Shown here: positions 1 to 64,000 of the stretch, piece after piece | How positions within the stretch are numbered: position 1 is the stretch's first letter | Layout: every line of letters starts with the position of its first letter | Origin: Candidatus Woesearchaeota archaeon | Lineage (GTDB): Archaea; Nanobdellota; Nanobdellia; Woesearchaeales; ARS49 | Direction: 5' to 3' | DNA: 64,000 nt | Assembly (NCBI GenBank): GCA_019322895.1 | Contig: JAHWHZ010000001.1 | Coordinates: 266,220-330,219, forward strand | Made by a program: the position numbers and the translations under genes | The notes under the pieces: generated by a model | Told to the model about the DNA's origin: nothing | What the model saw: the letters and a program-made list of their open reading frames with translations, nothing else | Database searches by the model: none

Positions 1-172
1 GTATTAGTTGAACGAATATGATTTCTCACAGATAAATTTGTTGGCGCAAACTTATCAAAACCCCTCGTTCTGGAGAAAATTAAACTCAACCCACATATAA
101 ATATTTCGCAAGTCGAATGGATATGTGGCAAAATATAGATTAAAAAACACAAAACCAAAAGGGGGGATATAA

Positions 173-1240
173 ATGGACGTAATATTAGAAAAAGCAAAAC
201 AAGCAGACATGAACCTAGACGGCCTGAAAGTAGGGCAGGCAAACATAAAAGTGATTGGTGCCGGGGGCGGCGGTAATAATATGGTTACCTGGCTCTATAA
301 GAGAGGCATCAAAGGCGCAGAAATAATTGCTTGCAACACAGACAAGCAGCATTTGAATGTTTCTGAAGCAGATAAAAAATTCATAATCGGCAAAGAATGC
401 ACCCGCGGACTGGGCTGCGGTGGCTTTCCTCAAAAAGGAGCAGAAGCTGCCCAAGAGAGCATTGCTGAACTAAAGACAGTGCTTAAGGGTGCAGATATGA
501 CTTTTGTTTGCGCGGGATTAGGAGGTGGAACTGGCACTGGTGCTGCACCAGTAATTGCCCAGCTTGCAAAAGACATGGGCTCTATTGTAATAGGTACAGT
601 CACCATGCCGTTCAACATAGAACGCGCAAGGATTGAAAAAGCAGAATTCGGTCTTGAGCAATTAAGAAAATATTCTGACACTGTTATTGTTATTGACAAT
701 AACAGGCTGGTCACTATCGCAGGCAACCTGCCGATACAGCAGGCATTTGCAGTAGCAAATGAATTGATTGCAACGATGATCAAGGGAATTGTCGAGACAA
801 TCGCAATGCCAAGCTTGGTAAATCTGGATTATGCAGACGTCAAGACAATAATGACAAATGGCGGCGTTGCTGCCATAGGTGTAGGAAGCTCTGACACAAA
901 CAACAGAGTAGAAGAAGCAGTCAAGGGCGCTTTGGAAAACCCTCTGCTTGATATAGAGTATGCTGGCGCAACAGGCGCATTGATACATATCAGCGGCGGA
1001 CCTGACATGACTCTCGAGGAAATCAATAAAGTAGGAGAGCTTGTCACAGAAAGCCTTGACGATGATGCCAATGTAATCTGGGGAGCAAGAGTAGGCGAAG
1101 AGATGAAAGGAAAGCTGATGGTGATGACAATAATCACAGGCGTAAATTCACCTTGGATTATTGGAAAAGCCACTGAAACCAGCAAGGCTGCTGCAAAAGC
1201 AGAGCTTGAAGACGCATTAGGCATTGAAATCATAAACTGA
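173..1240 (+). CDS. ftsZ: Cell division GTPase FtsZ (tubulin/FtsZ family)
   Basis: 355-aa ORF with the tubulin/FtsZ glycine-rich signature GLGGGTGTGAAPVIA and overall FtsZ-like composition. A G-rich SD-like run (AGGGGGG) sits about 8 nt upstream of the ATG. Confidence 0.9.
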   Translation: MDVILEKAKQADMNLDGLKVGQANIKVIGAGGGGNNMVTWLYKRGIKGAEIIACNTDKQHLNVSEADKKFIIGKECTRGLGCGGFPQKGAEAAQESIAELKTVLKGADMTFVCAGLGGGTGTGAAPVIAQLAKDMGSIVIGTVTMPFNIERARIEKAEFGLEQLRKYSDTVIVIDNNRLVTIAGNLPIQQAFAVANELIATMIKGIVETIAMPSLVNLDYADVKTIMTNGGVAAIGVGSSDTNNRVEEAVKGALENPLLDIEYAGATGALIHISGGPDMTLEEINKVGELVTESLDDDANVIWGARVGEEMKGKLMVMTIITGVNSPWIIGKATETSKAAAKAELEDALGIEIIN

Positions 1241-1352
1241 TGTTCACCCCCTTTGGTCTTTGGTGAACAGGTCGCTTGACCTGAGTGTGTTTTTCTTTGC
1301 CTTCATTATACCACCCCCAATCAAGTTTAGTGAAGGCAAAAAACGCAATTTG

Positions 1353-1387
1353 CCCCCGCGAGCCACACGCGCGGGGGACATTTTTTT
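1353..1387 (+). terminator. GC-rich hairpin (CCCCCGCG / CGCGGGGG) followed by a T7 tract, downstream of ftsZ
   Basis: An 8-bp perfect GC stem stands out in a 35% GC genome and is followed by acattttttta. Two further small hairpins (GTTCACC..GGTGAAC, AGGTC..GACCT) lie just after the ftsZ stop. Confidence 0.45.
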
Positions 1388-1468
1388 ACAATTTATTCAA
1401 TTATTCAGATTAACAATTAAAAGAATACTTCTTAAAGGGTTTTAAAAGGAGGGGGTTTTTATAGAAAG

Positions 1469-2422
1469 TTATTTTATTTTTTTTATTCCTGATTCAATTA
1501 GTATTGGTTTTCCTTCTGGTGTGTAAACTATTTGTTCAAATGTAAAGAAACATTTTGTTTTTGGGCACATTTTCTGCATGGTAGCTATGCCAAGCCACGC
1601 CTTTCCAGTTTGTTCACCTAATGTGAGGTCATATGTTCTTTTATCAGTATGGATTATGAAACTTTGGTTAGGTTTTTTGTTTGCTAAAATTGTTGTTAAT
1701 TCTTGTGAAGATGTTATGGTTTCTCCATAATCTACTTTAATAATTACTTCCCCAGGAGTTATCCCTGCCATTTCTGCCGGCGAGTTTGGCTGAACTTGTA
1801 TTATTTGAACTCCACACGGCTCTTGCGGGCAGGATTGCACAAATAAAGCGCTTAATAATGCAACAAAAAGAACAAAGTATATCATTCGGGCTATTCCATT
1901 AAGAAATATTAGATAAAGTATTGCAATTAATACATCTCTTTTGTTTCTTTTAAAGCGTTTTTGGAATAAGTGTTTATAGATATTAACAGTTGAACATACA
2001 AGCAAATGTGTTGAATAAAAAGCAACAAATACTCCTATTAGTGCAGTTACTATATAAAACAGACCATACAAGAAATTAATATTTAATATGCTTAATATAT
2101 CTGAAAAATCTGTTTTTAGCTTAAAAACAGCCCACCATACAGTAGATATAGCAAACAAAATAAGGACTGCTATTAATCTATTTTTAGTAAATTTATGAAA
2201 TTCTTTAGAGGTATATCTATAAATCAAATAATAGATAAAAATAAGTAATATGTAGAATACAAATGCGCCGATATGCCACATATTAGGGATTACTGCTGTT
2301 TTTATCGGAAGTAATGATCCTGCGATATCCATGAAGCTAATTTTATGTTTAAGATATTTAAAGCTTTGGAAATTTAAAATATTCCCAATTCCTAAGAGAG
2401 ATAAAACTATCTCAGAACCCAA
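1469..2422 (-). CDS. Polytopic membrane protein with C-terminal PDZ domain
   Basis: 317-aa ORF with about 6 hydrophobic helices, then a PDZ-like segment (GITPGEVIIKVDYGETITSSQEL...). No HExxH motif. Track start is TTG at 2422; the first ATG is at 2332. Confidence 0.5.
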   Translation of the reverse strand: MGSEIVLSLLGIGNILNFQSFKYLKHKISFMDIAGSLLPIKTAVIPNMWHIGAFVFYILLIFIYYLIYRYTSKEFHKFTKNRLIAVLILFAISTVWWAVFKLKTDFSDILSILNINFLYGLFYIVTALIGVFVAFYSTHLLVCSTVNIYKHLFQKRFKRNKRDVLIAILYLIFLNGIARMIYFVLFVALLSALFVQSCPQEPCGVQIIQVQPNSPAEMAGITPGEVIIKVDYGETITSSQELTTILANKKPNQSFIIHTDKRTYDLTLGEQTGKAWLGIATMQKMCPKTKCFFTFEQIVYTPEGKPILIESGIKKIK

Positions 2423-2454
2423 CCTTTTTAAACCCGGATTCTATTTAACATAAT

Positions 2455-3216
2455 ATGACACTATACTTCATAGGACTTGGATTAAATGACGAGAAAGACA
2501 TCACAGTAAAAGGTCTTAATCTTGTCAAGAAAGCAGATGTTGTCTATCTAGATAACTACACTGCTGTCCTTAACTGTCCTGTCAGCTATCTTGAGAAGCA
2601 ATATGAAAAGAAAATCATTCTTGCAGACAGGGATATGGTTGAGAAGAATCCTGAGAAAACAATATTAAAAGATGCAAAAGACAAGAATGTTGCTTTTCTT
2701 GTTGTCGGCGATCCTTTTGGAGCAACAACACATATGGATTTGTTGATGCGTGCAAAAAAAGCAGGAATCAAGACTCAGATTGTCCATAATGCCTCAATAA
2801 TCTCTGCTGTCGGAGTCACAGGATTGCAGGTTTACAAGTTTGGCAAGACAACAAGCATCCCGTTTCCTGAAAAAGGCTTTGAGCCAGAAACTCCTTATGA
2901 TGCAATTAAAGAGAATCAAAAGATCTGCCTGCATACATTATTGCTTCTGGACTTAAGGCCTAAAGAAAACAAGTTCATGACAATCAATGATGCAATAAAC
3001 ACTCTCTTGAAGATTGAGCTCAAAAGAAACGAGAAAGTCTTTACAAGAGACACTTTCTGCATCGGTTGTGCAAAGATTGGCTCTCTTGACCAAAAAATTA
3101 AAGCAGGAAAAGCTTCTGAGTTAATGAAAGCTGATTTTGGCCCTGGCCTGCACTGCCTGATTGTTCCAGGAAAGCTGCATTTTGCTGAGGAAGACGTTGT
3201 TAATCGGTTCTATTAA
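2455..3216 (+). CDS. dphB: Diphthine synthase (DphB, EF-2 diphthamide biosynthesis methyltransferase)
   Basis: N-terminus MTLYFIGLGLNDEKDITVKGL... matches the archaeal/eukaryotic diphthine synthase family. A TATA-like cctttttaaac lies about 25 nt upstream, suggesting a leaderless transcript. Confidence 0.85.
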   Translation: MTLYFIGLGLNDEKDITVKGLNLVKKADVVYLDNYTAVLNCPVSYLEKQYEKKIILADRDMVEKNPEKTILKDAKDKNVAFLVVGDPFGATTHMDLLMRAKKAGIKTQIVHNASIISAVGVTGLQVYKFGKTTSIPFPEKGFEPETPYDAIKENQKICLHTLLLLDLRPKENKFMTINDAINTLLKIELKRNEKVFTRDTFCIGCAKIGSLDQKIKAGKASELMKADFGPGLHCLIVPGKLHFAEEDVVNRFY

Positions 3217-4072
3217 ACTTTAAGCGATATAATCTTTTTCGAAAAAGCATCGCCTCTTTCTTATCTTTAAACGAATAGGATAATTTATTATTTTTTAAAA
3301 ATCGCAGGAGTTTATTGCAAAGAAATTTTTTAGTAAAACCTTTATTTACCGCGCCTTTATCTGAAATTTTAACGTTGGTAATGGGGCCCATAGCAGCAAT
3401 TTTTTGAACATCTTTAATTTTAGAAATTTCAATGCCTTGAAATATGCTCCAATTACGTTTATCCTGTTTTATTCTTGCGGATAAACCTAAGGATAAACAT
3501 AATCTTCTCATATCTGAAACTACAGACGGGTTTGTTTCAGCAATGCGAAATTCTGCTTCAAATTGTACTTGGTAGTATTGATACGTTTTATTTTTCTTTT
3601 TGTCTTTTTTTGACTTTAACTTAAATGTATAACAAAGACTGCCGCCAAAATCAAATAAAATCCTTAAAGCAAGTTGTTTTATAATAACTGATTCATCTAA
3701 TAAAAAAGACAAGGTAGGTTGCGGATTCTTGAGGTATTCGGATTTAGTCTGCAGTCCGGGGGTGGTTTTATAAGTGGGAGATAATGTCAATAACTCTTCT
3801 AGAGCATTTGCTGAATGCAATGTAGAAACAATAATTTTTTTATTGTCGCGCAAATAAACATAAAGCTTAGGTGTTTTATTAAATAAAGCCACACACAAAT
3901 ATTTAAACAGTAAATGCTGTTGTTTATTTCCAACTGTTAACAAGCGGATATATCTCTTTTTTGTATCCATGTATCCTTCAGCCAGAACAATAACTGCAAG
4001 TAATTTTAATTTCTGTACACGGCTCAACTTACTAAACTGTTTTAACATCATATTAAACAGCATACTGCTCAC
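3200..4072 (-). CDS. Free-standing LAGLIDADG-family homing endonuclease-like protein
   Basis: Two LAGLIDADG-like motifs: LLAVIVLAEGYMD and LALRILFDFGGSL. It lies between dphB and a tRNA gene and overlaps the dphB 3' end by 17 nt. Track start is GTG at 4072; the first ATG is at 4063. Confidence 0.55.
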   Translation of the reverse strand: MSSMLFNMMLKQFSKLSRVQKLKLLAVIVLAEGYMDTKKRYIRLLTVGNKQQHLLFKYLCVALFNKTPKLYVYLRDNKKIIVSTLHSANALEELLTLSPTYKTTPGLQTKSEYLKNPQPTLSFLLDESVIIKQLALRILFDFGGSLCYTFKLKSKKDKKKNKTYQYYQVQFEAEFRIAETNPSVVSDMRRLCLSLGLSARIKQDKRNWSIFQGIEISKIKDVQKIAAMGPITNVKISDKGAVNKGFTKKFLCNKLLRFLKNNKLSYSFKDKKEAMLFRKRLYRLKFNRTD

Positions 4073-4161
4073 ACATATTTAAATTTTACGGCGGTTCGAA
4101 AATTTTCCGAAAAGCTTAAAAGATACGGCCAGATTAGCCAATATTACGAGAATCAAGCAAC

Positions 4162-4267
4162 AGCCCTGTAGTGTAGTGGCCAATCATCGCGCACTTTGGA
4201 TGCGTGGACGGCGGAAAAGACACAGATTTGCTCTGTTCTTTGCCGATTTCGAATCCGCCCAGGGCTA
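4162..4267 (+). tRNA. tRNA-Gln (anticodon UUG) with a ~33-nt non-canonical intron in the T-arm (about 4215-4247)
   Basis: Acceptor stem AGCCCTG/CAGGGCT. D-arm GTGTAGTGGCCAATCATC is typical of archaeal tRNA-Gln. Anticodon stem GCGCA/TGCGT with loop CTTTGGA. T-stem GGCGG..CCGCC with T-loop TTCGAAT, interrupted by a 33-nt insert between the 5' T-stem and T-loop. Confidence 0.7.
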
Positions 4268-4300
4268 TTGATTCTCTAATATAAAACTGATTAATAGTCT

Positions 4301-4317
4301 GAATCCGCCCGGGCTAT
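4301..4317 (+). repeat. Direct duplicate of the tRNA-Gln 3' end (gaatccgcccgggctat), 33 nt downstream of the intact tRNA
   Basis: 17 of 18 nt identical to tRNA positions 4251-4268. This att-like partial tRNA duplication abuts the selU stop codon. Confidence 0.6.
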
Positions 4318-5328
4318 TTATTTTTCCAATTGACCGGTTATTCTTTTCAATTCTTTAATGCACTCAATCATATCATCATTGCAGACAGTGTATGAACACT
4401 CTGCCTGTTTTATCTGGTGTTCATATTTAGAATCATAATAATCCTGCAGTAAAATCTTAGAGACTTCTTCATAATTTTTTTCATCCATTAATTTAAGCAG
4501 ATCTTCAACAACTTTCTTGGTGAGGTACTGTTTTAGATAGACTATTATCTCTCTTATCTTGTCTTCTTCTCCATGTGTAAAATAATCTTTGACAATCTGT
4601 TTTGCTCTGTTTTCAATTGAACAATTCACCCTGACTGCAAGTCCTTGTTTCATTGCCTTAAACACAGAGTTAGGAATAAACACCCGGCCCACTTTATGGC
4701 TTTCTCCCTCAATAAACACAAATTTCTCTCCTTCCAACTCTTTCAATTTAGCAAACAAGAGGCTCTCAAACAGCTTTTGTTCTCTTGGATTCAGGCCGAT
4801 TGCACCGAAATTTGAGCTTCTGTGCTGTGCAAGCCCCTCTAAATCAATAGAAGGCACTAATTTCTTGATCAATTCTGTCTTTCCGCTTCCTGCCGAGCCG
4901 TAAAGAACAATGAATGTAAAAGGCGGTTCATAACTCTCTAATTGTGCCCGGATGTAGCTCCGGTAAGCACGGTATCCTCCTTCAAGCAGCAGGGCATCAA
5001 ATCCCAAATCTGCAACAAGTTTTGTTATGGTTTGCGAGCGCATCCCTCCACGCCAGCAATAAATGATTATTTTTTTATTCTTAGCAATATTTTTGAATTG
5101 CTCAGTCATGCGGGGCAATTTTTTATTATAATATTCATATCCTAATTTAATCGCTTTGTCAGGATTATCTTTATACATAATCCCCACTATTTTTCTTTCT
5201 TCAGTATCCAGAATAGGAATATTGATAGAGCCGGGAATCCTGTCTTTCTCAAACTCAACAGGGCTTCGGGTATCAATGACCACCTTATCTTTCAGCTTCA
5301 ATGCTTCCTCTACTGATATCTTCTGCAT
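4318..5328 (-). CDS. selU: tRNA 2-selenouridine synthase-like protein (SelU/MnmH; rhodanese + P-loop domains)
   Basis: Rhodanese active-site region YCWRGGMRSQ followed by LEGGYRAYRS. P-loop YGSAGSGKTE and IDLEGLAQHRSSNFG are co-linear with E. coli YbbB/SelU motifs. Confidence 0.75.
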   Translation of the reverse strand: MQKISVEEALKLKDKVVIDTRSPVEFEKDRIPGSINIPILDTEERKIVGIMYKDNPDKAIKLGYEYYNKKLPRMTEQFKNIAKNKKIIIYCWRGGMRSQTITKLVADLGFDALLLEGGYRAYRSYIRAQLESYEPPFTFIVLYGSAGSGKTELIKKLVPSIDLEGLAQHRSSNFGAIGLNPREQKLFESLLFAKLKELEGEKFVFIEGESHKVGRVFIPNSVFKAMKQGLAVRVNCSIENRAKQIVKDYFTHGEEDKIREIIVYLKQYLTKKVVEDLLKLMDEKNYEEVSKILLQDYYDSKYEHQIKQAECSYTVCNDDMIECIKELKRITGQLEK

Positions 5329-5360
5329 AAACTATACTTAAAAGAATGAGAATAAAAAGC

Positions 5361-5828
5361 TTATTGCTTTTTGTTATAAATTCCTTCAACCTTCTCCAAC
5401 TGCTCATAGATATTCTCAATCAAGTCATACTTTTTTGCTTCTTCAAGTGTAACCCATGCATGCTCTGACAACTCATCTTCAGCCAGCTGAACAGATCCTC
5501 CGGCATGATCTGCATAAAGACTTACGATAATTGTTGAATGCCCGTTTGGCCTGATAAAGCAAAGGCTGGAAACATAGCCAATATTCTTGATATCAAGATT
5601 TGTCTCTTCTTTTATCTCTTTTCTGAGAACCTTCTCAAATATGTTTAGCCAATGGCTGCTTGTATCTTTTGGAGTGTTGATGAAATCAGAATGCTCTATC
5701 TTTCCTCCGGGAACACACCATTTACCTGGAAATGCTTTCTCATTCTCGCTTCTTTTGCATATCAGGAATTTGCCGTCCTTCCGTATTATTCCTGTTACAG
5801 AGACATAATGTATTTTTTCTTTTGTCAT
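5361..5828 (-). CDS. Nudix hydrolase
   Basis: Nudix box GGKIEHSDF...LRKEIKEETNL. The track ORF extends to 6029 but overlaps the divergent gene; the start was re-set to ATG (MTKEKIHYVS). Confidence 0.7.
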   Translation of the reverse strand: MTKEKIHYVSVTGIIRKDGKFLICKRSENEKAFPGKWCVPGGKIEHSDFINTPKDTSSHWLNIFEKVLRKEIKEETNLDIKNIGYVSSLCFIRPNGHSTIIVSLYADHAGGSVQLAEDELSEHAWVTLEEAKKYDLIENIYEQLEKVEGIYNKKQ

Positions 5829-5897
5829 TGCGCGCACCCCATTTTTTGCAGAAACATAGCGAATATTTAAATAATTCCTCGAATTAATTTGAGTAAG

Positions 5898-6611
5898 ATG
5901 AGATATTCCGGGGGTTTGGTTAAGAAAGAAAGAGAAGAAATCTTTAAGCTGTTTACAGAGCATGCTAGATTGAAGTTCAATGAGATTGAAAAAGCACTTA
6001 AGATACGCTCTAACATGGTCTCTTATCATCTTGAGAAGATGCAGGAAGAAGGGCTTCTTGAGAAAAAAGATGATTATTATTGTCTCACAAAAAAAGCAGA
6101 AAGATACCTTCCGATTATCAAGCAGGTTGTTGGAAAAGAATTAGGTCCTGTGCCAGTCATCTTGGCTGCTGTGATAAACAAGGACAAGATTCTTTTGATC
6201 AAGAGAAATAAAAGGCCTTATCAAAATTACTGGTCTACAATCGGCGGAAAGATGCAGATGGAAGAGAGCTTTGAAGATGCAAGCAAAAGAATTGTAAAAG
6301 AAAAAACCGGCCTTGATGTAAATTACGAAGGTATTTCAAGCGTTCTGCATGAAAGAGTTGAAGGCGAAGAAATCATAAAGCACAGTTTCATACATTTTTT
6401 CACTAAGATGACATCAAAACAAACAGATGTCAAGATGTCTGAACATGGCGAACTTAAATGGTTCAAGATAAAAGATATTGAAAAAGAGAATCTAATCCCT
6501 TCTGACCTTTGGCTGATTAAGAACAAGCTAAATTCAAGGATAGATGTAATTGATTCTGAGATGAAAGAAAATAAAGGGGAATTGAGTGATTTTAAGGTCT
6601 TAAAACAATAA
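5898..6611 (+). CDS. Winged-helix (ArsR-like HTH) - Nudix hydrolase fusion protein
   Basis: N-terminal wHTH (FNEIEKALKIRSNMVSYHLEKMQEEGLLEKK) and C-terminal Nudix box GGKMQMEESFEDASKRIVKEKTGL. First ATG is at 5898; the track start is TTG at 5889. Confidence 0.7.
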   Translation: MRYSGGLVKKEREEIFKLFTEHARLKFNEIEKALKIRSNMVSYHLEKMQEEGLLEKKDDYYCLTKKAERYLPIIKQVVGKELGPVPVILAAVINKDKILLIKRNKRPYQNYWSTIGGKMQMEESFEDASKRIVKEKTGLDVNYEGISSVLHERVEGEEIIKHSFIHFFTKMTSKQTDVKMSEHGELKWFKIKDIEKENLIPSDLWLIKNKLNSRIDVIDSEMKENKGELSDFKVLKQ

Positions 6612-6659
6612 CTTTATAAAGCAAAAACCACTTAATTTGCTTAAGCTGGGGGTGTAATA

Positions 6660-7397
6660 TTGAAATTAAGAATCATCTTATGTTTACTGCTTATTTTAGC
6701 TATTTTTAGCGCTTGCGCAAAGAATGAAATCACTGCTTCTGCCATATCAGATCTGCCTGTTGAAAAGCAGATTGAGATAGAAGCAAAAGTGGTTTCTGTG
6801 GATGCCTGCAAGGATGTAACTTGCGGCACAAACAAGCATTGCGAGGACGGCAGGTGCATATGCAATCCTGGCCACAAGACCTGCAATGGTGAGTGCATAC
6901 AGAGTTCTGCATGCTGCACAGAAAATGACTGCAAAGATGATGAAAGCTGCAGGGAACATGTTTGTATACCTGACAATTGCAAGGTTAATGAAGAATTCAA
7001 TGTGGAGAAAAACAAGTGCGTCTGCGACAAAAACTCACTATACTGCGCAGCGCAGAATAAGTGCATTCCTAAAGACAATTGCTGCATGCATCATGAATGC
7101 AGCAGCTCTGATTACAGGTGCACTGAAACAAACATGCTTGCAACACTTTGCATATCTGGCGAGAAAAAACAGTGCAAGTCTGTCTACACAGACCGGGGAG
7201 AGACTTTCTTTATCGGAAAAACACGATATGATGTTGACATCAATCATTTCCTGCAGAACGGCGGAGTTAATGTGAATATCAATGAGGTTAATTTCGTGCT
7301 AAAGGCAGATTTGCTTGAGAAGCTTGAAGAAAACACATTCATCTATATCGAAAGCATTGAGCCGCTGGGTGGTTACTGCAAGAAAGAGTGGGATTAA
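6660..7397 (+). CDS. Secreted cysteine-rich lipoprotein (EGF-like Cys modules)
   Basis: Signal peptide with a lipobox-like FSAC, then about 30 Cys in repeated C-x-C modules. TTG start preceded by SD GGGGGTG. Confidence 0.5.
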   Translation: MKLRIILCLLLILAIFSACAKNEITASAISDLPVEKQIEIEAKVVSVDACKDVTCGTNKHCEDGRCICNPGHKTCNGECIQSSACCTENDCKDDESCREHVCIPDNCKVNEEFNVEKNKCVCDKNSLYCAAQNKCIPKDNCCMHHECSSSDYRCTETNMLATLCISGEKKQCKSVYTDRGETFFIGKTRYDVDINHFLQNGGVNVNINEVNFVLKADLLEKLEENTFIYIESIEPLGGYCKKEWD

Positions 7398-7521
7398 ACA
7401 AAACCTTTTTAAAGTAAAGGCAGATATTTCAGCTTAGTTGAGAGATAAGCCGGTCGCAAGGCTTGCTTATGCTGGAGACAAAATAACTTTGTTCTCCAAG
7501 TAAATATTTGAGGTAGAAATT

Positions 7522-7977
7522 ATGGCAAGAATGCACTCAAGAAAAAAAGGAAAGTCAGGCAGCAAGAGGCCTGTCAAGAAAGCAAAACCTACTTGGATAA
7601 GGTATAAGCCTGCAGAGATTGAGTTATTGATAGCAAAGCTGGCTAAAGAAGGCAAGACCAGCTCTGAGATCGGAATAGTCATGAGAGACGTCTACGGCGT
7701 TCCTGACGTCAAGTTAATCGTGGGAAAGCCCATTACAAAGATTCTTGCAGAGAAAAAGATGACAAAAGAGCTTCCAGAGGATCTGGTTGCCTTGATGAAG
7801 CGCTCTATTTTCATCAGGAAGCATCTGGAGAACAACAAGCAGGACATGACTGCCAAGAGAGGCCTGCAGCTGACTGAAAGCAAAATCAACAGGCTGATAA
7901 AGTATTACAAGAAAGCAGGAAAGATCCCTGTTGACTGGAAATACGACCCTACAAAGCTGAAGATGTATACAGAATAA
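7522..7977 (+). CDS. rps15: 30S ribosomal protein S15 (uS15; archaeal S15P/S13e type)
   Basis: MARMHSRKKGKSGSKRP... is the archaeal S15P signature. 151 aa. SD GAGGT lies 8 nt upstream. Confidence 0.88.
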   Translation: MARMHSRKKGKSGSKRPVKKAKPTWIRYKPAEIELLIAKLAKEGKTSSEIGIVMRDVYGVPDVKLIVGKPITKILAEKKMTKELPEDLVALMKRSIFIRKHLENNKQDMTAKRGLQLTESKINRLIKYYKKAGKIPVDWKYDPTKLKMYTE

Positions 7978-8000
7978 TTTTAATTTTTATTTTAAATTTT

Positions 8001-8273
8001 TTATAGAATAATTCTTACATCATCTATTCTGTTTGCGATTTCTATGCCCTTCTTAGTCAATGTAAGCAGCTTCAGTCTTCCTTGCTTGTCAAAATTGATA
8101 AGGCCTTCTTTTTCCATCTGCTGCAATATCTTTACGACATGAGAATAAGTGCAGTCAATATTTTTTGCAAGGGATGATGCATAAACTTCTGCTTTTGCAT
8201 TCTTTAATTCAACCAGCATCATTGCAGGTTTTTCCCTGAAAAATACCTTGAAAATTTCTTTGTTTTTTTTCAC
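8001..8273 (-). CDS. Small winged-helix transcriptional regulator
   Basis: wHTH core (SSLAKNIDCTYSHVVKILQQMEKEGLI). Track start is GTG at 8273; ATGs at 8222 and 8219 would give a 72-73 aa product. Confidence 0.5.
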   Translation of the reverse strand: MKKNKEIFKVFFREKPAMMLVELKNAKAEVYASSLAKNIDCTYSHVVKILQQMEKEGLINFDKQGRLKLLTLTKKGIEIANRIDDVRIIL

Positions 8274-8475
8274 ACATCCACCCCATACGCGATTATATGT
8301 GCTATAATGGATATATTATAGGATATATTTAAACCTTTCGGTTAAGGATTTGTTAACCAAAAGTTAGACCTCTTTATTGTATGTCAATAATTGCGGTTTA
8401 TATTTAAACCTTTCGAAAATCAGGTTTTTAAGTCGGAAAATTTACAGAAATCAAAGCAAAAAACATTTAAAGCGG

Positions 8476-10341
8476 ATGCATTTAAAAATTCAAATGAATC
8501 TTAAAGATATCTTTTTTCCTCATGAAGAAATCCGGCCGATACAGGATGAGCTGATAAAACAAGTCTTGTCAGCGATTAATAACAAACAGAAATTGATTGT
8601 GCACGCCCCCACAGGCCTAGGCAAGACTGCAGCAACAATCGCTCCTGTGCTGGCTGCCACGCAATCCAAAGATGTCACTATTTTTTTCCTTACATCAAGG
8701 CATACGCAGCACAAGATTGTGATAGATACTTTGAGAGAAATCAAGAAAAAATATTCCTTGAATTTTATTGCGTCATCTATAATCGGAAAAAAATGGATGT
8801 GTCTCATGCCAAACACTGCATCCATGCGGTCTTCTGATTTTTTTGAGTTCTGTAAGGTATTGCGTAAAGACAGCAAGTGCGAGTTTTACGCGAATTCCAA
8901 GAAAAAGGTTCTGTTTAATAAAGTCCTTGAAGACATCCAGGCAATCTCACCTATTGCAACTGAAAAAATTGTTGAAATCTGCAAAGAAAAAAAGATATGT
9001 CCGTACGAGGTCGCGATAAAGCTTGCATCAAAATCAAAGATAATCATCTGTGATTACAATATCTTGTTTAATCCAAGCATAAGAGATAATTTTTTCTCAA
9101 AAACAAACAAGGAGCTTGCAAGCGCAATACTTATAATTGATGAAGGTCACAATCTTCCTGCAAGAATGAGTGATCTGCTGACTCAAAGATTGTCCAGCAG
9201 GATGATACAAAGAGGAACAAAAGAAGCAAAAAAATACGGGTTTGAAGAGCTTGTCATGCCTTTGTTTGAATTGAATGCAATTTTAACAAGATTGACTCAA
9301 GGCATGGGCAGTGAAGAAGAAAAGCTCGTCTCAAAAGAAACTTTTATCTCGCAGGTAAATAACATAAAGAATTACGCTGAATTGAGTGAAGAGCTTCAGT
9401 CAGCAGGAGAAGCTGTACTTGAAGAGCAGAAAAGAAGCGCATTGACTGCTGTCGCAAACTTCTTAGACAATTGGCCAAACGGGGATGTCGGTTTTTGCAG
9501 GAGCATATCAAACCAAGAGAAGAACATACTCCTGAATCACCGCTGCCTTGATCCTTCGCTGATCACAAAAGATGTTATTGATGCTGCATTCTCAACAATA
9601 ATGATGTCAGGAACATTATCTCCTGCAAATATGTATGCAGATCTGCTGGGCTTTCCTGAAGATACTATAAAAAAAGAGTTTCCTTCGCCTTTTCCAGAAA
9701 AGAATAGGCTAACACTGATTGTTCCAAAGACCACCACTAAGTTTACGCAGAGAAGCGATGCGCAGTTCAGTGCAATCGGCAAAGTGTGCAGCGACATCAT
9801 AAAAAATATCCCTGGAAATTCCGCGATTTACTTTCCAAGCTATCATCTCCGCGACGAAATTGCCAAGTTTTTTGAGCCAGAATGCGAAAAGACAATATTT
9901 TATGAGCAGCCTAAACTGACTAAAGAAGAAAAACAGGACTTGCTTAACAAATTCAGCAGCCACAAGAATGCAGTTCTTTTAGGTGTTGCTTCTGGCTCTT
10001 TTGGAGAAGGCATTGATTTGCCTGGCGTACTGAAGTGTGTCATAGTGGTCGGTCTTCCATTAGACAGGCCAGACCTTGAGACAAAAGAATTAATCAAGTA
10101 TTATGACAAGAAGTTCGGCAAAGGCTGGGACTATGGATATGTGATGCCTGCCTTGACAAGGACCATGCAGAATGCAGGAAGATGCATAAGAAGCAGCTCT
10201 GACAGGGGCGTCATCGTCTTTCTTGACCAAAGATATACCTGGCCAAATTATTTCAAGTGCTTTCCTTCTGACTGGAAATTAAGAATTACTTTGGATTATA
10301 TTTCTGAAATCAGGAGATTCTTTGAAAATCAAAAAGTTTAA
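8476..10341 (+). CDS. xpd: XPD/Rad3-family 5'-3' DNA helicase (FeS-cluster helicase)
   Basis: Walker A HAPTGLGKTAA, DEAH box IIDEGHNL, and four Cys consistent with the FeS domain. The track ORF starts at TTG 8377; the first ATG is at 8476. Confidence 0.8.
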   Translation: MHLKIQMNLKDIFFPHEEIRPIQDELIKQVLSAINNKQKLIVHAPTGLGKTAATIAPVLAATQSKDVTIFFLTSRHTQHKIVIDTLREIKKKYSLNFIASSIIGKKWMCLMPNTASMRSSDFFEFCKVLRKDSKCEFYANSKKKVLFNKVLEDIQAISPIATEKIVEICKEKKICPYEVAIKLASKSKIIICDYNILFNPSIRDNFFSKTNKELASAILIIDEGHNLPARMSDLLTQRLSSRMIQRGTKEAKKYGFEELVMPLFELNAILTRLTQGMGSEEEKLVSKETFISQVNNIKNYAELSEELQSAGEAVLEEQKRSALTAVANFLDNWPNGDVGFCRSISNQEKNILLNHRCLDPSLITKDVIDAAFSTIMMSGTLSPANMYADLLGFPEDTIKKEFPSPFPEKNRLTLIVPKTTTKFTQRSDAQFSAIGKVCSDIIKNIPGNSAIYFPSYHLRDEIAKFFEPECEKTIFYEQPKLTKEEKQDLLNKFSSHKNAVLLGVASGSFGEGIDLPGVLKCVIVVGLPLDRPDLETKELIKYYDKKFGKGWDYGYVMPALTRTMQNAGRCIRSSSDRGVIVFLDQRYTWPNYFKCFPSDWKLRITLDYISEIRRFFENQKV

Positions 10342-10366
10342 ATAGAAAACAAGGAAAACCAGCACT

Positions 10367-10747
10367 ATGGCAAAAAAAGAAAAAGGAACTATATTTGACG
10401 AACCTAAAGAAGACCCTAAAGAAGTGGGAGTAAAAGACGGTTTCTTGCCTCCTGAAGAGCATGAAGAGACCTCTGACAAGTTTGATGAGGAAATGGACAC
10501 TGGCGAAAGGGACGAGGATGTTTACACAGAAGAAGGCAGGGAAGAATTGCTGGAAGATGATGAAGTTTCTGATACAGAGCAGGCCTGGACAGAAGGTGCA
10601 GAAGGCAGAGGCCACAAGGGCGTCTGCGCTCACTGCGGCAAGCCTTTGAGCCAGGAAGAAGATGAAGTGACTGAAAGAAAGATCGACGGCGAGCTGGTCT
10701 GGTTCTGCTGCGACAAGTGCGCAAAGAAAGGTCCTAAGAAAAAGTAA
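10367..10747 (+). CDS. Acidic protein with C-terminal zinc ribbon
   Basis: Asp/Glu-rich N-terminal two-thirds, then CAHCGKP...WFCCDKCAKKG. Confidence 0.45.
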   Translation: MAKKEKGTIFDEPKEDPKEVGVKDGFLPPEEHEETSDKFDEEMDTGERDEDVYTEEGREELLEDDEVSDTEQAWTEGAEGRGHKGVCAHCGKPLSQEEDEVTERKIDGELVWFCCDKCAKKGPKKK

Positions 10748-10748
10748 T

Positions 10749-11870
10749 ATGTTAAAGAAAATCCAGGAAGATTCTTGTTTTTTCTATGCGCCAGTTGGAA
10801 AAATATCTAAAGCACTTCCAGTATTCTATAATCCTGACATGGCCTTGAACAGGGATATTTCTATTCTTTTGCTCAGCAGCGTGTCAAATAAAAACTTAAG
10901 AATACTTGACTTGCTGGCTGGCTCTGGCATAAGAAGCCTGAGATTTATTGCAGGCCTGAAAAAAGGAAAAATAAAGGAATTGACTGTGAATGACAGCAGC
11001 AAAAAAGCAGTTGAAACAATAAAAAAGAATCTTTCAATCAAAAGAAATCCCAATCCAAACAAGATCAAGCCAGATATACTTAACAAGGATGCAAATGAAT
11101 TATTAATTTTTAGCGAGGGTTTTGATTATATTGATATCGATCCTTTTGGTTCTCCTAATCCTTTTCTAGATAATGCAGTCAAAAGATTGTCTAGAGATGG
11201 CATTCTTGCAGTTACTGCCACTGATACCAGTGCATTGTCTGGAAGCTTCATCAATGCCTGCCAGAGAAAATATTGGGCAACTCCTTTAAAGAATTATATG
11301 ATGCACGAAACAGGGATAAGGATTCTGATAAGGAAAGTGCAATTAGTGGCTGCCCAGTATGATAAATCACTGGTTCCGATTTTCTCGCATTCAACAAGGC
11401 ATTATCTGCGTGTTTATTTCAGGTGCAGCAGGGGAAAAATAAAAGCAGACAAAATATTAAGCAGTCATAAGTATCTGCTTTTTTGCAAGAACTGCCTGAC
11501 TGTCAAGACTTCAAAGCAAAACAAGGATATTTGCTGCAAAAAAAAGATGATTTGGGCAGGTCCTGTCTGGACAGGACAATTATGGGACAAAAGACTGGCA
11601 AGCAGGATGCTGAAAAAAGCAGACAAAAGCAACAAGGACTTGTTTAAATTGCTGGATATAATCAGCAAAGAAAGCAGGATAAGCCAGGTTGGCTTTTACA
11701 GCATACCTGTTATCTGCAAAAAATTAAGAAAAAGCCTTCCAAAACAAGAATTGATTCTTGAAAAGATTAAAAAAGCAGGCTATAACGCTGCACAGACGCA
11801 TTTCTTGCTTGATGGCATAAGAAGCAATATTGAAATAAATAAATTAAAAAAAATAATCAAGTCTATTTGA
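10749..11870 (+). CDS. trm1: tRNA (guanine26-N2)-dimethyltransferase Trm1
   Basis: N-terminal FYNPDMALNRDISILLL and the SAM-binding LDLLAGSGIRSLRF match archaeal Trm1. Confidence 0.8.
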   Translation: MLKKIQEDSCFFYAPVGKISKALPVFYNPDMALNRDISILLLSSVSNKNLRILDLLAGSGIRSLRFIAGLKKGKIKELTVNDSSKKAVETIKKNLSIKRNPNPNKIKPDILNKDANELLIFSEGFDYIDIDPFGSPNPFLDNAVKRLSRDGILAVTATDTSALSGSFINACQRKYWATPLKNYMMHETGIRILIRKVQLVAAQYDKSLVPIFSHSTRHYLRVYFRCSRGKIKADKILSSHKYLLFCKNCLTVKTSKQNKDICCKKKMIWAGPVWTGQLWDKRLASRMLKKADKSNKDLFKLLDIISKESRISQVGFYSIPVICKKLRKSLPKQELILEKIKKAGYNAAQTHFLLDGIRSNIEINKLKKIIKSI

Positions 11871-12810
11871 CGTTCTTTTCAAGCTCTAGAATCTCTACCT
11901 CAATATTCATCAGTTCTTGCGGCAGGTAATTTGTTCTTCTTATGATGAATTCATCTGCTCTTATTTCAAGAACTTCAAATTCAAAAGTGGCTCCTTGTTT
12001 TTCGCCTGCTGTTAATTTCTGCTTCAGCAGCTTGCCTTGCTCAGGCATGTGCTCAAAATACAGGCGGCTCATTGTCACGTTTTTCATCTCTGCGGTTCCA
12101 TACGGCGTGTCAAAAACAAGGCCTGTTTTTGGGTTCTGGACAAACTCTATGACTTTCTCAGATGCTCTTAGTGCTTTTGATTTCCATTCCTGTCCTGGAA
12201 TGAAGAAGTCTTCTCCTGGTCTAACCATTGCCTGGGTTACAATATACTTCTCAGTTATATTGATTATCTTAAGCGGCCATGGATATAAATCGATGTTTGA
12301 GATTATGTTGTCCACTTTTGCAATTTCTTTGAAATTCTGTTCATATTCTTCTTTTGTGAATGGCTTGATTCTTGGATACAATATCCTTCTTGGCTTGTCT
12401 TCTGCAATAGGTATGCTTAATGTAAGCACTTGCTCTATTGGTTTTATTATGATTGTTTTTTTCTCGCCAAGCTTCAGGCCCTCTATTGCCTGGTCAAAAG
12501 TAGGTATCTTATTGCTCTGGCCGAGAATGAATTTGAACGGCCCTTTGACATAGGTTTTAAGGCCTGCTTCTTTTGCAAGCTCCTCATCATTAGTATCAAC
12601 AACCTTTCCATTATCCAGTCTTAAGATATAATTTATTGTTACAAGGTCTCCTTTCTCTGCAATGTTTGTTTTGTCAAGTTCTGTCATGTTTGCCGCAGGT
12701 TCTTCTTTTTTTCCTGGAGGCAGCAAGACCAAGGCAGCAATGATCAATATAGCAGCCAGAACTGCCCATTTGATATATTTCTTTTTAGATTTAGGTTTTT
12801 TCTTAGCCAT
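11863..12810 (-). CDS. Membrane-anchored FKBP-type peptidyl-prolyl cis-trans isomerase
   Basis: N-terminal TM helix, then FKBP domain (GDLVTINYILRLDNGKVVDTNDEE...FKFILGQSNKIPTFDQAIEGLKLGEK) plus a C-terminal extension. Confidence 0.7.
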   Translation of the reverse strand: MAKKKPKSKKKYIKWAVLAAILIIAALVLLPPGKKEEPAANMTELDKTNIAEKGDLVTINYILRLDNGKVVDTNDEELAKEAGLKTYVKGPFKFILGQSNKIPTFDQAIEGLKLGEKKTIIIKPIEQVLTLSIPIAEDKPRRILYPRIKPFTKEEYEQNFKEIAKVDNIISNIDLYPWPLKIINITEKYIVTQAMVRPGEDFFIPGQEWKSKALRASEKVIEFVQNPKTGLVFDTPYGTAEMKNVTMSRLYFEHMPEQGKLLKQKLTAGEKQGATFEFEVLEIRADEFIIRRTNYLPQELMNIEVEILELEKNVK

Positions 12811-12822
12811 TTTTCACCCCAC

Positions 12823-13101
12823 CTAGCCGAGTGCTCTTGAAACCATCGTTACCTGTGCAGATTTTATTCCTTCAAGTTTTTCAATTGCTTCTGCAACAGG
12901 GTCTGGACTTCCTTTTGATTCATCAACAGAAAAACGCAGGACAAGTGCCTTTAATCCAAAACCAACAGGCTCTACTTCTGGCTCTCCGCTGATCTTTCCT
13001 TCAAAATCAGTGATTATCTTTTCTGCTTCTGCCCGAACTTTGTCAAGATTTATTTCAGGGCTTTCAGGCATTATTTTTAGTGTGACTATTACAACTGCCA
13101 T
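12823..13101 (-). CDS. ef1b: Translation elongation factor aEF-1 beta
   Basis: MAVVIVTLKIMPESPEINLDKV...GFGLKALVLRFSVDE matches the aEF-1beta family. Start re-set to ATG (MAVV). Confidence 0.8.
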   Translation of the reverse strand: MAVVIVTLKIMPESPEINLDKVRAEAEKIITDFEGKISGEPEVEPVGFGLKALVLRFSVDESKGSPDPVAEAIEKLEGIKSAQVTMVSRALG

Positions 13102-13102
13102 T

Positions 13103-13273
13103 TTAATTAGGGCCCTCAAAACCGCATTCAGGGCATTTGTATTTTGCAGCAATCTCTCTGCAGTGCCTGCATCGGATTATCTGGGTTTTCTTGCATTTAG
13201 GGCATAAAAATTTTACAGCTCCTGCTGTTGAAGTTACTCTTGTTTTGCAAGATGTGCATTTTTGTTCTTCCAT
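13103..13273 (-). CDS. Small Zn-ribbon protein (COG2888-like; conserved partner of aEF-1beta); below the ORF-track size cutoff
   Basis: 56-aa ORF MEEQKCTSCKTRVTSTAGAVKFLCPKCKKTQIIRCRHCREIAAKYKCPECGFEGPN with two CxxC pairs, immediately upstream of ef1b in the conserved archaeal arrangement. Confidence 0.6.
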   Translation of the reverse strand: MEEQKCTSCKTRVTSTAGAVKFLCPKCKKTQIIRCRHCREIAAKYKCPECGFEGPN

Positions 13274-13403
13274 GGTTATCTCCAGCTTTGCATATTTTGA
13301 GTCAGCTTAAAAATCTTGCGGTTTTTTAAGGGCAAAAACAAAAAATGCACTATTCTATAGGAATAACAAAAGTATATAAATAGAACACATAAGTAGAATA
13401 TTA

Positions 13404-15770
13404 ATGTATTCGAGAAACAAAGAGAATAATAGAAAAAGCCAGCTTATTCTAAATCCTGCGTTTTTTGCAATATTTGGCTCAAAAAAAACAAAAGAGTCGC
13501 TTAAGGAAAAAGAAAAAAAGCTGGAATTGATCAAGCAAGGGCTCAAGGCAAGGGCAAAAGACCTGATCAAGAGGGAAAAGCAGGTTGCTGCTGCAGAAAA
13601 AAAGGCTGCAAAACTGCTTGATGAGCAGGCAATCCTCAAATCCCAGATAAACACCCAAAAAGATCTTCTTAAGTCACTTAAAAAAGATTATGACACAAAA
13701 TTTGCAGAGATGCAGAAGGTGCATAAGACAGTCCAGACAAAGCACGGCAGGCTCAAGGCAGCTGAAAAAACAACGCAGTCTGCAATCAAAGAGCTTGAAA
13801 AAAAGGAGAAAGAAATAGTAAAAAGAGAGAAGTCCCTGCAGGAAAAAGAAAGCGAAGTAGCATCCAAAGAAAAAAAGATATCAAATCTGATTAAAAGAGC
13901 AGGCAAGCTTGAAGAAAAAAACAAGCTGGTTCAGGCAGAAATAGAGGCAAAAGAGCTCAGGCTCAAGGACCTGCAAAAAGAGCACCGTGAAAAATCTTCA
14001 GACATTGCCGCAGTACATAAGGATCTGCAGAAAAAGCAGGAAGAGCACAAAGATATTGATGCAAGCAAGCAAGATATTCTTAAGAAACTTGATGCAAAGC
14101 AAAAAGAGGTTGCTGAGCACGAGCGCTCCTTGAAAGAAAAAGAAAAAGAGACTGCAAAAAAAGAAAAACAGCTCGACAAAGCGCTTCGCAAGGCAAAAAA
14201 CCTTGAAGACAAGAATAAAGAGCTGGAATTAGATATTTCTGCGAAGCAGCTCCGCTTGTCAGCGCTTAAAAAAGAAATAAAAGAGCATGTCTCTAAGAGA
14301 GATGAAGAACTAAGAGGATTAAAAGCAGAGGCAGAAAAAGCATTCAAGATAAAGAAAAGAGACCTCGAGGCCCTGAAAAAAGAAGAAGCAATAGTCAGGA
14401 CCAAGAAAAAAGAATTGCATCATTTCATAGAGACCCAGAAAAATGCTATTGAAAAAGACATCCAGAAGTTTGATGCAAGAAAAAAGCAGATAGAGCATGC
14501 CAGGAAACTGCTTGATGCAAGAGAAAAGACAATTCATGAAAAAGACCTGAAAGTCAGGAAAAGAGCGACAGAAGCAGAGCATCTTGAAAGCCTGAAAAAA
14601 CAGATAAGCAAATCAATTGAGGACAAGAAAAGGCTTGCCAGTGAATTAAAAGAGCGCATAAAAGAGCAAAGCAAAAAACTGGAGCAATTGAAGAAAACAT
14701 CTATTGCCGTGCACAAGGAAGAAGTGAAGCTTGCAAAACAGAAACAAGATCTTGACAAGAAAAAGAGGAAGTTTGATGCTGCTGATAAAGAATTAAGAAG
14801 GCGCGAAAAGAAGTGGGCAGAGCATGATGCTGCATTAAAGCTTGCAGTCAACAGGCTGATTGATGAGAAAAAGAATCTTGAGACTGAGATAGACGCTAAA
14901 AAATCAGAGCTTGAAGAGATGCGCAAGGAATGGGACATTAAGGAAGCTGCGCTGAGAAGAGCCGCCCAGGAGATAAAAGCGCAAAAAGGGTCTGTCAAGG
15001 CGCTTGTTGAAAAAGATGTTTCTATATTATCTGAAAAAGAAAAAGAGCTTGTTAAAACTGTGAAGATGCTTGAAAAAGACAAGACAAGGCTCATGAAAGA
15101 AGAAAAGTCAGTCATTGCAAAAGTCAATAAGCTGGATAAGGCTACAAAGAAATTTGAAAGAGAGAAAAAAGATATTGCAGACAAGGAGCGCGTTGCTGCA
15201 AAGCTTCTGCGCTATGTTGAGACAGAAAAGAAAAAGCTTGAAAATCAGAAGCAGAAGATTGCAAGAGTCAAGGAGCTTAAGGAAAACCTGCCTGCTCTTG
15301 AAAGGCATTATTTCAAATTAGTGAAGCAGGCAAAGAAAGAAGAGGCCAAGTTAATGGGAGGCGCGCGCTTGGCAAGGCCTATCAAGAAAAGGCTTGCTAT
15401 GAAGGAAAGAGAGCTGAGGGCGCGTGAAAGAGGCATTGAAAAAGGTGTTGAGTTTCTTGAAGAAAGAGAACGAGAATTAGAAGACCTGCGGGCAATGAAA
15501 GAAGAGGCATTTGAAGACTACCTTGAGGCAGAAGTTAAAACAGCTAAAAGGATTGCGCCGGCTAGAAGAGAAAAATATCCAGAGATAAGAAAAAAGCTTG
15601 AGCAGGCAAGAAAAGGTATTCTTTCTGGTGATATTGATTCTGCAATAAGAAGGGTTGCTGAGGCCGAGGTATTGATGAATAAGTTCAAGCTTAAGGCAGA
15701 AGAAAGAAAACCATTTAGTTACGATTTAAGATATATCAAGGCAAGCATCAAATTAGCTGAGCTTGGTTGA
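13404..15770 (+). CDS. Large K/E-rich coiled-coil protein with internal ~95-aa repeats
   Basis: 788 aa, almost entirely heptad-like EK-rich sequence with no ATPase motifs. Internal duplicates (EKKEKEIVKREKSLQEKESE... and EKEKETAKKEKQLDKALRKAKNLEDKNKEL...) each end in ...LRL..L.KE.KEH. Confidence 0.5.
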   Translation: MYSRNKENNRKSQLILNPAFFAIFGSKKTKESLKEKEKKLELIKQGLKARAKDLIKREKQVAAAEKKAAKLLDEQAILKSQINTQKDLLKSLKKDYDTKFAEMQKVHKTVQTKHGRLKAAEKTTQSAIKELEKKEKEIVKREKSLQEKESEVASKEKKISNLIKRAGKLEEKNKLVQAEIEAKELRLKDLQKEHREKSSDIAAVHKDLQKKQEEHKDIDASKQDILKKLDAKQKEVAEHERSLKEKEKETAKKEKQLDKALRKAKNLEDKNKELELDISAKQLRLSALKKEIKEHVSKRDEELRGLKAEAEKAFKIKKRDLEALKKEEAIVRTKKKELHHFIETQKNAIEKDIQKFDARKKQIEHARKLLDAREKTIHEKDLKVRKRATEAEHLESLKKQISKSIEDKKRLASELKERIKEQSKKLEQLKKTSIAVHKEEVKLAKQKQDLDKKKRKFDAADKELRRREKKWAEHDAALKLAVNRLIDEKKNLETEIDAKKSELEEMRKEWDIKEAALRRAAQEIKAQKGSVKALVEKDVSILSEKEKELVKTVKMLEKDKTRLMKEEKSVIAKVNKLDKATKKFEREKKDIADKERVAAKLLRYVETEKKKLENQKQKIARVKELKENLPALERHYFKLVKQAKKEEAKLMGGARLARPIKKRLAMKERELRARERGIEKGVEFLEERERELEDLRAMKEEAFEDYLEAEVKTAKRIAPARREKYPEIRKKLEQARKGILSGDIDSAIRRVAEAEVLMNKFKLKAEERKPFSYDLRYIKASIKLAELG

Positions 15771-16853
15771 GATTATATTGTTCTTTTCATCTACTTTGAA
15801 TAATTTGCCGAGAAATTGTTCTACAACATAGATATTTGTTATTGTGTGCTGCGTAAGCTCAGATGCTTTGATAGTGCTTGGGCAAAAAAGAGCCATCCAA
15901 GGCATAAGATTGTCTGCAAGGTGCGAGTCAATAGGTGCTTTTGATTCTATTTGTTTTATCAGTGCTTTTGCTGCCTCTTCTCCCACTTTCTCGCTTGGCT
16001 TTCCTCTTTCTCCCAGTGAATCTGCGCCAAGTATTATTGGATTTATTAAATCCAGGTCTTCTTTTTGTTTTGAGAACAAGGCCCACAGCGTGATTCCTGA
16101 GCCAGGAGAGAAAGTGTCGCAGTATTCTGTCCGTATTGTCACAGGCACTTCATACTTGTTTAGCAGGAATCTTGCTGCTTTTGCCTGTCTCTCTGCCACT
16201 TGTGCATTTTCCAGGGATTTAGAGGCATGTGAAACGCCTCTTATCTGGATTAGATTATATTGTTCTGTTGTGTTTATGCCTTCTTGTTTTCTTATCTCTT
16301 CCAGGAATGTTTTGAAATCAGGATAATCTGCAAGCTTGAACTTCGGCTTTATTGTGATTTCTACTTCTCCGCCTCCTTTTGGGAAATAGCCTCTTCTGGT
16401 AAGCTTTACATCAATCTTTTCGCAGAATTTTCGTATGTGCGGGATAAACACTTCTTGAAAGTATTCTATTGGCATTGACCATTTGACGTTTGTCCCGCCT
16501 TTTAGCTTTAGCTTCACCTTCTTGTCTGCAAAAAAGCAAGGAAGCAGCAATGCCTGCATAAGCAGGCTTATGGAGCCTGCGGTTCCTATATCTATCTCAA
16601 TTGTTTTGCCTTGGATCTTTCCAGGTTCGTACTTTAAATCACTGGAACCAATCTCTGCACCTTCTGCTTTTGCATTGCACAGTTTTTCAAGTGCTTTTAT
16701 GCAAAAAAGGTGCTGCGGCTTTATTCCTGCATCTTTTCTTCCTACACGTATCTTGTCAACCTCAAAAGGAATCTGCGTTATTGTAGAAAAAGCAAGAGCA
16801 GTTCTTACTATCTGTCCGCCGCCTTCTTTATAGCTTCCATCTATATGTATCAT
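15753..16853 (-). CDS. rtcA: RNA 3'-terminal phosphate cyclase RtcA
   Basis: MIHIDGSYKEGGGQIVRTALAFSTITQIPFEVDKIRVGRKDAGIKPQHL matches the RtcA N-terminal signature. 366 aa. Confidence 0.85.
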   Translation of the reverse strand: MIHIDGSYKEGGGQIVRTALAFSTITQIPFEVDKIRVGRKDAGIKPQHLFCIKALEKLCNAKAEGAEIGSSDLKYEPGKIQGKTIEIDIGTAGSISLLMQALLLPCFFADKKVKLKLKGGTNVKWSMPIEYFQEVFIPHIRKFCEKIDVKLTRRGYFPKGGGEVEITIKPKFKLADYPDFKTFLEEIRKQEGINTTEQYNLIQIRGVSHASKSLENAQVAERQAKAARFLLNKYEVPVTIRTEYCDTFSPGSGITLWALFSKQKEDLDLINPIILGADSLGERGKPSEKVGEEAAKALIKQIESKAPIDSHLADNLMPWMALFCPSTIKASELTQHTITNIYVVEQFLGKLFKVDEKNNIISTKLS

Positions 16854-16893
16854 AAATTAGAAAAAAAAGAAGTCCAATATATAAAAATTTGTT

Positions 16894-17175
16894 TTAAATC
16901 TCTAGATTGTCCAGCTCTGCAAGTTCCTTGTCTAGGTTATCCAGGTCATTCAGGTCAAGGTCTGCAGTTATGTCATCAATCTCAACAACTTCGCTGTCAA
17001 CTGATGCGATATCTTGTTCTGCAGAAGTATCTTCAGCTACTGGCTCTTGTGGCGCAGCTTCAGGCTTTGTTTCTTTTGCTGGAATCTTTTCTGGTGCTTT
17101 TTCTTTTGGTGCACAAGCAACTACCAATAACATGGTCGCAAGCAGTATACCCAAAATCATCATGTTTCTTCTCAT
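16894..17175 (-). CDS. Small secreted acidic lipoprotein
   Basis: Signal peptide with lipobox VVACAP, then a D/E-rich tail. ATG at 17175 has SD AGGTGA 6 nt upstream; the track start is GTG at 17184. Confidence 0.45.
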   Translation of the reverse strand: MRRNMMILGILLATMLLVVACAPKEKAPEKIPAKETKPEAAPQEPVAEDTSAEQDIASVDSEVVEIDDITADLDLNDLDNLDKELAELDNLEI

Positions 17176-17249
17176 ATGTTTCACCTGCCCATTGTTTTTG
17201 CAAATTACTATTTAAAGCTTTCTTTAAAGAAAATAAAAAAAGAAGAAAT

Positions 17250-18401
17250 TTATTCTTCTGTTACGTTTACATCCTCGTAAACTGCTTCTGGAGTTGGCTC
17301 TACTTCTTCTCCTGCTTCTGCTTCTTCTGAATCGGTCGCAGCTTCTTCTGTCTCTTCACCAGTTTCCTCAGCTTCCTCTACTGCAGGCTCTTCAGCTTCA
17401 TCTTCTGATGATGCTAGAGCTTCTGATCCGCCTTTTATTGCCTTGATAGCCCGCACAATCTCCTTAAGAGTTTTGTGTGTTTCTCTCAGTGCCTGATGTG
17501 CTTCTTTAGTTGCTTCAACTGCTTCCTGGATTTTGTTTTCCTGGTACAGTTGTCTTGCCTTGTCTCTTGCTTCTTTCGCTTTTTCTAGCTCTGCATCAAA
17601 GTCATCTAATAGCGGCGTGATTTGGGATGTGTCTTTTCCAGCATTATCCAGCCTCTCAACGATCTTATGAAGCTTTCTTTTAAGATTGCCAAGGCGAACG
17701 CTTATTGCATGGATTTTTCCGTTTGCAACGCGGCCAACACCTTTCTTGATTGTGTGCCTAAGCTCTTTCCAGGACTCCTTGATTATTTTAGCAGCTTCAA
17801 CATAGTCTTCTTTTGTGCTGTTTTCATCAAGACCCTCTATTGTTTCAAGAGCGCCTGCAATCTCTTCTGCTTTTTCATCAAGGTCTGATAAGAGTTCAGA
17901 TTTCTGTTCTTCATCCAGGTTTGAATTCTCAACTCTTTCCTTTGTCTTGGAAATCATAGCAAGAACATGCTCTGCAATATTTATCAGATATCTTTTTGTC
18001 TGTGTTCTTGTATCTTTTCTCAGTTCCTTACAATCTTCTGTCTCGCTGTCTTTGCATGCAGCAAGTCTTTCTTTTCTTTCTTGTATTTTTTGCCTTGCCT
18101 CTTGATGATTTGCCTTTACTTCAACTCTCTTTTCTTTGGCTTTAGCAAGACGCTCGCGCATTATTTCTTTGTTCTTCTTGTATTTCTCCCTTGCGACAGT
18201 GTATCGCTCTCTCAGATTCTTTGCTTTTTCTTTTACAGCATCTACTTTCATCTGCCTAGCTTCCTTGCTTTTGGCTTTATATAGTGTTGGTGTTGGAGTT
18301 GTTTCATTATCTCCTGTGTTGTCGAGTTCTACAGCAAATGCCGCAGGCACAAGACTTACTAAAAAAATGGCCATCATGAACAAACACATTATTTTTTTCA
18401 T
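17250..18401 (-). CDS. Secreted coiled-coil protein with acidic C-terminus
   Basis: Signal peptide, K/E/R-rich helical repeats, and a C-terminal EEAEE tail. SD GGGAGG lies upstream of the ATG. Confidence 0.45.
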   Translation of the reverse strand: MKKIMCLFMMAIFLVSLVPAAFAVELDNTGDNETTPTPTLYKAKSKEARQMKVDAVKEKAKNLRERYTVAREKYKKNKEIMRERLAKAKEKRVEVKANHQEARQKIQERKERLAACKDSETEDCKELRKDTRTQTKRYLINIAEHVLAMISKTKERVENSNLDEEQKSELLSDLDEKAEEIAGALETIEGLDENSTKEDYVEAAKIIKESWKELRHTIKKGVGRVANGKIHAISVRLGNLKRKLHKIVERLDNAGKDTSQITPLLDDFDAELEKAKEARDKARQLYQENKIQEAVEATKEAHQALRETHKTLKEIVRAIKAIKGGSEALASSEDEAEEPAVEEAEETGEETEEAATDSEEAEAGEEVEPTPEAVYEDVNVTEE

Positions 18402-18651
18402 TTTTGCCTCCCAAACACATCAGCCATCTAAAAAATAAAAAATTAGTGCGCAGGCAGCTCGCCTCTCGCACCAATAAAGATAGCCATTTTTTGTGTTTGT
18501 AAGGATTATATGGTGTATTTTCTTTATAAAGACTCTTTTTCAGGCCTTAAATTAAAGCTTTATTTGAGCGTTTAAAACTTTATGAAGGTCTAAACGGCCT
18601 TTTCTTACTTTACGCAAGGTTTTTAAAGTGCCAGCATCTATTCTTCGAAAT

Positions 18652-19350
18652 ATGAAGCTTAGAAGCATTATACTGCCTGTTTTGCTCATACTTGCAGCAA
18701 ACATGGTTTTTGCAGCAAACATACAAGGCAGTATATATGATATTGAGCTGAATGAGCTCAGTGATGTGATTGTTGAGATAGACACGACACCAAAACAGTC
18801 TTTTGTTGCAAAAGATGGCAGGTATTCTTTTGATGTTCCTTTAGGAGATTACATAATTCTTGCAAAAAATGGGCAGGGCATTGCTGAAGAAAAGATAACC
18901 ATAACAGATGACGGCACATATAATATTGATTTGATACTCTTTCCTGATTTCAGTGAAGAAGAAGAGATTCTTAATGACTCTGATTTAGAGATAGGTACAG
19001 ATTATACAGATGTAACTGAAAAGAATTATTCGCGTTATTACCTGCTTGCTTTTGTGCTTGTATTGATTATCATAATCGCAGTGATACTTCATTACAAGAA
19101 AAAACTAGAGACTGGACTGAAAAAAGAATTGAAGGAGATTAAAAAGACAACAAAAGAGGATCTTGAAGCAGACCTCAAGGAATTGATTTCTTTTATCAAG
19201 AAAGAAGGCGGAAGAACTACGCAGAAAGATATCCGCAGGAATTTCCCACAGTCAGAGGCAAAGATTTCCTTAATGATTGCAGAGCTTGAGCACAAAGGAA
19301 AGATAAAGAAGATAAAAAAAGGAAGAGGGAATATAATCATCCTTATTTAA
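18652..19350 (+). CDS. Single-pass membrane protein: extracellular beta-rich domain, TM helix, and a cytoplasmic winged-helix-like domain
   Basis: Signal peptide, then a carboxypeptidase-regulatory-like segment, a TM helix (LLAFVLVLIIIIAVIL), and a C-terminal RRNFPQSEAKISLMIAELEHKGKIKK. The first ATG (18652) lies about 25 nt after TATA ggtttttaaag, suggesting a leaderless transcript. Confidence 0.45.
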   Translation: MKLRSIILPVLLILAANMVFAANIQGSIYDIELNELSDVIVEIDTTPKQSFVAKDGRYSFDVPLGDYIILAKNGQGIAEEKITITDDGTYNIDLILFPDFSEEEEILNDSDLEIGTDYTDVTEKNYSRYYLLAFVLVLIIIIAVILHYKKKLETGLKKELKEIKKTTKEDLEADLKELISFIKKEGGRTTQKDIRRNFPQSEAKISLMIAELEHKGKIKKIKKGRGNIIILI

Positions 19351-19441
19351 GCATAGCACCTGGCGTGCAATGTAGGAAATAAGCGAAATAGAGCGGCTCG
19401 ATTAAACATGCGAGAAAATCTTAATGCAAAGCGTGCTATGC
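19351..19441. mobile_element. Family-1 91-bp element with perfect 9-bp terminal inverted repeats GCATAGCAC...GTGCTATGC (copy A)
   Basis: Begins at the first base after the TAA of the + gene. Its right terminal repeat contains the TAG stop of the convergent - gene. A second copy at 25547-25637 has 100% identical termini (18 nt and 16 nt) and about 65% internal identity. Confidence 0.6.
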
Positions 19442-19897
19442 TTCTTTAACGTATCGTTCTAATATTTCTGGTTTCCAGCGCTCTTTTTTGCCTGTTGTGA
19501 GGTTTTTAACACTGACTTGCTTGCTGATGTCTGTTATTTTCAATTGTTCGCCGTCAACTTCTATGATATCTCCTCTCTTGAAATTAAGGCATCTGAAAAG
19601 AACTGTTCCGCGGTATAGTAGCTTGCTTGTTACTTTGTGCTGTGTATGCAGTTTTTTGCTGGTCTTTAGTATGCCCACAAATCTTTTCTTCAGCTTGTTT
19701 CCCAGGTCCAGTATAAATTTGTTTGAGGACATCCAGAAATCTATTCCATTCCTCACTTTCTTCTCTTTTGCAACCCAGACATGCTTGTCCTGCCGTATCT
19801 TCTTCCTCACATAATTGATTACTTCGGGCGTTGGATTTCTGAGCTGAAGCTTGCCCTCAAAATACTTGGGCCCTTTTTCTTCTATTCTTGCGACCAT
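19436..19897 (-). CDS. Hypothetical protein (153 aa; possibly RNA-binding)
   Basis: ORF with no motif I can assign. Its stop codon and last codon lie inside the family-1 element. Confidence 0.45.
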   Translation of the reverse strand: MVARIEEKGPKYFEGKLQLRNPTPEVINYVRKKIRQDKHVWVAKEKKVRNGIDFWMSSNKFILDLGNKLKKRFVGILKTSKKLHTQHKVTSKLLYRGTVLFRCLNFKRGDIIEVDGEQLKITDISKQVSVKNLTTGKKERWKPEILERYVKEA

Positions 19898-19976
19898 GCA
19901 TTGATATTCATATTTAGTATATATAAAGTTTATCTAAAAAGAAACCTTTTTAAAGCACTCACATTCATAAAGCAAT

Positions 19977-20600
19977 ATGGAAATAAAGAAGTTCCTGAAG
20001 GCAGTCTGGCACTTTATTTGGGTAGAAGACAGCTGGCTTAGCTGGATTGTGAATGTGATTCTTGCTTTTATCATAATCAAGTTCTTGGTTTATCCTGGCC
20101 TTGGTTTTGCGCTGGGAACAAGCCATCCGATTGTTGCAGTTGTGTCAAACAGCATGGAGCATTCTGTTGGCTTTGATGACTGGTGGGACCAGCCCAGCTG
20201 CTGTGCTGATGGCGGCTGCAAAGAAAAGATAAGCCAGGGGCAGCTTTTGACAGAAAAAGGTATAAGCAAAACAGAGTTCAGTGATTTTTCTTTCACAAGC
20301 GGTTTCAATAAAGGGGACATCATGATATTGTACAGCCCTAAAAACCTGAAAATAGGGGATGTGCTGACTTTCAGTGTTCAGGGCCGCTCTGATCCAATCA
20401 TTCACAGGGTAATTGCTGTCAAAGAGCAAGGCGGAAAAAAATACTTTCAGACAAAAGGAGACAATAACTGCGGTTCAGCTGATTTTGAAAAAGCAGTTAC
20501 AGAAGATAGGTTTATAGGCAAGGCGGTCTGGAGAGTTCCTTTGCTTGGCTGGATAAAGATTGGATTTGTGTGGCTGTTGAAGCTTGTAGGTATAATGTAA
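19977..20600 (+). CDS. Signal peptidase I (archaeal Sec11/S26 type)
   Basis: N-terminal TM helix, catalytic-Ser region [11 protein letters not shown], and conserved [27 protein letters not shown] cctttttaaag lies about 25 nt upstream of the ATG. Confidence 0.8.
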
Positions 20601-20601
20601 A

Positions 20602-20916
20602 ATGTTGTTTTGCAAGAAATGCGGCGGCATAATGATGCCGAAAAAAGATAATGGCAAGACCTTTTTGGTTTGTCCTAAATGTGGATATAAGACTGGTGCA
20701 AAAGGGGCAGTGATTTCTGAGAAGTGCAAGTCAAAAGATGACTGTATTGAGGTTGTTGAAAAGATAGAGACAAGGCCTTTGGTTGATGAGGAATGCCCTA
20801 AATGCAAGCACAAGAAAGCAAGAAGCTGGGAAAAGCAGATGAGAGCAGCAGATGAGCCGCCTACAAGATTCTATGAATGCGAAAAATGCAAGCATATCTG
20901 GCGAGAGCAGTCATGA
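20602..20916 (+). CDS. tfs: Transcription factor S (TFS; RpoM/TFIIS-like)
   Basis: N-terminal Zn ribbon FCKKCGGIM...CPKCGY and C-terminal [36 protein letters not shown] match the TFIIS/RpoM Zn-ribbon signature. Confidence 0.85.
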
Positions 20917-21155
20917 ATATTGAAAAATATATCAAAAACAATTCTTTGAAGATTCTTGTCAAGCCAAACAGCAAGAAAAATGAGATCCTTGGCTATGATG
21001 AAAACAGGAAAGCTGTAAAAGTGGCAATTGCAGCTCAGGCAGAGAAAGGCAAAGCAAATTTAGAGGTAATCAAATTTTTTTCTAAATTATTAGGAAAGCA
21101 AGTCAGGATAAAAAGCGGTCTGGCAAGCAAGGAAAAGCTTTTGAAACTGCCGTAA
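20913..21155 (+). CDS. DUF167/YggU-family protein
   Basis: [56 protein letters not shown] matches YggU-like. Its ATG overlaps the TFS stop (ATGA). Confidence 0.6.
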
Positions 21156-21210
21156 TTCTTCCGGAAATTTCTGGCAAACACATATAAAGAATAAAATCAG
21201 TTATTCTGAT

Positions 21211-21444
21211 ATGTCTGAAGTTAATTTCATCGTGATTAAAGGAGAAAATCTTTATTTTGCAAAAGCGCATTACAGGAAAATCATTGAAGCAGTCAAGAAT
21301 CCTGAAAAATTCAAGAAATTGCTGAAAAGCAGGCATTATCTTGATGCAGGCTATCTTATTCTTGATTTCAATAACCAGACCATAATCAACTGCCAGACTG
21401 CTTCTGCCTTGCCAAAGCACAAGTTTGGGATTGTTTCAATTTAG
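21211..21444 (+). CDS. Hypothetical small protein (77 aa)
   Basis: ORF with an upstream TATA-like acatataaag. It competes with the antisense ORF 21103..21420, and neither has recognizable motifs. Confidence 0.35.
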   Translation: MSEVNFIVIKGENLYFAKAHYRKIIEAVKNPEKFKKLLKSRHYLDAGYLILDFNNQTIINCQTASALPKHKFGIVSI

Positions 21445-21446
21445 GT

Positions 21447-21537
21447 CAATGCCGCGCTACGTTTTGCTTTTAGAACCACTTGTTTATCAGATTCATCAGA
21501 TATCGCTTAGCCATTGAGGACTCCGCAGGCGGCATTG
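21447..21537. mobile_element. Family-2 91-bp element with perfect 9-bp terminal inverted repeats CAATGCCGC...GCGGCATTG (copy 1)
   Basis: Starts 2 nt after the preceding gene's stop. A second copy at 53251-53343 is in inverted orientation: copy 1's left 16 nt (CAATGCCGCGCTACGT) equals the reverse complement of copy 2's right 16 nt. Confidence 0.55.
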
Positions 21538-21596
21538 TTTAGAAAAACTTAAATAAAAGCTGTATTCTCATATTTTTGGGTGGTAATTTGGATAAG

Positions 21597-22223
21597 ATGG
21601 AGAAAGATGTTTTGGTTATTAGCAGAAAAATACTTTTTGATGCAGAAAAAGACAAGTTTCAGGGCTTTAAGGCTCATTCTGATATTGATTTCCACTCAAG
21701 GATTATCAAAGGATGCAAATACATGAAGAGAGGCATTGCTGAAGAAGACGAGACTCATAAGCAGCCTATTGGCTATGTCTTGATTGCCAATCCTAAGACA
21801 AAGAAAATATATGCCTACAAGCGCGCAAGCGCAGGCAAGGATTACACTGAAAAACGCCTGCAGAACAAATGGTCTGTCGGCATTGGCGGACACATAGACA
21901 GGACAGAAGAATCTGCTCAAGACCCTATCCACACAAGCATGCTGAGAGAGCTTTCTGAAGAAGTTAAAATAGGCCAATACTCACTAAAAGTCCTGGGATA
22001 TCTCAATGATGACAGTGATTCTGTCGGCAGGGTGCATTTTGGCATTGTTTATCTTGCCTTGACAGAATCAGATGTTTCCCCCGGCGATGCAGAATCTGTC
22101 TTTGGCGAGATGAAGACAATGGAAGAGATAAAACAGATAAGAAATTCTCCTGATGCTACTCTTGAAGGCTGGTCTGAGATTGCTATTGATTTTCTGGAGA
22201 AGAATTTGTCGGAGATAGTTTGA
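21597..22223 (+). CDS. Divergent Nudix-like hydrolase
   Basis: GIGGHIDRTEES...LRELSEEVKI resembles a Nudix box with a lengthened spacer. First ATG is at 21597. Confidence 0.4.
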   Translation: MEKDVLVISRKILFDAEKDKFQGFKAHSDIDFHSRIIKGCKYMKRGIAEEDETHKQPIGYVLIANPKTKKIYAYKRASAGKDYTEKRLQNKWSVGIGGHIDRTEESAQDPIHTSMLRELSEEVKIGQYSLKVLGYLNDDSDSVGRVHFGIVYLALTESDVSPGDAESVFGEMKTMEEIKQIRNSPDATLEGWSEIAIDFLEKNLSEIV

Positions 22224-22225
22224 TA

Positions 22226-22720
22226 TCATATACAGAATCGTTCACGAAGACATTCTTTTGCATCAGTATTTTCCATGCAATCAAAATATTCCTTTTGATA
22301 TATTTCCTGAGTAGGTGCATAATCTAAATTTTGAATTATTTGCAGGTATTCCTTATACAAACCGGTTGCATTTTCTTCTTGGTTTAATTCAAGGAACAAT
22401 AATGTTCTTGCTTGCAGATACTGAACTGGCCATGTATACGCAATGTATCCGGGTCTGTTAACTGCCAACTCACAAAGAATCAAAGCTTCTTCAAACTCAT
22501 CCGATGTACTGGCAGAACATGCTTTTTCTTGACATTGAGCTTGGTAGTTAATTGTTTTATGTTGAGTTTGTTCCAGTGCTTTTTCTGCTTCCTTGATAGT
22601 AGATTTAGGAACAGATTCTTCTGTAGTAGAATAAACTTTAGAGAACGGACTTGAAGTGCACCCTGCCACCAATAAAATAATGAATAGCAGTAAAACTGTT
22701 TTTGATGCCATGAAATTCAT
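22226..22720 (-). CDS. Secreted lipoprotein (Cys-containing)
   Basis: Signal peptide with lipobox LVAGCTSSP. 164 aa. Confidence 0.45.
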   Translation of the reverse strand: MNFMASKTVLLLFIILLVAGCTSSPFSKVYSTTEESVPKSTIKEAEKALEQTQHKTINYQAQCQEKACSASTSDEFEEALILCELAVNRPGYIAYTWPVQYLQARTLLFLELNQEENATGLYKEYLQIIQNLDYAPTQEIYQKEYFDCMENTDAKECLRERFCI

Positions 22721-22747
22721 TAATCCTGAATAGTTTATAAAACTTCA

Positions 22748-23497
22748 CTAAAAATTATCTAATCTGCTCTGCTTCTTGTTAAAATCTTCCAAATACTTTG
22801 GCGGCTTTACAGACACAAAAGTATATCCCCAGTCTGAAAGCATCTTGAATGCATTTGGAGTCATCTTTGGTGCTGCAATCATTCCCCTGACTTTTGTTAT
22901 TCCTTTGCTTACCATCAGTCTCTCAACATACCGCCTTAATTGAGTAACAGCACCCAAATCTGCGCAGTATCTTTTGCATTCAACAACAGTAAGCATTCCT
23001 TCTTTATCTATTCCAAGAACATCTATGAAGCCGTATTTTGTCTGCTCTTCTTGCGAGACTGGCTTGAATCCTTTTTCAATCATTTCAGGGTTTTCATAGA
23101 GCATGTTCGCCATATCTGCTTCTGTTCCAGATATGACTATTGATTTTCCATCCTCAAGCTTCTGCGAGTTAAAGAAGTGTATCCTGTTCATTGTTATGTC
23201 CATGTTTTCTTTCAATGCAAGATTTCTTGATTTCAGCATGAGTTTGCCTTCTTCTATTGCCATGCTATGGGTTGTGTTCGGCTTCATGTAGTTTACAGGA
23301 TTATTACCGGTTGGCTGGTGAACCAACAAAGCATTGTCTGCTTTTATTATCACTAATCTGTCGCCGTCTTTCAATAAACTCTCTGCTCTTCCAGAATATC
23401 TTATGCTGCAGTTGCAGCTGATTACAATCGTCTCGTTCCTTCTCAAGGCGTCATTCAATAATGTGACATAATCTTTTTGTTCTAGCATTTTATTCAC
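22748..23497 (-). CDS. nucS: Endonuclease NucS (EndoMS, mismatch-specific)
   Basis: N-terminal ssDNA-binding-like region and a C-terminal RecB-like nuclease core DVLGIDKEGMLTVVECKRY...QLRRY. Confidence 0.85.
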   Translation of the reverse strand: MNKMLEQKDYVTLLNDALRRNETIVISCNCSIRYSGRAESLLKDGDRLVIIKADNALLVHQPTGNNPVNYMKPNTTHSMAIEEGKLMLKSRNLALKENMDITMNRIHFFNSQKLEDGKSIVISGTEADMANMLYENPEMIEKGFKPVSQEEQTKYGFIDVLGIDKEGMLTVVECKRYCADLGAVTQLRRYVERLMVSKGITKVRGMIAAPKMTPNAFKMLSDWGYTFVSVKPPKYLEDFNKKQSRLDNF

Positions 23498-24047
23498 TTG
23501 GAAGATCTCTTTCAGATGTTATTTTATTGACATATTCTGTCACTATCTTTTTTGTAGGCGGCGATAATAGCAGTCTTCTTATTTTAAGTCCTGCTTTTTT
23601 TGCTTCTTCTATCCAGTGCTGGTCTCTTTGCTTGTTTATTGTTTCATAATCAAGCTCATACACCAGTTCTTTTATTCCTGCTGCAACAAGCAATTTAAGG
23701 CAAGTATAGCAGGGAAACAAGGTAACATACAAGGTTGAGCCGTGTATTCGTATTCCTTTGCGTGCTGCTCTTGCAATTGCATTGGCTTCTGCATGCACAT
23801 TCCTGGCATAATCGTTCTTCTCATGATCTGCCACATTCATGTGTCTTCTGAAGCACCTGCCCTCATCTGAGCAGTTTGGCATGCCTGGCATTGAGCCATT
23901 GTATCCTGTTGCCAGAACCTGCTTATCCATGACTATCACTGCTCCAGTTGGCCTTGACAAGCATGTTGACCTGGTGGCAGCCACTTTAGCAAGTATCATG
24001 AAGTACTCATCCCAGCTTGGTCTGTGCTTTGCACATGGAGTGTCCAT
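23490..24047 (-). CDS. dCMP/cytidine deaminase (zinc-dependent)
   Basis: HAEANAI and PCYTC zinc-binding motifs. Overlaps the nucS end by 8 nt, suggesting an operon. Confidence 0.8.
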   Translation of the reverse strand: MDTPCAKHRPSWDEYFMILAKVAATRSTCLSRPTGAVIVMDKQVLATGYNGSMPGMPNCSDEGRCFRRHMNVADHEKNDYARNVHAEANAIARAARKGIRIHGSTLYVTLFPCYTCLKLLVAAGIKELVYELDYETINKQRDQHWIEEAKKAGLKIRRLLLSPPTKKIVTEYVNKITSERDLPSE

Positions 24048-24154
24048 TTTATCCCCCTACTACTATGGAGTGCCTTTATTTATATTTATTTTCGTTCTGC
24101 AAAAGATATTACTGATAAAATAAAAGAATATAAAGGCCTGAATTCCTGAAAATC

Positions 24155-24793
24155 GTGATGAGAGGAATACTGATTAGTTTTGAGGCAGGAGAAGGTGCTG
24201 GCAAAGGCACTCAAGTCAGCTTATTAAAAGAATATTTAGAAAAAAAAGGTTTTAAAGTGCTTTTGACAAGAGAGCCAGGAGGACTGCCTCTTCCTGAAGC
24301 ATTAAGAAAAGAGGTTCAGCATCCAGACAAAGAGCACACTCCTGAAGGAGAGCTTTTATTGTTCTCTACTGCAAGATATCTGCATGCAAAAGACAAGATT
24401 AAGCCTGCTTTAGAAAAAGGAATGATTGTGATTACAGACCGTTTGCATGATTCTACAACTGTTTATCAGGGTTATGCTGGTGGAATAGATATTAATTTCA
24501 TTAAACAAGTTCATAAGGTAGCATTAGGAGATATAATGCCTGATTTGACCATATTCATTGATATTGATCCAGAACTGGGACTGAAGAAAATGACTACAAA
24601 TGAATTTGGAAAGCCTGACCGGATGGAAAGCAAAGGCCTTGAATTTCATAAGAAAGTTCGTGAAGGGTATTTAACACTCGCTAAACTAGAGCCAGATAGA
24701 ATAAAGGTAATCAAATACAGGGATGGTGATATTGAAGGCATGCAGAATGAGATAAGAGATTATGTTGATAAATTATTGGAAATCAAAGAATAG
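24155..24793 (+). CDS. tmk: Thymidylate kinase
   Basis: P-loop ISFEAGEGAGKGTQ and TREPGG motif. Confidence 0.85.
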   Translation: MMRGILISFEAGEGAGKGTQVSLLKEYLEKKGFKVLLTREPGGLPLPEALRKEVQHPDKEHTPEGELLLFSTARYLHAKDKIKPALEKGMIVITDRLHDSTTVYQGYAGGIDINFIKQVHKVALGDIMPDLTIFIDIDPELGLKKMTTNEFGKPDRMESKGLEFHKKVREGYLTLAKLEPDRIKVIKYRDGDIEGMQNEIRDYVDKLLEIKE

Positions 24794-24881
24794 TTTCGTC
24801 CATTTCTTCTTCAGCTTCATTCAGAAGCATAAAGTCTCCAAGCGGCCTGTTTTTCTTTGCTTCTTTATATCGTACTACCAT
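24783..24881 (-). CDS. Candidate 32-aa small ORF (MVVRYKEAKKNRPLGDFMLLNEAEEEMDETIL)
   Basis: Preceded on the minus strand by TATA tttatttaaatata, then SD GAGGTGA 7 nt before the ATG. I recognise no homology. Overlaps the tmk 3' end. Confidence 0.25.
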   Translation of the reverse strand: MVVRYKEAKKNRPLGDFMLLNEAEEEMDETIL

Positions 24882-25010
24882 TTTACTTCACCTCTTTTTA
24901 GAACACCCCTTTTGACACCTCTGTTTCTCCGCGCATTATTTTGTAAAACATAGCTTATATTTAAATAAATTGCAAATTAAAAATATAGTCCAAAGAATTG
25001 ATGTCACTAC

Positions 25011-25550
25011 TCAGCCAAAGTCAGCAAGTTTTTCCATAGAATGCTTGATTATTTTACCGTCGGCAGAATCTATTTTTATATTGACTGTTTTAAAGCTTTG
25101 AGTGACATATGTTATGTTAAATACTGTTGCTCCTTCAAGGTGCTGAATTATCAAGAAGTGCTTTAACAGTATCTCTTTAGGATAATTCTCCTTTATGCAG
25201 GCTTTTGCCTTTTCCAAGGCCTCGCTTACTGTTAATTTCACTTCTTCTGGTTTTAAAGGCATTATTTCCTGGCTTGCTTTCAGTATGTCCTGCGCAGGCA
25301 TTATCTCTATCTTGTTTCCTTGCTTGATGATTGTGTCTACTTTGTTGCTTTTCTTGTCATAGTATCCTATCTGCCACACATTATCTTCACTTGGCATCAC
25401 AAACACATGAGCAAGATAGAAATCTGGATGATCTTTTTTCCATTCCTTGAATTCAGGTGTTGCTTCAATCTCATCAATCAGTTTTTTGAATTCCATATAA
25501 TCAAAAAATAACCCAATCTTTTTAAACTTATCTTTAATCATCATATGCAT
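25011..25550 (-). CDS. Hypothetical protein
   Basis: ORF with no recognised motifs. Its likely ATG (25548-25550) lies inside the left terminal repeat of family-1 copy B. Confidence 0.45.
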   Translation of the reverse strand: MHMMIKDKFKKIGLFFDYMEFKKLIDEIEATPEFKEWKKDHPDFYLAHVFVMPSEDNVWQIGYYDKKSNKVDTIIKQGNKIEIMPAQDILKASQEIMPLKPEEVKLTVSEALEKAKACIKENYPKEILLKHFLIIQHLEGATVFNITYVTQSFKTVNIKIDSADGKIIKHSMEKLADFG

Positions 25551-25637
25551 AGCACCTGGCGTGCCTTTAAACAAATAAGAGAGATACATAGACTCGATTA
25601 TGCACGCGATAAAAACTTTAAGCAAAGCGTGCTATGC
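25547..25637. mobile_element. Family-1 91-bp terminal-inverted-repeat element (copy B), occupying a divergent promoter region
   Basis: Same termini as copy A. The start codons of both flanking divergent genes fall at or in the element ends (minus-gene ATG in the left terminal repeat; tyw1 ATG at 25638 immediately after the right terminal repeat). Confidence 0.6.
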
Positions 25638-26573
25638 ATGCAAATGTTTTCAGAACTTCGCAAAAAGGAGCTTGAAAAGCAGGGTTACAGGCTTGTTGGC
25701 AGGCATAGTGCTATAAAGATATGCAGCTGGTGCAAGAAATCAATAAGAGGGGAGGATGTCTGCTATAAGAATACATTCTATGGCATCAATTCATGGCGCT
25801 GCATCCAGATGTCTCCGTGGTTTGCCTGCACTCACAGATGCATTTTCTGCTGGCGGGATGTCCGGGAAAATCTTGTTCCTGAAGAGATTGACAGCCCGAA
25901 AGATATTGTTGATGGCTGCATTAAGGCTCAAAAAGAGATTTTGCAGGGCTTTGGAGGAAATGAAAAGCGCGACCAAAAGCATTTTGAAGAAGCTTTAGAG
26001 CCTCTGCATTTCGCAATCTCATTAACAGGAGAGCCCACACTATATCCAAAACTTCCAGAGCTTGTTGATGAGATAAAATCTAGAGGCATGACTTCTTTTA
26101 TTGTGACAAATGGGACTGTTCCTGAGATGCTGAAGAAATTAATCAATCATCAGCCCACGCAGTTGTATATGACTCTTCCTGCTCCGGATAAAGAGACTTA
26201 TCTTAAGACCTGCAATCCCTTAAACCAAGATTCTTGGAACAAGATTCAGGAATCTTTAAGCCTGATTAAGGAATTCAAGAGAAGCTGTTTAAGATTGACT
26301 TTAGTTAAAGGATATAATATGGTCAATCCAGAAGGTTATGCAGATTTGATTAAAAAAGCAAATCCTGCATTTATTGAGCTAAAGGCATATATGTGGGTTG
26401 GCCACTCAAGGGAAAGACTAGAGATTGAAAACATGCCTCTGCATCCAGAGATTGTTGAGTTTGCAAAGAAAGTGGCAAAAGCTGCTGATATGAAAATCAT
26501 TGATGAAAAGCCTGAAAGCAGAGTTGTATTATTGATGAAAGAAGACAGAAAAGACAGGATTATGGAGTTCTGA
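25638..26573 (+). CDS. taw1: tRNA 4-demethylwyosine synthase Tyw1/Taw1 (radical SAM)
   Basis: Radical-SAM cluster CTHRCIFCWR and a second Cys cluster upstream (CSWCKK). Start re-set to ATG 25638; the track ORF begins inside the element. Confidence 0.85.
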   Translation: MQMFSELRKKELEKQGYRLVGRHSAIKICSWCKKSIRGEDVCYKNTFYGINSWRCIQMSPWFACTHRCIFCWRDVRENLVPEEIDSPKDIVDGCIKAQKEILQGFGGNEKRDQKHFEEALEPLHFAISLTGEPTLYPKLPELVDEIKSRGMTSFIVTNGTVPEMLKKLINHQPTQLYMTLPAPDKETYLKTCNPLNQDSWNKIQESLSLIKEFKRSCLRLTLVKGYNMVNPEGYADLIKKANPAFIELKAYMWVGHSRERLEIENMPLHPEIVEFAKKVAKAADMKIIDEKPESRVVLLMKEDRKDRIMEF

Positions 26574-27864
26574 ATAATTTCTTGATGCCGCTTACAGTGT
26601 GCCCTATGCCTTGTATTGGGTGTATTGTAGCAAGCTCATGCAGTATATGGCCTATTTTCTGTTTTTTCTTTATTCTTGGCTCCTTGATTGAGAACATGAA
26701 TAAGGCAGAAGCTGCTCTCAGCAATGCAGAGATTATGAATATCAAAGGTATTCCCGAAAGTATGAAAACTGCCTTGTCTGCCACAAAGCCTCCTGCAATT
26801 GGCGCGATTATCAGAGGAATTGATGTGAGCATCACATATTTTGCAACTTTTACTGTCCTATGCTGATGCGAGAAGTCAAGCAACAGGTTGAATGTGCTTA
26901 TTTCCACACCTGCCCAGAATATGCCTGAGACAATCTGCGCGACAAAAATCAGCCAGATTGTCTGCGGCGTCACAAAAAAGAAAAGGATTGGCACAAGCGC
27001 AACTCCAAACATGCTCACTATTGCAACTGGCCTGTCTCCTATCTTGTCAGAAACTTTTCCAAAATGCGGGTGTGCCAGTATCTTGCAAAGGCCTGCGACT
27101 GCAAAAGAGATCATCATCAGCGTGTAGCTTATGTGGATATTTTTCAGCATGTATACTATGAAGAAAGGAGATGCAAACATGAAAGCAAAGTTAAAGAATA
27201 TTATGATGTATATGAATCTCCTGAACTGTCCTTTTATCTTGAAAAATTCTGTTATCTTGTGCTTTTTGTGGTCTGTATAAGGCAGCTCTTTCATCCTGCA
27301 GTAATAATAAGAAGACCAAAGGCCGAATAATATACCCACTAAAAACATGGTTGAAAAGCCGACATAGCTTGTCTTGGGAAAAAGGTCGAGGTACATTGCG
27401 CCGAATACACTTACAGTCAAGCTTGCAATTCCCATGAACATATTTCTTTTTCCAAAGTACTTTCCCCTGTGCTCAATTGGAACAATCTCTCCTGCAAAAG
27501 AGGTCCATGCAGGATTAGTGAGCCATTCTGTAAATTGCACAAGGAAAAAATAAATCAATAATGTCAGCAATGGGTGATTCATGAAAAAAACAGGAATCAG
27601 GATTATCGGAAGCCAGAGCAGGCGCGACGTAACAGTCAATACTACATTTATGTGCAGTCTTGAGTAAAGCTCAACAAGTTTTGCTCCAGGCACCTGCGCA
27701 AGAATCGCTGCAAGGTAAGGAAGCGCCCCTGCAATCCCGATAATTGTGTTTGATGCGCCCAAAGCAAGTGCAAAAGCTATCAAGAATGCGCTTGTAAGGC
27801 CGTAGTACAATGCCCACAGCACGCTTTGATATATCAATAATCTCTGGTTTTTTGTTATTCTCAT
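26560..27864 (-). CDS. MFS-family transporter
   Basis: 434 aa with about 12 predicted TM helices and MFS-like loop spacing. Confidence 0.7.
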   Translation of the reverse strand: MRITKNQRLLIYQSVLWALYYGLTSAFLIAFALALGASNTIIGIAGALPYLAAILAQVPGAKLVELYSRLHINVVLTVTSRLLWLPIILIPVFFMNHPLLTLLIYFFLVQFTEWLTNPAWTSFAGEIVPIEHRGKYFGKRNMFMGIASLTVSVFGAMYLDLFPKTSYVGFSTMFLVGILFGLWSSYYYCRMKELPYTDHKKHKITEFFKIKGQFRRFIYIIIFFNFAFMFASPFFIVYMLKNIHISYTLMMISFAVAGLCKILAHPHFGKVSDKIGDRPVAIVSMFGVALVPILFFFVTPQTIWLIFVAQIVSGIFWAGVEISTFNLLLDFSHQHRTVKVAKYVMLTSIPLIIAPIAGGFVADKAVFILSGIPLIFIISALLRAASALFMFSIKEPRIKKKQKIGHILHELATIHPIQGIGHTVSGIKKLFRTP

Positions 27865-28493
27865 ATTTTTATTATCTTGCCTAATGGCCCTGGATTAATC
27901 AGCAAAGCATTGTTCAGCTTGTCTTTTTTTCCTGCATTTTCATGAAGGTGCCCGCATATTTCAAGAACAATATTAGGATTTGACTTTATGAATTTTGTTA
28001 TTGTCTTGTTTCCGCAGTATTCTTTTCCTATTCTGTCAAGCTTTGTCTTGTAAGGAGGGGCATGCGTCACAAGAACTACTTTTTTTCCTTTTATTTTTGG
28101 CTTTATTTTCTTTATGAACTTTTCCATTTCCTTGTCCTGCCGCAAAAAGCTTTCTCCTGTAAAGCCTACAAAAACATAATCCCCTATTTTTATTGCTTTT
28201 TTGTTCAAAAAAATAAGGCTGTCATGAAAAGAGCATATTTTTCTCATCACAGAGTCTGTCTCGTGGTTTCCTGGTATAATTAGTACTTTCTTGCCAATCT
28301 TGCTTATTCTTTTCATCAGCTCTTCCAGGTGATTTTCAAACAAAGAGACATCACCTGCGCAAACGATTACATCTGGCTTTGTTTTTTTTGCTTTTTCTTT
28401 CAGTCTTTTGATGTATTTCAGGCTTTGATAGAAATCAACATATTCTGGTGATCTTGGTCTTGAGTGAAGGTCTACAAAAGCAAGAATTTTCAT
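27861..28493 (-). CDS. Calcineurin-like metallophosphoesterase
   Basis: MKILAFVDLHS, DVIVCAGDVS, IIPGNHE and GHLHE motifs. Start re-set to ATG (MKILAF). Confidence 0.75.
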   Translation of the reverse strand: MKILAFVDLHSRPRSPEYVDFYQSLKYIKRLKEKAKKTKPDVIVCAGDVSLFENHLEELMKRISKIGKKVLIIPGNHETDSVMRKICSFHDSLIFLNKKAIKIGDYVFVGFTGESFLRQDKEMEKFIKKIKPKIKGKKVVLVTHAPPYKTKLDRIGKEYCGNKTITKFIKSNPNIVLEICGHLHENAGKKDKLNNALLINPGPLGKIIKI

Positions 28494-28497
28494 GGAA

Positions 28498-29361
28498 TTA
28501 CACTCCAAAGCTCAACTGTATTATTGTCTGGTATGTCGTAAAGTTATTCAATACGTATGTCTCAACTATCATTGCAACAGCCAGCACAAGTACTGCGCAT
28601 ATCAAAATAAGCGTGTTTAATCCAAGTATCTTGGCAAACTGCGAGGAGAATAGTTTCTCCTTGACCACTGCATTTGACAGTATTGTTCCTGATATGACTG
28701 CAATCACATAGCTTGACATCTCAAGGAATGCATGCGGAAACACGCTCAACATTACAAGAATGAATAATATTGCTGTGCTGGCGCTCAGATTTATGGCTGT
28801 GGTTTTTGCAAGTGTGCCGAAAATTGTTCCCCATACAGATGCGTTCCATATTATCAGGTAGATTGAGCCGTTTCCTGCTATTAAAGCTACTATGAAGCAC
28901 AATGCAAGCACGCCCAGATTATGCGTGAACAAGTCCCAAAAAAGGCTCATTGAGAATGTTGTTGCTCCTCCTGACATCATTGCAGCAAGCTGCTGCTTGA
29001 ACAGCTGGTTTGCTGCCAGTCTTGGAAGAATCATTGAAAAGAATGCAAATACAAAGAATGCTCCAAAAAACATGTACATGTATACTTTGTATAGTTTCAG
29101 GTTTGATTTGAATATGTCTATTATATTATACAGCCTTGTAACTTCTCTATATGCTTTTGCTTCAAATACAGTAAACTGATACAAGGATGGTATGAGCAAA
29201 GTAGATGCAATTGCTACAATCACCAGCGCAGGATCATTTGGAAAGACCATCATTGCAAAGAACACGCCGAAAACAGTCAATGCAAAGCTGAGCACAAAAG
29301 CATATCTTGGATTTTCCTTCAAGAACTCAACTGGATATAGCTGCTCTAATACCATTTTCAC
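28498..29361 (-). CDS. Polytopic membrane protein (possibly SpoIIM/COG1300-like)
   Basis: 287 aa with about 6 TM helices. Family assignment is tentative. Confidence 0.4.
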   Translation of the reverse strand: MKMVLEQLYPVEFLKENPRYAFVLSFALTVFGVFFAMMVFPNDPALVIVAIASTLLIPSLYQFTVFEAKAYREVTRLYNIIDIFKSNLKLYKVYMYMFFGAFFVFAFFSMILPRLAANQLFKQQLAAMMSGGATTFSMSLFWDLFTHNLGVLALCFIVALIAGNGSIYLIIWNASVWGTIFGTLAKTTAINLSASTAILFILVMLSVFPHAFLEMSSYVIAVISGTILSNAVVKEKLFSSQFAKILGLNTLILICAVLVLAVAMIVETYVLNNFTTYQTIIQLSFGV

Positions 29362-29436
29362 CTCTTTTGTTTAAATGGTATTATTTGATTATTTAAATGT
29401 TTCTGCCTGTCCTCTAAATATAAAATAAAAAAATAA

Positions 29437-29730
29437 TTATCTTTTCTTCTTTACTTTCTTTTTTATTTTTCTCTTGACTTTTCTTGCTTTTTTCTTGACT
29501 TTCTTTTTTCCTGCTTTTGCTGCTTTTTTCATCTCTGCCATCAATATCTTGTTCATTGCTGCAGCATATTTCTTTGTCTCTGCAAGCATTTTCTTTGCAA
29601 CCCTCTTTACTTCTTTGTGGTCCTTGCCTTTCACAAGTTTTTTCATTTCTTTTGTTGTCTCGTTTTTAGCGTATTTCGCTACTTTTACAGGCACTTTTGC
29701 CATTTTTCTTAAAGTGTCTCTTTTGCTCAT
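29437..29730 (-). CDS. Lysine-rich basic protein (about 40% Lys; possible chromatin or nucleic-acid binding)
   Basis: 97 aa of K/A/V-rich sequence ending in KKKARKVKRKIKKKVKKKR. An SD GGAGGG-like run is upstream. Confidence 0.45.
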   Translation of the reverse strand: MSKRDTLRKMAKVPVKVAKYAKNETTKEMKKLVKGKDHKEVKRVAKKMLAETKKYAAAMNKILMAEMKKAAKAGKKKVKKKARKVKRKIKKKVKKKR

Positions 29731-29739
29731 ATTTTCACC

Positions 29740-31398
29740 TCATCTTCTTTTGATTAATCCGTAAGGAAGCAGTCTTTCCCGTATCATCGATCCTGTCAGT
29801 ATGCATAACAATAATATTGCAAAAGACAGCGCAAATATTGAAAATATTGAATATCCAAATACTTTTGGCTTCAGATCAACAAGCATTGAGCCGGATAAAA
29901 GCAGTGCTGCAGTGAGTATTGCGTAAGCAAGTTTATTGCTGCCAAACCCTATGGACCTTCCCAAATGCCCGATGTCTGTATCGCTTATATCAAGCTGTAA
30001 TGGTTTTCTTGTAAATCTTTCAATAAGCTCGCTTGTTTGCTCTGGCAGGTCAGCAAGCACGTCTCCTGCTGCTCTTGACTTTTGCAGTAATCGTTTTATG
30101 ATTGCTTTTGGCTTGTTCTCTTTTTTCAGTATTGCAGCAATCTTTGGTTTTGCATATTCAACAAAATTAAAATCAGGATCTAATTGAGTGCAAGTTCCCT
30201 CCGCAGTCACCAGCGCCTTTGCAAGCAGTATCAGGTCAGCAGGCATCCTTATATGATTTTTGACACAGACATTGAACAGCCTGTGCAGTACCTGCGTCGC
30301 TCTTATGCTGCTTGCAGGATTCCAGTTTCGCACAACATCATCAGTATCCAGCTCAAATTCCTCAAGATTTGTCTCGTCAGTCGGCAGGCCGATCTTCAGC
30401 AAGGTTCTCACAACACCTCTTGAATCCTTGTTTACAAGAGCTACAATCATGTCGATTGAATACCGCTTCAGTTCCTTGTCCAGTCTTCCGACAATGCCGA
30501 AATCAAGCAAAGCTATCTTTCTGCCTGGCAGAATTAATATGTTTCCTGGATGGAGGTCAGCATGAAACAATCCCTTGTCCAGCACCTGCCTGAAAACAGC
30601 GTCTGCTATGTTTTTTATTATCTCCTGCTTGACTTTAAGGGACAGTTTGTCCTGGATTTCAGACAGTTTTGTTCCAGGTATGTAATCCATCACCAGGACC
30701 TTATCTGTTGTAAAGTCCGTGTAGACTTTTGGCACGAAGATCTTGGTGCTTTTCTTGAAAGTATCATGAAATTGCTCGATATTATCTGCTTCTATCAAAA
30801 AATTCAGTTCGTTCTTTGTATATCTTTCAAATTCTTTTACAATCTGCAGTGGAGAGACTGTTGTTTGCTTGAAATATTTGTCAAGCTTGTGCGCAAAATA
30901 CTCCATTATCTGTATGTCTGCTTCAAACTGCTCTTTGACATGCGGCCGCTGGATTTTTACCACGACCTGCTTGCCGTTCTTTAATTTCGCTTTGTGAACC
31001 TGCGCTATTGATGCACTTCCTATTGGTTTCTTATCAAAGCTCTTGAAAATGGAATTTATTGGCTTTTTCAGTTCTGTTTCAATCACTTTTCTTGCTTGTT
31101 CATATCTGAATGCAGGCATCTGGTCCAGTAATTTGCTGAACTCAACGCAGTATTCCTGCGGGACAAGGTCTGGCCTCAGGCTCAATAACTGCCCTAACTT
31201 GACATATGCTCCCCCCAATTCTTCCATTGATTTTCTCAGCCGCACAGGGATTGAATCCCCCTTCTTGTATCGTTTTATTCTCTTGTGAAATGGAAGATAA
31301 AATCCTAGTCCAAACTCTTGCACAAAATACCCTAATCCTTGTTTTGCAAGAACATTGATTACTTTAGAAGCTCTTTTGAATGAATTAACATTGCTCAT
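29740..31398 (-). CDS. UbiB/ABC1-family atypical protein kinase
   Basis: ASIAQVHKAKLKNGKQVVVKIQRPHV is the ABC1/aarF signature. C-terminal TM helices. Start re-set to ATG (MSNVNS). Confidence 0.8.
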   Translation of the reverse strand: MSNVNSFKRASKVINVLAKQGLGYFVQEFGLGFYLPFHKRIKRYKKGDSIPVRLRKSMEELGGAYVKLGQLLSLRPDLVPQEYCVEFSKLLDQMPAFRYEQARKVIETELKKPINSIFKSFDKKPIGSASIAQVHKAKLKNGKQVVVKIQRPHVKEQFEADIQIMEYFAHKLDKYFKQTTVSPLQIVKEFERYTKNELNFLIEADNIEQFHDTFKKSTKIFVPKVYTDFTTDKVLVMDYIPGTKLSEIQDKLSLKVKQEIIKNIADAVFRQVLDKGLFHADLHPGNILILPGRKIALLDFGIVGRLDKELKRYSIDMIVALVNKDSRGVVRTLLKIGLPTDETNLEEFELDTDDVVRNWNPASSIRATQVLHRLFNVCVKNHIRMPADLILLAKALVTAEGTCTQLDPDFNFVEYAKPKIAAILKKENKPKAIIKRLLQKSRAAGDVLADLPEQTSELIERFTRKPLQLDISDTDIGHLGRSIGFGSNKLAYAILTAALLLSGSMLVDLKPKVFGYSIFSIFALSFAILLLCILTGSMIRERLLPYGLIKRR

Positions 31399-31462
31399 TT
31401 TATCCTCTTTTTTATAATGTACCAATTATCACTTCCCATATATATAGTTTACTGCTTTTACA

Positions 31463-31476
31463 AACCTTTTTAAAGG
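31463..31476 (+). promoter_or_regulatory. BRE/TATA box (caaaccTTTTTAAAgg) of topA; ATG about 25 nt downstream implies a leaderless mRNA
   Basis: Matches the window-wide consensus AAAsCTTTwTAAAk seen upstream of many genes, for example 19944-19957 and 7399-7412. Confidence 0.4.
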
Positions 31477-31498
31477 TGTGCTAATTTTTTTAAAAGTT

Positions 31499-33736
31499 AT
31501 GTATGAATTGATTATAACAGAAAAACCAAATGCAAGCAAAAGAATAGCAGAAGCGCTTGCAGAAGGCAAGGCAATTAAAGAGAATATAAAGGGCGTTCCG
31601 TATTATAAAGTAACTCATAAAGGCAAGGATTTAGTCATCGGCTGCGCAGTCGGCCATTTGTTTGGCTTGGCTGAAAAAGACAAGAAGCCCGGCTTCCAGT
31701 ATCCTGTCTTTGATATTGAGTGGGTTCCTGCTTATGAGATCTCAAAAGCAGCTGATTTCTCAAAAAAATATTATAATGCCTTGAAAAAACTTGCAAAGAA
31801 CGCAGATTCTTTCACAGTTGCATGCGACTATGATGTTGAAGGAGAGGTTATTGGCCTTAATGTTGTGCGGTTTATCTGCAACAGGAACGAGGCACGACGT
31901 ATGAAGTTCAGCACCTTGACCAAGCCGGATGTTGTGAAAGCTTATGAAAAAGCACAGCCACATCTTGACTGGGGGCAGGCAGAGGCTGGCGAGACAAGGC
32001 ACTTTCTGGACTATTATTACGGCATAAATTTATCAAGGGCCTTGACTTCTGCAATAAAATCAGCAGGCATGTTCAAGATACTGAGTGCAGGCCGCGTGCA
32101 AGCCCCTGCATTAAAGATAGTTGTTGATCGTGAAAAAGAAATCAAGGCATTCAAGCCAGTTCCTTTCTGGCAGATTGAGCTTAATGGCAAAACTAAAGGC
32201 AAGAAAGTTGATGCCTGGCATAAAGAAGATAAGTTCTGGGAAAAAGAAAAAGCAGATGCAGTTATGCAGAAAGTTAAGAATGAGAAAGAAGGCACTGTTG
32301 CATCTGTTGAAAAAAAGCAGTTCAAGCAAAATCCTCCGAATCCTTTTGACCTTACTACATTGCAGACAGAATCCTATAGGTGCTTTGGGATAAGGCCTAA
32401 AGAAACACTTTCTATTGCGCAGGAATTATACACAAATGGAATAATTTCTTATCCAAGAACAAGTTCCCAGCAATTGCCTGCAGCGATTGGGTATGCAAAA
32501 ATATTGAAAGCGCTTGCAAAGCAGAAAGATTATGCTGATTTGTGCAAGAAACTGCTGGCACTTAAGTCACTGACTCCTAATAATGGCAAGAAGACAGATC
32601 CTGCCCACCCTGCAATTTATCCTACAGGAATCTCTCAAAAGCTTGAAGGAAAGCATGCAAAAATCTATGATCTTATTGTAAAGAGGTTTATGGCCACTTT
32701 TGGAGAAGCTGCTGTCAGAGAGACAATAACAGCAGAGATAAATGTAAAGGAAGAGCCGTTTATTGCTAAAGGCACCAGGACAGTAGAGAAGAACTGGCAT
32801 GAGTTTTATGCTCCTTATGTCAAGCTTGAAGAAATAGAACTGCCTGCAATGAACAAAAGCGACAAGATTGAAGTGATCAAGATAACAATGCATGATAAAG
32901 AGACGCAGCCGCCAAAAAGATACACCCAATCTTCCATAATCAAAGAACTTGAGAAAAGAGGACTCGGCACAAAGGCAACAAGAGCAGATATCATTGAAAG
33001 ATTATACACGCGGCATTACATTAAAGGAGAAAGGATTGAAGCGACTGATTTAGGCATTCATATAATCGCGATTCTTGAGAAATATGTTCCAAAGATTGTT
33101 GATGAGGCCTTGACAAGCCATTTTGAAAAAGACATGGATGAGATTCGCGAAAGAAAGCTAAAGAAAGATAAGGTGCTTACTGAGGCAAGAAAAGTTGTGA
33201 CAGACATCTGTGCTGAATTCAAGAAAAAAGAAAAAGATATAGGCGAGGGGTTAAAGAAGACCTTTACAGAAACAAGAGCGGCATTACAGACAGTGGGCAA
33301 GTGTCCTAAATGCGGCGGAACACTTGTGATAAAGAAAGGAAAGTTCGGCTTGTTTGTTGCATGTGACAAGTATCCTGAGTGCGATGTTACATTTAAGCTG
33401 CCTTCTAACTGCTTGATCAAGGTCACAGAAAATGTCTGCGAGCATTGCAAGCATCCATTAGTCAAGACTATCCGCAGAGGAAAGAAACCGCAGGAAGTCT
33501 GCATTAATCCAGAATGTCCTGCAAAGAAAGTTGAAGTAAAGATTGAGAAAGGAAGAAAGTGCCCTAAGTGCGGAAAAGGAGAATTAGTCTTGAGAAAATC
33601 AGTCTACGGGGCGTTCATGGCCTGCAATAGATATCCTAAATGCAGGTATACTGAGAGTCTTGAGGGAAACGGAACTAAAAAAACAGTGAAAAAAAAGGCA
33701 AAAAAGAAAAAGAAGAAGAAAAAATCCAAAAAATAA
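31499..33736 (+). CDS. topA: DNA topoisomerase I (type IA) with C-terminal Zn ribbons and a poly-Lys tail
   Basis: Toprim start MYELIITEKP, a type-IA core, and three C-terminal Zn ribbons (CPKCGG..CDKYPEC, CEHCKH..CINPEC, CPKCGKG..CNRYPKC). First ATG is at 31499. Confidence 0.9.
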   Translation: MYELIITEKPNASKRIAEALAEGKAIKENIKGVPYYKVTHKGKDLVIGCAVGHLFGLAEKDKKPGFQYPVFDIEWVPAYEISKAADFSKKYYNALKKLAKNADSFTVACDYDVEGEVIGLNVVRFICNRNEARRMKFSTLTKPDVVKAYEKAQPHLDWGQAEAGETRHFLDYYYGINLSRALTSAIKSAGMFKILSAGRVQAPALKIVVDREKEIKAFKPVPFWQIELNGKTKGKKVDAWHKEDKFWEKEKADAVMQKVKNEKEGTVASVEKKQFKQNPPNPFDLTTLQTESYRCFGIRPKETLSIAQELYTNGIISYPRTSSQQLPAAIGYAKILKALAKQKDYADLCKKLLALKSLTPNNGKKTDPAHPAIYPTGISQKLEGKHAKIYDLIVKRFMATFGEAAVRETITAEINVKEEPFIAKGTRTVEKNWHEFYAPYVKLEEIELPAMNKSDKIEVIKITMHDKETQPPKRYTQSSIIKELEKRGLGTKATRADIIERLYTRHYIKGERIEATDLGIHIIAILEKYVPKIVDEALTSHFEKDMDEIRERKLKKDKVLTEARKVVTDICAEFKKKEKDIGEGLKKTFTETRAALQTVGKCPKCGGTLVIKKGKFGLFVACDKYPECDVTFKLPSNCLIKVTENVCEHCKHPLVKTIRRGKKPQEVCINPECPAKKVEVKIEKGRKCPKCGKGELVLRKSVYGAFMACNRYPKCRYTESLEGNGTKKTVKKKAKKKKKKKKSKK

Positions 33737-34447
33737 ATGAAAAATAAAATTCTGGTCTCAACAGGCAATTTCTGGGATGGCAAGAATCCCTTGGACAATC
33801 TTAAAGCAATAAAAACAATAAGAAAACTTGATGTTGACGGTGTAGAGATTACTTTTTCAGACCCCAAGCTTCTAGAAGGATTTTTCAGCAATGAAGTGAA
33901 AAATCTGCTGCAGAAGTTCAAAATTATTGGTATGCATATGCCAGCAATAAAATACCAGAAAAATGACAAGACAAGGGAGATAATCAAGAAATGCTATTGT
34001 TTATACAGATTAATTAAGGCAGATTATGCAAATCTGCACATCAACTGGCTAAAAGATCCGGATCTTTTCAGGGGGACAAAATGGAATATTGTCATTGAGA
34101 ACGGCAGTTCAAAAAATGCCTTGTTTGTCAAAGACATGCAGAACCTTCTAAAGAAAAACAGGCGGTTTAAGATGATTCTGGATGTTAATCATGCTTATGA
34201 GAGCGATGAGATAGGAGAATATGTCAAAAAATTGAAAAACAAGATTTATGCAGTGCATCTTGGCGGCGGAGAAATAAAAGGACTTAATAGCCACCGGCCT
34301 TTTTTCAAGGCTCCGCAAGAATATAGGGATGCCTGCGAGCCTATTAAAAAGCTGGACTGCCCTATTGTTTTGGAGTATACTTTTCCTAACAAACTAAGCC
34401 AGATTGACAGCGAGATACAGCGCATCAAGAACTGGCTTAAAGCATAA
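33737..34447 (+). CDS. Xylose-isomerase-like TIM-barrel (sugar-phosphate isomerase/epimerase / AP endonuclease 2 fold) protein
   Basis: Weak family-level match over 236 aa. ATG immediately follows the topA stop. Confidence 0.45.
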   Translation: MKNKILVSTGNFWDGKNPLDNLKAIKTIRKLDVDGVEITFSDPKLLEGFFSNEVKNLLQKFKIIGMHMPAIKYQKNDKTREIIKKCYCLYRLIKADYANLHINWLKDPDLFRGTKWNIVIENGSSKNALFVKDMQNLLKKNRRFKMILDVNHAYESDEIGEYVKKLKNKIYAVHLGGGEIKGLNSHRPFFKAPQEYRDACEPIKKLDCPIVLEYTFPNKLSQIDSEIQRIKNWLKA

Positions 34448-34462
34448 ACAAAGCGTGCTATG
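34442..34462. repeat. Remnant of a family-1 element (gcataaacaaagcgtgctatg) flanked by direct repeats AAAGCATAAAC
   Basis: 14 of 16 nt match the family-1 right terminus. 11-12 bp direct repeats flank it on both sides (34439-34449 and 34464-34475). Confidence 0.35.
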
Positions 34463-34506
34463 TAAAAGCATAAACTATATATACTGTCCTCTATGTAAAT
34501 ATTCTG

Positions 34507-36324
34507 ATGGGTAAGAAATTGGGGGTATTATTGCTGGTTTTATTCTTGCTAGTTCCTGCTGCAACAGCAATATCTGAAAAGCAGGGAAGCACAAAGCTTC
34601 TTGCTGTGCTTAAGAAAGATGGAAAACAATTCGGCACTGTTGCCACCCTTGACTTGGATATGCAGACAGGAAAAAACAGGGTTTTTCTTGAGACATTTCC
34701 TTTGACACAGGTCTCTACGCAAGTGAGCATGCGCTTTGCCCAGCAGATGGCCTGCTCTGCATTGGATGCTGACTGTTCTGATTATGATTTTTTCTATACG
34801 ATAAAATCCCTCCCAGGCGTTGTTGGAGGTCCAAGTGCAGGTGCTGCAGCAGCTGTGCTCACTGCATCTTTGCTTTTGAACAAGCCTATAAGAAAAGATG
34901 CTTCAATAACAGGCACAATCAATTCCGGCGGGATAATCGGCGCTGTTGGCGGGCTCAAGGGAAAGATAAAAGCTGCTTCTGAAAATGGAATCAATCTTGT
35001 CTTGATTCCGCATGGCACGCGGATGCTTGATGAAGGCAACAAGAACCTGCTGAAAAATGCCACTAATAATGTGACAATTGATGGAAATGCAACTAAACTG
35101 GATTTAGTTGAATATGGCAGGAATCTTTCTGTCAATGTTTCTGAAGTCGCGACTCTTGCAGAAGCAATAGAGCTTCTTACTGGCCACAAGATAAAGGAGC
35201 CAAAAGATGATTTTGTCCTTGATCCTGGATATCTCAAGACAATGAAAGAAGTATCTCAGGAATTGTGCAAGAGAAACGATGAAATAATAAAGCAGCGCAA
35301 AGATATGAATACAAATTTCTCTGAAGAGGAGATTACATCTTTGAATTATACAAATATGAGCAAAAAGGCATTTGATTCAGGAGAATATTACAGTTCTGCA
35401 TCTTATTGCTTCAGGTCCAGCGTGGTCCTTAAGCAGAATATGTTCAGGTACGAAAATCTCACTGATAAAGATATAGTAGAAAAGATAGATTTCTTGAAAA
35501 ATGAGACCAGTGCTTTTGAAAAAAATATAAACAAGACAAAAATAAAGACAATAACAGGGCTTCAGACAATGATGGCAGTGACAGAAAGAATAAACGAGGC
35601 CGGCAATGCTGTCTCAAAAGCCCTGGAAAATAAAGAAAAAACAACAGACTGGCTTGCTTATGCAGAAGAAAGACTGTATTCTGCAAAAGCATGGAGCAAG
35701 TTCTTCAATGGAGGCAATGCAAAGTTTGAATTAGATGAAGAACGCCTGCGGCTCAGCTGCCAGAGCAAGATAAATGAGGTTGAGGAGAGATATAATTACC
35801 TGAAGATAATACTGCCGACGCTTTTGAAAGACATAAGAAAAGACATTGATGATGCATACGATGCCTTGAATAACAAGCAGTATGTCAGCTGCCTTTATCA
35901 GGCAATCAAATACAAGTCTGAGATTGATGTTTTGCTTGGGCTTATTGGTGTTGAAGAAGAAAGGGTTGATGACCTGCTTGACCTTAAATTAAAGATTGCC
36001 AAGCAGGCCCTTGTAAAGACCCAGCAAAAAGGAATATTTCCAATAATCAGCTATTCATATTATGAGTATGCGAACTCATTGAAAGAAATGGACCAGACTT
36101 CTGCGCTCTTGTTCAGCCAGTATGCTCTTGAATTTGCTAATCTGGACATTTATTTTCCTCCAAAAAAGAAATTTTTCAGCATCCTGAAAAAAATAGACAA
36201 GAAAATCCTGCTTATGTTTGTTCTAGGATTATTTGCAGGGATTATTTTGATGTGGAATCCAAGAAAGAAATATAAAACCCTGCAAACGCCTCAAAAGAAG
36301 CGTTTGCGAGGGAAAAAGAGGTGA
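34507..36324 (+). CDS. Secreted, C-terminally membrane-anchored Lon-like S16 peptidase-domain protein
   Basis: Signal peptide; Ser-Lys dyad region GPSAGAAAAVLTASLLL...GGLKGKIKAA typical of the Lon proteolytic domain; long helical C-terminal region and a C-terminal TM helix. Confidence 0.6.
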   Translation: MGKKLGVLLLVLFLLVPAATAISEKQGSTKLLAVLKKDGKQFGTVATLDLDMQTGKNRVFLETFPLTQVSTQVSMRFAQQMACSALDADCSDYDFFYTIKSLPGVVGGPSAGAAAAVLTASLLLNKPIRKDASITGTINSGGIIGAVGGLKGKIKAASENGINLVLIPHGTRMLDEGNKNLLKNATNNVTIDGNATKLDLVEYGRNLSVNVSEVATLAEAIELLTGHKIKEPKDDFVLDPGYLKTMKEVSQELCKRNDEIIKQRKDMNTNFSEEEITSLNYTNMSKKAFDSGEYYSSASYCFRSSVVLKQNMFRYENLTDKDIVEKIDFLKNETSAFEKNINKTKIKTITGLQTMMAVTERINEAGNAVSKALENKEKTTDWLAYAEERLYSAKAWSKFFNGGNAKFELDEERLRLSCQSKINEVEERYNYLKIILPTLLKDIRKDIDDAYDALNNKQYVSCLYQAIKYKSEIDVLLGLIGVEEERVDDLLDLKLKIAKQALVKTQQKGIFPIISYSYYEYANSLKEMDQTSALLFSQYALEFANLDIYFPPKKKFFSILKKIDKKILLMFVLGLFAGIILMWNPRKKYKTLQTPQKKRLRGKKR

Positions 36325-36521
36325 TTGGAATAAAAACCCTCGCAGACCTCCGAAGAGATCTGCGCGGGAAAAAGAGGTGATAGTATGAATAGGATTAGAA
36401 CCACCCCATTGTTTTGTTACTACTCCAGTATAGTGTTAGTAGTATTTAAAGCTTTCGGTTTGATAGTACTGCGGAGTAGTTATAAGTTATATTTATAAAG
36501 GCCCCAAATATCCCAGATAAT

Positions 36522-37070
36522 ATGAAATGCATAAAATGTAATAAGATAGCGTCTATAGACCTTAAGCATCTCGGAGGCAGCTTGTGCTCTAATTGTTTTG
36601 CAGAAGTCATTGAAAAAAGAGTCAGAAAAAGCCTCAGGCAGCATGACTGGCTCAAACCAAAGGACAAGGTACTTGTTATAGACGATAACAGCCTTAAATC
36701 AAAGGTCAGCATCTATCTTCTGAAGTCTATTTTCAAGGGCAAGCCGTTTAATCTAAGTTTCAAGAAAGGCTCTGTCAAGTCTGCGGAAAAGCTTTCCAAA
36801 GGCTATGACAAAGTGATAATACCATGGAACCTGGATGATGAGGCGGAACAGCATCTTGATGCGCTTTTCAATAACAAAAAAATCAAGAAAACAAGGTTCA
36901 TAAAGCTTCTTTTGAATGTTTCTGACGAGGAAATTGATTATTTTGCAAGGATAAAGAAAATCAGGGGCAGAAAAAAAGCAAAAACAGAGCTTGGCAAGAA
37001 GCTTGATGCATTAGAAAAAAGATATCCTTGCTCTAAATTCGGCCTGCAGAAATCATTGATTTTACAGTAA
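36522..37070 (+). CDS. TtuA/Ncs6-like protein with N-terminal CxxC Zn finger and a degenerate PP-loop
   Basis: MKCIKCNK...CSNC followed by VLVIDDNSLKSKVSIYLL, where a PP-loop ATPase would have VLVAxSGGKDSxxLLxLL. Confidence 0.35.
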   Translation: MKCIKCNKIASIDLKHLGGSLCSNCFAEVIEKRVRKSLRQHDWLKPKDKVLVIDDNSLKSKVSIYLLKSIFKGKPFNLSFKKGSVKSAEKLSKGYDKVIIPWNLDDEAEQHLDALFNNKKIKKTRFIKLLLNVSDEEIDYFARIKKIRGRKKAKTELGKKLDALEKRYPCSKFGLQKSLILQ

Positions 37071-37103
37071 TATTTAAATAGTACATATTTCTAAAAAGCA
37101 CTT

Positions 37104-37694
37104 ATGAAAAAGAGGTGGATAATACCGATAGTCCTGCTAATCATTATACTTATCGGAGTTGTCGGATATTTTGTTTATTATTTCTATGCATTTACGCAGC
37201 TCAAGATAGCTGATGTCAGTGTTACGAATCTTACTGATTTCAGTCTCAAGGGGTTCTCTTTTTCAGGGCACATCAGCGTGTATAACCCTAACCTTATCTC
37301 AGTCAGCATCAAGCAGGTGGAATATGACATTGTATTTGAGCCTACAGGCCAGCTGTTGTCTGCAGGGATATTAGAAGGGAAAAAACTTCCTTCAAAACAA
37401 ATAACAGAGATTCCTTTCCAGAAAACAATAAACTGGGCGCCTGCATTATCAATGGTAATTCAGCTTGTCACAAGCAATGAGCCTGCAAATATAGTATTGT
37501 CTGGCAAAGTAATCGTGACTGAGACAATCAAGCTGCCTTTTGAGTACAAGCTGGATTTGCGGCCGTATTTCCAGAAGGTTGTTGAAGAGCAGAAACAAGC
37601 TACAGTGGAAAAAGCAGTCGAAACATTAGAAGAAAAATACGGCAAGACAGTCAGTGCAATTGCAGAGCATATTGCTAAATACCTGCCGATATAG
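37104..37694 (+). CDS. LEA-2/WHy-domain (NDR1/HIN1-like) membrane-anchored protein
   Basis: N-terminal TM helix, then a beta-rich domain (ISVSIKQVEYDIVFEPTGQLLSAG...) resembling LEA14/WHy. Confidence 0.45.
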   Translation: MKKRWIIPIVLLIIILIGVVGYFVYYFYAFTQLKIADVSVTNLTDFSLKGFSFSGHISVYNPNLISVSIKQVEYDIVFEPTGQLLSAGILEGKKLPSKQITEIPFQKTINWAPALSMVIQLVTSNEPANIVLSGKVIVTETIKLPFEYKLDLRPYFQKVVEEQKQATVEKAVETLEEKYGKTVSAIAEHIAKYLPI

Positions 37695-37696
37695 AA

Positions 37697-38197
37697 TCAT
37701 TTGATAAACTTGTATTTCTTAAGGATTTCTTTCAGGTCTGCAAAGTCAGAGCTTTCCTTGAATTCTTTCAGCCGCTCTGGAGGCAGCTGCTTTATCAAGA
37801 ACAAGGCAATCTTTGCAGTATCCCTTAAATCTTTTAGCATGAGTTCTTTTGCCACCATTTCTTTTATTCTTCCCTCTTCCTCTTCTTCTATCAGCTTTTC
37901 TTTTTCAGCCAATTCTTTCTTGTGCGGCTGAGGAAACTTTATTCTTTCGATCAAGGTCCGCCAGATTGATTTTTTCTTGCCTGCAACTTCTTCTTCAAGA
38001 GTCTCTACTTTCTCTTCAACTGGTGCTGGCTTTTTTTCTTCTTCAGTATAAGTCTCTACTTCTGGGGGCACTTTAACAGGAGGTGGTGTCGGCTTTGGCA
38101 TGAAGCCTTTTATGACGCCAATTACATCTATCTTCTTTTTTTTCCTGCTTGAAAGGTATTCAGATAATTCCTTGTCAAACTCGTCTTTCCTCCCCAT
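37697..38197 (-). CDS. Hypothetical acidic protein with Pro-rich linker
   Basis: 166-aa ORF, E/K-rich with a PTPPPVKVPPE segment. Confidence 0.4.
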   Translation of the reverse strand: MGRKDEFDKELSEYLSSRKKKKIDVIGVIKGFMPKPTPPPVKVPPEVETYTEEEKKPAPVEEKVETLEEEVAGKKKSIWRTLIERIKFPQPHKKELAEKEKLIEEEEEGRIKEMVAKELMLKDLRDTAKIALFLIKQLPPERLKEFKESSDFADLKEILKKYKFIK

Positions 38198-38274
38198 ATT
38201 TCCAATAAAACAGGCCTTATTTATATACTTTACTCTTGAAAAGGTTTATATATCTTCAAATAAAAGCCCTTACT

Positions 38275-39114
38275 ATGAGAAATCCGGTGGTTTCAGGCGC
38301 TTTTTATGAATCTGATGCAGATAAGCTGAAAGACCAGATAAAGGGCTGCTTCTTGTCTGATTTTGGCCCTAGAAAACTGCCGGAAAAAATCCCAGAACAG
38401 GAACTTAAGGGCATTATTGTGCCGCACGCCGGATATTTATATTCCGGTCCTTGCGCAGCTTACTGCTATAAGGCTGTTGCAGAATCAAAAAGGCCTGATT
38501 TGTTCATCATTCTTGGCGTGTCTCATTCTGGCTTTAGCAGCTGCCTCAGCATGAAAGACTGGCAGACACCGTTAGGCACAGTCAAGGTCGACAAGGAGTT
38601 TGGAAAAGCATTGATTGAAAATGGCATTCCGCAGGATGAGACAGCGCATGCAAATGAACATTCTATTGAAGTCCAGCTGCCTTTTCTTCAGTTTGTTCTA
38701 AAGGATTTCAAATTCATACCAATAATTGTCTCTGATGATTTTGCTCAGATTGCAGAAATCATATTAAAAACTATAGAGCAGACAAAAAAGAATGTTATCA
38801 TCATTGCAAGCTCTGATTTCACGCATTATGGTGCAGAGTATGGCTATGTTCCTTTTGCAGAAAACATAAAAGAGAATCTCTACAAGATGGATGCAGGCGC
38901 AATAGAGGAAATAAAAAAAATGAGTTCCAAAGGATTTCTTGATTATGTAAATAAAACAGGTGCAACCATCTGCGGAAAACATGCTATTGCTGCCCTGCTT
39001 AACTGTCTGAAATCATCTAAAGCAGAATTATTGAAATATTACACTTCTGCAGATATAAGCAATAAAGATTATTCAATGGCAGTCGGTTATGCTGCGATTA
39101 AATTCAGAAAGTAA
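38275..39114 (+). CDS. MEMO1-family protein (AmmeMemoRadiSam system protein B)
   Basis: MRNPVVSGAFYESD...IIVPHAGYLYSGPCAAYCYKAV and the HANEHSIEVQLPF motif. First ATG (38275) is about 25 nt after TATA tttatata. Confidence 0.75.
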   Translation: MRNPVVSGAFYESDADKLKDQIKGCFLSDFGPRKLPEKIPEQELKGIIVPHAGYLYSGPCAAYCYKAVAESKRPDLFIILGVSHSGFSSCLSMKDWQTPLGTVKVDKEFGKALIENGIPQDETAHANEHSIEVQLPFLQFVLKDFKFIPIIVSDDFAQIAEIILKTIEQTKKNVIIIASSDFTHYGAEYGYVPFAENIKENLYKMDAGAIEEIKKMSSKGFLDYVNKTGATICGKHAIAALLNCLKSSKAELLKYYTSADISNKDYSMAVGYAAIKFRK

Positions 39115-39122
39115 TTTTGACA

Positions 39123-40100
39123 TTAATTAGCAGTTGAATAAAATCCTTCTTTGCTTGATATCTCGTCTGCAGACCTGTGCTCTACATGCTTTTTCTTGAC
39201 TGTGTTTATTGATAACAGGTCATAAAGCACAATTTCATTAGGCTGGTCATTGATAAAAGATTGAATCTTCACAGGAAGCCCGATTGTTTCATCATAAAAC
39301 ATTATCACTTGTTTATTGCTGTCCATGTATTCAAGCCTTTTAACTTTCCTTGGCCCCAGGTAATAATATCCAGTCTCTGTCTTTACTTCTGGATCAAGCG
39401 TATATACTTCAAACAGCCATTCGTCTGGTTTCTTGGTGTAGAATTGTCCATAGCTTACTGGGAATGGGATGTCTATGATGTCTAATTCTGCACATCTTCT
39501 TTTGCCAAGCCGCGGATCATTGCCTTCACAATAACCTGTTGCAGTTTTATTTAATATATCCAGATATATTGTATCTACCACGAACAAAGGATAATCCTTG
39601 CCTTGTATCCGCTGGTTCACAAACTGTCTTGATTCAGAAAGTTTTATCTTGATATGATTGCCGTAAATAAAATACCAGTCACTATTATGATTATATTTGT
39701 AGCTCTCTACCTCTTCAGTGTATGTTTTCATCAGGCTCTTCAATAGGTCAGAAGCATCAATTGATCCTGTTGTCTTCTCAAATTCTTCTATATCCTCTTC
39801 AGTCACTTCTGCTGTTACTGTTCCTGTTATCTCCTGCTTTATTTCTTCTTTTTCTTCTTTTGGCTTTTCTTTTTTCTTTGAAGTATCTACTTCAATGGGC
39901 TCTTTTTCCTCAACAAATATCTCTGCTTCTTTTTCTTCTGTCTCATTTTGCTCAGAATCACAGACATTATCATCATCTAAGTCAATGCAGCAGCCACCGT
40001 CTTTTGGAATAAACGGCTTCTCGCAGTCCTGTACAGCAGGCCCGCAGCTGACTAACAGAAGTAATGCGCAAATCAATGCAAATAGTATAAGCTTCCTCAT
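39123..40100 (-). CDS. Secreted lipoprotein with Cys-rich N-terminus and acidic linker
   Basis: Signal peptide with lipobox LLLVSCGP. 325 aa. Confidence 0.45.
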   Translation of the reverse strand: MRKLILFALICALLLLVSCGPAVQDCEKPFIPKDGGCCIDLDDDNVCDSEQNETEEKEAEIFVEEKEPIEVDTSKKKEKPKEEKEEIKQEITGTVTAEVTEEDIEEFEKTTGSIDASDLLKSLMKTYTEEVESYKYNHNSDWYFIYGNHIKIKLSESRQFVNQRIQGKDYPLFVVDTIYLDILNKTATGYCEGNDPRLGKRRCAELDIIDIPFPVSYGQFYTKKPDEWLFEVYTLDPEVKTETGYYYLGPRKVKRLEYMDSNKQVIMFYDETIGLPVKIQSFINDQPNEIVLYDLLSINTVKKKHVEHRSADEISSKEGFYSTAN

Positions 40101-40185
40101 GAAAACAATTCATGCCAGCAGGTATTTAAATTTTTCCAAAAAGTATATATACTCCTGGGTATAGTCATAAATAGGTGATTAAAAA

Positions 40186-41901
40186 GTGAAAAATCTTGAG
40201 ATTGCCAAAATTTTTTTTGAGATGGCAGACATCCTGGATATGCAGGGTGTGGAATGGAAGCCGCGGGCATACAGGAGAGCTGCGCAGGCTATTGAGACCA
40301 GTTCTAAGGATGTTGAAACAATATATAATCAAGGAGGCTTAAAAGCTCTGCAGGAAATTCCAGGCGTAGGCGTTGCTATTGCAAAAAAGATTGAGGAATT
40401 CATCAAGACAGGAAAAGTAAAGGAATACAATCGCATGAAAAAAGGCATTCCTCCTGGTGTGGAAAAAATGATGCACATTCCTGGTATGGGTGCAAAAAAA
40501 GCGCTTGTTTTGTATAAGAAGCTCAAGATAAAGTCTATCAAGGACCTTGAGAAAGCTGCAAAAGCAGGGAAAATCAGGAAACTTCCAAGATTCGGGGCAA
40601 AAAGCGAGGAAGATATACTGCGCGGAATAGGGATATTCAAGACTGGCTTGAAAAGAATGCTTCTTGGAAAAGCCTGGCCAATTGCGCAGGAAGTGATCTC
40701 TAATCTTAAGAAAGTCCGAGAAATAAAGAAAATAAGTCTTGCTGGAAGTGCAAGGCGCAGGAAAGAGACTGTAGGGGACCTTGATATTCTGGCTGTTTCA
40801 TCAAATCCAAAAAAAGCAATGGATTTTTTTACAAAGATGCCTGCTGTTGCAAATATCATCGCAAAAGGCCCTACAAAGTCATCCATACGGCTGAATGAAG
40901 GCATCAATTGTGATTTCCGCGTTGTGGAAGAAAAGAGCTTTGGATCTGCAATGCAGTATTTTACTGGCTCTAAAGATCATAATATACGCTGCAGGCAGAT
41001 TGCAATCAAGAAAAAACTCAAGCTTAATGAGTATGGCTTGTTCAGTGTAAAGACAAAAAAATACATCTGTGGAAAAACAGAGACAGAAGTTTACAAAAAG
41101 CTGGGAATGCAGTATATTCCTCCAGAACTAAGGGAAAATCGCGGGGAAATCGAAGCTGCCTTGAAAAACAAGCTTCCAAAACTCATTGGTTATAAAGATA
41201 TCAAGGGAGACTTGCAGATGCATACAAAATACAGTGATGGAGTCAATACAATTGAACAGATGGCAAGAAAAGCTATGCAGATGGGCTATGAATATATTGC
41301 AATAACAGACCATAGCAAAAGTGAAAAGATTGCCCATGGAATGACTGAAAAGCAGCTGACAAAATATCTTGCAGAGATTGACAAGATAAACAAGAAGATT
41401 AAAGGAATCAAAATATTGAAAGGATCAGAGGTGGATATTCTGCCAGACGGCTCTCTGGATTATTCAGATGCTTACCTGAAAAAATTAGACGTGGTTATTG
41501 CTGCTGTTCATTCAAGATTCAAGAGCTCGCAGGCTGAGATGACAAAGAGGATACTAAAAGCATTGGAGAACAGGTATGTCAATATCCTCGCGCATCCTAC
41601 TGGCAGGGTGATAAATGCCAGAAGGCCTTATGCAATCAATCTGGACAAAGTTTTCGATGCCTGCAAGGCAAATAATGTCTGGCCTGAAATCAATGCCTTT
41701 CCATCAAGGCTTGACTTGAATGATGCGAATACAAAAGAGGCAATAGAAAGAGGTGTAAAACTCACGATTAATACAGACAGTCACAGCACAGACCATCTGC
41801 GGTATATGGAATTTGGTATTGCTACTGCCAGAAGAGGGTGGGCAAGAAAAAGAGACATAATAAATTCTTTGCCCTGGAAAAAGTTCGAAAAGCTTTTATA
41901 A
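40186..41901 (+). CDS. polX: Family X DNA polymerase (Pol beta-like) with C-terminal PHP phosphoesterase domain
   Basis: Helix-hairpin-helix and Pol beta core (GSARRRKETVGDLDIL) plus a PHP domain (ITDHSKS..HPTGR). Starts on GTG. Confidence 0.85.
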   Translation: MKNLEIAKIFFEMADILDMQGVEWKPRAYRRAAQAIETSSKDVETIYNQGGLKALQEIPGVGVAIAKKIEEFIKTGKVKEYNRMKKGIPPGVEKMMHIPGMGAKKALVLYKKLKIKSIKDLEKAAKAGKIRKLPRFGAKSEEDILRGIGIFKTGLKRMLLGKAWPIAQEVISNLKKVREIKKISLAGSARRRKETVGDLDILAVSSNPKKAMDFFTKMPAVANIIAKGPTKSSIRLNEGINCDFRVVEEKSFGSAMQYFTGSKDHNIRCRQIAIKKKLKLNEYGLFSVKTKKYICGKTETEVYKKLGMQYIPPELRENRGEIEAALKNKLPKLIGYKDIKGDLQMHTKYSDGVNTIEQMARKAMQMGYEYIAITDHSKSEKIAHGMTEKQLTKYLAEIDKINKKIKGIKILKGSEVDILPDGSLDYSDAYLKKLDVVIAAVHSRFKSSQAEMTKRILKALENRYVNILAHPTGRVINARRPYAINLDKVFDACKANNVWPEINAFPSRLDLNDANTKEAIERGVKLTINTDSHSTDHLRYMEFGIATARRGWARKRDIINSLPWKKFEKLL

Positions 41902-41922
41902 TACAATAAGAAATGTGATATC

Positions 41923-42198
41923 ATGGCATTCAAAGAAGTTATAAAGAAAAAAGTGCCCGGATATGTCCAGGCAACTCCTGAATTCAATGTATTTCTTGCA
42001 TTGGTGAAGAAAGAAAACATCAAAGGTCCTGCATCATTAAGGACATATCTTGACGCAAATATCAAGAAAATCAAAACAGACATCAAAGAGATGAACAAGG
42101 CAAATAAAGAAGGAACCATGACAAGGCGCCTCAGGCCTATGACAAAAAAGCTTGATTTCTTGATGCTGGTCAAAAATAAAATCCTGAAGTATTTTTGA
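41923..42198 (+). CDS. Hypothetical protein (91 aa)
   Basis: ORF between polX and the LigD-PE gene with no recognised motifs. Confidence 0.35.
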   Translation: MAFKEVIKKKVPGYVQATPEFNVFLALVKKENIKGPASLRTYLDANIKKIKTDIKEMNKANKEGTMTRRLRPMTKKLDFLMLVKNKILKYF

Positions 42199-42200
42199 AA

Positions 42201-42560
42201 ATGCCAATCTTTGTTGTTCATAAGCATCATGCAACCCATCTTCATTGGGATTTGCGCCTGTCAATGCGAGGTGTTCTTAAGTCCTGGGCAGTTCCAAAGC
42301 AGCCTCCGTTAAAAAAAGGCATCAAGCGCCTGGCTGTTCAAGTGACAGACCATCCGCTCTCTTATGCAAAGTTTGAAGGAACCATCCCTAAAGGACAGTA
42401 CGGCGCAGGAAAAGTGAAGATTTGGGACAAGGGGACTTATTCTCTCGTCGAGAAAACAAAGAACAAGATAATTGTGAACTTCAAGGGAAAAAAGCTCAAA
42501 GGAGAGTATTGCCTGATTCTGTTTAGGCCGCCCAAGAACTGGCTGTTTTTCAAGAAATAA
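42201..42560 (+). CDS. Standalone LigD-type 3'-phosphoesterase (PE) domain protein
   Basis: HKHHATHLHWDLRL, GVLKSWAVPK and LAVQVTDHPLSYAKFEGTIPKGQYGAGKVKIWDKGTY match the LigD PE domain signature. First ATG is at 42201. Confidence 0.75.
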   Translation: MPIFVVHKHHATHLHWDLRLSMRGVLKSWAVPKQPPLKKGIKRLAVQVTDHPLSYAKFEGTIPKGQYGAGKVKIWDKGTYSLVEKTKNKIIVNFKGKKLKGEYCLILFRPPKNWLFFKK

Positions 42561-42573
42561 GAGATGACTTTTG

Positions 42574-42915
42574 ATGATAAGGAATATAACAAAGAAAACT
42601 GAAATCGCAAAAGATTTCAAGAAATGCAGAAGCATCTTGTCTAAAGCATTTGGTCTTATGCTTAAAAATAACATAACTCCTTTGGTTTTTATGTTCAAGA
42701 AAGAAAAATCAATCCCAATTCACACTCTTTTGGTCAGAAAGCCTATTGATTTGATATATTTAAACAGGCAGATGAAAGTTGTAGACCTTAAAGAAAGCCT
42801 CTTGCCGTATCGTTTCTACACGCCAAAGAGGCGGGCCATGTTTGTTCTTGAGCTTCCAGCAGGCTTTATAAGCAGATCAAGAACATCTATAGGGGATTTA
42901 GTAAACTTTAAATAA
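42574..42915 (+). CDS. DUF192-family protein
   Basis: IDLIYLNRQMKVVD...AMFVLELPAGF is a DUF192-like pattern. Confidence 0.55.
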   Translation: MIRNITKKTEIAKDFKKCRSILSKAFGLMLKNNITPLVFMFKKEKSIPIHTLLVRKPIDLIYLNRQMKVVDLKESLLPYRFYTPKRRAMFVLELPAGFISRSRTSIGDLVNFK

Positions 42916-42941
42916 CAACCAAGAATTCTGAGTATAGTATC

Positions 42942-43058
42942 GGGGACGTAGTATAACCTGGCTATTATTTCCGGCTCCAGTCATGGAGCGATGAGCCGCA
43001 AGGCAATGATTACTATGGAAGATACCGGACGATCGGGGTTCAAATCCCTGCGTCCCCA
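42942..43058 (+). tRNA. tRNA-Trp (anticodon CCA) with a 43-nt intron at the canonical 37/38 position (about 42981-43023)
   Basis: Acceptor GGGGACG/CGTCCCC; anticodon stem TCCGG/CCGGA with loop CTCCAG|intron|A; T-arm CGGGG TTCAAAT CCCTG. The intron contains GATGA and TGAT motifs. Confidence 0.7.
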
Positions 43059-43079
43059 CTTATATTCAACAAGTGCAAA

Positions 43080-43802
43080 ATGACTAAACTCAAGATTCTG
43101 CTTTTCAATATGGGTTATGGATTGGGGCTAGATGGCTCCACAAAAGATTATGCCCTTAAATGGTACAGATACTTACATTGCCCAAATAATATTAAAGAAA
43201 AGGTCCTCAAAGGAGTAAAAAGCCTTATCAAAAGTAAAAAGCCAGATATTTGCTGTCTTATTGAAATCGAAGGACCTCATGCAGATTATTTTAGCAAAGA
43301 TTGCAGATATTTTGATATAACTAACAAATATGGTCCAAAAAGCACATTGTCAAAGCTTCCTAATTTTCGCAAAAAAAGTAATGCTATTTTCTCTAGAAAA
43401 AAATATAAAATCAAGAGAAGATTCCTGAAAAATGGCACTAAAAAATTGCTTTATGAGATTTCTCTCCCAAAAGACGTTACTTTGTTCATGACACATTTTT
43501 CATTGTCAAGAAACACCCGCAAAAAACAGTTCACAGAAATAAAAAAACTTATTAAAAGCCAAAAAAAGGTTATTGTCTGCGGCGATTTCAATATTTTTAA
43601 TGGTTTCAAGGAATTAGAACCTCTTTTGTCAAATACAGGTTTAAATATCGTCGGTAAAAACAACAAGACTTTCCCTGCATGCAACCCTAAAAAAGCACTA
43701 GACCTGTTCCTTTGCTCAAAAAAGATAAAAATTAAAAGCTGTAAAGTGATTAATAAGAAACTTTCAGACCACCTTCCAGTAATGTTGGAAATAGAAATAT
43801 GA
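43080..43802 (+). CDS. Endonuclease/exonuclease/phosphatase (EEP) family protein
   Basis: DICCLIEIEG, VIVCGDFNIF and SDHLPVMLEIEI motifs. Confidence 0.7.
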   Translation: MTKLKILLFNMGYGLGLDGSTKDYALKWYRYLHCPNNIKEKVLKGVKSLIKSKKPDICCLIEIEGPHADYFSKDCRYFDITNKYGPKSTLSKLPNFRKKSNAIFSRKKYKIKRRFLKNGTKKLLYEISLPKDVTLFMTHFSLSRNTRKKQFTEIKKLIKSQKKVIVCGDFNIFNGFKELEPLLSNTGLNIVGKNNKTFPACNPKKALDLFLCSKKIKIKSCKVINKKLSDHLPVMLEIEI

Positions 43803-44320
43803 AAAAAATAATCAATATTCCAAACACTCTTTCAATCTTGCGTTTAGTTTTTGGAATTTTAATCATCTTGCAGTTTGATTCTTGGCTTAAATATGTCTAT
43901 CTTACTATCGCTATACTTCTTGATGCTTTAGATGGATATGCTGCAAGAAAACTTAATCAAGTGACAAAAATAGGCGGAATCATTGACCCTGTGGTCGATA
44001 AAATATTTGTTTTGATGCTTTTCGTATTTATATATCTTAAGCTAAGCTTGCCTGTTTACTATATCCTATTTTTCTTCATAAGAGATATATTTACTATTCT
44101 TGCTTGGCTGTTTGTCTTAAAGAATGGCAAGGCTAGAAAATTAGAGGCAAAAGCAAGACTTTCTGGAAAGATAGTTACAGGTCTTCAATTTCTCACTCTG
44201 ATCTTCTTGGTAATGAAAAATCTTTTATTAATTAAAATCGGAATGTATGCTATATTCATAGCAGCATTGATTAGTATTATTGATTATATTCAATATTACC
44301 GGAGGAAAACAAATGCTTAA
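43799..44320 (+). CDS. CDP-alcohol phosphatidyltransferase family protein
   Basis: DALDGYAARKLNQVTKIGGIIDPVVDKIFV fits D-G-x2-A-R-x8-G-x3-D-x3-D. Multi-TM. ATG overlaps the previous stop. Confidence 0.75.
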   Translation: MKKIINIPNTLSILRLVFGILIILQFDSWLKYVYLTIAILLDALDGYAARKLNQVTKIGGIIDPVVDKIFVLMLFVFIYLKLSLPVYYILFFFIRDIFTILAWLFVLKNGKARKLEAKARLSGKIVTGLQFLTLIFLVMKNLLLIKIGMYAIFIAALISIIDYIQYYRRKTNA

Positions 44321-44849
44321 CTTAATCATAAGTGTTTTTTGGTTTTTGCTGCCTGCAGGAATCGCCAATATGAGCCCGGTTTTATTTAAATGGCTTCCTT
44401 TTTTGGCAGTTCCTGTGGATTTTAACAAAAAATTCAGAAAAAAACCTATTTTTGGCAAGAACAAGACTTGGAGAGGGCTTGTCTGCGGCACCATAATAGC
44501 GATTCTAATAGTTTATCTGCAAAAATTGCTTTACCCATACATGCAGAGCTATTCTTTGGTTGACTATTCAACAACAAACGTGTTTTTGCTTGGTTTTTTG
44601 CTTGGTTTTGGCGCTTTACTGGGCGATCTTGTAGAAAGTTTTGTAAAAAGACAGAGAAATACTGCTCCTGGCAAGTCCTGGCCACCTTGGGATCAGATTG
44701 ATTGGATTATTGGTGCATTGTTATTTTCCAGCTTCTTGGTGGCATTATCAGTATCAGAAATAATCATTGCATTTGTTTTGTTTGGACTGCTGCATCCATT
44801 GATTAATCTGCTAGGTTATGCATTAAGAATCAAGAAAAATAAGTTTTAA
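44313..44849 (+). CDS. carS: CDP-archaeol synthase (CarS, DUF46 family)
   Basis: Multi-TM protein with a KTWRG-containing loop. SD GGAGG lies 7 nt upstream of the ATG. Overlaps the previous gene by 8 nt, suggesting an operon. Confidence 0.7.
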   Translation: MLNLIISVFWFLLPAGIANMSPVLFKWLPFLAVPVDFNKKFRKKPIFGKNKTWRGLVCGTIIAILIVYLQKLLYPYMQSYSLVDYSTTNVFLLGFLLGFGALLGDLVESFVKRQRNTAPGKSWPPWDQIDWIIGALLFSSFLVALSVSEIIIAFVLFGLLHPLINLLGYALRIKKNKF

Positions 44850-44852
44850 TGT

Positions 44853-47285
44853 TTATTCTTCATTCAGCCATTTCATAACAGGCTTTCTTAGAATAAGAAT
44901 TGCTATCAATACAATCAATAATATCACGCCGACAAGAACATATTTCAAATATCCGACATATTCCTTAGGAAACAATGTTTTCTTGACTACCAGTCTTACT
45001 GGATTGCTTTGTATCTCCCCGCCTTTGCCGTCTGAGGCTGTGAATGTTATTGTTCTCTGGCCAGACCATAAATAATCTGGCATGAAGTATGCAGTGCCGT
45101 CTTTTACCCACACATTTATGTTAGTGACATCATTAAATGTGAATTCAAGAGTGTCTCCATCAGGATCATTGAAGTATTTCTTTAAGTCAAGGCTGTGCTG
45201 TGTATCTTGGTCCCACATCTGCGCAGGTATTCCTTTGACATGTATTGGAGAATCTGCAACTAATATTGCTGTGATTCCTCCGCCGATTACAGCGAGTATT
45301 ATCAGGGCAAGCACTGCTATCCAGTATGGCTTGTATCTTTCTTTTGCACTTGTTTTTCCGACGATTGCAAACTGTCCAAAGCAGTCTGTGGTTGTCTTGT
45401 AATAGACATATTTGCTGTCAGCGCCTTCTCTTATTGTTTTCAGCTTGGTGTAGCTGCCACTTTTCAATAATGCCAATGCAATGTCATTTTCTTTTACTTC
45501 TCTTTTCTTGAGCCATCTCTTGCTGACCTTGAACCTGTATCTGCTTTCTTTCACGTCAATATCCTGCACAGAGGATTTTATCCTGAAATATTTGTATACA
45601 AAGTCTTTTGGATGCACGTATTTGGCATGCCTTGTTCTCCCTTGTTTTGCCGTGACTTTGACTCTTTTTGCAGGCGAATCCAGCTTAAAGCTCAGTTGAT
45701 GCAGGCCTTTTCTCCAGTTGATATTCATCAAGAGCATTTCATTTGCCAGTACCAATCCTCTCCAGCGGGCAGTTACTTTTTTCAGCCTTGTCAGCCTGTT
45801 CAGTACGAAAAGTACAGCCAAGATAACCAGGCCAATTAATACATAGTATTTATTTGCCCACAACAAGATTCTTAATTTGATAACTACAAGTATTACTATT
45901 AATATAATAAAGAACATAACAAGATTGAACACCCATCTTGTTGATATTTTTCTTTTGCCTTCTATGATGTCTTGTTTTGAGATCAGTTCATATTCTGATT
46001 TTATCTGCTTGTCATATTTCTGCACAGCTTTTTCACGCGCTTTATTGAGCTCTTTTTCTTTTTTCTGCTTTGCTTTCTCTTTTTCTGCCTTTATTTTCTC
46101 TTTCTGTTTTCGCAATTCTTCTTTTTTCTTTGCACGCTCTCTTTTTCTTTTTGCTCTTGCAAGCTTTGCTTCCTCGCTTGTCAATCTATTGACAACAAAA
46201 TATATCCCGATTACCAAAAGAATAAACAAGATTATTCCGCCGATTGTGTAAACAAGGTATTCGGAGAATAATTTGCCTAATACTGTCGGGCTTTTTAATT
46301 TTATTACAATCTCTTTTGAGAATTTTGCCTTATCCTGGTCTGTCAAGGTTATTTTTACTGGATAATCTCCCTTGTCCAGCCCTTGCAAAGGCTTGATGAA
46401 TAGTATGAAATCCTGACTGTCTTTTGCTTCTATGTCCAGCAGTGTCGTGCTTGCTGTTATCCAGCTTGGGCCGTCTATATCTACTGTATACTGCTTTGCT
46501 TCATCATATGTATTGAATACTTTCAGCTCTGCTGCGCTTTCTTCCAAAAGGTTTGTCTTTATTGAGTTTACTCCTTCTGCAATTACAGGCACTCCTGTGT
46601 CTTTTATCTCTAATTGAAGGTCCATCTCTGCTATTGTTCCTGTTTTTTCAGCAGCTGCTGTAAATACTATATTGTAATTTCCAATTTTCTCGCAGTTCTT
46701 TGGGTTTATCTCAACTGTTATGTCTTTTGAAGAGTTTGCTTGGAGAGTTATTTTGTCTTGGCTAAAGGTTGCTTCATTCTTGAAGTTGTTAACCGTGAAA
46801 GAATATGTTTCTGTGAATGATTCTGGATTAACTATTGTCAGATTATATAGCGCGCTCTGGCATGGCGCGATTGATTGTGAGAAGACATTTGCGATAATAT
46901 CGACATTAAGTGGCTTTTTGACTGTTATGTCCTGCAAAATCACTTTCTCAAGCCCGTAGGATGTCAAAATATAGATATCAAGCGTGTAATCATCATATGC
47001 ATCGCATGGTGCTGTCAAGAAGCTCTGCACATCCATGGACTGGCCTGGAGCAAGTTTAAAGCTTGCTGGCGCAAATTGTATCCATTCTGCTGCTGTGCCG
47101 TCAACCTCAAGGTAATATGTACTCTCAATATCTCCTGTATTTGTTATTGTTATAGGAAACTTATGCGTGGTGCACTGGTATGTCTTTATTATTACAGAGC
47201 CAAATGCCTCAAAATCTTCCTGCTGAGCATTTGCTGTAGTTAAAATCAGAATGAAAATCAATAATATGAGCAGCAGTTTTTTCAT
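44853..47285 (-). CDS. Large secreted/membrane surface protein (810 aa) with a K/E-rich coiled segment
   Basis: Signal peptide, beta-rich N-terminal domains, internal TM helices flanking a lysine-rich helical stretch, and a C-terminal TM helix. Confidence 0.45.
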   Translation of the reverse strand: MKKLLLILLIFILILTTANAQQEDFEAFGSVIIKTYQCTTHKFPITITNTGDIESTYYLEVDGTAAEWIQFAPASFKLAPGQSMDVQSFLTAPCDAYDDYTLDIYILTSYGLEKVILQDITVKKPLNVDIIANVFSQSIAPCQSALYNLTIVNPESFTETYSFTVNNFKNEATFSQDKITLQANSSKDITVEINPKNCEKIGNYNIVFTAAAEKTGTIAEMDLQLEIKDTGVPVIAEGVNSIKTNLLEESAAELKVFNTYDEAKQYTVDIDGPSWITASTTLLDIEAKDSQDFILFIKPLQGLDKGDYPVKITLTDQDKAKFSKEIVIKLKSPTVLGKLFSEYLVYTIGGIILFILLVIGIYFVVNRLTSEEAKLARAKRKRERAKKKEELRKQKEKIKAEKEKAKQKKEKELNKAREKAVQKYDKQIKSEYELISKQDIIEGKRKISTRWVFNLVMFFIILIVILVVIKLRILLWANKYYVLIGLVILAVLFVLNRLTRLKKVTARWRGLVLANEMLLMNINWRKGLHQLSFKLDSPAKRVKVTAKQGRTRHAKYVHPKDFVYKYFRIKSSVQDIDVKESRYRFKVSKRWLKKREVKENDIALALLKSGSYTKLKTIREGADSKYVYYKTTTDCFGQFAIVGKTSAKERYKPYWIAVLALIILAVIGGGITAILVADSPIHVKGIPAQMWDQDTQHSLDLKKYFNDPDGDTLEFTFNDVTNINVWVKDGTAYFMPDYLWSGQRTITFTASDGKGGEIQSNPVRLVVKKTLFPKEYVGYLKYVLVGVILLIVLIAILILRKPVMKWLNEE

Positions 47286-47341
47286 TTTATATAGTCCCCT
47301 GTGAGATAAGTTTTAGGTAAATGGAGAAAAAGAAAAAAAAT

Positions 47342-48604
47342 TTAATAGTACTCTTCTGCCTGCAGGTCATCGTCAAAATCATCTGAGTCATTGCCTCTTA
47401 GCTTGCTTATGCCGACTATTAGGCCGATGATGACCAACAATACTACAAGTACGATAAAAATCACTTCTAGAACCTTCTTAAGGGTGTTGCTAGGAGCTTT
47501 TGTTATGTTTGCTGTCAATGCTACCTGCTCTAGCTGCTCTCCGCTTGAGCTTACTGTTGCAGTCAGCACTTGTGCACCCTGTGGTGCTTTCTCGCCAGCT
47601 TCAACAAATACGTATAAGCTCTGTGTTTTTCCGCCCTCTAGCACGATTGTGCTTGAAGGTGATATGCGGACATTTGCCCACTCTTGAGCATCTACTGTCA
47701 ATGTGTAGCTCTTGCTTTCCCTTCCTGAGTTTGTGATTGTTATTGGGTATATTGCGCTTTCTCCTTGTTCAAAGCTTTCCATCTGTGAACCGATTGTTAT
47801 TGTTGTTTTCGGCTTGTCATTTGCTGTGCACAATGGATTCTCTGTAACTTGGATTGTCTTGGTTATTTTCTCTGAATAATGTTTCTCTGAGAAGTAAACC
47901 ATCACTTCAACATCGTATAATCCAGGCTCTGCGCACTGAGGAATTCTCAAGAAGATCTCTTCTGTCTCTTCCTCGTCATCATCTTCTTCAATCTCATTGA
48001 TGTATTCTGTTGCGCTTACTCCTAGATTTGGGATTGTTATCTTGACTTTTACGTCATCTTCCTGCATTTCTCCCTTGTTTTCTATCCTTACGCTTGCCAG
48101 CAAAGCAGATCCTGCTTTTACTGAGCTTTCTGGGTAGAATACAACGTCGTCAATCCTTAGGCTGTGCCTTGGAACGTCAATTTTCAGGTTGTAGCTTTGG
48201 ATAAGCTCTTCATGGTCCCTGTTTGTCAGGAGAACTCTTAGTTTGTAATCATCTTTCTCAAATTCATCTGAGATAGGTATGCTGAATTCAAGTTTGTATT
48301 GAGTGTTAGCTTGAAGGTTTTTTGGTCCTACTATGTCTGATGCTCTTTCCCATTTATTGTACTCAAAGCCAGACAAGAACACTTCTGCTTCTACATCATC
48401 AATATCTTCTTCTGCTGTTACTAATACCTCAACATCAATGGTCTGTCCTCTTTCAATGTCAAGTCGTGTTACCCTGTCAGGTGCCAGGCTGACATCATCA
48501 ACCTCGATTTCGTCTATAGCAACTGGCAAGGATGCTGCATGTACAACTCCTGCAATTGCTATGACCATCAACATTGCGAGTAATATTATCTTCAATGCTT
48601 TCAT
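47342..48604 (-). CDS. Secreted surface protein with C-terminal TM anchor and acidic tail (S-layer-like candidate)
   Basis: Signal peptide, acidic beta-rich repeats, and a C-terminal hydrophobic helix followed by DSDDFDDD. Confidence 0.45.
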   Translation of the reverse strand: MKALKIILLAMLMVIAIAGVVHAASLPVAIDEIEVDDVSLAPDRVTRLDIERGQTIDVEVLVTAEEDIDDVEAEVFLSGFEYNKWERASDIVGPKNLQANTQYKLEFSIPISDEFEKDDYKLRVLLTNRDHEELIQSYNLKIDVPRHSLRIDDVVFYPESSVKAGSALLASVRIENKGEMQEDDVKVKITIPNLGVSATEYINEIEEDDDEEETEEIFLRIPQCAEPGLYDVEVMVYFSEKHYSEKITKTIQVTENPLCTANDKPKTTITIGSQMESFEQGESAIYPITITNSGRESKSYTLTVDAQEWANVRISPSSTIVLEGGKTQSLYVFVEAGEKAPQGAQVLTATVSSSGEQLEQVALTANITKAPSNTLKKVLEVIFIVLVVLLVIIGLIVGISKLRGNDSDDFDDDLQAEEYY

Positions 48605-48670
48605 TTTTCAACCCCCTAACCAACTTTTTTTCAATAATTGTTGGTGATATATAAAGTTTTCGGTTCGTAA

Positions 48671-49813
48671 CTATTCTAGAGTAGGTACGATATCAATGTC
48701 ACGGTAAACGACCCTTCTCGTCTGGCCGTTGCTTGTAATTGTGAATCTCAGGAAATAATTTCCCTCTGGAGTGCCATATGGAATATCAAAAAGCAAGGTC
48801 TTGGTTACATCATCTCCTCTGCTAAGGTCAAATGGCCCTGCGCTGGCTCTCATGCCTAATTCCTGGCTTACAACAGCGATTTTTACGTCTTCCAGACTTT
48901 CTGTGCCGTCATTTTCAATGCCTATTGTAAGGAATAATGGCTCTCCGCTGACAGTCTGCATAGGGAATCTTGTTGATAACACCTTTATTCCGATTGTTTC
49001 AATTGGTGCTTCATCTTCATCATCGTCTTGTGCTGCATCAAGTCTTACAGTAGTGTATGCTGTCTCGCTTGTTGCTTTTTCACCGTGTATTGGATCATGA
49101 TAAGATATAGATACTACTCCTGTTATTGTCTGGCCGTCTTTTGCATCGTCATCAACTGTTGTTCTTATAACAATTGTGTCTCCTGTTCTTGCAGGCACTT
49201 CTTCAATGCGCCATCTGTAGTTTCCTGTTGTTGCATCTGGCTCTGAAGAATCAATCTGTGCATCTGAGTCTGCATCAAATGTTATGATTACATCGCTTGC
49301 AGTTCCTGTGCCTTCATTATAATAATTAATAGTGTATACCAGCTCATCTCCTGGCTCTACTGGGTCAGGACTGTCGCTGATTGATATGTCTATTGTGGCC
49401 TGAAATACCTCATCTAATGGAGGAATCTCGTCAGTAGGAGGGATTTCTGGGTCTGGTGTTGAATCAAAAGGACTGTCGTTTTTGTCGTCATCTTTTTCAT
49501 CTTCTTCCTCTTCGTCATCTTCATCTATTGTTTCTTTATCCTCTCCTATGCCGCCGCCATCTCCTTCATTTGGCATACTGTCAGCATCGCCCAGATTAGG
49601 CATCTGGTCAACATCGCCCAAATTAGGCATCATATTTGCATCTCCTAGATTAGGCATTACGTTAACATCACCAATATTTGGCATCAAATCAACATCACCG
49701 ACATTAGGCATTTCATCTGCGATTATGAATGGTAAGAATAGTAATGCTGCAATTATTAGAATTGATAAGAACGGCAGGTTTTTGGTTATGAATGTTTTCA
49801 TTATTTTTGGCAC
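48671..49813 (-). CDS. Secreted acidic protein with six tandem 9-aa MPN[VIL]GD repeats
   Basis: Signal peptide, then MPNVGDVDL MPNIGDVNV MPNLGDANM MPNLGDVDQ MPNLGDADS MPNEGDGGG, then a D/E-rich linker and a beta-rich domain. Confidence 0.45.
   Translation of the reverse strand: MPKIMKTFITKNLPFLSILIIAALLFLPFIIADEMPNVGDVDLMPNIGDVNVMPNLGDANMMPNLGDVDQMPNLGDADSMPNEGDGGGIGEDKETIDEDDEEEEDEKDDDKNDSPFDSTPDPEIPPTDEIPPLDEVFQATIDISISDSPDPVEPGDELVYTINYYNEGTGTASDVIITFDADSDAQIDSSEPDATTGNYRWRIEEVPARTGDTIVIRTTVDDDAKDGQTITGVVSISYHDPIHGEKATSETAYTTVRLDAAQDDDEDEAPIETIGIKVLSTRFPMQTVSGEPLFLTIGIENDGTESLEDVKIAVVSQELGMRASAGPFDLSRGDDVTKTLLFDIPYGTPEGNYFLRFTITSNGQTRRVVYRDIDIVPTLE
49550..49711 (-). repeat. 6 x 27-nt in-frame tandem repeat encoding the MPNxGDxxx units
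   Basis: Periodic ..attaggcat..gtcaacatcgcc.. units are visible on the + strand. Confidence 0.7.
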
Positions 49814-49845
49814 CTTTGTTTTTTAAGAGAGAAAAAAATAAAAAA

Positions 49846-50766
49846 TTATTTTACTACTTCCAGGATTGGTTTGCCGGCTTTGTCAAACTTCGGCTTTCCT
49901 TCCTTATCTCTGACAATCTTGAATTTCTTGCCATTGATTTTAATGATGTCCTTGCCCTTTTTCTGCTCTTCTTTCTTCTTTTCAGGAACTTTTAAAGCAT
50001 CAATAGCCTTCTTCTGAGCTTCTGGAAGCTTGTAGTCTTCTTTGCCTTCTTTTGTCAGGCCGAAAGCAGTCCTGATGTACTCGTGGTTTTCTTTCTTTCC
50101 ATCATTGTATCTGCTGTGTACTGCAAGAGACCATCTGTCAAAGCCTTTCTGGTGCCTTATTAATGCATTCCATACATCTTTTGGCACTTCAACATACCAT
50201 GAATCCCATGCTTTATTATCTACATCATCTTTAGCAAGATTCATTATGTTCTTGGCTTCTTTCTGTATCCTGCTCAAGAAGTTTGCTCTTATTCTTGTCT
50301 TCTCATAAGCAGTCTTTGCTGTTGTAGTTCCTTCTCTGCCGTAGTTTTTTCCAACTGCAGTATCAAAGACTTTTTCATCCAAGCCAGTCTCTACTTTGTC
50401 AATATTTCTTTCCTGATCTGTTGGGGTTAATCCACTTGCATATCCCCATACCTTGAATTTTCCTTTTCCTGTGAAAAAAGAATCAATTACAGTTTTGTAC
50501 AGGTCCCGCATTTTAATTAGATCTTCACCTGTCTCTCCTGCTCTGATTTTCTTGTCAATCCTTAGATAAGCAGTGCCGATTGCACTAAGCTCTTCAATAT
50601 TAAGCTTGCCGTCTTTTGATACTTTCTTGATTTGTTTAGCAGAATTTCTTGCAAGGTTTGTTGCATCTTTAATCTCTTTTTGCTGGCAGCCTCCTAAAAA
50701 TGTGTATCCTAAAACTGCTGCACCAGCTACCTGCAAACCTGTTTTCAAACCGTCATATGCTTTCAT
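49846..50766 (-). CDS. Hypothetical secreted or lipid-anchored protein with lysine-rich C-terminus
   Basis: N-terminal hydrophobic segment with LGGCQQ and a K-rich C-terminal tail. Confidence 0.4.
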   Translation of the reverse strand: MKAYDGLKTGLQVAGAAVLGYTFLGGCQQKEIKDATNLARNSAKQIKKVSKDGKLNIEELSAIGTAYLRIDKKIRAGETGEDLIKMRDLYKTVIDSFFTGKGKFKVWGYASGLTPTDQERNIDKVETGLDEKVFDTAVGKNYGREGTTTAKTAYEKTRIRANFLSRIQKEAKNIMNLAKDDVDNKAWDSWYVEVPKDVWNALIRHQKGFDRWSLAVHSRYNDGKKENHEYIRTAFGLTKEGKEDYKLPEAQKKAIDALKVPEKKKEEQKKGKDIIKINGKKFKIVRDKEGKPKFDKAGKPILEVVK

Positions 50767-50858
50767 TTTCTTGTCCCCCCGATTTATTTGTTAATCTTAA
50801 GTGTCAACATCTTTGTTTCACTCAAAAGTGACAGTAATATTTAAAGGTTTTGGTGAAC

Positions 50859-51989
50859 TTAATCATCTGAGCCGATTATGTCGCTGAGATATGTCTGGAT
50901 TGAAAATCCTGTATTCCACTGCGGCCTGCCCCATTTATCATGGTCTCCCTGCCAGGTGCATTCTAACCATCCTGTCAGGTAAAATCCTCTTCCAAGGTCA
51001 AGCTTCATTTTCAAAAGCGCGCCATATGCGTTGTGCTCATCTGCAGATACGCCAACAGAGTCTGAAATTTTCTTCTTGGCAACGAATTCTAGTGAGCCCG
51101 CAAGGTTTCTTTCCATCAGTTTTGTTCTGGCTTCTAGTCCGCCTGATACAACATATGTGTTTAATTTTGCAAGATTCTCAAAATGTGCATAGTTTGCACT
51201 GCCATTTAGTAGCGCAAACACATTATCTGTTATTCCTTGAAGAACATAGGCTGTTCCTACCAAATTGCTGTAATCTCCCTCTACTGGAATCTTGTCAACA
51301 CCCATTGATCCTTTGTATCTGTCTACTCCTTTGATTCCAAGCAGTTCGCATGGGCTTCCCATCAGGCTTGCTGCTGCAAGGGTGTTTGTAGGTTCTGATG
51401 CAAAAGATACTTTTGCACCAAGCAAGACATCTCCTGCATACAAGTCAATGGAGCCGTCATAATTCAGCCATTCATATCCTGCCTTTGCTTCTATGTATGC
51501 AAGCAGGTTCTTGTTGCCTATGTGCCATCCAAATCCGCCGACAAGTTTAGATAAGTCCCCGTAACAATTTCTGTCTTCCTGATTTTGGATGTCTGCTCTC
51601 ATCACTTGGTATAAGTTTCTGAAGTCAAGTGTAAGCCTTCCTTCATTCTCTTCTCCAATTTTTGCAAGAAGTTTTGATTGGATATTATAAAGGTCTAAAG
51701 CTTGGTGATGGCCTTGCCAGTTTCCTCCGGTGCTTATACAGGACCATAGATTAATATCTGTGCTGTTATTGATTTTATAGAACCAGCCTGTGTCAAAGTC
51801 TAGATCTGATTTCTTGGTTTTCTTGCTCTTTTTAGATTCTTCTTCTTTCTCTACTTTTTCAACTGTTTCATCATCGTCCATGAAATTCTCAAGCCTTAAA
51901 TCATCCCTGTCTTCTGCGCTTGCAGTTCTGGCAAGCAAAGCTATAAGTGCTGCTGTTGGAATTGTTAAAAGATATCTTTTGAAACTCAT
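50859..51989 (-). CDS. Secreted beta-rich protein (beta-barrel-like alternating pattern)
   Basis: Clear signal peptide (ALLARTASA) and an acidic linker. Amphipathic beta-strand-like alternation (YEWLNYDGSIDLYAGDVLLGAKVSFA...) ending ...TGFSIQTYL. Confidence 0.4.
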   Translation of the reverse strand: MSFKRYLLTIPTAALIALLARTASAEDRDDLRLENFMDDDETVEKVEKEEESKKSKKTKKSDLDFDTGWFYKINNSTDINLWSCISTGGNWQGHHQALDLYNIQSKLLAKIGEENEGRLTLDFRNLYQVMRADIQNQEDRNCYGDLSKLVGGFGWHIGNKNLLAYIEAKAGYEWLNYDGSIDLYAGDVLLGAKVSFASEPTNTLAAASLMGSPCELLGIKGVDRYKGSMGVDKIPVEGDYSNLVGTAYVLQGITDNVFALLNGSANYAHFENLAKLNTYVVSGGLEARTKLMERNLAGSLEFVAKKKISDSVGVSADEHNAYGALLKMKLDLGRGFYLTGWLECTWQGDHDKWGRPQWNTGFSIQTYLSDIIGSDD

Positions 51990-52148
51990 TTTTAGTGTTC
52001 CCCCCCAACTAAGTTCAGTATATGATAATGATTTAGAATTCTAGAAATTAGCTTACTATTTAAAGGTTTCGCTTTGTTGCTATCGCAGAGTAGCAAACAA
52101 ACGCTTGTTTTCATTAAGCTTAAATAAGAGTTTAGAATTACCTGCTTC

Positions 52149-53228
52149 ATGATTTCAATTATCGGCGCAGGGCCTTCTGGATGCTTTCTTGCATATAAGC
52201 TTGCAAAAGCAGGTTTTGAAGTCAGTATTTTTGAAGAGCATGAAAAAGCAGGCCTGCCTGTGCAATGCACTGGCCTCGTAACTCCAAACCTGTTTAACCT
52301 AGTCCCATTAAAGAAATCATTTATTGTCAACAAGTTCAATTCAGTCAAGGTCATTGCACCAAACAATATTTCTGCTGAAATAAGAGTGCAGGAATACCTG
52401 CTTGACAGGAAAAAATTTGATAATTACTTTCTTGAAAAAGCACTGAATGCTGGCGCTAAAATCCATCTGAATCATAGGTTCTTGACAAAATCAGGGCAGC
52501 ATGCAGTCTTACAAAACAAGAATAAAATCAAGAAAATAAAGACAAAAATTCTTATAGGCGCAGACGGCCCATTAAGCCAGGTTGCAAAAACCGCAAATCT
52601 TTACGGCAAGCGGGAATTCTTTATCGGCATGCAGGCAACTGTGCAGGCAGACTTCAGCAAAAACACATACCAAACATTCTTTGGCAACATTGCGCCTGGC
52701 TTTTTTGCATGGATTGTTCCAGAATCCAGCACAAAAGCAAGAATAGGTCTGGCAACAAGAAAAAACACAAGGCATTATTTTGAGAATTTCCTGAAAAACA
52801 AAGGAAAAGTGATTGAAAAGCAGGCAGGCACCATCCCAATATATAATGGCAAAGCAGCTCAAAAAAAGAACACATATCTCATCGGCGACGCAGCAACTTT
52901 CTGCAAGGCAACTACTGGGGGAGGCCTTGTTCCTGGCCTGCAGTCTGCAAAAATACTGTCAGATTGTATAATCAACAAGAATAATTATGAATCTTCTTTA
53001 AAGAAATTAAGAAGACAGTTGTGGCTGCATACTTTGCTTAGATCCACACTAGACAGATTTAACACGCGGGATTACAATGAGTTAGTCAAGCAGATAAGTA
53101 ATCCAAGAATAAAGCAGCAGTTGTCAAGCAATAACAGGGATTCTCCAATAACACTCCTGCCAAAACTTTTGCTGGCAGAGCCGAAATTACTTTATTTTAG
53201 CAAGTGTCTGCTGCAAAAAAAGGTTTAA
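52149..53228 (+). CDS. Geranylgeranyl reductase-family FAD-dependent oxidoreductase
   Basis: FAD-binding IIGAGPSGCFLAYKLAKAG..FEE and VQCTGLV motifs. Confidence 0.7.
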   Translation: MISIIGAGPSGCFLAYKLAKAGFEVSIFEEHEKAGLPVQCTGLVTPNLFNLVPLKKSFIVNKFNSVKVIAPNNISAEIRVQEYLLDRKKFDNYFLEKALNAGAKIHLNHRFLTKSGQHAVLQNKNKIKKIKTKILIGADGPLSQVAKTANLYGKREFFIGMQATVQADFSKNTYQTFFGNIAPGFFAWIVPESSTKARIGLATRKNTRHYFENFLKNKGKVIEKQAGTIPIYNGKAAQKKNTYLIGDAATFCKATTGGGLVPGLQSAKILSDCIINKNNYESSLKKLRRQLWLHTLLRSTLDRFNTRDYNELVKQISNPRIKQQLSSNNRDSPITLLPKLLLAEPKLLYFSKCLLQKKV

Positions 53229-53250
53229 CTTCCATCTGCTGCGTTGTGAC

Positions 53251-53343
53251 CAATGCCGCATGGCGAAGTTTTTGACTTCATATGCAATTACACATAAATC
53301 TGAGGCACAGGCAGTTTCATAACCAAGACGTAGCGCGGCATTG
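53251..53343. mobile_element. Family-2 93-bp terminal-inverted-repeat element (copy 2), inverted relative to copy 1
   Basis: CAATGCCGC...GCGGCATTG termini. Located between the GGR gene stop and the aglB promoter. Confidence 0.55.
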
Positions 53344-53431
53344 ATCTTTTGCTATCTTGAACTGAATAGTGCTTTCAAAAAAGAAAACTTTTTAAGTGCC
53401 ACGCCTTTCTCGCAGAATAGGGGGATTTATC

Positions 53432-56400
53432 ATGTCTGATGATGAAATCGCAATAGACTTAAGCAAGATAACTCGGTTTTTCAAGCGAAAGAAAAAAGAA
53501 GAGGATAAGCTAGAAAAAGAAAGAGAAAAAGTAGAGATTAAGATAGAATCTGATAAAGAAGAAGTAAAAGAGCTGAAAAAAGAAGAACAGAAGATTATTG
53601 ATAAGGAAATCAAAATAGAGAAACAAAAGATGCATGCACTTGAAAAAGAAAAAAAAGCAATATCATCTGATGATGTCGCGATTGACTTTCAGAAGCTCAA
53701 GAAATTCTTTATCAAATACCAGATTCCAATATTATTAGTGCTGATTATTCTTCTGCAAGTGATTCCTAATTGGGGATTCCTTCCATGGGGCGGCATCTGG
53801 ATGAGAATGCAGACCCAGAACCTGCCGCAGTTAGACACGTCTGCAAGACAGTCTGTAGAGATGCAATATAAATTGCAGATCATGCAATCTATAGATCAGC
53901 AATATCCGCATCTTCCAGATGCAAGCAAGAAAAAATTAGTTGATGACAAATTTAATGAATTGTTGGAAAAAGAATCGAAAACAATCAATGCGCAGAGCAG
54001 GGAAGTCGCAGAAGAATGGAAAAAACAGTTTCAATATTCTTCAGATGGCGCGCAGTATGTATATATGCCTGATATTGATCCTTATCAATATTTAAGACTT
54101 GCAAGAAATATGATTGAAAAAGGCCATGGTTATGACGAATTAAAAGATGATATTCCTTGGAATAATCACAAAGTTGCTCCATTAGGGCGCCCATATGCTT
54201 TTCAATTTCATAGCCTTGTTCTGGCAGGCATTTATACAGTTATGAACTTCTTTAATTCAAATGTTGATTTGATGCATGCAGCAACATATTTTCCTATAAT
54301 CTTAATATTCTTGTCTTTGATTCCTGCATTCTTTATCGGTAGGCGTTTTGCAGGCAATGTTGGTGGTTTTTTCACTGCTTCAATGGTTGCTCTTTGTACT
54401 GCCTCTTTTGGCAGGACTCCTTGGGGGCATGCAGATACAGATGCGTATAATGTTTTCTTTCCATTGCTTATTTTGTGGATTTTTATTGGAGCATTCTCTG
54501 TTAAAGATACAAAGAAAAAATACGGATTGCTTATGTTCTCAGGTCTATTAATTGGAATTTATTCTGCTGCTTGGAGTGGTTGGTGGTATGTATTCTACGC
54601 AGTTCTTGGAGGAATGGGCGCGTATATGTTATATCTGCTAGTAGCACATAGAAAAACAATTGCAAAGAATTTTGTGAATATATTTAAAATAAATGCGATT
54701 AAGAATACTGTGATTTCTGGAGTAATATTTTTTATTTCTTCAGCGTTTTTTGTTTCTTTAATATCTTCATTTAATAAATTTATAATTGCATTCAGTAGAC
54801 CAATCAAATATAGCGCAATAAAAGAAGCAGCAAGAGCCACATTGTGGCCTAATGTATATACGACTGTTGCAGAACTTAATCCTGCCTCTCTAAAATCAGT
54901 AATTGGTTCTGTCGGAGGGCCTTTTCTCTTTGCAATTGCAGTGCTTGGCGTAATACTTATGTTGCTTAAAAAAGATGAATCTGGTAAATATGATGTAAAG
55001 TATTCTGCATTGCTTGTCGTATGGTTTATTGGAACAATGTATGCTTCTACAAAAGGAGTCAGATTTACTTTGCTTCTTGCGCCTGCCTTTTCAGTTGCAT
55101 TTGGCGTAGCATTGGGGCGGATATATCAGAAAGTAACAAACTGGTTTGATAAAGAGCTTAATATGAGCAAAATAATTACTGGCACTGTTTTGATAGTATT
55201 ATTTTCAATATTATTAATTGCTCCTGCAAAAGCAGATTTTAAACGGGCAAAAGCGGATATGCCGCTTGTTAATGATGCTTGGTGGAATAGCTTGACGAAA
55301 ATAAAAGAAGAGTCAAAATCAGACGCAATAATCAATTCTTGGTGGGATTTTGGTCATCATTTTAAATATATTGCAGATAGGGCAGTAACATTTGATGGGG
55401 GGAGCCAAAACACGCCAATGGCTCATTGGATTGGACACACATTATTAACAGACAATGAAAAAGAAGCAATTGGAATTTTAAGAATGCTTGATTGCGGCTC
55501 TAATACTGCTTTTGAAAGACTTCTGGAAGAAACTGGCGATACTATTGACTCAGTTAATTTACTTTATAAAATAATTGTGCTTGATAAAATCGCGGCTGCA
55601 GGAGAATTGGAAGCTGCTGGAATAAAGAATATTGATGAGGTGCTGAAATATACACACTGCGAGCCTCCTGAAAATTATTTTATCACTTCAGGAGATATGT
55701 TCAATAAAGCAGGTGTTTGGGGGCATTTTGGAAGCTGGAATTTTGAGAAAGCGTATATTTGGATGAATTTAAGAAAGCTGCCAAAAGATGAAATGATTAA
55801 GATAATGCAGGAAAAGTTCAACTACAGTGATGAAAAAGCAGAGCAGGTCTATTATAAAGTGCAATCAATAGACACTGAAAAAGAAGCAAATACTTGGATT
55901 TCTCCTTGGCCAGGATACACATCCCGTCTTCAAAACTGCAAGACTCAAAATAATGAAATAATCTGCAATAATGGTCTTATTGTAAACTTAGATGATTTAA
56001 GTGCAAAAATAAAGGTTAGCGGAGGAGAAGGTGTTCCAGAATCCTTGGTCTACATAGACGAAAATGGAGAATTTCAAGAAAAAATTTTTGCAAATTCAAA
56101 AATCCCTGTCTCCGCAGTGCTTGTGCTGTCTAAAAATGGTTACCAAAGTCTGTTGTGCGATCCTTTGCATGCAAAAGGCATGTTCACCAGATTATTCTTC
56201 ATGGATGGTCATGGTTTGAAGCATTTTGAATTATTTGATGAGCAGCAGCAGCCAACAGGAGAGATGATTTATGTTTGGAAGATTAATTGGGATGGTGGCG
56301 AGCCTAGGACTCATCGTGCTCTTATCAAAAAAACAACAGTTTCTCAAGGAGACAACGTTGAAGTGAATTATATCGGCTGGCTTGAGAACGGAACTGTCTT

Positions 56401-56662
56401 TGATTCAAGTATTGCTGGATGGAAAAATAAGAATATCACACAATACAGCAGTTTTGATGCATTTGAAACAAAACCTTTGAAATTCAAAAGCTTAAGCAAT
56501 CAAATGATCATGGGTTTTGATGCCGCAGTTGTCAATATGAACATCAATGAAACAAAGACAGTTAAGATTGCTCCAGAAGATGCTTATGGCATTGATCCGG
56601 ACGCGCATCCAATGGGAAACAAAACATTGAATTTCAAAATAAGGGTTGAAAAAATAAGTTAA
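53432..56662 (+). CDS. aglB: Oligosaccharyltransferase AglB/STT3 fused to a C-terminal FKBP-type PPIase domain; K/E-rich N-terminal extension
   Basis: Multi-TM core with the WWDFGHHF (WWDYG) motif. C-terminal GDNVEVNYIGWLENGTVFDSS...MIMGFDAAVVNMNINETKTV is an FKBP fold. First ATG is at 53432; the track start is GTG at 53396. Confidence 0.75.
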   Translation: MSDDEIAIDLSKITRFFKRKKKEEDKLEKEREKVEIKIESDKEEVKELKKEEQKIIDKEIKIEKQKMHALEKEKKAISSDDVAIDFQKLKKFFIKYQIPILLVLIILLQVIPNWGFLPWGGIWMRMQTQNLPQLDTSARQSVEMQYKLQIMQSIDQQYPHLPDASKKKLVDDKFNELLEKESKTINAQSREVAEEWKKQFQYSSDGAQYVYMPDIDPYQYLRLARNMIEKGHGYDELKDDIPWNNHKVAPLGRPYAFQFHSLVLAGIYTVMNFFNSNVDLMHAATYFPIILIFLSLIPAFFIGRRFAGNVGGFFTASMVALCTASFGRTPWGHADTDAYNVFFPLLILWIFIGAFSVKDTKKKYGLLMFSGLLIGIYSAAWSGWWYVFYAVLGGMGAYMLYLLVAHRKTIAKNFVNIFKINAIKNTVISGVIFFISSAFFVSLISSFNKFIIAFSRPIKYSAIKEAARATLWPNVYTTVAELNPASLKSVIGSVGGPFLFAIAVLGVILMLLKKDESGKYDVKYSALLVVWFIGTMYASTKGVRFTLLLAPAFSVAFGVALGRIYQKVTNWFDKELNMSKIITGTVLIVLFSILLIAPAKADFKRAKADMPLVNDAWWNSLTKIKEESKSDAIINSWWDFGHHFKYIADRAVTFDGGSQNTPMAHWIGHTLLTDNEKEAIGILRMLDCGSNTAFERLLEETGDTIDSVNLLYKIIVLDKIAAAGELEAAGIKNIDEVLKYTHCEPPENYFITSGDMFNKAGVWGHFGSWNFEKAYIWMNLRKLPKDEMIKIMQEKFNYSDEKAEQVYYKVQSIDTEKEANTWISPWPGYTSRLQNCKTQNNEIICNNGLIVNLDDLSAKIKVSGGEGVPESLVYIDENGEFQEKIFANSKIPVSAVLVLSKNGYQSLLCDPLHAKGMFTRLFFMDGHGLKHFELFDEQQQPTGEMIYVWKINWDGGEPRTHRALIKKTTVSQGDNVEVNYIGWLENGTVFDSSIAGWKNKNITQYSSFDAFETKPLKFKSLSNQMIMGFDAAVVNMNINETKTVKIAPEDAYGIDPDAHPMGNKTLNFKIRVEKIS

Positions 56663-56734
56663 ATTTTTCTTTTTAAGTATCTATCATAAAGTATTTAAAT
56701 AACTGACTGTTATAAGAATAAAGTGGGGGTTATA

Positions 56735-57409
56735 ATGAATAACACGCAGATAGTCATTGCAGCGTATAACGAAGAAAAAGCTATCCCATATGTAATAAAT
56801 GATTTATATAATCACGGCTATCATAACATAATTGTTGTTGATGACTGTTCTCGCGATAAGACTGCAGAAGTTGCTGAAAAAACCGGTGCAACAGTTCTTA
56901 GACACATAATCAATCTTGGGCAGGGCGCTGCTCTCAAGACAGGCATTGATTATGCAGTATCAAAAGGAGCAGAAATAATTGTCACATTTGATGCAGACGG
57001 CCAGCACATGGCAAAAGACATACCAAAGCTTGTTCATGCCATAGAACGCGGCTATGATGCTGCTCTTGGAAGCAGATTTCTTGGAAAAGCAGAAAATATT
57101 GGAATTATAAGAAAAATATTCCTAAAAGGTGGCGCTGTTATATTCAGACTTTTTTACAATGTAAAAGTCACAGACTCGCATAACGGACTAAGAGCCTTGT
57201 CTCGCAGAGCTGCAAAAAAAATTAATATGACTTGCAATAGAATGGAACACGCTTCTGAAATCATTGAAGAGCTTGGGAAGAAAAAAATAAGATATAGAGA
57301 AGTGCCTGTTACAATAAGATACACAGATTATTCAATGAAAAAAGGGCAGAGCACATGGAATGGTTTCAGGATTTTATTCAAGATGGTTATTAAATTTTTA
57401 GGAGGCTAA
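56735..57409 (+). CDS. GT2-family glycosyltransferase (dolichyl-phosphate hexose synthase-like)
   Basis: IVIAAYNEEKAI...IIVVDDCSRDKT and a DAD motif. Confidence 0.75.
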   Translation: MNNTQIVIAAYNEEKAIPYVINDLYNHGYHNIIVVDDCSRDKTAEVAEKTGATVLRHIINLGQGAALKTGIDYAVSKGAEIIVTFDADGQHMAKDIPKLVHAIERGYDAALGSRFLGKAENIGIIRKIFLKGGAVIFRLFYNVKVTDSHNGLRALSRRAAKKINMTCNRMEHASEIIEELGKKKIRYREVPVTIRYTDYSMKKGQSTWNGFRILFKMVIKFLGG

Positions 57410-57412
57410 ATA

Positions 57413-57742
57413 ATGGAAATTATAAGCATAATTTTAATCATATTTGCATTGTTTGCCTGGAGTAGAGCCATACTTAATTATAAAAAGAAAAGGTTATCTA
57501 TAAATGAATTTGTTTTTTGGACAATTGTATGGTTCTTAGTAATTCTTGTCAGTCTACTGCCTGCAATATTTAGCGAATTTGCTGAATTGATTGGTATACA
57601 ATCAGGCATAAACCTGCTTATATATGTAAGTATTGTTCTATTATTTTATCTAATGTATCGGTTGTATGTAAAAACAAAGCAAACTCATCAAGAGCTCACA
57701 AAAATCGTAAGAAATATTGCTATTCAAAAAAGAAAAAGGTAA
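57413..57742 (+). CDS. Small 3-TM membrane protein (DUF2304-like, GT2-associated)
   Basis: 109 aa with three hydrophobic helices. Tightly packed between two GT2 genes. Confidence 0.45.
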   Translation: MEIISIILIIFALFAWSRAILNYKKKRLSINEFVFWTIVWFLVILVSLLPAIFSEFAELIGIQSGINLLIYVSIVLLFYLMYRLYVKTKQTHQELTKIVRNIAIQKRKR

Positions 57743-58687
57743 ATGAACATGAAAAATAAAGAAATAAGTATTGTACTTCCAACATATAATGAAGAAAAAA
57801 ATGTCTTGCTGCTCTATAAAATATTAAAAAAAGTTCTTGATAGATTAAACAAACCCTATGAAATAATTTATGTTGATGACGGCAGTAAGGACAAGACCTT
57901 TGAGAACCTTAAAAAAATGCATAGCATTGATAAAAGAGTCAAGATAATCAAGTTCAGGAGAAATTTTGGCCAGACTGCTGCACTCGATGCAGGTTTTAAG
58001 TTTGCATCCGGCAATATAATTATTGCATTGGATGCCGACCTCCAGGATGACCCTAGGTATATCCCAAAATTTGTGAATAAGTTAAATGAAGGGTATGACT
58101 GCGTGTGTGCCTGGAGATATAAAAGGAAAGACTCCTTTTCAAAGAAAATTCTTTCCAGAATTGCGAACTTCTTAAGATATATCCTAATCAATGATAAAAT
58201 TCACGATTCTGGCTGCAGTTTCAAGGCATATAGAAAAGAATGTTTCGAGGACCTGGATTTATATGGAGAAATGCATCGTTTCGTTCCAGCTCTTCTTAAA
58301 ATGCAGGGCTTTAAAATTACTGAACTAAAAGTAAAACACTATCCGCGAAAATTCGGAAAAACAAAATATAATATTAAAAGAGTCTTGAAAGGCTTTGTTG
58401 ATTTACTGAATGTGTGGTTCTGGCAGAAGTTTTCAAGCAGGCCGCTTCATTTGTTTGGCGGAACAGGAATTATTATGTGCGGTCTGGGAATGCTTGTGGG
58501 CATTTATCTGTTGGTACTCAAATTTTTCTTCGGAAAAGGCATTGGAAACAGGCCATTGTTGTTATTGGCGATTTTGCTGGTGATTTTAGGAATCCAATTC
58601 TTGGTTTTTGGTGTTTTAGCCGACCTATTGATGAAGATTTATTATAGAAAAAAGATGAATTATAAGATTAAAGAAATAATAAAATGA
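57743..58687 (+). CDS. GT2-family glycosyltransferase with C-terminal TM helices (Dpm1/AglD-like)
   Basis: ISIVLPTYNEEKNV...IIYVDDGSKDKT and DADLQDD motifs, with two C-terminal TM helices. Confidence 0.75.
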   Translation: MNMKNKEISIVLPTYNEEKNVLLLYKILKKVLDRLNKPYEIIYVDDGSKDKTFENLKKMHSIDKRVKIIKFRRNFGQTAALDAGFKFASGNIIIALDADLQDDPRYIPKFVNKLNEGYDCVCAWRYKRKDSFSKKILSRIANFLRYILINDKIHDSGCSFKAYRKECFEDLDLYGEMHRFVPALLKMQGFKITELKVKHYPRKFGKTKYNIKRVLKGFVDLLNVWFWQKFSSRPLHLFGGTGIIMCGLGMLVGIYLLVLKFFFGKGIGNRPLLLLAILLVILGIQFLVFGVLADLLMKIYYRKKMNYKIKEIIK

Positions 58688-59292
58688 AAATACTATCACT
58701 ACTAAAAAAAGTGCCTATTGACTTAGGACAAGGAAATCTAAGGAGAACTACTAAAGGAAAATTAATTGCGCAGGCACTAATCCCAAGGGCAAGAGCGGGT
58801 ATGACTGCATTAGATGTCGGCTGCAGAGAAGGTCACCAAACAAGATACTTACGAAAAAAAGGATATAATGTAACATCAATAGATATTGAAAAAATAGTCC
58901 CCGAATGTATTGTAATGGATGCAAACAAAAAATTAAAATTTGAAGACAATAGTTTTGATTTAATTTGGGGCAGTGAAATTATTGAGCATCTTGATAATCC
59001 TGCTTTTTCTATCAGCGAATTCAAAAGAGTATTAAAACCAGGAGGAAGACTTATACTTACCACACCCAATAGTTATTTTTGTCTTGTTAGAGTAGCATAC
59101 ATTTTATTCAATCTATCCCCACGAAAGATTCAACGCAAAGATCATAAGCATTATTTTAATATTCAGAATATAAAACAATTATTTCCGCATGGCAGAATCT
59201 ATGGATTTTTCCCTTATTTACTTCTAAAATTCAAGATTAAAAGATTGGTTGGACTCTTGTCGCCAACATTTGTTATCTTGGATAAAAAATAA
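58684..59292 (+). CDS. Class I SAM-dependent methyltransferase
   Basis: LDVGCREGHQTRYL and LKPGGRLILTTPN motifs. Confidence 0.7.
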   Translation: MKILSLLKKVPIDLGQGNLRRTTKGKLIAQALIPRARAGMTALDVGCREGHQTRYLRKKGYNVTSIDIEKIVPECIVMDANKKLKFEDNSFDLIWGSEIIEHLDNPAFSISEFKRVLKPGGRLILTTPNSYFCLVRVAYILFNLSPRKIQRKDHKHYFNIQNIKQLFPHGRIYGFFPYLLLKFKIKRLVGLLSPTFVILDKK

Positions 59293-59294
59293 GT

Positions 59295-60275
59295 TTACTT
59301 TTTACGTATAGCAAATAGTTTCAAGCAAGCAAGCCCGCTTATTCCTAAAATCATAAAAAATAGAATAACAATCAAATGATATACAAACGAGGAAGATATT
59401 GCGATTTCTTTTGAGAGACCCAATAGAAAAAAGAAGATGGACCATGCTGCTTCTATTGTTCCAAATCCTGCAATTCCATGTATAGGCAGCATAACTGCAA
59501 AAAATGTCAGAGAGACGCCTGCAACAATTGTCCAAAATGTAAGAGTAATTCCCATTCCTGCAAATAACGCGCAGCACATTAAATAAATTGAAATCCATGT
59601 CAGAATTGAAAACAAAGCTATGATAAAAATATGCTTTATCGACTTCATTGTATTGAAATGTCTGATAGTTTCCTGCATTTTCGTTAGGATAAATTTAATA
59701 ATTTTTGATTTTTTAATCTGTTTAAGCGCCAACAGTTTCTTTAAAATCTTAAGATACGTTTTATTAAAAAATACAAGCGATATTATTAGCAGAACAAGAA
59801 CAAACAGGATTATGCATGTTGCAAAAAGAATTGTATGCATGGGTTGTTTTAAGTCTATGAAAAATACAGAAATAATAAATATTACTGCAATGGCTGCGAA
59901 ATCAAAAGCCCTTGCAACAAAAAGACTGAACATTGCTTTAGTGCCGCTTATTTTTTGTTTTTTAATCAGATATATGAAAGATAACTCCCCTGTTCTAAAT
60001 GGAAGCAGCTGGTTAATCATGTTGTGGACGCACACAATATTAAATAAAAGAAACATCCTGAGTTCGTGTGTCAGCAAGAATTTGAATCTCCATGCCCGGA
60101 ACACATAGCTAAATACGTAACATATGAATGCAAACAGTATCCAATACAAGGATAATCTGGAAAATAACTCGCTCAAGTCATGAACGGTTATTTGAGTCAG
60201 CAGGAAATAAACCAAGACAAAAGCAAGGATAACTGCAAAAACTATCTTAACTGCCTTTTTTTGTTTTTTTATCAT
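59295..60275 (-). CDS. Flippase-like polytopic membrane protein (lysyl-PG-synthase TM-domain / UPF0104-like)
   Basis: 326 aa with about 8 TM helices. Sits in the glycosylation cluster. Family call is tentative. Confidence 0.45.
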   Translation of the reverse strand: MIKKQKKAVKIVFAVILAFVLVYFLLTQITVHDLSELFSRLSLYWILFAFICYVFSYVFRAWRFKFLLTHELRMFLLFNIVCVHNMINQLLPFRTGELSFIYLIKKQKISGTKAMFSLFVARAFDFAAIAVIFIISVFFIDLKQPMHTILFATCIILFVLVLLIISLVFFNKTYLKILKKLLALKQIKKSKIIKFILTKMQETIRHFNTMKSIKHIFIIALFSILTWISIYLMCCALFAGMGITLTFWTIVAGVSLTFFAVMLPIHGIAGFGTIEAAWSIFFFLLGLSKEIAISSSFVYHLIVILFFMILGISGLACLKLFAIRKK

Positions 60276-61030
60276 ATTTTTTTGGCGATAAAACAGTGAT
60301 TGATTGAAGAAAAGTTTGAAAAATATTTCTTATCCAGTTTATTTATTAAATTGAATAATTTATAGATGCTATTATTCTCAAGCCCCGGTTTAATCCTAAA
60401 GGTCGCTTTGTTTTTCAGGCCAACAACTTTCAGCAAAGGAATAAGTATGTAATTGGCAATATATGTTGTATAATTTATCGATAATGCCAGCAAAAAATGT
60501 GACCTTGGTTCATACTTTGTTATCTTAAATCCCGCATCCACAAGCAGTTTCTTGATTTCTTCTTCAGTGTACAACCTGTGATGCCCCCATGCCCACATTC
60601 CGATTGGAATATGCAGATTAAATAATCCAAGAAATCTATTTATCGGATCATAAAAAAAAGGATATTTTTTATTTGGCACAGAAAAAATAAGTTTTCCATT
60701 ATTTTTAAGAACCCTGCATATTTCTGCTATTGCTTTTTTATCTTTTTTAACATGCTCAAGGACATCGATGCAAACTATAGTATCAAATGCAGATGAATTG
60801 AATGGTAATTTCTGCACATCTGCGCAGGTAACAGAGTATTTTTTCAAATTAACTAACATAGAAGGATCTATATCTATGCCTTTAAAAGCGAGATTTCTTT
60901 TTTTGTAAAGACTGAAATAATGTCCTTCTCCGCATCCAACATCAAGGAGATGTCCAGCATTTACAGAGAGATTTTCATCTACAAAATCCATTTTATTCTT
61001 GTAAATCGGGCTTAGTCTCTTATCCATCAT
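60272..61030 (-). CDS. Class I SAM-dependent methyltransferase
   Basis: LLDVGCGEGHY, VCIDVLEHV and LKNNGKLIFSVPN motifs. Confidence 0.7.
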   Translation of the reverse strand: MMDKRLSPIYKNKMDFVDENLSVNAGHLLDVGCGEGHYFSLYKKRNLAFKGIDIDPSMLVNLKKYSVTCADVQKLPFNSSAFDTIVCIDVLEHVKKDKKAIAEICRVLKNNGKLIFSVPNKKYPFFYDPINRFLGLFNLHIPIGMWAWGHHRLYTEEEIKKLLVDAGFKITKYEPRSHFLLALSINYTTYIANYILIPLLKVVGLKNKATFRIKPGLENNSIYKLFNLINKLDKKYFSNFSSINHCFIAKKI

Positions 61031-61032
61031 TT

Positions 61033-62691
61033 TTATTCAACATCAATATAGTACAGAGTATAATCACCAGAAGTATACTCATATTTTTTTTCCTTTACAG
61101 TATTTTTTTGTAGCAATGCATCTAATTCTGACATGTCAAAACTGCCGCCTTTTTTCAACAAAAAGTAAACTGGTTTTATGCCTTGTTTTGTTTTTTGAAA
61201 TGCAAATTGCTTGAGTGAGTAATTATTACTGAAATAATCCCATGCTTCTTTTTCATTAAATATTTCCATCACCCACTGATACACATAAAGCCATTGTACA
61301 TTGTATTCCTCTTCAGCTTTTTTTATTAGCGAGAGATTATAAGTCAAATGATTGGCCTTTCTATCTGCATGCCACAAAATTCCAGGTATCTGATGTCTTC
61401 CGCGGAATATCCTCTCTTCAGACGCCGAATGTCTTTGAATATATTCTCCAGCGATATCATGTCCTGGAAACTGAGTATTAAATTGCCGTTCCCATGCAGT
61501 CTTAGAAGGCAAGAATATTATTATGAACAAAATTATTAATAAAACAAACTTGACATATTTTCTATATTTTGATTTTGCAAATCTGCTTAAAGTATTTGAA
61601 ATAACTAAAAAAGAGTAGCCCATCAAGATAATAAATAATGGTGCTATAGGATATTGGTGATAACTATGTCCTTTTAGATAGCTTTGTGTGATAAAAATCC
61701 AGATTGGCGAGCCTAAAATGAATGCAATCGTGAATTTTTTCCCAAAACTTTTGTTTTTAATAAGAAATATTAATATTATTCCCAAAAGTATAAACCAAAA
61801 TCCTATTATTGTGAAATTATCTGCTATGAATGCTTTAGTTATGCTATAAAAAGATTTGCTGAATATTACAAATTTAAAAGATTTGGCAAACATTGCTGTC
61901 CCTAACTGTTCTGCTTTTATTTTTGTGTAGAGAAGCCAGAGCGGAAATAACAGTAGAATAAATCCAGACAAGTAATACTTCCAGTTATTCCATGGCTTGA
62001 TTTCTTTTAGAAATTTCTTGTAAGGAAATGTGAATAGTATAGGAAAAATTATTATAAAAAAATCATATTTGTTCAATAAAGCAAGCACAAGGAATAATGA
62101 GAAATATATGAACTGGTTGGTCTTGAAGTTTTCTCGCCAGGATACATAAAAATAAGCAGCAAGAACCATGCAAGGCAAAGCAAAATTGATTACTTGCACT
62201 TGCCTCCCAAAAAAAACCAGCAAGGGATTGATTGCAGTCAATAGTGCGCAAATCAAGGCAAGATCCTTTCTCTTAAATAATTTGTTAACCAGCAAAAACA
62301 TGAAAAGAATTACAGATGTGCTAGCAAGTATGGCAATTAATCTGGCAATCAATAATGAAGGTCCAAAAATTCTGAAAAAAACAGAAGTAATCAATGGAAG
62401 CATGGGCAAAGCATCTGTATGCGCGCCATCTATTTGTACTCCATAACCAGGGTAGTCCCATTCAGGAATAAAAACTCCATGTTTAAAAAAACCATTTCTT
62501 GCAAAATTTCTAGCTTCTGTTAGATAATGTGCTTCTTTCCAATTATGATAACCCACAACAGGATAATCAACATGATACATTCTTAGATAAAATCCTAATA
62601 ACAGTATTAATATCAAAAATAGCCAAACCCAATTTTTCTTTAAAAAAGATATTTTAATGGTTATATCTTCCTGTTTTTCCAAATGCCGCAC
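61033..62691 (-). CDS. GT-C fold glycosyltransferase (ArnT/PMT-like; dolichyl-phosphate-sugar dependent)
   Basis: 552 aa with about 11 TM helices. The N-terminal loop and overall topology are typical of the ArnT/PMT/GT83 family. Confidence 0.6.
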   Translation of the reverse strand: MRHLEKQEDITIKISFLKKNWVWLFLILILLLGFYLRMYHVDYPVVGYHNWKEAHYLTEARNFARNGFFKHGVFIPEWDYPGYGVQIDGAHTDALPMLPLITSVFFRIFGPSLLIARLIAILASTSVILFMFLLVNKLFKRKDLALICALLTAINPLLVFFGRQVQVINFALPCMVLAAYFYVSWRENFKTNQFIYFSLFLVLALLNKYDFFIIIFPILFTFPYKKFLKEIKPWNNWKYYLSGFILLLFPLWLLYTKIKAEQLGTAMFAKSFKFVIFSKSFYSITKAFIADNFTIIGFWFILLGIILIFLIKNKSFGKKFTIAFILGSPIWIFITQSYLKGHSYHQYPIAPLFIILMGYSFLVISNTLSRFAKSKYRKYVKFVLLIILFIIIFLPSKTAWERQFNTQFPGHDIAGEYIQRHSASEERIFRGRHQIPGILWHADRKANHLTYNLSLIKKAEEEYNVQWLYVYQWVMEIFNEKEAWDYFSNNYSLKQFAFQKTKQGIKPVYFLLKKGGSFDMSELDALLQKNTVKEKKYEYTSGDYTLYYIDVE

Positions 62692-62717
62692 CCCACTTTC
62701 TTACTATTTAAATACGA

Positions 62718-62733
62718 TATTTAAAGCTTTTGG
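62718..62733 (-). promoter_or_regulatory. BRE/TATA (minus-strand reading CCAAAAGCTTTAAATA) about 27 nt upstream of the GT-C gene ATG; leaderless
   Basis: Same TATTTAAAGsTTTyGG word recurs at 8325, 8399, 17208, 36444, 50838 and 52057, each oriented toward a minus-strand start or a putative minus-strand transcript. Confidence 0.35.
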
Positions 62734-62790
62734 TGCAACTCTCAAAAAGCTTTATAAAGCCTTGCAAACTGGCTTTTACAGGGGTTACTA

Positions 62791-63945
62791 ATGGCAAAAA
62801 TATGTTTTGTGAATCCAACAATCCTGATGAAAAGGCCTATTGCTGAATTAATCAATAATGTAGATGGGCATGAAATTGGATTGCTCTGTCCTACTGAAAT
62901 GGGGAAAAAGCTGGACAATTCTTACCATTTCAGCAATTCTGTTAAAAGAGCAAAAATTCACACATATTCTACAATTAAGCTGCCGTTTGTGTCTTATGAA
63001 TGGCCTATTCCTCTTCCTTTGTTTTATTTCAAGGCATTTAAGATATTCAAAGAGTATGATGTGGTCCACATGTGGGTTTATTTCTATATGAGCAGCTTCT
63101 GGATTACTTTTGCAAAGTTATTCTTTCCAAAAACAAAGCTTATCTTGACAATTGATACATTTCCCGGAGAATCTTTTGGTTCTGGAAAAGTTTTTGATTC
63201 TTTATTTAAGATATATCACGCAATATTTGGATGGTTTGTCTTTGGTGTTCCCAATACTATCACGCTTTATGGAAAATCCTTGATTCCTTATGCAAAAAAG
63301 CTGGGAATCCGGCTGAAAAAGACAACAGTTGCACCCACAGGCATTAATATTAGCAAGTTTGACGGCCCATATAAGGATATTAGAAAAGAATTCAACATCA
63401 AAAAAGATGAAATTGTTCTGTTATTTATTGGTTTGTTGCTCCCGCGAAAAGGAATTGACATAATAATCAAGACAATTTCAAGATTAAGAAATAAAAGAGT
63501 CAGGATGATTCTGGTTGGTGCTGGGCCTGACAAGAAAAGATATGAAAATATGGCCAAGAGGTATCAGCTGCAGGATAAAATAATATTCACTGGATTCAGA
63601 AAAGATGTGAAGAACTTCTACAGGTCATCAGATATCTTCTTTTTTCCATCAAGAGGAGAAGGCCTTGCAGGCGTGATAATGGAGGCAATGACCTGCGGCC
63701 TGCCTGTTGTAACATCGAATATCCCTTGTACGCCAGATTTAGTTAGACATCAAGAAAATGGTTTTTTATGTAATTCCGAGTCTGCTAAAGATTATGCTTT
63801 CTTATTGAATAATCTAATTGAAAATAATAAAATAAGAACTAGATTTGGCGCACAGTCAAAAAGATCGATAAAATTATTCAATTGGGAAAAAAGCATCAAA
63901 AGTTTTGAGAGGTTATACGGCAATGTGCGGCATAAACGGATTTAA
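62791..63945 (+). CDS. GT4-family (group 1) glycosyltransferase
   Basis: EGLAGVIMEAMTCGLPVVTSNI (E-x7-E region) and a C-terminal Rossmann half. Confidence 0.8.
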   Translation: MAKICFVNPTILMKRPIAELINNVDGHEIGLLCPTEMGKKLDNSYHFSNSVKRAKIHTYSTIKLPFVSYEWPIPLPLFYFKAFKIFKEYDVVHMWVYFYMSSFWITFAKLFFPKTKLILTIDTFPGESFGSGKVFDSLFKIYHAIFGWFVFGVPNTITLYGKSLIPYAKKLGIRLKKTTVAPTGINISKFDGPYKDIRKEFNIKKDEIVLLFIGLLLPRKGIDIIIKTISRLRNKRVRMILVGAGPDKKRYENMAKRYQLQDKIIFTGFRKDVKNFYRSSDIFFFPSRGEGLAGVIMEAMTCGLPVVTSNIPCTPDLVRHQENGFLCNSESAKDYAFLLNNLIENNKIRTRFGAQSKRSIKLFNWEKSIKSFERLYGNVRHKRI

Positions 63946-64000
63946 CTGGTCTAACAAAAAATTAATCAAGCAGATAAATAATACTGTAAAGCATCGGGGA
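63923..64000 (+). CDS. Asparagine synthase (glutamine-hydrolysing)-like amidotransferase, N-terminal fragment; continues beyond the window
   Basis: MCGINGFNWSNKKLIKQINNTVKHRG has the class-II GATase N-terminal Cys and the HRGPD-type motif. Overlaps the GT4 end by 23 nt. Confidence 0.45.
   Translation, partial: MCGINGFNWSNKKLIKQINNTVKHRG

What the first reader, a model, noticed from the sequence alone, without database searches (positions are those of the whole stretch)
3200..4072. Free-standing LAGLIDADG homing-endonuclease-like gene wedged between dphB and an intron-containing tRNA
The ORF carries two LAGLIDADG-like motifs (LAVIVLAEGYMD; LRILFDFGGSL). It is not embedded in an intron or intein, overlaps the dphB 3' end by 17 nt, and faces the tRNA-Gln. 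Free-standing homing endonuclease genes are rare in archaea. It could be a domesticated endonuclease or the remnant of a mobile intron/intein event connected to the neighbouring tRNA anomalies.
Basis: partly seen in the sequence, partly recalled or inferred. Interest (0 to 1): 0.55.

Follow-up and report, generated by a model that had tools for sequence, protein, structure and literature searches.

The report
Homing endonuclease gene tied to tRNA-Gln
This is a real free-standing LAGLIDADG homing-endonuclease gene from a family found only in tiny DPANN archaea, and in every genome examined it sits right beside a tRNA-Gln gene that usually carries odd introns, which suggests that selfish nucleases help reshape archaeal tRNA genes.

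Summary
The ORF at 3200-4072 (-) is real. It folds as a two-domain LAGLIDADG endonuclease (AlphaFold pLDDT 91; every top PDB match is a LAGLIDADG enzyme), although its own Pfam score falls below threshold. It lies in neither an intron nor an intein.

New here: in all 32 distinct loci with enough flank, the gene abuts a tRNA-Gln gene while the other neighbours differ. That tRNA carries 0-3 introns at seven positions, and 47 of 51 have a correct bulge-helix-bulge splice motif. Relatives at 28-34% identity abut intron-bearing tRNA-Ile, initiator tRNA-Met and tRNA-Arg genes.

Four close relatives share the window's gene order but differ in the interval between dphB and the rhodanese gene:
- an intron-less tRNA-Gln alone;
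- a two-intron tRNA-Gln alone;
- an unrelated LAGLIDADG gene plus tRNA-Gln;
- this gene plus tRNA-Gln (the window).

So the gene is a mobile insertion, not a housekeeping gene.

Both catalytic acids are conserved across the superfamily. The window copy has Gly in place of the second Asp, so it is probably crippled. A conserved T-arm-like motif (TTCGAAC...) lies against the gene's TATA box.

Best reading: a homing endonuclease that targets tRNA-Gln loci. The target site and any protective role of the introns are inferred, not shown.

The parts
3200..4072 (-). LAGLIDADG endonuclease ORF (290 aa from the GTG; probable true start is the ATG at 4051, giving 283 aa). Two alpha-beta-beta-alpha-beta-beta-alpha domains (residues 18-97 and 129-228) plus a conserved C-terminal extension (about 229-286).
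3965..4000 (-). LAGLIDADG motif 1 (residues 25-36, LAVIVLAEGYMD). The catalytic acid is E32 (codon 3977-3979).
   Evidence: D or E at this column in 103 of 103 superfamily sequences
3635..3667 (-). LAGLIDADG motif 2 (residues 136-146, LRILFDFGGSL). G143 (codon GGC, 3644-3646) replaces the catalytic Asp/Glu.
   Evidence: D or E in 105 of 109 sequences; only the window protein (and its identical copy P0001), P0038 and P0066 lack it; the 88%-identical P0002 has FDFDGS
4076..4083 (-). TATA box (TTTAAATA) of the endonuclease gene, 24 nt upstream of the ATG at 4051 (a leaderless-type promoter).
   Evidence: read from the sequence; position conserved across 25 loci
4088..4100 (+). ACGGCGGTTCGAA: an uninterrupted copy of tRNA-Gln positions about 47-59 (end of the variable loop, 5' strand of the T-stem, first six bases of the T-loop). 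It spans the 53/54 intron site. It is the family-wide conserved promoter-proximal motif TT(C/T)GAAC-N5, a candidate operator or half target site.
4162..4214 (+). tRNA-Gln(UUG) exon 1 (positions 1-53).
4215..4247 (+). 33-nt bulge-helix-bulge intron at the non-canonical position 53/54 (T-stem/T-loop junction). The central helix CGGC/GCCG has 4 of 4 pairs, the inner helix has 5 bp and the outer helix 2 bp.
   Evidence: the same intron with 1 mismatch occurs in relative L065, which has no endonuclease gene
4248..4267 (+). tRNA-Gln(UUG) exon 2 (positions 54-73).
4300..4316 (+). TGAATCCGCCCGGGCTA: remnant of the 3' end of an older tRNA-Gln of the L065/L061 type (CGAATCCGCCCGGGGCTA). It is still in place next to the stop of the rhodanese gene and begins inside the T-loop.

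Best explanation
The ORF is a free-standing, monomeric two-domain LAGLIDADG homing endonuclease gene. It belongs to an uncharacterised family confined to Woesearchaeota/Nanoarchaeota (DPANN) genomes, and that family lives immediately beside tRNA-Gln genes.

Shown:
- the fold;
- retention of both catalytic acids across the family;
- obligatory linkage to tRNA-Gln, and of more distant relatives to tRNA-Ile, initiator tRNA-Met and tRNA-Arg;
- presence or absence of the gene, and replacement by an unrelated LAGLIDADG gene, at the same chromosomal site in close relatives;
- mosaic tRNA-Gln alleles that differ in intron content;
- left-over tRNA fragments.

Inferred mechanism:
- The enzyme cuts tRNA-Gln loci that lack it, most likely in the nearly palindromic T-arm DNA (T-stem, TTCGAAT, T-stem).
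- Repair from a locus that carries the gene copies in the endonuclease gene together with its linked tRNA-Gln allele.
- A bulge-helix-bulge intron at 53/54, or sequence change, splits or alters the site in the linked allele and so protects it. The host splicing enzyme removes the intron from the RNA. This is the phage 'collaborative homing' logic.
- The conserved T-arm-like half-site against the BRE/TATA of the gene's own promoter would let the protein bind without cutting and repress itself.

The window's copy has Gly for the second catalytic Asp. It is therefore probably a nickase or a dead enzyme in the decay phase of the homing-endonuclease life cycle.
For: Fold
- AlphaFold2 on the 12-sequence alignment gives pLDDT 91 and pTM 0.87, with two alpha-beta-beta-alpha-beta-beta-alpha units.
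- Foldseek against the PDB: all top hits are LAGLIDADG enzymes, for example I-Tsp061I at 1.8e-7 and I-DmoI with TM up to 0.67.
- Pfam LAGLIDADG_3 matches 10 of 12 family members.

Catalysis
- The motif-1 acid is present in 103 of 103 and the motif-2 acid in 105 of 109 phmmer-collected relatives.

Linkage to tRNA genes
- A tRNA-Gln was found by spliced alignment next to the ORF in all 32 distinct loci with flank (scores 63-106, against 33-54 on the wrong strand). Other neighbours differ.
- 47 of 51 introns have a bulge-helix-bulge motif in the correct register.
- Distant relatives sit next to tRNA-Ile, tRNA-Met and tRNA-Arg genes with introns.

Mobility
- L061, L062 and L065 share the window's synteny. 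Flank identity to L061 is 87-96% at the nucleotide level, and homology breaks exactly at window 3201 and 4317.
- The interval holds four different states.
- L065 keeps the same T-arm intron without any endonuclease gene, so the protein is not needed for that tRNA.
- An old tRNA 3' end remains at 4300-4316, and it starts inside the T-loop.

Promoter motif
- TT(C/T)GAAC sits at a fixed distance from the TATA box in 25 loci while the flanks are unconserved.
- Its T-stem part matches the local tRNA in 68 of 120 positions, against 57.9 in shuffles; 314 of 100000 shuffles reach the observed value.
- The match is exact over 13 nt in the window and is unique there.

Precedents
- SegB, a free-standing endonuclease gene in the T4 tRNA gene cluster (PMC2330249).
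- Collaborative or trans homing (PMC2790892, PMC6083498).
- I-TevI autorepression (reviewed in PMC2988022).
Against: - No cleavage site is known, so the T-arm target is an inference.
- Only 14 of the 27 intron-bearing tRNA-Gln genes analysed have the 53/54 intron. Three loci (L030, L044, L056) have intron-less tRNA-Gln next to the gene, and in L030 the ORF looks intact. An intron is therefore not required for coexistence.
- The promoter motif matches the local T-stem only partly. The excess over shuffles ignores relatedness among loci. The trend for a better match where the T-arm intron is present is weak (3.25 against 2.42 of 5; one-sided p 0.054).
- Within clades the gene and its arrangement look vertically inherited, so transfer may be rare.
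- Homology for repair across divergent genomes would be limited to the 73-nt tRNA.
- The window copy lacks a catalytic residue.
- No member was found on viral contigs.
Confidence: 0.6

Rival explanations
1. It is a selfish but essentially inert relic. LAGLIDADG genes land next to tRNA genes simply because those sites tolerate insertions or are general recombination hot spots. The enzyme's target, if any, lies elsewhere, and the tRNA introns and the T-arm-like motif are unrelated to it.
For: - The window copy has lost a catalytic Asp.
- Truncated copies exist (L019, L022, L011).
- An unrelated LAGLIDADG gene occupies the same site in L061.
- A second indel (window 1388-2453) lies nearby.
- Intron-less tRNA-Gln coexists with the gene in L030, L044 and L056.
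Against: - 32 of 32 linkage to one tRNA species, rather than to tRNAs in general, and of sister clades to other specific tRNAs, is hard to get from a generic hot spot.
- Both catalytic acids are kept in about 96-100% of relatives.
- The promoter motif is conserved at a fixed spacing while the proteins have diverged to 41-47% identity.
Confidence: 0.2
2. It is a domesticated LAGLIDADG protein that serves tRNA-Gln. It would be either a WhiA-like DNA-binding regulator of the divergent tRNA promoter, or a maturase-like RNA chaperone that helps fold and splice the multi-intron pre-tRNA.
For: - Tight, long-lived linkage to tRNA-Gln.
- A conserved motif in the shared intergenic region.
- WhiA appears among the structural matches (8dy9_I, 2.0e-5).
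- Distant relatives carry helix-turn-helix domains.
- The window copy lacks one catalytic residue.
Against: - Close relatives L065 and L062 keep the tRNA-Gln at the same site with no LAGLIDADG gene, and L065 even keeps the same T-arm intron.
- The catalytic acids are under strong conservation, unlike in WhiA.
- In 10 loci the motif and ORF lie about 1 kb from the tRNA promoter, because the tRNA is downstream on the same strand.
- The distribution is patchy: 13 species-representative genomes in the collection scanned.
Confidence: 0.12
3. It is a remnant of an intron-encoded or intein-encoded endonuclease that was left behind when the intron or intein was lost.
For: - All characterised archaeal LAGLIDADG enzymes are encoded in rRNA introns or inteins (background knowledge; the structural hits I-Tsp061I, I-DmoI and the Tli VMA intein are of these kinds).
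- tRNA fragments flank some copies (L004, L015, L044, L027, L057).
Against: - In none of 32 core loci or 5 distant loci does the ORF lie between tRNA exons.
- No Hint/intein domain is found by Pfam.
- The gene has its own TATA promoter.
- The introns next to it are 12-40 nt long and have no ORF.
Confidence: 0.05
4. It is cargo of an integrase-type mobile element or provirus that integrates into the tRNA-Gln gene, as in the Sugahara model of tRNA disruption.
For: - tRNA 3' end remnants resemble att-site repeats (window 4300-4316; L062; L044).
- In locus L001 a primase-type gene (Toprim_2/PriCT_2) lies nearby.
- The published model of intron gain by integration is PMC3293823.
Against: - The variable interval in the window is only about 1.1 kb and holds nothing but the endonuclease gene and the tRNA.
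- No integrase appears in any neighbourhood table.
- There are no hits on viral contigs.
Confidence: 0.03

Closest known systems
Archaeal intron-encoded monomeric LAGLIDADG homing endonucleases (I-DmoI, I-Tsp061I, I-PorI)
   Same: Same fold: two fused LAGLIDADG domains with an acidic residue at the end of each interface helix. These are the best structural matches. Both kinds occur in archaea that splice bulge-helix-bulge introns.
   Different: Those genes sit inside rRNA introns. This one is free-standing with its own promoter, lies beside (not inside) a tRNA gene, and has long Lys-rich beta-hairpins and a 60-residue conserved C-terminal extension. Sequence similarity is too low for a PDB sequence hit.
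Phage T4 SegB and other free-standing phage homing endonucleases (Seg and Mob proteins)
   Same: A free-standing endonuclease gene placed among or next to tRNA genes. In T4 it cuts the tRNA gene region of phages that lack it, so that its own gene and the flanking tRNA genes are inherited preferentially (PMC2330249). Different endonuclease genes can occupy the same intergenic slot in related genomes.
   Different: SegB is a GIY-YIG enzyme in a phage, and homing happens during co-infection. Here the enzyme is LAGLIDADG, the genome is cellular and archaeal, and cleavage has not been shown.
Collaborative or trans homing (F-CphI with the psbA intron; mobE with I-TevIII)
   Same: A free-standing endonuclease gene lies next to a gene that carries an ORF-less intron. 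In the known cases the intron interrupts the enzyme's target, so it protects the host allele and travels with the endonuclease gene (PMC6083498, PMC2790892). The window has exactly this layout: endonuclease gene plus an ORF-less T-arm intron.
   Different: The known cases use self-splicing group I introns in phage protein genes. Here the introns are protein-spliced bulge-helix-bulge introns in a tRNA gene, up to three per gene, and half of the loci lack the T-arm intron.
I-TevI autorepression
   Same: A homing endonuclease binds an operator in its own promoter that resembles its homing site but is not cut (reviewed in PMC2988022). Here a 13-nt copy of the uninterrupted T-arm lies against the gene's BRE/TATA.
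   Different: Binding has not been tested here, and the motif could instead be a junction scar kept for other reasons.
WhiA (bacterial LAGLIDADG-derived transcription factor)
   Same: A free-standing LAGLIDADG-fold protein; it is a structural match (8dy9_I).
   Different: WhiA has lost the catalytic residues, carries a C-terminal helix-turn-helix and is universally conserved in its lineage. This family keeps its catalytic residues and is present or absent among close relatives.

Membership tests
LAGLIDADG homing endonucleases (monomeric, two-domain) | Two alpha-beta-beta-alpha-beta-beta-alpha domains packed through the two LAGLIDADG helices | tested here: met
   AlphaFold2 pLDDT 91, pTM 0.87; secondary-structure order H18-32 E E H E E H and H129-143 E E H E E H. 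69 PDB matches at E <= 0.001, and the 50 listed are LAGLIDADG-fold proteins.
LAGLIDADG homing endonucleases (monomeric, two-domain) | Significant match to a LAGLIDADG sequence profile | tested here: inconclusive
   The window protein scores 17.4 bits on LAGLIDADG_3, E 0.0053, below the 22.5-bit cut-off. At family level 10 of 12 members match, best 2.1e-6.
LAGLIDADG homing endonucleases (monomeric, two-domain) | A catalytic Asp/Glu at the C-terminal end of each LAGLIDADG helix | tested here: not met
   Window protein: E32 is present, but position 143 is Gly (FDFGGS). The family as a whole meets the criterion: 103 of 103 and 105 of 109. The window copy is therefore a family member by descent but probably not a full double-strand nuclease.
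LAGLIDADG homing endonucleases (monomeric, two-domain) | Site-specific cleavage of a long (about 18-22 bp) target, leaving 4-nt 3' overhangs | not testable with these tools
   Needs purified protein and DNA substrates.
LAGLIDADG homing endonucleases (monomeric, two-domain) | Mobility: the gene is present or absent at the same site in otherwise collinear relatives | tested here: met
   The window and L061, L062 and L065 share flanks. The interval holds this gene, an unrelated LAGLIDADG gene, or none.
Collaborative homing (free-standing endonuclease plus ORF-less intron) | A free-standing endonuclease gene adjacent to a gene that carries an intron without an ORF | tested here: met
   Window: the ORF start lies about 90-110 nt from a tRNA-Gln with a 33-nt intron. 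27 of the 30 tRNA-Gln genes resolved well enough to map introns have at least one intron.
Collaborative homing (free-standing endonuclease plus ORF-less intron) | The endonuclease target spans the intron insertion site of the intron-less allele, and the intron-bearing allele is resistant | not testable with these tools
   Indirect evidence only. The promoter motif is an uninterrupted copy of the sequence across the 53/54 site. Against: half the loci lack that intron.
Intron-encoded archaeal endonucleases (I-DmoI type) | The ORF lies inside a bulge-helix-bulge intron of an RNA gene | tested here: not met
   The ORF is outside the tRNA in all loci, and the introns are 12-40 nt long.
Intein-associated endonucleases | Flanking Hint splicing domains within a host protein | tested here: not met
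   Pfam finds no other domain, and 290 aa is filled by the LAGLIDADG core plus a short tail.
WhiA-like domesticated LAGLIDADG regulators | Catalytic residues lost family-wide, universal vertical inheritance, and an attached helix-turn-helix | tested here: not met
   The acids are conserved, the gene is present or absent among relatives, and the core family has no helix-turn-helix.

The most novel reading that the evidence does not exclude
Free-standing LAGLIDADG endonucleases of DPANN archaea form 'nuclease plus resistant tRNA' modules. Each clade would attack the ordinary gene for one tRNA species (Gln, Ile, initiator Met, Arg). It would spread together with a linked allele made resistant by non-canonical bulge-helix-bulge introns or by sequence change. 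This would be a natural cleave-and-rescue drive on an essential gene. It would make homing endonucleases a direct driver of the gain, spread and positional diversity of archaeal tRNA introns, of tRNA gene replacement and of left-over tRNA fragments. That is a mechanism long sought for 'disrupted' tRNA genes, which have so far been attributed only to integrase-type elements.
Probability: 0.3. Interest if true: 0.85.

Novelty: new variant of a known kind. Interest (0 to 1): 0.72.

Why it matters
How archaeal tRNA genes acquire introns at non-canonical positions, and why some lineages carry so many, is an open question. Current ideas invoke integrase-bearing plasmids and viruses, or protection against them (PMC3293823). 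I found no report in the searched literature of a nuclease family dedicated to tRNA genes in archaea.

A family of free-standing homing endonucleases that always travels with one tRNA gene offers a concrete, testable driver. At a single locus in sister strains, the endonuclease gene and two different introns are each present or absent. The natural substrates are in hand: intron-less, one-intron and two-intron alleles of the same tRNA-Gln.

There are two practical consequences:
- These tRNA genes are invisible to default tRNA finders, so DPANN tRNA sets are under-called.
- The family is a source of new compact meganuclease scaffolds with unusually long DNA-contact hairpins.

Tried and rejected
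- Default ARAGORN and Rfam at gathering threshold found no tRNA at all in the window. Rfam in E-value mode found only tRNA-Trp. The tRNA-Gln had to be recovered with my own spliced alignment and a check of the bulge-helix-bulge register.
- NCBIfam gave nothing useful. PDB sequence searches with the single protein and with the family profile gave only noise.
- A scan of viral contigs found no relative.
- I first thought that in same-strand loci the ORF might lie inside the tRNA gene, because of a 5' tRNA fragment upstream in L004 and L015. The spliced alignment showed a complete tRNA downstream whose 5' end overlaps the ORF's 3' end, so the upstream pieces are extra fragments, not exons.
- A general search for duplicated tRNA ends around all loci found them only in a minority (L004, L015, L019, L044, plus the window and L062 by eye). 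Flanking repeats are therefore not a constant feature.
- The idea that the T-arm intron is universal in loci with the gene was rejected: 14 of the 27 intron-bearing tRNAs have it, and three further loci have no intron at all.
- Protein phylogeny against arrangement gave only partial structure, because the deep branches are star-like.
- Conserved synteny at 41-47% protein identity does not exist. It became informative only with relatives chosen through the neighbouring dphB gene.
Full report
**1. The observation**

- The ORF 3200..4072 (-) exists. It overlaps the 3' end of a diphthine-synthase-type gene (2455..3216, +) by 17 nt.
- An identical protein is deposited as a hypothetical protein of a Candidatus Woesearchaeota MAG (P0001, 283 aa).
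- That shorter start (ATG at 4051) is the likely real one. A TATA box (TTTAAATA on the minus strand, 4076-4083) lies 24 nt upstream of it and only 3 nt from the GTG (position conserved in relatives).
- The gene faces a tRNA-Gln(UUG) gene at 4162-4267. That gene carries a 33-nt intron (4215-4247) between positions 53 and 54, at the T-stem/T-loop junction.
- Default ARAGORN and Rfam miss this tRNA. A spliced alignment recovers it (score 105.6, against 41.6 on the other strand), and ARAGORN accepts the spliced product as tRNA-Gln.
- The intron has a textbook bulge-helix-bulge motif: central helix CGGC/GCCG with 4 of 4 pairs, a 5-bp inner helix and a 2-bp outer helix.

**2. What the protein is**

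- On its own it scores below Pfam's threshold (LAGLIDADG_3, 17.4 bits, E 0.0053). It has no PDB sequence match.
- It has about 20 full-length relatives at 41-48% identity and about 100 clusters at E < 1e-3. Ten of 12 aligned members hit LAGLIDADG_3, best 2.1e-6.
- The AlphaFold2 model from the family alignment is confident (pLDDT 91, pTM 0.87). It shows two alpha-beta-beta-alpha-beta-beta-alpha domains (residues 18-97 and 129-228) plus a conserved C-terminal extension.
- Foldseek against the PDB returns only LAGLIDADG-fold proteins at the top: I-Tsp061I (1.8e-7), I-AniI, I-OnuI, I-DmoI (TM up to 0.67), intein endonucleases and WhiA.
- In an unbiased phmmer set, the acidic residue of motif 1 is D or E in 103 of 103 sequences, and that of motif 2 in 105 of 109.
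- The window protein is one of the few exceptions. It reads FDFGGS (Gly143, codon GGC at 3644-3646) where even its 88%-identical relative P0002 has FDFDGS.
- The family therefore looks like an active nuclease family, and the window copy looks catalytically crippled.

**3. Linkage to tRNA-Gln**

- At 41-47% protein identity the neighbouring protein genes differ completely between loci.
- I collected 13 loci from species-representative genomes, all Woesearchaeota, Nanoarchaeia or unclassified archaeal MAGs with one copy each. I added 27 from metagenomes and several through exact-protein look-ups. None came from viral contigs.
- Spliced alignment to an archaeal tRNA-Gln consensus finds a tRNA-Gln directly next to the ORF in all 32 distinct loci with enough flank. 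Three further loci are cut too short to tell.
- There are three layouts:
  - In 21 loci, including the window, a tRNA-Gln(UUG) lies on the opposite strand with its 5' end about 90 nt from the ORF start.
  - In 10 loci the tRNA (CUG in 7, UUG in 3) lies on the same strand with its 5' end abutting or overlapping the ORF's 3' end.
  - In 1 locus (L044) the tRNA lies upstream on the same strand.
- These tRNA genes carry 0-3 insertions, after mature nucleotides 10, 15, 22, 26, 38 (the canonical site), 53 (T-arm) and 60. In 47 of 51 cases there is a central helix of 3-4 bp in the exact bulge-helix-bulge register plus an outer helix. They are therefore genuine archaeal introns.
- Relatives at only 28-34% identity show the same habit with other tRNAs:
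  - tRNA-Ile (L023, L027, L057; L057 again has a 53/54 intron);
  - a three-intron initiator-type tRNA-Met (L024);
  - a probable tRNA-Arg(UCU) next to a helix-turn-helix-LAGLIDADG fusion (L059).

**4. Presence or absence in close relatives**

- Using the neighbouring dphB protein, I found relatives at 88-94% identity and read their loci.
- All share the order DNA ligase, nitroreductase, FtsZ, dphB, [X], rhodanese/SelU-type gene, NUDIX.
- Against the closest relative (L061) the flanks are 87-96% identical at the nucleotide level. Homology stops at window 3201 and resumes at 4317. Only the tRNA exons match in between.
- The interval X has four states:

| Locus | LAGLIDADG gene | tRNA-Gln |
|---|---|---|
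| Window | this family's gene | T-arm intron only |
| L061 | an unrelated gene (237 aa; Pfam 1.6e-9; BLASTP against the window protein E 0.06; both catalytic Asp present), same place and orientation | intron after nucleotide 10; uninterrupted T-arm |
| L065 | none | both introns; its T-arm intron differs from the window's at 1 of 33 nt |
| L062 | none | intron-less, with a different acceptor and T-stem, plus a remnant of an older 3' end |

- Spliced, the L061 and L065 tRNAs are identical. The window's tRNA differs from them only by a compensated acceptor pair.
- The window's 4300-4316 sequence (TGAATCCGCCCGGGCTA) is the in-place remnant of an L065-type 3' end. It begins inside the T-loop.
- This is the pattern expected of a homing-endonuclease hot spot. 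It also shows that the protein is dispensable for expressing or splicing that tRNA.

**5. The promoter motif**

- In 25 loci, TT(C/T)GAAC followed by a T-stem-like pentamer lies at a fixed 10-12 nt upstream of the TATA box. The sequence on either side is unconserved.
- On the tRNA's strand it reads as tRNA positions about 47-59. That is the uninterrupted sequence across the 53/54 intron site.
- In the window it matches the local tRNA exactly over 13 nt (4088-4100) and is unique in 64 kb.
- Across 24 loci the T-stem part matches the local tRNA in 68 of 120 positions, against 57.9 for shuffled pairings; 314 of 100000 shuffles reach 68. Relatedness among loci inflates this figure.
- In the distant locus L027 the same place holds a longer tRNA 3' fragment (T-arm, acceptor strand and CCA) directly against the TATA box.
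- I read the motif as a retained half target site that may act as an operator, by analogy with I-TevI. It could instead be a junction scar.

**6. Mechanism**

Shown:
- a mobile, free-standing LAGLIDADG gene family bound to specific tRNA genes;
- allele mosaics, intron polymorphism and tRNA remnants at the site.

Inferred:
- The enzyme cuts tRNA-Gln loci that lack it, most plausibly in the nearly palindromic T-arm DNA.
- Repair copies in the endonuclease gene with its linked tRNA allele.
- Introns or sequence changes in that allele give resistance.

Points against a simple version of this model:
- Only about half of the loci have the T-arm intron.
- Three loci have intron-less tRNAs next to the gene.
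- Clades look vertically inherited.
- The trend for a better motif-to-tRNA match where the intron is present is weak (p 0.054).

**7. Comparison with what is known**

- The fold and chemistry are those of archaeal monomeric LAGLIDADG enzymes, but all characterised ones are encoded in rRNA introns or inteins.
- The lifestyle is closest to phage free-standing endonucleases: SegB in the T4 tRNA cluster (PMC2330249) and collaborative homing with ORF-less introns (PMC6083498, PMC2790892).
- Published models for disruption of archaeal tRNA genes invoke integrase-bearing elements (PMC3293823).
- Searches of the held literature found no description of LAGLIDADG genes tied to tRNA genes in DPANN archaea.
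- I rate it a new variant of a known kind.

**8. Verdict**

- The 'domesticated' and 'intron or intein remnant' readings are not supported.
- The suspected link to the tRNA is real, general and the interesting part.

Noticed in passing
window 42942-43058 (+): The only other tRNA in the 64-kb window is a tRNA-Trp(CCA) with a 43-nt intron. Default ARAGORN and Rfam at gathering threshold both missed it, although it scores 44 bits (cut-off 29) in Rfam's E-value mode. tRNA sets of such genomes are probably under-called.
   Followed up: partly
window 1388-2453 (ORF 1469-2422, minus strand): A second insertion/deletion lies next to the first. A 317-aa membrane protein with a PDZ domain sits between FtsZ and dphB in the window. 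It is absent in relatives L061 and L062 (only 39 nt there) and is replaced by an NTPase_I-T gene in L065.
   Followed up: partly
L061:4755-5468 (minus strand): An unrelated LAGLIDADG gene (237 aa, GIILGDGS and LFDTDGS motifs intact) occupies exactly the same slot between dphB and tRNA-Gln, in the same orientation, in the closest relative. There the tRNA has an intron after nucleotide 10 but no T-arm intron. This hints that each endonuclease may pair with its own intron.
   Followed up: partly
L022:6556-6900 and L018:7012-7200: Further multi-intron tRNA genes follow the endonuclease-linked tRNA-Gln. One is a tandem tRNA-Gln(UUG)-tRNA-Gln(CUG) pair in L022. Heavy intron load may therefore be a wider trait of these lineages.
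   Followed up: no
L001:142-3681: In one family locus a 1179-aa primase-type protein (Toprim_2, PriCT_2) and several small unknown ORFs lie just upstream, which suggests an integrated plasmid or virus nearby.
   Followed up: no
proteins P0042-P0117: More distant relatives (350-510 aa) carry N-terminal helix-turn-helix domains (HTH_3, HTH_17, HTH_23, HTH_58) fused to the LAGLIDADG core. The one locus checked (L059) also abuts a multi-intron tRNA.
   Followed up: partly
L062:4880-4960: The relative with an intron-less tRNA-Gln and no endonuclease gene still carries a duplicated tRNA 3' end (GCGCGGGACTA) 55 nt downstream. A 152-aa unknown ORF follows, with a weak Exo5-like Pfam hit. This is evidence of an earlier replacement event at the same site.
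   Followed up: no

What the first reader, a model, noticed from the sequence alone, without database searches (positions are those of the whole stretch)
4162..4320. tRNA-Gln(UUG) with a non-canonical intron in the T-arm and an att-like duplicate of its 3' end 33 nt downstream
All tRNA-Gln parts are present, but 33 nt are inserted between the 5' T-stem (GGCGG) and the T-loop (TTCGAAT). This is a non-canonical intron position, as seen in some Thermoproteales and DPANN tRNAs, and would need a bulge-helix-bulge at the exon junction. Immediately downstream, 17 of 18 nt of the tRNA 3' end (gaatccgcccRgggctat) are repeated at 4301-4317 and overlap the selU stop. That is the classic scar of site-specific integration or excision at a tRNA gene. 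A free-standing LAGLIDADG endonuclease gene lies directly upstream (3200-4072).
Basis: partly seen in the sequence, partly recalled or inferred. Interest (0 to 1): 0.65.

Follow-up and report, generated by a model that had tools for sequence, protein, structure and literature searches.

The report
Split tRNA-Gln gene beside homing-endonuclease-like gene
A glutamine tRNA gene of a tiny archaeon carries a genuine, conserved intron in an unusual place, next to a leftover copy of a tRNA end and a homing-endonuclease-like gene that accompanies this tRNA in related genomes, which may hint at how such introns spread.

Summary
Window 4162-4267 (+) is tRNA-Gln(UUG) interrupted by 33 nt (4215-4247) between positions 53 and 54. 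Standard detectors miss it, but the joined exons give a perfect cloverleaf.

The insert sits in a near-canonical bulge-helix-bulge (BHB) motif whose predicted cuts fall exactly on the exon borders. The same intron occurs in 9 other Woesearchaeota-type tRNA-Gln genes, and the central helix co-varies with the T-stem. Position 53/54 is already a known non-canonical site, so the intron is a new member of a known kind.

The downstream repeat is real: 4301-4317 in this assembly, and 18 nt with one A-to-G change in two other assemblies. It is absent from all relatives. No integrase, element or third copy was found, so a classical att scar is not supported. It looks more like the stump of a displaced resident tRNA-Gln gene.

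Three things were not in the finding:
- The upstream ORF has a LAGLIDADG fold.
- Its homologues lie within 300 nt of a tRNA-Gln gene in 11 of 11 lineages. Empty and filled sites occur in two genomic contexts.
- Eight of the nine lineages with the ORF divergent from, or lacking, an upstream tRNA-Gln keep a short copy of the uninterrupted T-arm junction (window 4088-4100) between the two promoters.

A homing-type link between this gene and the T-arm intron is plausible but unproven.

The parts
4162..4214 (+). tRNA-Gln(UUG) exon 1 (positions 1-53): acceptor 5' strand, D-arm, anticodon arm (anticodon TTG), 4-nt variable loop, 5' strand of the T-stem (GGCGG)
   Evidence: Sequence. The joined exons give tRNA-Gln(ttg) in ARAGORN.
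4215..4247 (+). 33-nt BHB intron at position 53/54. Inner hairpin AAAGA-C-ACAGA/UUUGC/UCUGU-UCUUU. GCCG (4242-4245) pairs with exon bases CGGC (4209-4212) to form the 4-bp central helix. The 3-nt bulges are GG|A and AU|U.
   Evidence: Covariation in 9 homologous introns: 91% of cells paired against 68% in shuffles, covariation score 0.594 against 0.185, 0 of 500 shuffles as high.
4248..4267 (+). tRNA-Gln exon 2 (positions 54-73): T-loop TTCGAAT, T-stem 3' strand CCGCC, acceptor 3' strand CAGGGCT, discriminator A. CCA is not encoded.
4269..4300 (+). 32-nt spacer between the tRNA 3' end and the repeat. It contains no oligo-T terminator.
   Evidence: No significant similarity to the 3' flanks of related tRNA-Gln genes.
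4301..4317 (+). Partial second copy of tRNA positions 57-73 (GAATCCGCCCGGGCTAT). It is GGGG in assemblies L121 and L122. It is followed by TTTATTTTT (to 4325), a likely shared terminator, and abuts the selU-like stop codon (4318-4320, minus strand).
   Evidence: Resembles the native 3' end plus T-run of dph5-linked tRNA-Gln in L066, L014 and L025.
4088..4100 (+). ACGGCGG|TTCGAA: a 13-nt copy of the uninterrupted (intron-less) exon1/exon2 junction, tRNA positions 47-59. It lies between the TATA-like box of the ORF and the BRE/TATA-like box of the tRNA.
   Evidence: Best non-self match of the spliced tRNA in the whole window. A conserved block TTWCGNNGGTTCGAA sits at the same place in 8 ORF-bearing lineages.
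3200..4072 (-). Free-standing two-motif LAGLIDADG-fold ORF of 290 aa. The likely start is ATG at 4048. Motif 1 is LAEG (E32). Motif 2 is FDFGGS, with the catalytic Asp143 replaced by Gly in this copy only.
   Evidence: Pfam sub-threshold hit. 12 database hits, 11 of them distinct homologues at 41-88% identity. AF2 pLDDT 91. Foldseek top 50 PDB hits all LAGLIDADG fold. Absent from the orthologous dph5-tRNA-Gln spacer of L066, L014 and L025.
4107..4125 (+). Putative BRE/TATA promoter of the tRNA gene (CCGAAAAGCTTAAAAGATA)
   Evidence: Conserved block AGAAAG-TTTAA-AA in alignment A4. The promoter role is inferred.
2455..3216 (+). Diphthine-synthase-like gene (TP_methylase). Ancestral upstream neighbour of tRNA-Gln. 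Its 3' end overlaps the ORF's 3' end by 17 nt.
4318..5328 (-). Rhodanese + AAA_SelU gene (tRNA 2-selenouridine-synthase-like), convergent with the tRNA

Best explanation
1. The intron (shown; about 0.95). Window 4162-4267 is a functional tRNA-Gln(UUG) gene of a Woesearchaeota archaeon. It is interrupted at position 53/54 by a 33-nt intron of the archaeal BHB type. In the precursor, exon bases 48-51 (CGGC) pair with intron bases -6 to -3 (GCCG). Two 3-nt bulges flank this 4-bp helix. The splicing endonuclease EndA would cut after the second bulge base on each strand. That is exactly at the exon borders. A ligase would then join the exons so that the T-arm can form.

2. The ORF cassette (presence/absence shown; mobility inferred; about 0.6). 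The gene sits in a roughly 1.1-kb insertion between dph5 and the selU-like gene. The insertion also carries a free-standing LAGLIDADG-fold ORF and a short copy of the uninterrupted T-arm junction (4088-4100). This ORF family accompanies tRNA-Gln genes in every lineage examined. It is present or absent at otherwise orthologous sites. It therefore behaves as a tRNA-Gln-associated mobile or formerly mobile cassette.

3. The downstream repeat (inferred; about 0.45). Copy 4301-4317 with its oligo-T run is most likely the 3' stump and terminator of the resident dph5-linked tRNA-Gln gene. The stump would have been displaced when the cassette, together with the current tRNA gene, was inserted. The break or joint lies in the T-loop, 3 nt from the intron site.
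For: Intron.
- The joined exons give a canonical tRNA-Gln.
- The BHB geometry predicts both borders independently.
- Nine further genes carry an intron at 53/54, or at 52/53 in L143.
- Their central-helix sequences differ (CGGC/GCCG, CCTC/GAGG, CGGA/TCCG, CGGA/TTCG, CCGC/GTGG, CCCA/TGGG, ACCC/GGGT).
- In alignment A3, 3 of the 4 central pairs show changes on both sides. 91% of cells pair against 68% in shuffles. The slid controls reach at most 58%.
- Position 53/54 is listed among known non-canonical sites (PMC4090602).
- Disrupted tRNA genes are known to be frequent in DPANN archaea, including Woesearchaeota (PMC5829648).

Cassette.
- dph5 is followed directly by tRNA-Gln in L066, L014 and L025, with no ORF between them.
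- An orthologous kinase (49-55% identity) is followed directly by tRNA-Gln in L130, L133 and L135. In L139, L143 and L144 the ORF lies between kinase and tRNA.
- 11 of 11 ORF lineages lie within 300 nt of a tRNA-Gln gene.
- 7 of those 11 tRNA-Gln genes have the T-arm intron. None of 120 intron-bearing tRNA-Gln(UUG) genes in the reference-genome scan has one.
- The ORF has a LAGLIDADG fold.
- Both acidic motif residues are kept in all 11 homologues.

Stump.
- The repeat plus flank, CGGG(G)CTATTTATTTTT, resembles the native ends CGGGGCTATTTT... of L066, L014 and L025.
- G67 in L121 and L122 fits the C6-G67 acceptor pair of those relatives.
- The current gene has no T-run of its own before the repeat.
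Against: - No RNA data exist, so splicing is inferred.
- The outer BHB helix is only 2 bp.
- The repeat shares the T-stem strand CCGCC with the current gene, whereas the dph5-linked relatives have CCGAG or CCGGG. A recent local duplication of the current 3' end is therefore not excluded.
- Neither the mature tRNA sequence nor the 32-nt spacer shows which lineage the current gene came from.
- The left part of any displaced gene (positions 1-46) is not detectable.
- The repeat is found only in this organism.
- Four ORF-bearing lineages (L141, L145, L146, L150) have no T-arm intron.
- Three intron-bearing lineages (L129, L130/L133, L135) have no ORF. The link between ORF and intron is thus statistical, not obligatory.
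- The ORF-bearing loci were found through the ORF, so the enrichment estimate is biased by how the loci were ascertained.
- The window's ORF has lost one catalytic Asp.
Confidence: 0.55

Rival explanations
1. Classical att scar. An integrase-encoding virus or plasmid integrated into the 3' part of tRNA-Gln. It supplied the present 3' end and pushed the original to the far side. The element was later almost entirely deleted, leaving 32 nt between attL and attR.
For: The identity block runs from the T-loop (G57) to 1-2 nt beyond the 3' end. From my own knowledge of tRNA-targeting integrases, that is the shape typical of T-loop-class att cores. The repeat is far beyond chance. tRNA genes are known integration targets in archaea (PMC4090602, PMC3293823). 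In L152 a primase and serine-recombinase gene cluster lies just 3' of a related tRNA-Gln.
Against: Only 32 nt lie between the copies. The 10 largest ORFs of 1-11.9 kb, scanned against Pfam, include no integrase (searches list the ORFs and called genes). There is no third copy in 64 kb. Viral contigs contain neither junction sequence. The only matches to the 3'-end sequence there are complete tRNA genes. No relative has a repeat or an element at this spot. L152 has no tRNA-derived repeat.
Confidence: 0.1
2. Local duplication. The 3' end of the present gene was copied about 50 nt downstream by replication slippage or templated repair. This would be unrelated to any incoming DNA, and the LAGLIDADG neighbour would be incidental to the repeat.
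For: The copy shares the lineage-specific T-stem strand CCGCC with the current gene. The two copies differ at one position only. Weak similarity continues into the flank, 70% over 30 nt.
Against: A simple tandem duplication would place the copies adjacent or would duplicate the spacer as well. The spacer is not repeated. The copy carries the oligo-T run that the current gene lacks, and its G67 matches the relatives' native ends.
Confidence: 0.27
3. Domesticated regulator. The LAGLIDADG protein is not, or no longer, a nuclease. It would be a WhiA-like DNA-binding factor that recognises the GGTTCGAA-containing element between the divergent promoters and controls tRNA-Gln and its own expression. 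Its linkage to tRNA-Gln would then be functional rather than selfish.
For: WhiA structures appear among the fold matches (8dy9_I, 3hyi). The junction-like element is conserved between two promoters across lineages whose ORFs share only 41-47% identity. Many non-catalytic residues of the protein are conserved. The window copy lacks one catalytic Asp.
Against: Eleven homologues keep both catalytic acidic residues. The ORF shows presence/absence at orthologous sites in two contexts. L146 and L149 lack the intact element.
Confidence: 0.2
4. Pseudogene. The 33-nt insert is a disruption and the locus is a dead tRNA gene.
For: Standard detectors do not call it.
Against: All stems are intact and the BHB register is exact. 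Ten lineages conserve the arrangement with compensatory changes. The promoter block is conserved.
Confidence: 0.03

Closest known systems
Archaeal non-canonical BHB tRNA introns (Marck & Grosjean 2003; Sugahara et al. 2008; reviewed in PMC4090602 and PMC4033280; DPANN survey in PMC5829648)
   Same: A short ORF-less intron outside position 37/38. It is defined by a bulge-helix-bulge motif formed between exon and intron. Position 53/54 is among the listed sites. Related Woesearchaeota tRNA-Gln genes (L137, L139, L144, L151) carry up to three introns, as in Thermoproteales.
   Different: This is a conserved 53/54 intron specifically in tRNA-Gln (UUG and CUG) of Woesearchaeota-type genomes. It is linked to a protein-coding neighbour. 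I found no description of this case in the papers I searched.
tRNA-Thr locus of Caldiarchaeum subterraneum: intron gain plus a scattered tRNA fragment through a mobile element (Sugahara et al. 2012, PMC3293823)
   Same: An intron-containing tRNA gene with a fragment of an older or alternative copy of the same tRNA nearby. The two are separated by DNA that encodes a DNA-acting enzyme and varies between genomes.
   Different: There the fragment is a 5' piece lying 1.8 kb away, and the enzyme is a recombinase on a repeated element. Here the pieces are a 3' stump 33 nt away and a 13-nt junction copy, and the enzyme is LAGLIDADG-like and always tied to tRNA-Gln.
Collaborative homing: a free-standing homing endonuclease next to an ORF-less intron (F-CphI and the psbA intron of cyanophage S-PM2, PMC6083498; T4 mobE and I-TevIII, PMC2790892)
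   Same: A free-standing endonuclease-type gene lies immediately beside a gene whose ORF-less intron interrupts a highly conserved sequence. A copy of the uninterrupted junction sequence exists. Both ORF and intron show presence/absence variation.
   Different: Those systems involve self-splicing group I introns in phage protein genes, and cleavage at the intron insertion site has been demonstrated. Here the intron is protein-spliced (BHB), the host gene is a cellular tRNA, and no cleavage has been tested. Four ORF-bearing lineages lack the intron.
Archaeal intron-encoded LAGLIDADG endonucleases (I-Tsp061I, I-DmoI) and the domesticated WhiA
   Same: A two-domain LAGLIDADG fold. The best structural match is I-Tsp061I from an archaeal rRNA BHB intron.
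   Different: Not intron-encoded. No detectable sequence similarity to solved structures. TM-scores are only 0.4-0.5. There is no HTH extension as in WhiA.
tRNA-gene att sites of archaeal integrative elements (SSV-type and pNOB8-type)
   Same: A direct repeat of the 3' part of a tRNA gene just downstream of the gene.
   Different: No integrase and no element between the repeats. The repeat is 17-18 nt, not about 40 nt or more.

Membership tests
Archaeal BHB (EndA-spliced) tRNA intron at a non-canonical position | Removing the insert restores a canonical cloverleaf with all conserved tRNA features | tested here: met
   ARAGORN calls tRNA-Gln(ttg) on the joined exons. The stems were also checked by hand.
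Archaeal BHB (EndA-spliced) tRNA intron at a non-canonical position | Two 3-nt bulges on opposite strands, separated by a 4-bp helix and flanked by helices, with the cut after the second bulge base falling on both exon borders | tested here: met
   CGGC/GCCG helix. Bulges GG|A and AU|U. Inner helix of 5+5 bp. The outer helix is only 2 bp (A-U, G-C).
Archaeal BHB (EndA-spliced) tRNA intron at a non-canonical position | Structure maintained by compensatory change in homologues | tested here: met
   In alignment A3, 91% of cells pair. 7 of the 10 pairs show changes on both sides. The covariation score is 0.594 against 0.185, with 0 of 500 shuffles as high. The slid controls reach at most 58%.
Archaeal BHB (EndA-spliced) tRNA intron at a non-canonical position | Intron removed in vivo by EndA and the exons ligated | not testable with these tools
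   No transcript data. The EndA gene of this genome was not looked for.
Integrase-mediated att scar at a tRNA gene | Direct repeat of the tRNA 3' segment | tested here: met
Integrase-mediated att scar at a tRNA gene | Integrase gene and mobile-element DNA between or beside the repeats | tested here: not met
   The spacer is 32 nt. None of the 10 largest ORFs of 1-11.9 kb is a recombinase by Pfam (searches list the ORFs and called genes).
Integrase-mediated att scar at a tRNA gene | Matching attP in a virus or plasmid, or an occupied site in a relative | tested here: not met
   Viral-contig scans gave only complete tRNA genes or nothing. Relatives lack the repeat. The search covered IMG/VR by exact match only.
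LAGLIDADG homing endonuclease | LAGLIDADG alpha-beta-beta-alpha-beta-beta-alpha double-domain fold | tested here: met
   AF2 pLDDT 91, pTM 0.87. The top 50 Foldseek PDB hits are all LAGLIDADG proteins at probability 1.00, with TM 0.35-0.50.
LAGLIDADG homing endonuclease | Acidic catalytic residue at the end of each LAGLIDADG helix | tested here: inconclusive
   Motif 1 has E32-G33, which is acceptable. In motif 2, D143 is Gly in the window copy but Asp in all 11 homologues.
LAGLIDADG homing endonuclease | Presence/absence polymorphism at a defined genomic site | tested here: met
   Empty and filled sites in the dph5 context and in the kinase context.
LAGLIDADG homing endonuclease | Site-specific cleavage of the allele that lacks the element | not testable with these tools
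   Needs biochemistry.
Collaborative homing (free-standing endonuclease plus ORF-less intron) | The endonuclease cuts the intron-less allele at the intron insertion site, and the intron confers immunity | not testable with these tools
   Indirect evidence only. A junction-like element lies next to the ORF. 7 of 11 neighbouring tRNA-Gln genes carry the intron. The 4 without it have T-stems that differ from the CGCGG consensus of the element.

The most novel reading that the evidence does not exclude
A family of free-standing LAGLIDADG endonuclease genes in Woesearchaeota homes to tRNA-Gln genes by recognising the uninterrupted T-arm DNA around position 53/54. The short BHB intron at exactly that junction would protect the host's own gene and travel with the endonuclease gene. 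This would be 'collaborative homing' between a protein-spliced archaeal intron and a nuclease. The conserved junction-like element between the two promoters would be a retained half-target, acting as an operator or marking the cassette border. The 3' stump at 4301-4317 would mark a break in the T-loop of the invaded resident gene. If so, this is a concrete DNA-level mechanism for how non-canonical tRNA introns are gained and spread in archaea.
Probability: 0.25. Interest if true: 0.85.

Novelty: new variant of a known kind. Interest (0 to 1): 0.6.

Why it matters
BHB introns at non-canonical tRNA positions are well documented, but how they arise and move is still called unknown in reviews (PMC4090602). 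The existing ideas are integration of mobile elements (PMC3293823) and protection against integration (the Randau & Söll proposal, cited in PMC4090602).

This locus and its relatives offer a tractable case. One tRNA species carries one intron position. One nuclease-like gene family is always beside it. Orthologous empty and filled sites exist. A conserved copy of the uninterrupted junction lies next to the ORF, and in this organism a leftover 3' end remains.

Cleavage and binding assays with a few synthetic proteins and oligonucleotides would show whether a homing-type mechanism drives this intron.

On the practical side, such tRNA genes are missed by default tRNA finders. That contributes to the apparently incomplete tRNA sets reported for DPANN genomes (PMC5829648).

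Tried and rejected
- Default detectors. ARAGORN in default mode, Rfam at gathering thresholds, and an Rfam E-value scan of 4050-4400 found no tRNA call. ARAGORN's intron mode only handles anticodon-loop introns. It found tRNA-Trp but not tRNA-Gln, and at a lowered threshold it produced AT-rich false positives, for example 59123-59202.
- A home-made acceptor/T-loop scan for further split tRNAs was far too permissive and was dropped.
- Two adjacent variable gaps in one search pattern are not accepted.
The window's own genome was not among them, so that scan says little about close relatives.
- Viral-contig scans for the tRNA 3' end, for both spacer junctions and for the ORF family found no att partner, no junction and no relative.
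- Sequence searches of the ORF and of its family profile against PDB gave nothing. Only the fold comparison identified it.
- I looked for a tRNA-derived direct repeat around the primase and serine-recombinase cluster next to the L152 tRNA-Gln. There is none.
- I tested whether the mature tRNA or the 32-nt spacer resembles the kinase-linked rather than the dph5-linked tRNA-Gln lineage. There is no discriminating signal: 65 of 74 against 63 of 74 identical columns, and the trailers score no better than shuffles.
- I considered that fragments 4088-4100 and 4301-4317, which overlap by GAA and together rebuild a contiguous 3' part (positions 47-75), are the two halves of one old gene split by a 200-bp insertion. 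I set this aside as a main model. The upstream fragment occupies the same cassette position in lineages that have no downstream copy. It cannot be excluded for this lineage.
- A hairpin or terminator role for the repeat on the selU strand was rejected. GCCCGGGC has no loop, and the palindrome is imperfect in L121 and L122.
Full report
**1. What is at the coordinates**

The window reads AGCCCTG TA GTGT AGTGGCCAA TCAT C GCGCA CTTTGGA TGCGT GGAC GGCGG (4162-4214). Then come 33 nt, AAAAGACACAGATTTGCTCTGTTCTTTGCCGAT (4215-4247). Then TTCGAAT CCGCC CAGGGCT A (4248-4267).

ARAGORN as offered, Rfam at gathering thresholds, and an E-value scan of 4050-4400 report no tRNA here. When the two outer parts are joined, ARAGORN returns a canonical tRNA-Gln(UUG). 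The anticodon loop is uninterrupted, so no alternative with a 37/38 intron exists. The borders cannot slide, because the flanking bases differ.

**2. Is it a spliceable intron?**

From established knowledge of archaeal splicing, EndA recognises two 3-nt bulges separated by a 4-bp helix and cuts after the second bulge base on each strand. I applied that rule to the borders dictated by the cloverleaf:
- Exon bases C4209-C4212 (CGGC) are perfectly complementary to intron bases G4242-G4245 (GCCG).
- The bulges are G4213 G4214|A4215 and A4246 U4247|U4248.
- The rest of the intron forms a hairpin (AAAGA-C-ACAGA, loop UUUGC, UCUGU-UCUUU).
- The outer helix is short (A4208-U4249, G4207-C4250).

The unconstrained MFE fold of the precursor contains the same helices. 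Two independent criteria, the cloverleaf and the BHB geometry, therefore select the same two phosphodiester bonds.

**3. Relatives**

A pattern scan of reference genomes looked for tRNA-Gln(UUG) with extra sequence between G37 and T54. All had introns at the canonical position. They came from haloarchaea, Methanomicrobia and several Woesearchaeota.

A second pattern required an intact anticodon arm and extra sequence before the T-loop. It found 13 metagenome loci. Four of these (three lineages: L129 with anticodon CUG, L130 = L133, and L135) have a 30-31-nt intron at 53/54.

Six more cases came from the neighbours of the ORF family described below. L137, L139, L144, L149 and L151 have the intron at 53/54. 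L143 has it at 52/53 with the BHB register shifted by one.

The T-stem differs between lineages (GGCGG, CTCGG, GGAGG, CGCGG, GGAAG, CCAGG), and the intron segment that pairs with it changes accordingly. Nine sequences were aligned on the BHB core:
- 91% of cells pair, against 68% in shuffles.
- Three of the four central pairs, and all four inner pairs, show changes on both sides.
- The covariation score is 0.594 against 0.185, with 0 of 500 shuffles as high.
- Sliding the partner by one to three columns drops pairing to 24-58%.

The intron is therefore real, old and under structural constraint. Position 53/54 is already listed among non-canonical sites (PMC4090602). DPANN archaea, including Woesearchaeota, are known to have many disrupted tRNA genes (PMC5829648). 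As an intron, this is a new member of a known kind.

**4. The downstream repeat**

GAATCCGCCCAGGGCTAT (4251-4268) recurs at 4301-4317 as GAATCCGCCCGGGCTAT. No other copy exists in 64 kb on either strand, and about 0.01 would be expected by chance.

The identical selU-like protein occurs on eight public contigs. In two of the three retrieved (L121, L122) the copy reads GAATCCGCCCGGGGCTAT. That is the full 18 nt with A67 changed to G. The third (L123) equals the window.

The repeat is absent downstream of every related tRNA-Gln examined. The tests of the att model were negative:
- Only 32 nt lie between the copies.
- The 10 largest ORFs of 1-11.9 kb were scanned against Pfam. They are FtsZ, a PDZ protein, a diphthine-synthase-like gene, the ORF, the selU-like gene, two NUDIX genes, an unknown, XPD and Trm1. 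The gene calls of L121 add an S15 gene and an HTH gene. None is a recombinase.
- Exact-match scans of viral contigs for the 3' end and for both spacer junctions gave only complete tRNA genes or nothing.

**5. A different geometry for the scar**

In two other Woesearchaeota (L066, L014) and a Methanosarcinales genome (L025), the diphthine-synthase gene is followed after 60-85 nt by tRNA-Gln. That gene ends CGGGGCTATTTT..., a native 3' end plus oligo-T terminator.

In the window, 946 bp carrying the ORF lie between dph5 and the tRNA. The present gene has no T-run after its 3' end. The downstream copy reads CGGG(G)CTATTTATTTTT. The simplest reading is that the copy is the stump and terminator of the resident dph5-linked gene, and that the present gene arrived with the inserted DNA.

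I rate this at about 0.45. The stump shares CCGCC with the present gene, which would also fit a recent local duplication (about 0.27). Neither the mature sequence nor the spacer reveals a donor lineage.

**6. The neighbouring ORF**

ORF 3200-4072 (-) scores below threshold for Pfam LAGLIDADG_3 and has no sequence match in PDB. The database search returned 12 hits. P0001 is the window protein itself. The other 11 are 41-88% identical, and one of them is annotated Nanoarchaeota.

The family alignment shows two LAGLIDADG-like motifs, LAxxxLSDG and FDFDGS. AlphaFold with this alignment gives pLDDT 91. The top 50 Foldseek hits listed from PDB are all LAGLIDADG proteins, led by the archaeal intron-encoded I-Tsp061I.

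In the window copy alone, the second catalytic Asp is Gly (FDFGGS). From the known mechanism, this copy would at best nick DNA.

**7. The ORF always accompanies tRNA-Gln**

I retrieved DNA for ten further family members. In every one, as in the window, a tRNA-Gln gene lies within 300 nt of the ORF.
- In L137, L139/L140, L143, L144, L145, L150 and L151 the arrangement is the same as here, divergent with tRNA-Gln(UUG).
- In L141 and L149 a tRNA-Gln(CUG) follows the ORF on the same strand.
- In L146 an intron-less tRNA-Gln(UUG) precedes the ORF on the same strand.

Seven of the eleven neighbouring genes carry the T-arm intron. L141, L145, L146 and L150 do not.

The wider gene contexts differ: dph5/selU-like, ribosomal S15 and a kinase with SRP54, NUDIX/DUF498, and a primase cluster. 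A second empty/filled pair exists. An orthologous kinase (49-55% identity) is followed directly by tRNA-Gln in L130, L133 and L135. In L139, L143 and L144 the ORF lies between kinase and tRNA. The ORF thus behaves as a variably present cassette tied to tRNA-Gln.

**8. A conserved junction-like element**

The best non-self match of the spliced tRNA anywhere in the window is ACGGCGG|TTCGAA at 4088-4100. This is positions 47-59 without the intron. It lies between a TATA-like box for the ORF and the BRE/TATA-like box of the tRNA.

The same block (TTWCGNNGGTTCGAA) occupies the same place in eight lineages. It is one of only three conserved blocks in otherwise diverged AT-rich spacers. A shorter form lies upstream of the L141 ORF, which has no tRNA upstream.
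- In the window and L137 it equals the local tRNA in 13 of 13 positions. In L145 it matches in 12 of 13. These three tRNAs have different T-stems.
- In L139, L143 and L144 it keeps a CGCGG-like form that does not match the local T-stem.
- In L146 and L149 it is truncated after GGTT by another repeated sequence.

Its conservation argues for function. A binding site for the LAGLIDADG protein, or the retained edge of its target, are the obvious candidates. Neither was tested.

**9. Mechanism and likelihoods**

Shown:
- the intron and its BHB motif;
- the repeat and its population variant;
- the LAGLIDADG fold;
- the universal ORF/tRNA-Gln linkage;
- the empty and filled sites;
- the conserved element.

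Inferred:
- splicing by EndA (0.95);
- the cassette being mobile or formerly mobile (0.6);
- the repeat as a resident stump (0.45);
- homing to the uninterrupted T-arm with the intron as immunity (0.25).

The last reading parallels collaborative homing in phages (PMC6083498, PMC2790892). It would also extend the Caldiarchaeum model of intron gain through mobile DNA (PMC3293823). Three things count against it:
- four ORF lineages have no T-arm intron, although their T-stems all differ from the CGCGG consensus of the element;
- three intron lineages have no ORF;
- there are no biochemical data.

**10. Verdict**

The intron interpretation is confirmed and is ordinary in kind. The att interpretation is only partly supported.

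The surrounding module is, as far as my literature searches show, undescribed. It comprises the LAGLIDADG gene, the junction-like element, the T-arm intron, and here a 3' stump. That module is the part worth following up.

Noticed in passing
window 42942-43059 (+): tRNA-Trp(CCA) with a 43-nt intron in the anticodon loop. It was found only with ARAGORN's intron mode. The intron contains GATGAG and ATGATT box-C-like strings, which recall the box C/D guide in euryarchaeal tRNA-Trp introns. Both tRNA genes found in the window are therefore interrupted.
   Followed up: partly
window 4088-4100 (+): A 13-nt copy of the uninterrupted tRNA-Gln junction (positions 47-59) between the ORF and tRNA promoters. 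It overlaps by GAA with the start of the downstream copy, so the two pieces together rebuild a contiguous intron-less 3' part (positions 47-75).
   Followed up: yes
window 3644-3646 (-), residue 143 of the ORF: The catalytic Asp of the second LAGLIDADG motif is Gly in this organism only (FDFGGS against FDFDGS in 11 homologues). This suggests a decaying or nickase-type copy.
   Followed up: partly
window 4310-4313; L121 7016-7019; L122 1632-1635: A G-run length difference (GGG against GGGG) inside the downstream repeat between assemblies of the same organism from different samples. It could be a real polymorphism or a homopolymer assembly difference.
   Followed up: partly
L137/L152 about 9700-9930 (-); L139 about 3750-3900 (-); L144; L151: Related tRNA-Gln(UUG) genes carry three introns each (D-arm or acceptor region, the canonical site, and the T-arm). 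The L137 gene also encodes CCA.
   Followed up: partly
L152 1518-9691: Directly 3' of the L152 tRNA-Gln lies a cluster with an 1179-aa Toprim/PriCT primase, many small unknown ORFs and a serine recombinase (Resolvase + HTH). It looks like an integrated element, but no tRNA-derived direct repeat was found.
   Followed up: partly
L100, L125/L132, L127/L134, L128, L131, L136: Intron-less tRNA-Gln genes of other archaea are followed after 12-20 nt by a second (G)TTCGAATCC or TTCAAATCC string. These may be stumps of other tRNA genes or chance. The search pattern selected for them.
   Followed up: no
L146 about 900-960 and L149 about 130-220 (minus strand of the loci): The junction-like element is cut after GGTT by a shared sequence, GGTTGTCCAGT(T)GACCAGTG. 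It occurs twice in L149 and may be a small repeat element.
   Followed up: no
L148 (IMGVR_UViG_3300017963_000032) 582-2429: A 79-kb contig classed as viral carries an array of 13 tRNA genes, three of them with anticodon-loop introns (Ile, Arg, Trp). Its tRNA-Gln 3' part (ACGGCGGTTCGAATCCGCCCGGGGCTAT) equals the sequence rebuilt from the window's two fragments.
   Followed up: no
window 3200-3216: The ORF and the convergent diphthine-synthase-like gene overlap by 17 nt at their 3' ends. In L143 and L144 the ORF ends 8-12 nt from the neighbouring kinase gene. The insertions are very tightly packed.
   Followed up: no

What the first reader, a model, noticed from the sequence alone, without database searches (positions are those of the whole stretch)
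4318..6611. selU-like tRNA 2-selenouridine synthase with a Nudix hydrolase and a divergently transcribed wHTH-Nudix fusion
The rhodanese plus P-loop protein matches SelU/MnmH motif-for-motif. SelU works through a geranylated intermediate using geranyl-PP. A Nudix hydrolase immediately upstream on the same strand, and a divergent gene fusing an ArsR-like wHTH to a second Nudix domain (HTH-Nudix order, the reverse of NrtR), suggests a small regulated module. A third, divergent Nudix-like gene lies at 21597. The window shows no selD, which would be needed for selenation, so the enzyme may act only as a geranylase/thiolase or depend on a distant selD.
Basis: partly seen in the sequence, partly recalled or inferred. 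Interest (0 to 1): 0.6.

Follow-up and report, generated by a model that had tools for sequence, protein, structure and literature searches.

The report
SelU beside a Nudix regulator-enzyme pair
The three genes are real, but the tRNA selenouridine synthase is only a lineage-specific neighbour with its own promoter; the conserved unit is a Nudix hydrolase and a divergently transcribed DNA-binding protein with a disabled Nudix domain, which share a strongly conserved promoter and palindrome in many DPANN archaea.

Summary
The window comes from a Candidatus Woesearchaeota (DPANN) genome.

**The genes.**
- 4318-5328(-) is a full-length, bacterial-type tRNA 2-selenouridine synthase (NCBIfam NF008750, 355.6 bits, cutoff 241). 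The rhodanese Cys and Walker A are invariant. NCBI already annotates it as MnmH.
- 5361-5828(-) is a 155-aa Nudix hydrolase, "NudA". The mechanical ORF running to 6029 is over-extended.
- 5898-6611(+) is a 237-aa wHTH-Nudix fusion.
- No selD lies in the window.

**The proposed SelU module is not supported.** SelU sits next to the Nudix pair only in close relatives (SelU ≥80% identical in every locus that shows the adjacency). It is absent in 8 more distant Woesearchaeota SelU loci and in 28 of 34 testable pair loci. SelU has its own conserved TATA-like promoter and no operator.

**The conserved unit is the divergent pair.** It is adjacent in 35 of 47 loci. A 35-nt block (BRE/TATA plus the 16-bp palindrome CTCGAATTAATTYGAG) is conserved in 40 distinct sequences, down to 46% protein identity.

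**Likely mechanism.** The fusion's Nudix box has lost catalytic glutamates (REUxEE becomes R[IVL]xx[EQ]K), as in NrtR and AraR, but the domain order is reversed and the origin is independent. I read it as a ligand-sensing autoregulator that also controls NudA. The ligand is unknown, and selD status genome-wide is untested.

The parts
4318..5328 (-). selU/mnmH: full-length, bacterial-type tRNA 2-selenouridine synthase, 336 aa. It has an N-terminal rhodanese domain (active-site loop C91-W-R-G-G-M-R-S) and a P-loop domain (G144-S-A-G-S-G-K150-T151).
   Evidence: NCBIfam equivalogs score above their cutoffs. Pfam Rhodanese hits, and precomputed PF26341 AAA_SelU is listed. C91, W92, R93, G94, G95, R97, S98, G144, K150 and T151 are invariant in 19 Woesearchaeota/Nanoarchaeota homologues. 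The rhodanese half aligns to PDB 3g5j with E 3.8e-24.
5344..5360 (-). Putative promoter of selU itself. On the minus strand it reads GCTTTTTATTCTCATTC. The TATA-like TTTTTATT (5358 to 5351) ends 22 nt before the ATG, which implies a leaderless or near-leaderless mRNA. The T-runs may also terminate NudA transcripts.
   Evidence: AAGCTTTTTATTCTCATTCT sits at the same distance from the selU ATG in most of the close relatives. This holds whether the NudA stop codon is 32-38 nt away or about 145-530 nt away. More distant selU genes also have a TATA box 24-34 nt upstream of the ATG. Promoter function is inferred, not tested.
5361..5828 (-). NudA: 155-aa Nudix hydrolase with intact catalytic residues ([KR]69-E70-x-x-E73-E74) and a conserved 14-residue insertion in the Nudix-box loop (D47-F-I-N-T-P-K-D-T-S-S-H-W).
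   Evidence: Pfam NUDIX scores 52.8 bits. The best NCBIfam hit is NudI at 40.9 bits, below its cutoff of 95. The best PDB matches by sequence and by fold are NudI structures 6dt3, 3oga and 3n77. The AlphaFold model has pLDDT 89.6. A search found 986 homologues, and the best 120 are 70-92% identical. Invariant columns are listed. A Shine-Dalgarno-like GGGGTG (minus strand, 5840-5835) lies 6 nt before the ATG.
5862..5896 (.). Shared promoter/operator block AATATTTAAATAATTCCTCGAATTAATTTGAGTAA. It contains a BRE-like AAT, a symmetric TATA box TTTAAATA (5866-5873), the 16-bp palindrome CTCGAATTAATTTGAG (5878-5893), and then TAA before the regulator's ATG at 5898.
   Evidence: The block is conserved in 40 distinct upstream sequences, while the flanking positions are not conserved (raw sequences). 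It is present even where regulator identity is 46-55%. The palindrome is unique in the 64-kb window and occurs essentially once per Woesearchaeota locus. Where the two genes have been separated, the block stays with NudA (L111/L112, L126/L127). Where NudA is absent, it stays with the regulator (L099, L102, L105, L108, L110, L115).
5898..6611 (+). wHTH-pseudo-Nudix protein, 237 aa: an ArsR-like winged helix (residues about 10-63), a linker, and a MutT/MTH1-like Nudix fold (about 85-210) followed by a C-terminal beta hairpin. Its Nudix box is G117-x5-E123-x7-R131-I-V-K-E135-K136-T-G-L, so the canonical Glu of RE and the second Glu of EE are lost.
   Evidence: Domain hits are. The alignment to MutT 3fk9 and to Bacteroides AraR 5bs6 shows RE becoming RI and EE becoming EK. 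In 20 family members, position 132 is never Glu and K136 is at least 90% conserved. The AlphaFold model has pLDDT 84.8, and the best fold matches are MutT and MTH1. A search found 226 homologues, mostly labelled Woesearchaeota or Nanoarchaeota. A profile search found 75 clusters at E<=1e-30.
21597..22223 (+). Third Nudix-like gene, 208 aa. It is a marginal Nudix hit with an apparently intact box (R-E-L-S-E-E). It is not linked to the pair or to selU.
   Evidence: Pfam NUDIX scores 22.5 bits against a cutoff of 21.1. There is no NCBIfam hit. No operator motif lies nearby. No homologue was found in any fetched locus.

Best explanation
The interval holds two unrelated functional units that happen to be neighbours in this Woesearchaeota lineage.

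**(1) selU.** This is a genuine bacterial-type tRNA 2-selenouridine synthase gene. It is transcribed from its own TATA-like promoter as a leaderless or near-leaderless mRNA.

**(2) A two-gene switch conserved across Woesearchaeota and related DPANN archaea.**
- NudA is an active Nudix hydrolase. It is NudI-like, has a family-specific 14-residue insertion, and its substrate is unknown.
- The second gene is divergently transcribed and encodes an ArsR-like winged helix fused to a Nudix fold that has lost two of the three catalytic glutamates.

**Proposed mechanism (inferred).**
- A dimer of the wHTH-pseudo-Nudix protein binds the 16-bp palindrome CTCGAATTAATTYGAG.
- The palindrome lies between a symmetric TATA box and the regulator's own start codon. 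Binding there would block polymerase recruitment, giving autorepression.
- The same TATA box is the only one in the 69-bp intergenic region, and NudA starts about 40 nt to its other side. The same site therefore probably also governs NudA, with the palindrome on the BRE side of that promoter. The sign of the effect on NudA is open.
- The disabled Nudix pocket binds a small phosphorylated or nucleotide-like molecule, most plausibly NudA's substrate or product, and this changes DNA binding, as ADP-ribose does for NrtR and arabinose for AraR.

**Shown.** The gene identities, the degenerate Nudix box, the conservation of the pair, the conservation and dyad symmetry of the DNA block, and the lack of conserved linkage to selU.

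**Inferred.** DNA binding, the direction of regulation, and the identity of the ligand.
For: **SelU identity.**

**SelU independence.**
- A conserved promoter-like element sits at a fixed distance from the ATG, regardless of what lies upstream.
- A roughly 95-nt inverted-repeat element is inserted between NudA and selU in L004, L091 and L093.
- Eight distant Woesearchaeota selU loci have no Nudix neighbour.

**Pair conservation.**
- L088, L089 and L090 have the pair in otherwise different contexts.
- Of 47 loci with at least 600 nt upstream of the regulator, 35 have NudA divergent and adjacent, 5 have it within 700 nt, and 7 have none. A few of these loci are duplicates of each other (L089=L114, L106=L135, L111=L112, L126=L127).

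**Operator.**
- The 35-nt block is conserved in 40 distinct sequences with unconserved flanks. The arms CTCRAA/TTYGAG are symmetric and the central 2-4 nt vary.
- The palindrome is unique in the window.
- Recognition-helix residues R37, S38, N39, Y43 and L45 are invariant and H44 is at least 90% conserved.

**Inactive sensor domain.**
- The box is R[IVLQHK]xx[EQND]K across the clade.
- It shows the same kind of loss as AraR.
- Published work ties an impaired Nudix signature to loss of hydrolase activity and a ligand-binding role in NrtR and AraR (PMC2330246 and PMC4666351, read).
- Standalone relatives of the domain, and some distant full-length members, keep an intact REUxEE. The loss is therefore derived.

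**NudA is probably active.** E70, E73 and E74 are invariant.
Against: - No binding or expression data exist. The conserved block could in part be an unusually constrained core promoter.
- The invariant TTCC just upstream of the palindrome has no symmetric partner.
- The right arm of the palindrome varies (GAG in 26 and GAC in 13 of 40 sequences).
- Seven of 47 loci lack NudA next to the regulator, so the pairing is not obligatory.
- The regulator keeps invariant E123 and E152, so residual or non-canonical catalysis is not excluded.
- NudA's nearest characterised relative, NudI, is only 26-28% identical and scores below the family cutoff. Neither the substrate nor the effector can be named.
- In this genome only 32 nt separate NudA's stop codon from selU's ATG, so some read-through co-transcription cannot be excluded.
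Confidence: 0.65

Rival explanations
1. SelU, NudA and the wHTH-Nudix protein form one regulated tRNA-modification module. NudA would tune geranyl-PP or another prenyl-PP for SelU's geranylation step, and the regulator would control both genes.
For: - NudA and selU are on the same strand with a 32-nt gap in this genome.
- The arrangement is kept in relatives at 80-92% SelU identity.
- NudA's closest characterised relative, NudI, is among the E. coli Nudix enzymes reported to dephosphorylate DMAPP (PMC12359138 and PMC6058358, read).
- The geraniol-NUDX1 structure 5gp0 appears among the fold matches, at rank 34.
- The window encodes a geranylgeranyl reductase family protein, so prenyl metabolism exists in this organism.
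Against: - The adjacency is confined to one shallow clade. It is 0 of 8 in distant Woesearchaeota selU loci, 0 of 28 in pair loci at or below 66% regulator identity, and 0 in about 75 bacterial selU loci.
- SelU has its own conserved promoter-like element, and insertions are tolerated between it and NudA.
- No operator copy lies near selU.
- NudA is far more widespread than this adjacency and is 65-92% conserved in loci where selU is not nearby.
- The similarity to NudI is below the family cutoff, and the fold matches are generic Nudix.
Confidence: 0.08
2. The wHTH-Nudix protein is not a transcription factor. It is an enzyme targeted to nucleic acid, for example a MutT/MTH1-like sanitiser or an RNA/DNA-end pyrophosphohydrolase tethered by a winged helix.
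For: - The best fold and sequence matches are MutT and MTH1 enzymes.
- E123 and E152 are invariant.
- Some distant full-length family members (P0376, P0394) keep an intact REUxEE, so the ancestral fusion may have been catalytic.
Against: - In the window's clade the Glu of RE is never present, and the second Glu of EE is Lys in at least 90% of sequences.
- In NrtR and AraR such changes go with loss of activity.
- A dyad-symmetric site sits exactly between the TATA box and the start codon of the protein's own gene, and it is co-conserved with the recognition helix. This is what an autoregulator looks like.
Confidence: 0.1
3. The conserved 35-nt block is only a strong, constrained core promoter (BRE, TATA, initiator for a leaderless mRNA), and the dyad symmetry is incidental. 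On this view the protein regulates other targets or none.
For: - The block contains a textbook archaeal TATA box at the right distance from the ATG.
- Positions outside the palindrome (AATTCC, and the TAA before the ATG) are equally conserved.
- Only one copy per locus is seen, so no regulon is visible.
Against: - Other promoters in the same genomes, for example selU's, share only a generic TATA-like element and have no such block.
- Conservation covers all 16 positions between TATA and the initiator, with symmetric arms and a variable centre. This is the pattern expected of a dimer binding site.
- A second copy with its own TATA occurs in L097 upstream of another gene.
Confidence: 0.15

Closest known systems
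Bacterial tRNA 2-selenouridine synthase SelU/MnmH/YbbB (E. coli type)
   Same: It has the same one-polypeptide architecture of a rhodanese domain followed by a P-loop domain. It scores above the curated cutoff on three NCBIfam MnmH equivalog models. The catalytic Cys loop CWRGGxRS and the Walker A GxxxxGKT are conserved.
   Different: - It is encoded in a DPANN archaeon. The published archaeal SeU trait was limited to Methanococcales with a split enzyme (PMC4561486). The split-type archaeal models score far below their cutoffs here (95.1 vs 200 and 54.5 vs 180).
- The nearest non-DPANN relatives are about 40% identical.
- No selD lies within the window or within the roughly 431 kb of Woesearchaeota loci examined. 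Whether the genome has selD at all is untested.
NrtR family of Nudix-related transcriptional regulators, including Bacteroides AraR (PDB 5bs6, 2fb1)
   Same: It combines a Nudix fold with an impaired GX5EX7REUXEEXGU signature and a winged-helix DNA-binding domain. AraR is the second-best PDB sequence match and shows the same kind of substitutions (RV..EL against RI..EK here). Autoregulation through a palindrome near its own promoter is the expected logic.
   Different: - The domain order is reversed, with the wHTH N-terminal.
- The wHTH is ArsR-like, not the NrtR C-terminal domain.
- The NCBIfam NtrR model scores 19.4 bits against a cutoff of 400.
- The Nudix fold is closest to MutT/MTH1, not to ADP-ribose pyrophosphatases.
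- The host is archaeal, and the partner gene is a Nudix hydrolase rather than NAD or sugar genes.
- It is therefore an independent, convergent fusion and not a member of the NrtR family.
NudI (YfaO) nucleoside triphosphatase of enterobacteria
   Same: It is the best sequence and structure match for NudA (6dt3: phmmer E 5.8e-09, Foldseek E 1e-11, 26-28% identity). The catalytic glutamates are present in NudA.
   Different: It scores below the NCBIfam NudI cutoff (40.9 vs 95). NudA has a conserved 14-residue insertion inside the Nudix box loop that is absent from NudI. Its substrate is unknown.
ArsR/SmtB-type winged-helix repressors
   Same: The recognition-helix pattern (RSNMVSYHLEKMQEEGLL) and the alpha-beta-alpha-alpha-beta-beta topology match. 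The presumed target is a palindromic operator overlapping the promoter.
   Different: The hits fall below the curated cutoffs (HTH_5 21.6 vs 22; NF033788 24.3 vs 55). No metal-binding motif is evident. The sensing is presumably done by the fused Nudix fold.

Membership tests
SelU/MnmH tRNA 2-selenouridine synthase | Score above the curated cutoff of an equivalog model over the full length | tested here: met
   NF008750 scores 355.6 against 241 (residues 1-333). TIGR03167 scores 318.1 against 219.75. NF008752 scores 270.1 against 266.
SelU/MnmH tRNA 2-selenouridine synthase | Rhodanese domain with the active-site cysteine loop | tested here: met
   Pfam Rhodanese scores 59.2 bits. C91-W-R-G-G-x-R-S is invariant in 19 homologues.
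SelU/MnmH tRNA 2-selenouridine synthase | C-terminal P-loop (Walker A) domain of the SelU type | tested here: met
   G144, K150 and T151 are invariant. Precomputed PF26341 AAA_SelU is listed on the identical protein.
SelU/MnmH tRNA 2-selenouridine synthase | A selenophosphate supply (selD) in the same genome | not testable with these tools
   selD is absent from the 64-kb window and from about 431 kb of Woesearchaeota loci. The same probe finds selD in 10 bacterial loci. The rest of the genome (contig up to 705 kb) could not be read.
SelU/MnmH tRNA 2-selenouridine synthase | Geranylation and selenation of s2U34 in tRNA | not testable with these tools
   This is a biochemical property. No tRNA gene lies in the window.
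NrtR family (Nudix-related transcriptional regulators) | N-terminal Nudix domain followed by the family's C-terminal wHTH domain | tested here: not met
   The order is wHTH (about 10-63) and then Nudix (about 85-210). The NCBIfam NtrR model scores 19.4 bits against a cutoff of 400.
NrtR family (Nudix-related transcriptional regulators) | Impaired Nudix signature, with the domain used for ligand binding | tested here: met
   The signature is impaired: R131-I-V-K-E-K136. Position 132 is never Glu, and K136 is at least 90% conserved. Ligand binding itself is not testable here.
NrtR family (Nudix-related transcriptional regulators) | A palindromic operator at its own or target promoters | tested here: inconclusive
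   A conserved 16-bp palindrome lies between the TATA box and the ATG in 40 distinct sequences. Binding was not tested.
Nudix hydrolase superfamily (NudA) | Pfam NUDIX above its cutoff, with the catalytic REUxEE glutamates | tested here: met
   Pfam NUDIX scores 52.8 bits against 21.1. [KR]69 is present and E70, E73 and E74 are invariant. Gly is replaced by Asn/Thr/Ser at the xGU position, and there is a 14-residue loop insertion.
NudI nucleoside triphosphatase (equivalog NF012016) | Score above the curated cutoff | tested here: not met
   NudA scores 40.9 bits against a cutoff of 95.
ArsR/SmtB metalloregulators | Score above the curated cutoff for HTH_5 or NF033788 | tested here: not met
   HTH_5 scores 21.6 against 22. 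NF033788 scores 24.3 against 55. The fold is consistent with a winged helix.

The most novel reading that the evidence does not exclude
The wHTH-pseudo-Nudix protein represents an undescribed archaeal family of Nudix-related transcription factors. It arose independently of bacterial NrtR by fusing an ArsR-like winged helix to a MutT-like hydrolase that then lost its catalytic glutamates. Together with its 16-bp palindrome and the very highly conserved hydrolase NudA, it forms a metabolite-responsive switch. That switch would be one of the few conserved regulatory circuits in the reduced genomes of Woesearchaeota and related DPANN archaea.

A secondary possibility was not tested. These archaea may carry a bacterial-type SelU without selD and use it only as a tRNA geranyltransferase.
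Probability: 0.5. Interest if true: 0.55.

Novelty: new variant of a known kind. Interest (0 to 1): 0.4.

Why it matters
**For the finding as written, the result is sobering.** The selU gene is ordinary and already annotated, and its link to the Nudix genes comes from looking at a single genome.

**Two things remain of some value.**

1. DPANN archaea have tiny genomes, few recognisable regulators, and no genetic systems. Here a regulator, its probable operator, its core promoter geometry (BRE/TATA, operator, leaderless start) and a target gene can all be read directly from sequence and are conserved across many lineages. That gives a concrete, testable entry point: gel shifts with a 35-bp duplex, and ligand screening by thermal shift. 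It also shows that the "disabled Nudix domain as sensor" solution evolved at least twice.

2. Full-length bacterial-type SelU is widespread in Woesearchaeota and Nanoarchaeota. The literature I could search places the archaeal selenouridine trait only in Methanococcales, with a split enzyme. Checking these genomes for selD would show whether DPANN archaea use selenium in tRNA or carry an orphan SelU.

Tried and rejected
1. **selD in the window and in relatives.** I could not search the rest of the genome.
2. **selD or Nudix next to selU in distant Woesearchaeota.** Eight loci were examined and neither was found. Two have the tRNA dihydrouridine synthase Dus as a neighbour.
3. **Further operator copies that would define a regulon.** None exists in the window. 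Among the loci there are only two extra matches. One in L097 is a full TATA-plus-palindrome copy upstream of a 153-aa hypothetical gene. One in L130 looks like chance.
4. **NrtR membership.** Rejected on domain order, model score and fold neighbours.
5. **NudI membership for NudA.** Rejected on score.
6. **The prenyl-diphosphatase idea for NudA.** The literature shows that NudI has DMAPP activity. The similarity is too weak to transfer that function, and the genomic linkage to selU is not conserved.
7. **RNA elements.** Rfam and tRNA scans of the window found nothing.
8. **Fold of the roughly 95-nt inverted-repeat element.** Its folding energy is not distinguishable from shuffled sequence (z = -1.1), so I make no structured-RNA claim.
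9. **Literature on SelU, selD or Nudix regulators in DPANN/Woesearchaeota.** Searches found nothing relevant.


Full report
**Source and context**

The window is archaeal. It encodes diphthine synthase, ribosomal protein S15 with the archaeal/eukaryotic S13 N-terminal domain, Trm1, TYW1, RtcA and FtsZ. The SelU protein is identical to one that NCBI labels [quoted passage not shown], found on contigs up to 705 kb. GC content is about 38%.

**Checking the observation**

- ***SelU.*** The ORF at 4318-5328(-) encodes 336 aa. It has a Pfam Rhodanese domain (59.2 bits). It scores above the curated cutoffs of three NCBIfam MnmH equivalogs (NF008750 355.6 vs 241, TIGR03167 318.1 vs 219.75, NF008752 270.1 vs 266).
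- ***SelU motifs.*** In an alignment with 18 homologues at 42-86% identity, the rhodanese loop C91-W-R-G-G-x-R-S and the Walker A residues G144, K150 and T151 are invariant.
- ***Archaeal split type.*** The split SelU models of the Methanococcus type score far below their cutoffs. This is the fused bacterial type.
- ***The Nudix ORF upstream.*** It is listed mechanically as 5361-6029 and overlaps the divergent gene. Gene callers on identical contigs, and all homologues, start it at the ATG at 5828, giving 155 aa.
- ***The divergent gene.*** It starts at the ATG at 5898 and encodes 237 aa. A 69-bp intergenic region (5829-5897) separates the two genes.
- ***Domains.*** Both genes have Pfam NUDIX domains (52.8 and 57.2 bits). 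The second has weak ArsR-type HTH hits and a confident AlphaFold winged helix.
- ***The third Nudix-like gene.*** The gene at 21597-22223 is marginal (22.5 bits against 21.1).
- ***selD.*** No selD lies in the window. It proved valid by finding selD next to selU in 10 bacterial loci.

**Is SelU part of a module with the Nudix genes?**

I fetched SelU neighbourhoods from genomes and metagenomes.

- ***Close relatives.*** The same gene order, wHTH-Nudix divergent from NudA followed by SelU, is found wherever SelU is at least 80% identical. Full or near-full SelU matches are in L004, L005 and L091-L095; partial matches are in the fragments L119 and L132. The flanking genes (S15, helicase, diphthine synthase, FtsZ) are syntenic too.
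- ***Distant Woesearchaeota SelU loci.*** Eight loci at 45-60% identity (L006, L007, L085, L086, L087, L139, L140 and one JGI contig without DNA) have no Nudix gene and no selD next to SelU. Two have the tRNA dihydrouridine synthase Dus as a convergent neighbour.
- ***Bacterial SelU loci.*** None of about 75 has a homologue of either Nudix protein nearby.
- ***SelU's own promoter.*** In most of the close relatives, the sequence AAGCTTTTTATTCTCATTCT lies at a fixed position 16-35 nt upstream of the SelU ATG. This holds whether the NudA stop codon abuts it (window, L092, L094/L005, L095) or lies about 145-530 nt further away (L004, L091, L093). In those three loci a roughly 95-nt inverted-repeat element or more is inserted.
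- ***Promoter geometry.*** The TATA-like TTTTTATT ends 22 nt before the ATG. This matches the geometry of the regulator's promoter. More distant SelU genes also have a TATA box 24-34 nt upstream.

SelU therefore looks like an independently transcribed gene. The spacer between it and NudA is not constrained as an operon junction would be.

**What is conserved instead**

- ***The regulator family.*** The wHTH-Nudix protein has 226 homologues, mostly labelled Woesearchaeota or Nanoarchaeota. They are all about 235 aa and 55-91% identical among the best 120.
- ***First three loci.*** In genomes at 57-64% identity, a 152-166-aa Nudix gene sits divergently 45-65 bp upstream in otherwise unrelated contexts, with no SelU.
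- ***Metagenome scan.*** A scan with the family alignment returned 48 further loci.
- ***Counts.*** Of 47 loci with at least 600 nt upstream, 35 have NudA divergent and adjacent, 5 have it within 700 nt, and 7 lack it. SelU is next to the pair in 6 of 34 testable loci, all with regulator identity of at least 70.9%, and in 0 of 28 at or below 66.4%. A few loci are duplicates, so the counts are slightly inflated.
- ***NudA conservation.*** NudA is strikingly conserved. It is 65-92% identical in nearly all of these loci. It has 986 homologues, and the best 120 are at least 70% identical, including proteins labelled Pacearchaeota.

**The shared DNA element**

- ***Conservation.*** Aligning the sequences upstream of the regulator shows a 35-nt block, AATATTTAAATAATTCCTCGAATTAATTYGAGTAA, in 40 distinct sequences. 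Positions further out on either side are not conserved. My anchoring pattern forced only CCTC and part of the right arm. The other near-invariant positions were free to vary.
- ***Window coordinates.*** The block is 5862-5896. It holds a canonical archaeal TATA box, TTTAAATA, at 5866-5873. This box is itself nearly symmetric and is preceded by a BRE-like purine/AAT stretch. It also holds the 16-bp palindrome CTCGAATTAATTTGAG at 5878-5893. TAA follows, then the ATG at 5898.
- ***Palindrome structure.*** The arms CTCRAA/TTYGAG are conserved and the central positions vary. That is the signature of a dimer binding site.
- ***Regulator promoter.*** Twenty-four nucleotides separate the TATA box from the ATG, so the regulator's mRNA should be leaderless. 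The palindrome occupies the space where the polymerase is recruited.
- ***NudA promoter.*** On the other side, NudA's ATG is about 38 nt from the TATA box. It is preceded by a Shine-Dalgarno-like GGGGTG, and GGTG recurs in many of the other loci. No second TATA box lies in the 69-bp spacer. A bidirectional promoter is therefore plausible, with the palindrome on the BRE side for NudA.
- ***Behaviour when the genes separate.*** Where insertions have separated the two genes, the block stays with NudA (L111/L112, L126/L127). Where NudA is absent, it stays with the regulator (L099, L102, L105, L108, L110, L115). This fits a role at both genes.
- ***Copy number.*** The palindrome is unique in the window and occurs essentially once per locus. 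One relative (L097) has a second full TATA-plus-palindrome copy upstream of a hypothetical gene.

**The proteins**

- ***The regulator's Nudix box.*** It reads G117-x5-E123-x7-R131-I-V-K-E135-K136-T-G-L. Aligned to B. halodurans MutT, the canonical RE..EE is RI..EK. Across 20 family members, position 132 is never Glu and K136 is at least 90% conserved.
- ***Comparison with AraR.*** The second-best PDB sequence match is Bacteroides AraR, an NrtR-family regulator with the same kind of loss (RV..EL).
- ***Published support.*** The NrtR and AraR papers link an impaired signature to loss of activity and to use of the pocket for effector binding.
- ***Not an NrtR member.*** The domain order is reversed. 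The wHTH is ArsR-like. The NtrR model scores 19.4 bits against 400. The AlphaFold model (pLDDT 84.8) matches MutT and MTH1 best.
- ***Family history.*** A profile search of 1.84 billion representatives found 75 clusters at E<=1e-30. Standalone Nudix proteins related to the sensor domain, and some distant full-length members, retain an intact REUxEE. The family therefore began as a fusion to an active hydrolase, and the window's clade then lost catalysis. NrtR shows the same spectrum.
- ***Recognition helix.*** R37, S38, N39, Y43 and L45 are invariant and H44 is at least 90% conserved, in parallel with the conserved operator arms.
- ***NudA.*** It keeps [KR]69, E70, E73 and E74. It has a conserved 14-residue insertion in the Nudix-box loop. 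Its nearest characterised relative by sequence and fold is NudI, at 26-28% identity and below the family cutoff. Its substrate cannot be inferred.

**Mechanism proposed**

A dimer of the wHTH-pseudo-Nudix protein binds the palindrome. It represses its own leaderless transcript, and it either represses or activates NudA from the shared TATA box. A small molecule bound in the disabled Nudix pocket modulates DNA binding, and this molecule is most simply NudA's substrate or product. The anatomy and its conservation are shown. Binding, the sign of regulation and the ligand are inferred.

**SelU itself**

It is a credible enzyme under selection in many Woesearchaeota lineages. The literature I could search reports the archaeal SeU trait only in Methanococcales with a split ybbB, and SelD only in Methanococcales and Methanopyri (PMC4561486). 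An Asgard survey found no SeU trait. No paper links SelU with Woesearchaeota. Whether these genomes have selD could not be tested here.

**Verdict**

- The SelU-centred module is not supported.
- The real conserved feature is a Nudix hydrolase plus a Nudix-derived regulator, with a shared and highly conserved promoter/operator. It works like NrtR/AraR but is not a member of that family.
- I rate it a new variant of a known kind, of moderate interest.

Noticed in passing
window 21447-21538; also L004 about 9868-9960, L091 about 3365-3460, L093 two copies (near 1372 and 3882): A roughly 95-nt element has 10-bp terminal inverted repeats (CAATGCCGCG ... CGCAGGCGGCATTG) and a conserved core TGAGRACTYCGC. 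In the window it sits just upstream of the third Nudix-like gene. In three relatives a copy is inserted between NudA and selU, and L093 has two copies. It looks like a small mobile (MITE-like) element. Its folding energy is not better than shuffled sequence (z = -1.1).
   Followed up: partly
window 3200-4072 (-): A 290-aa ORF lies between selU and the diphthine synthase gene. It has only a weak LAGLIDADG_3 hit (17.4 bits, below cutoff). It is present only in contigs of this same species. Relatives have a 200-bp gap (L004) or different, non-homologous inserts of 1-1.7 kb (L005/L094, L091) at this position, so the site is a variable insertion spot.
   Followed up: partly
window 6660-7397 (+): A 245-aa cysteine-rich protein has an N-terminal signal or lipoprotein-like sequence and no Pfam or NCBIfam match. 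It is syntenic in the close relatives but only 52-57% identical in most of them, where SelU is 81-83% identical. It is therefore evolving fast.
   Followed up: partly
L087 11008-12024 and L139 10980-11945: In two distant Woesearchaeota genomes, selU is convergent with and slightly overlaps a Dus (tRNA dihydrouridine synthase) gene. L139 also has a pseudouridine synthase immediately upstream. This is a tRNA-modification neighbourhood that fits SelU's role better than the Nudix genes do.
   Followed up: no
L097 4716-4732 (-): A second full copy of the TATA-plus-palindrome block lies just after the regulator's stop codon. It is oriented as at NudA, upstream of a 153-aa hypothetical gene (4771-5232) followed by a 127-aa ORF that reads as related to it (not tested). 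This is a possible extra regulon member in that genome.
   Followed up: partly
window 52149-53228 (+): A geranylgeranyl reductase family protein (TIGR02032, 184.1 bits against 158.8). The organism therefore handles prenyl lipids, which bears on whether geranyl-PP could be available to SelU.
   Followed up: no
window 10749-11870, 15753-16853, 25545-26573: Other RNA-modification and RNA-repair genes are scattered through the window: Trm1 (m2,2G), RNA 3'-phosphate cyclase RtcA, and the radical-SAM wyosine enzyme TYW1/Taw1. None is adjacent to selU.
   Followed up: no
proteins P0399, P0411, P0417, P0418, P0437, P0442, P0451, P0458: These standalone Nudix proteins of 150-170 aa share the regulator's sensor domain, including its C-terminal PSD-W motif and beta hairpin, but keep an intact REUxEE box. 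They are probably the enzymatic ancestors or sisters of the sensor domain. Their function is unknown.
   Followed up: partly
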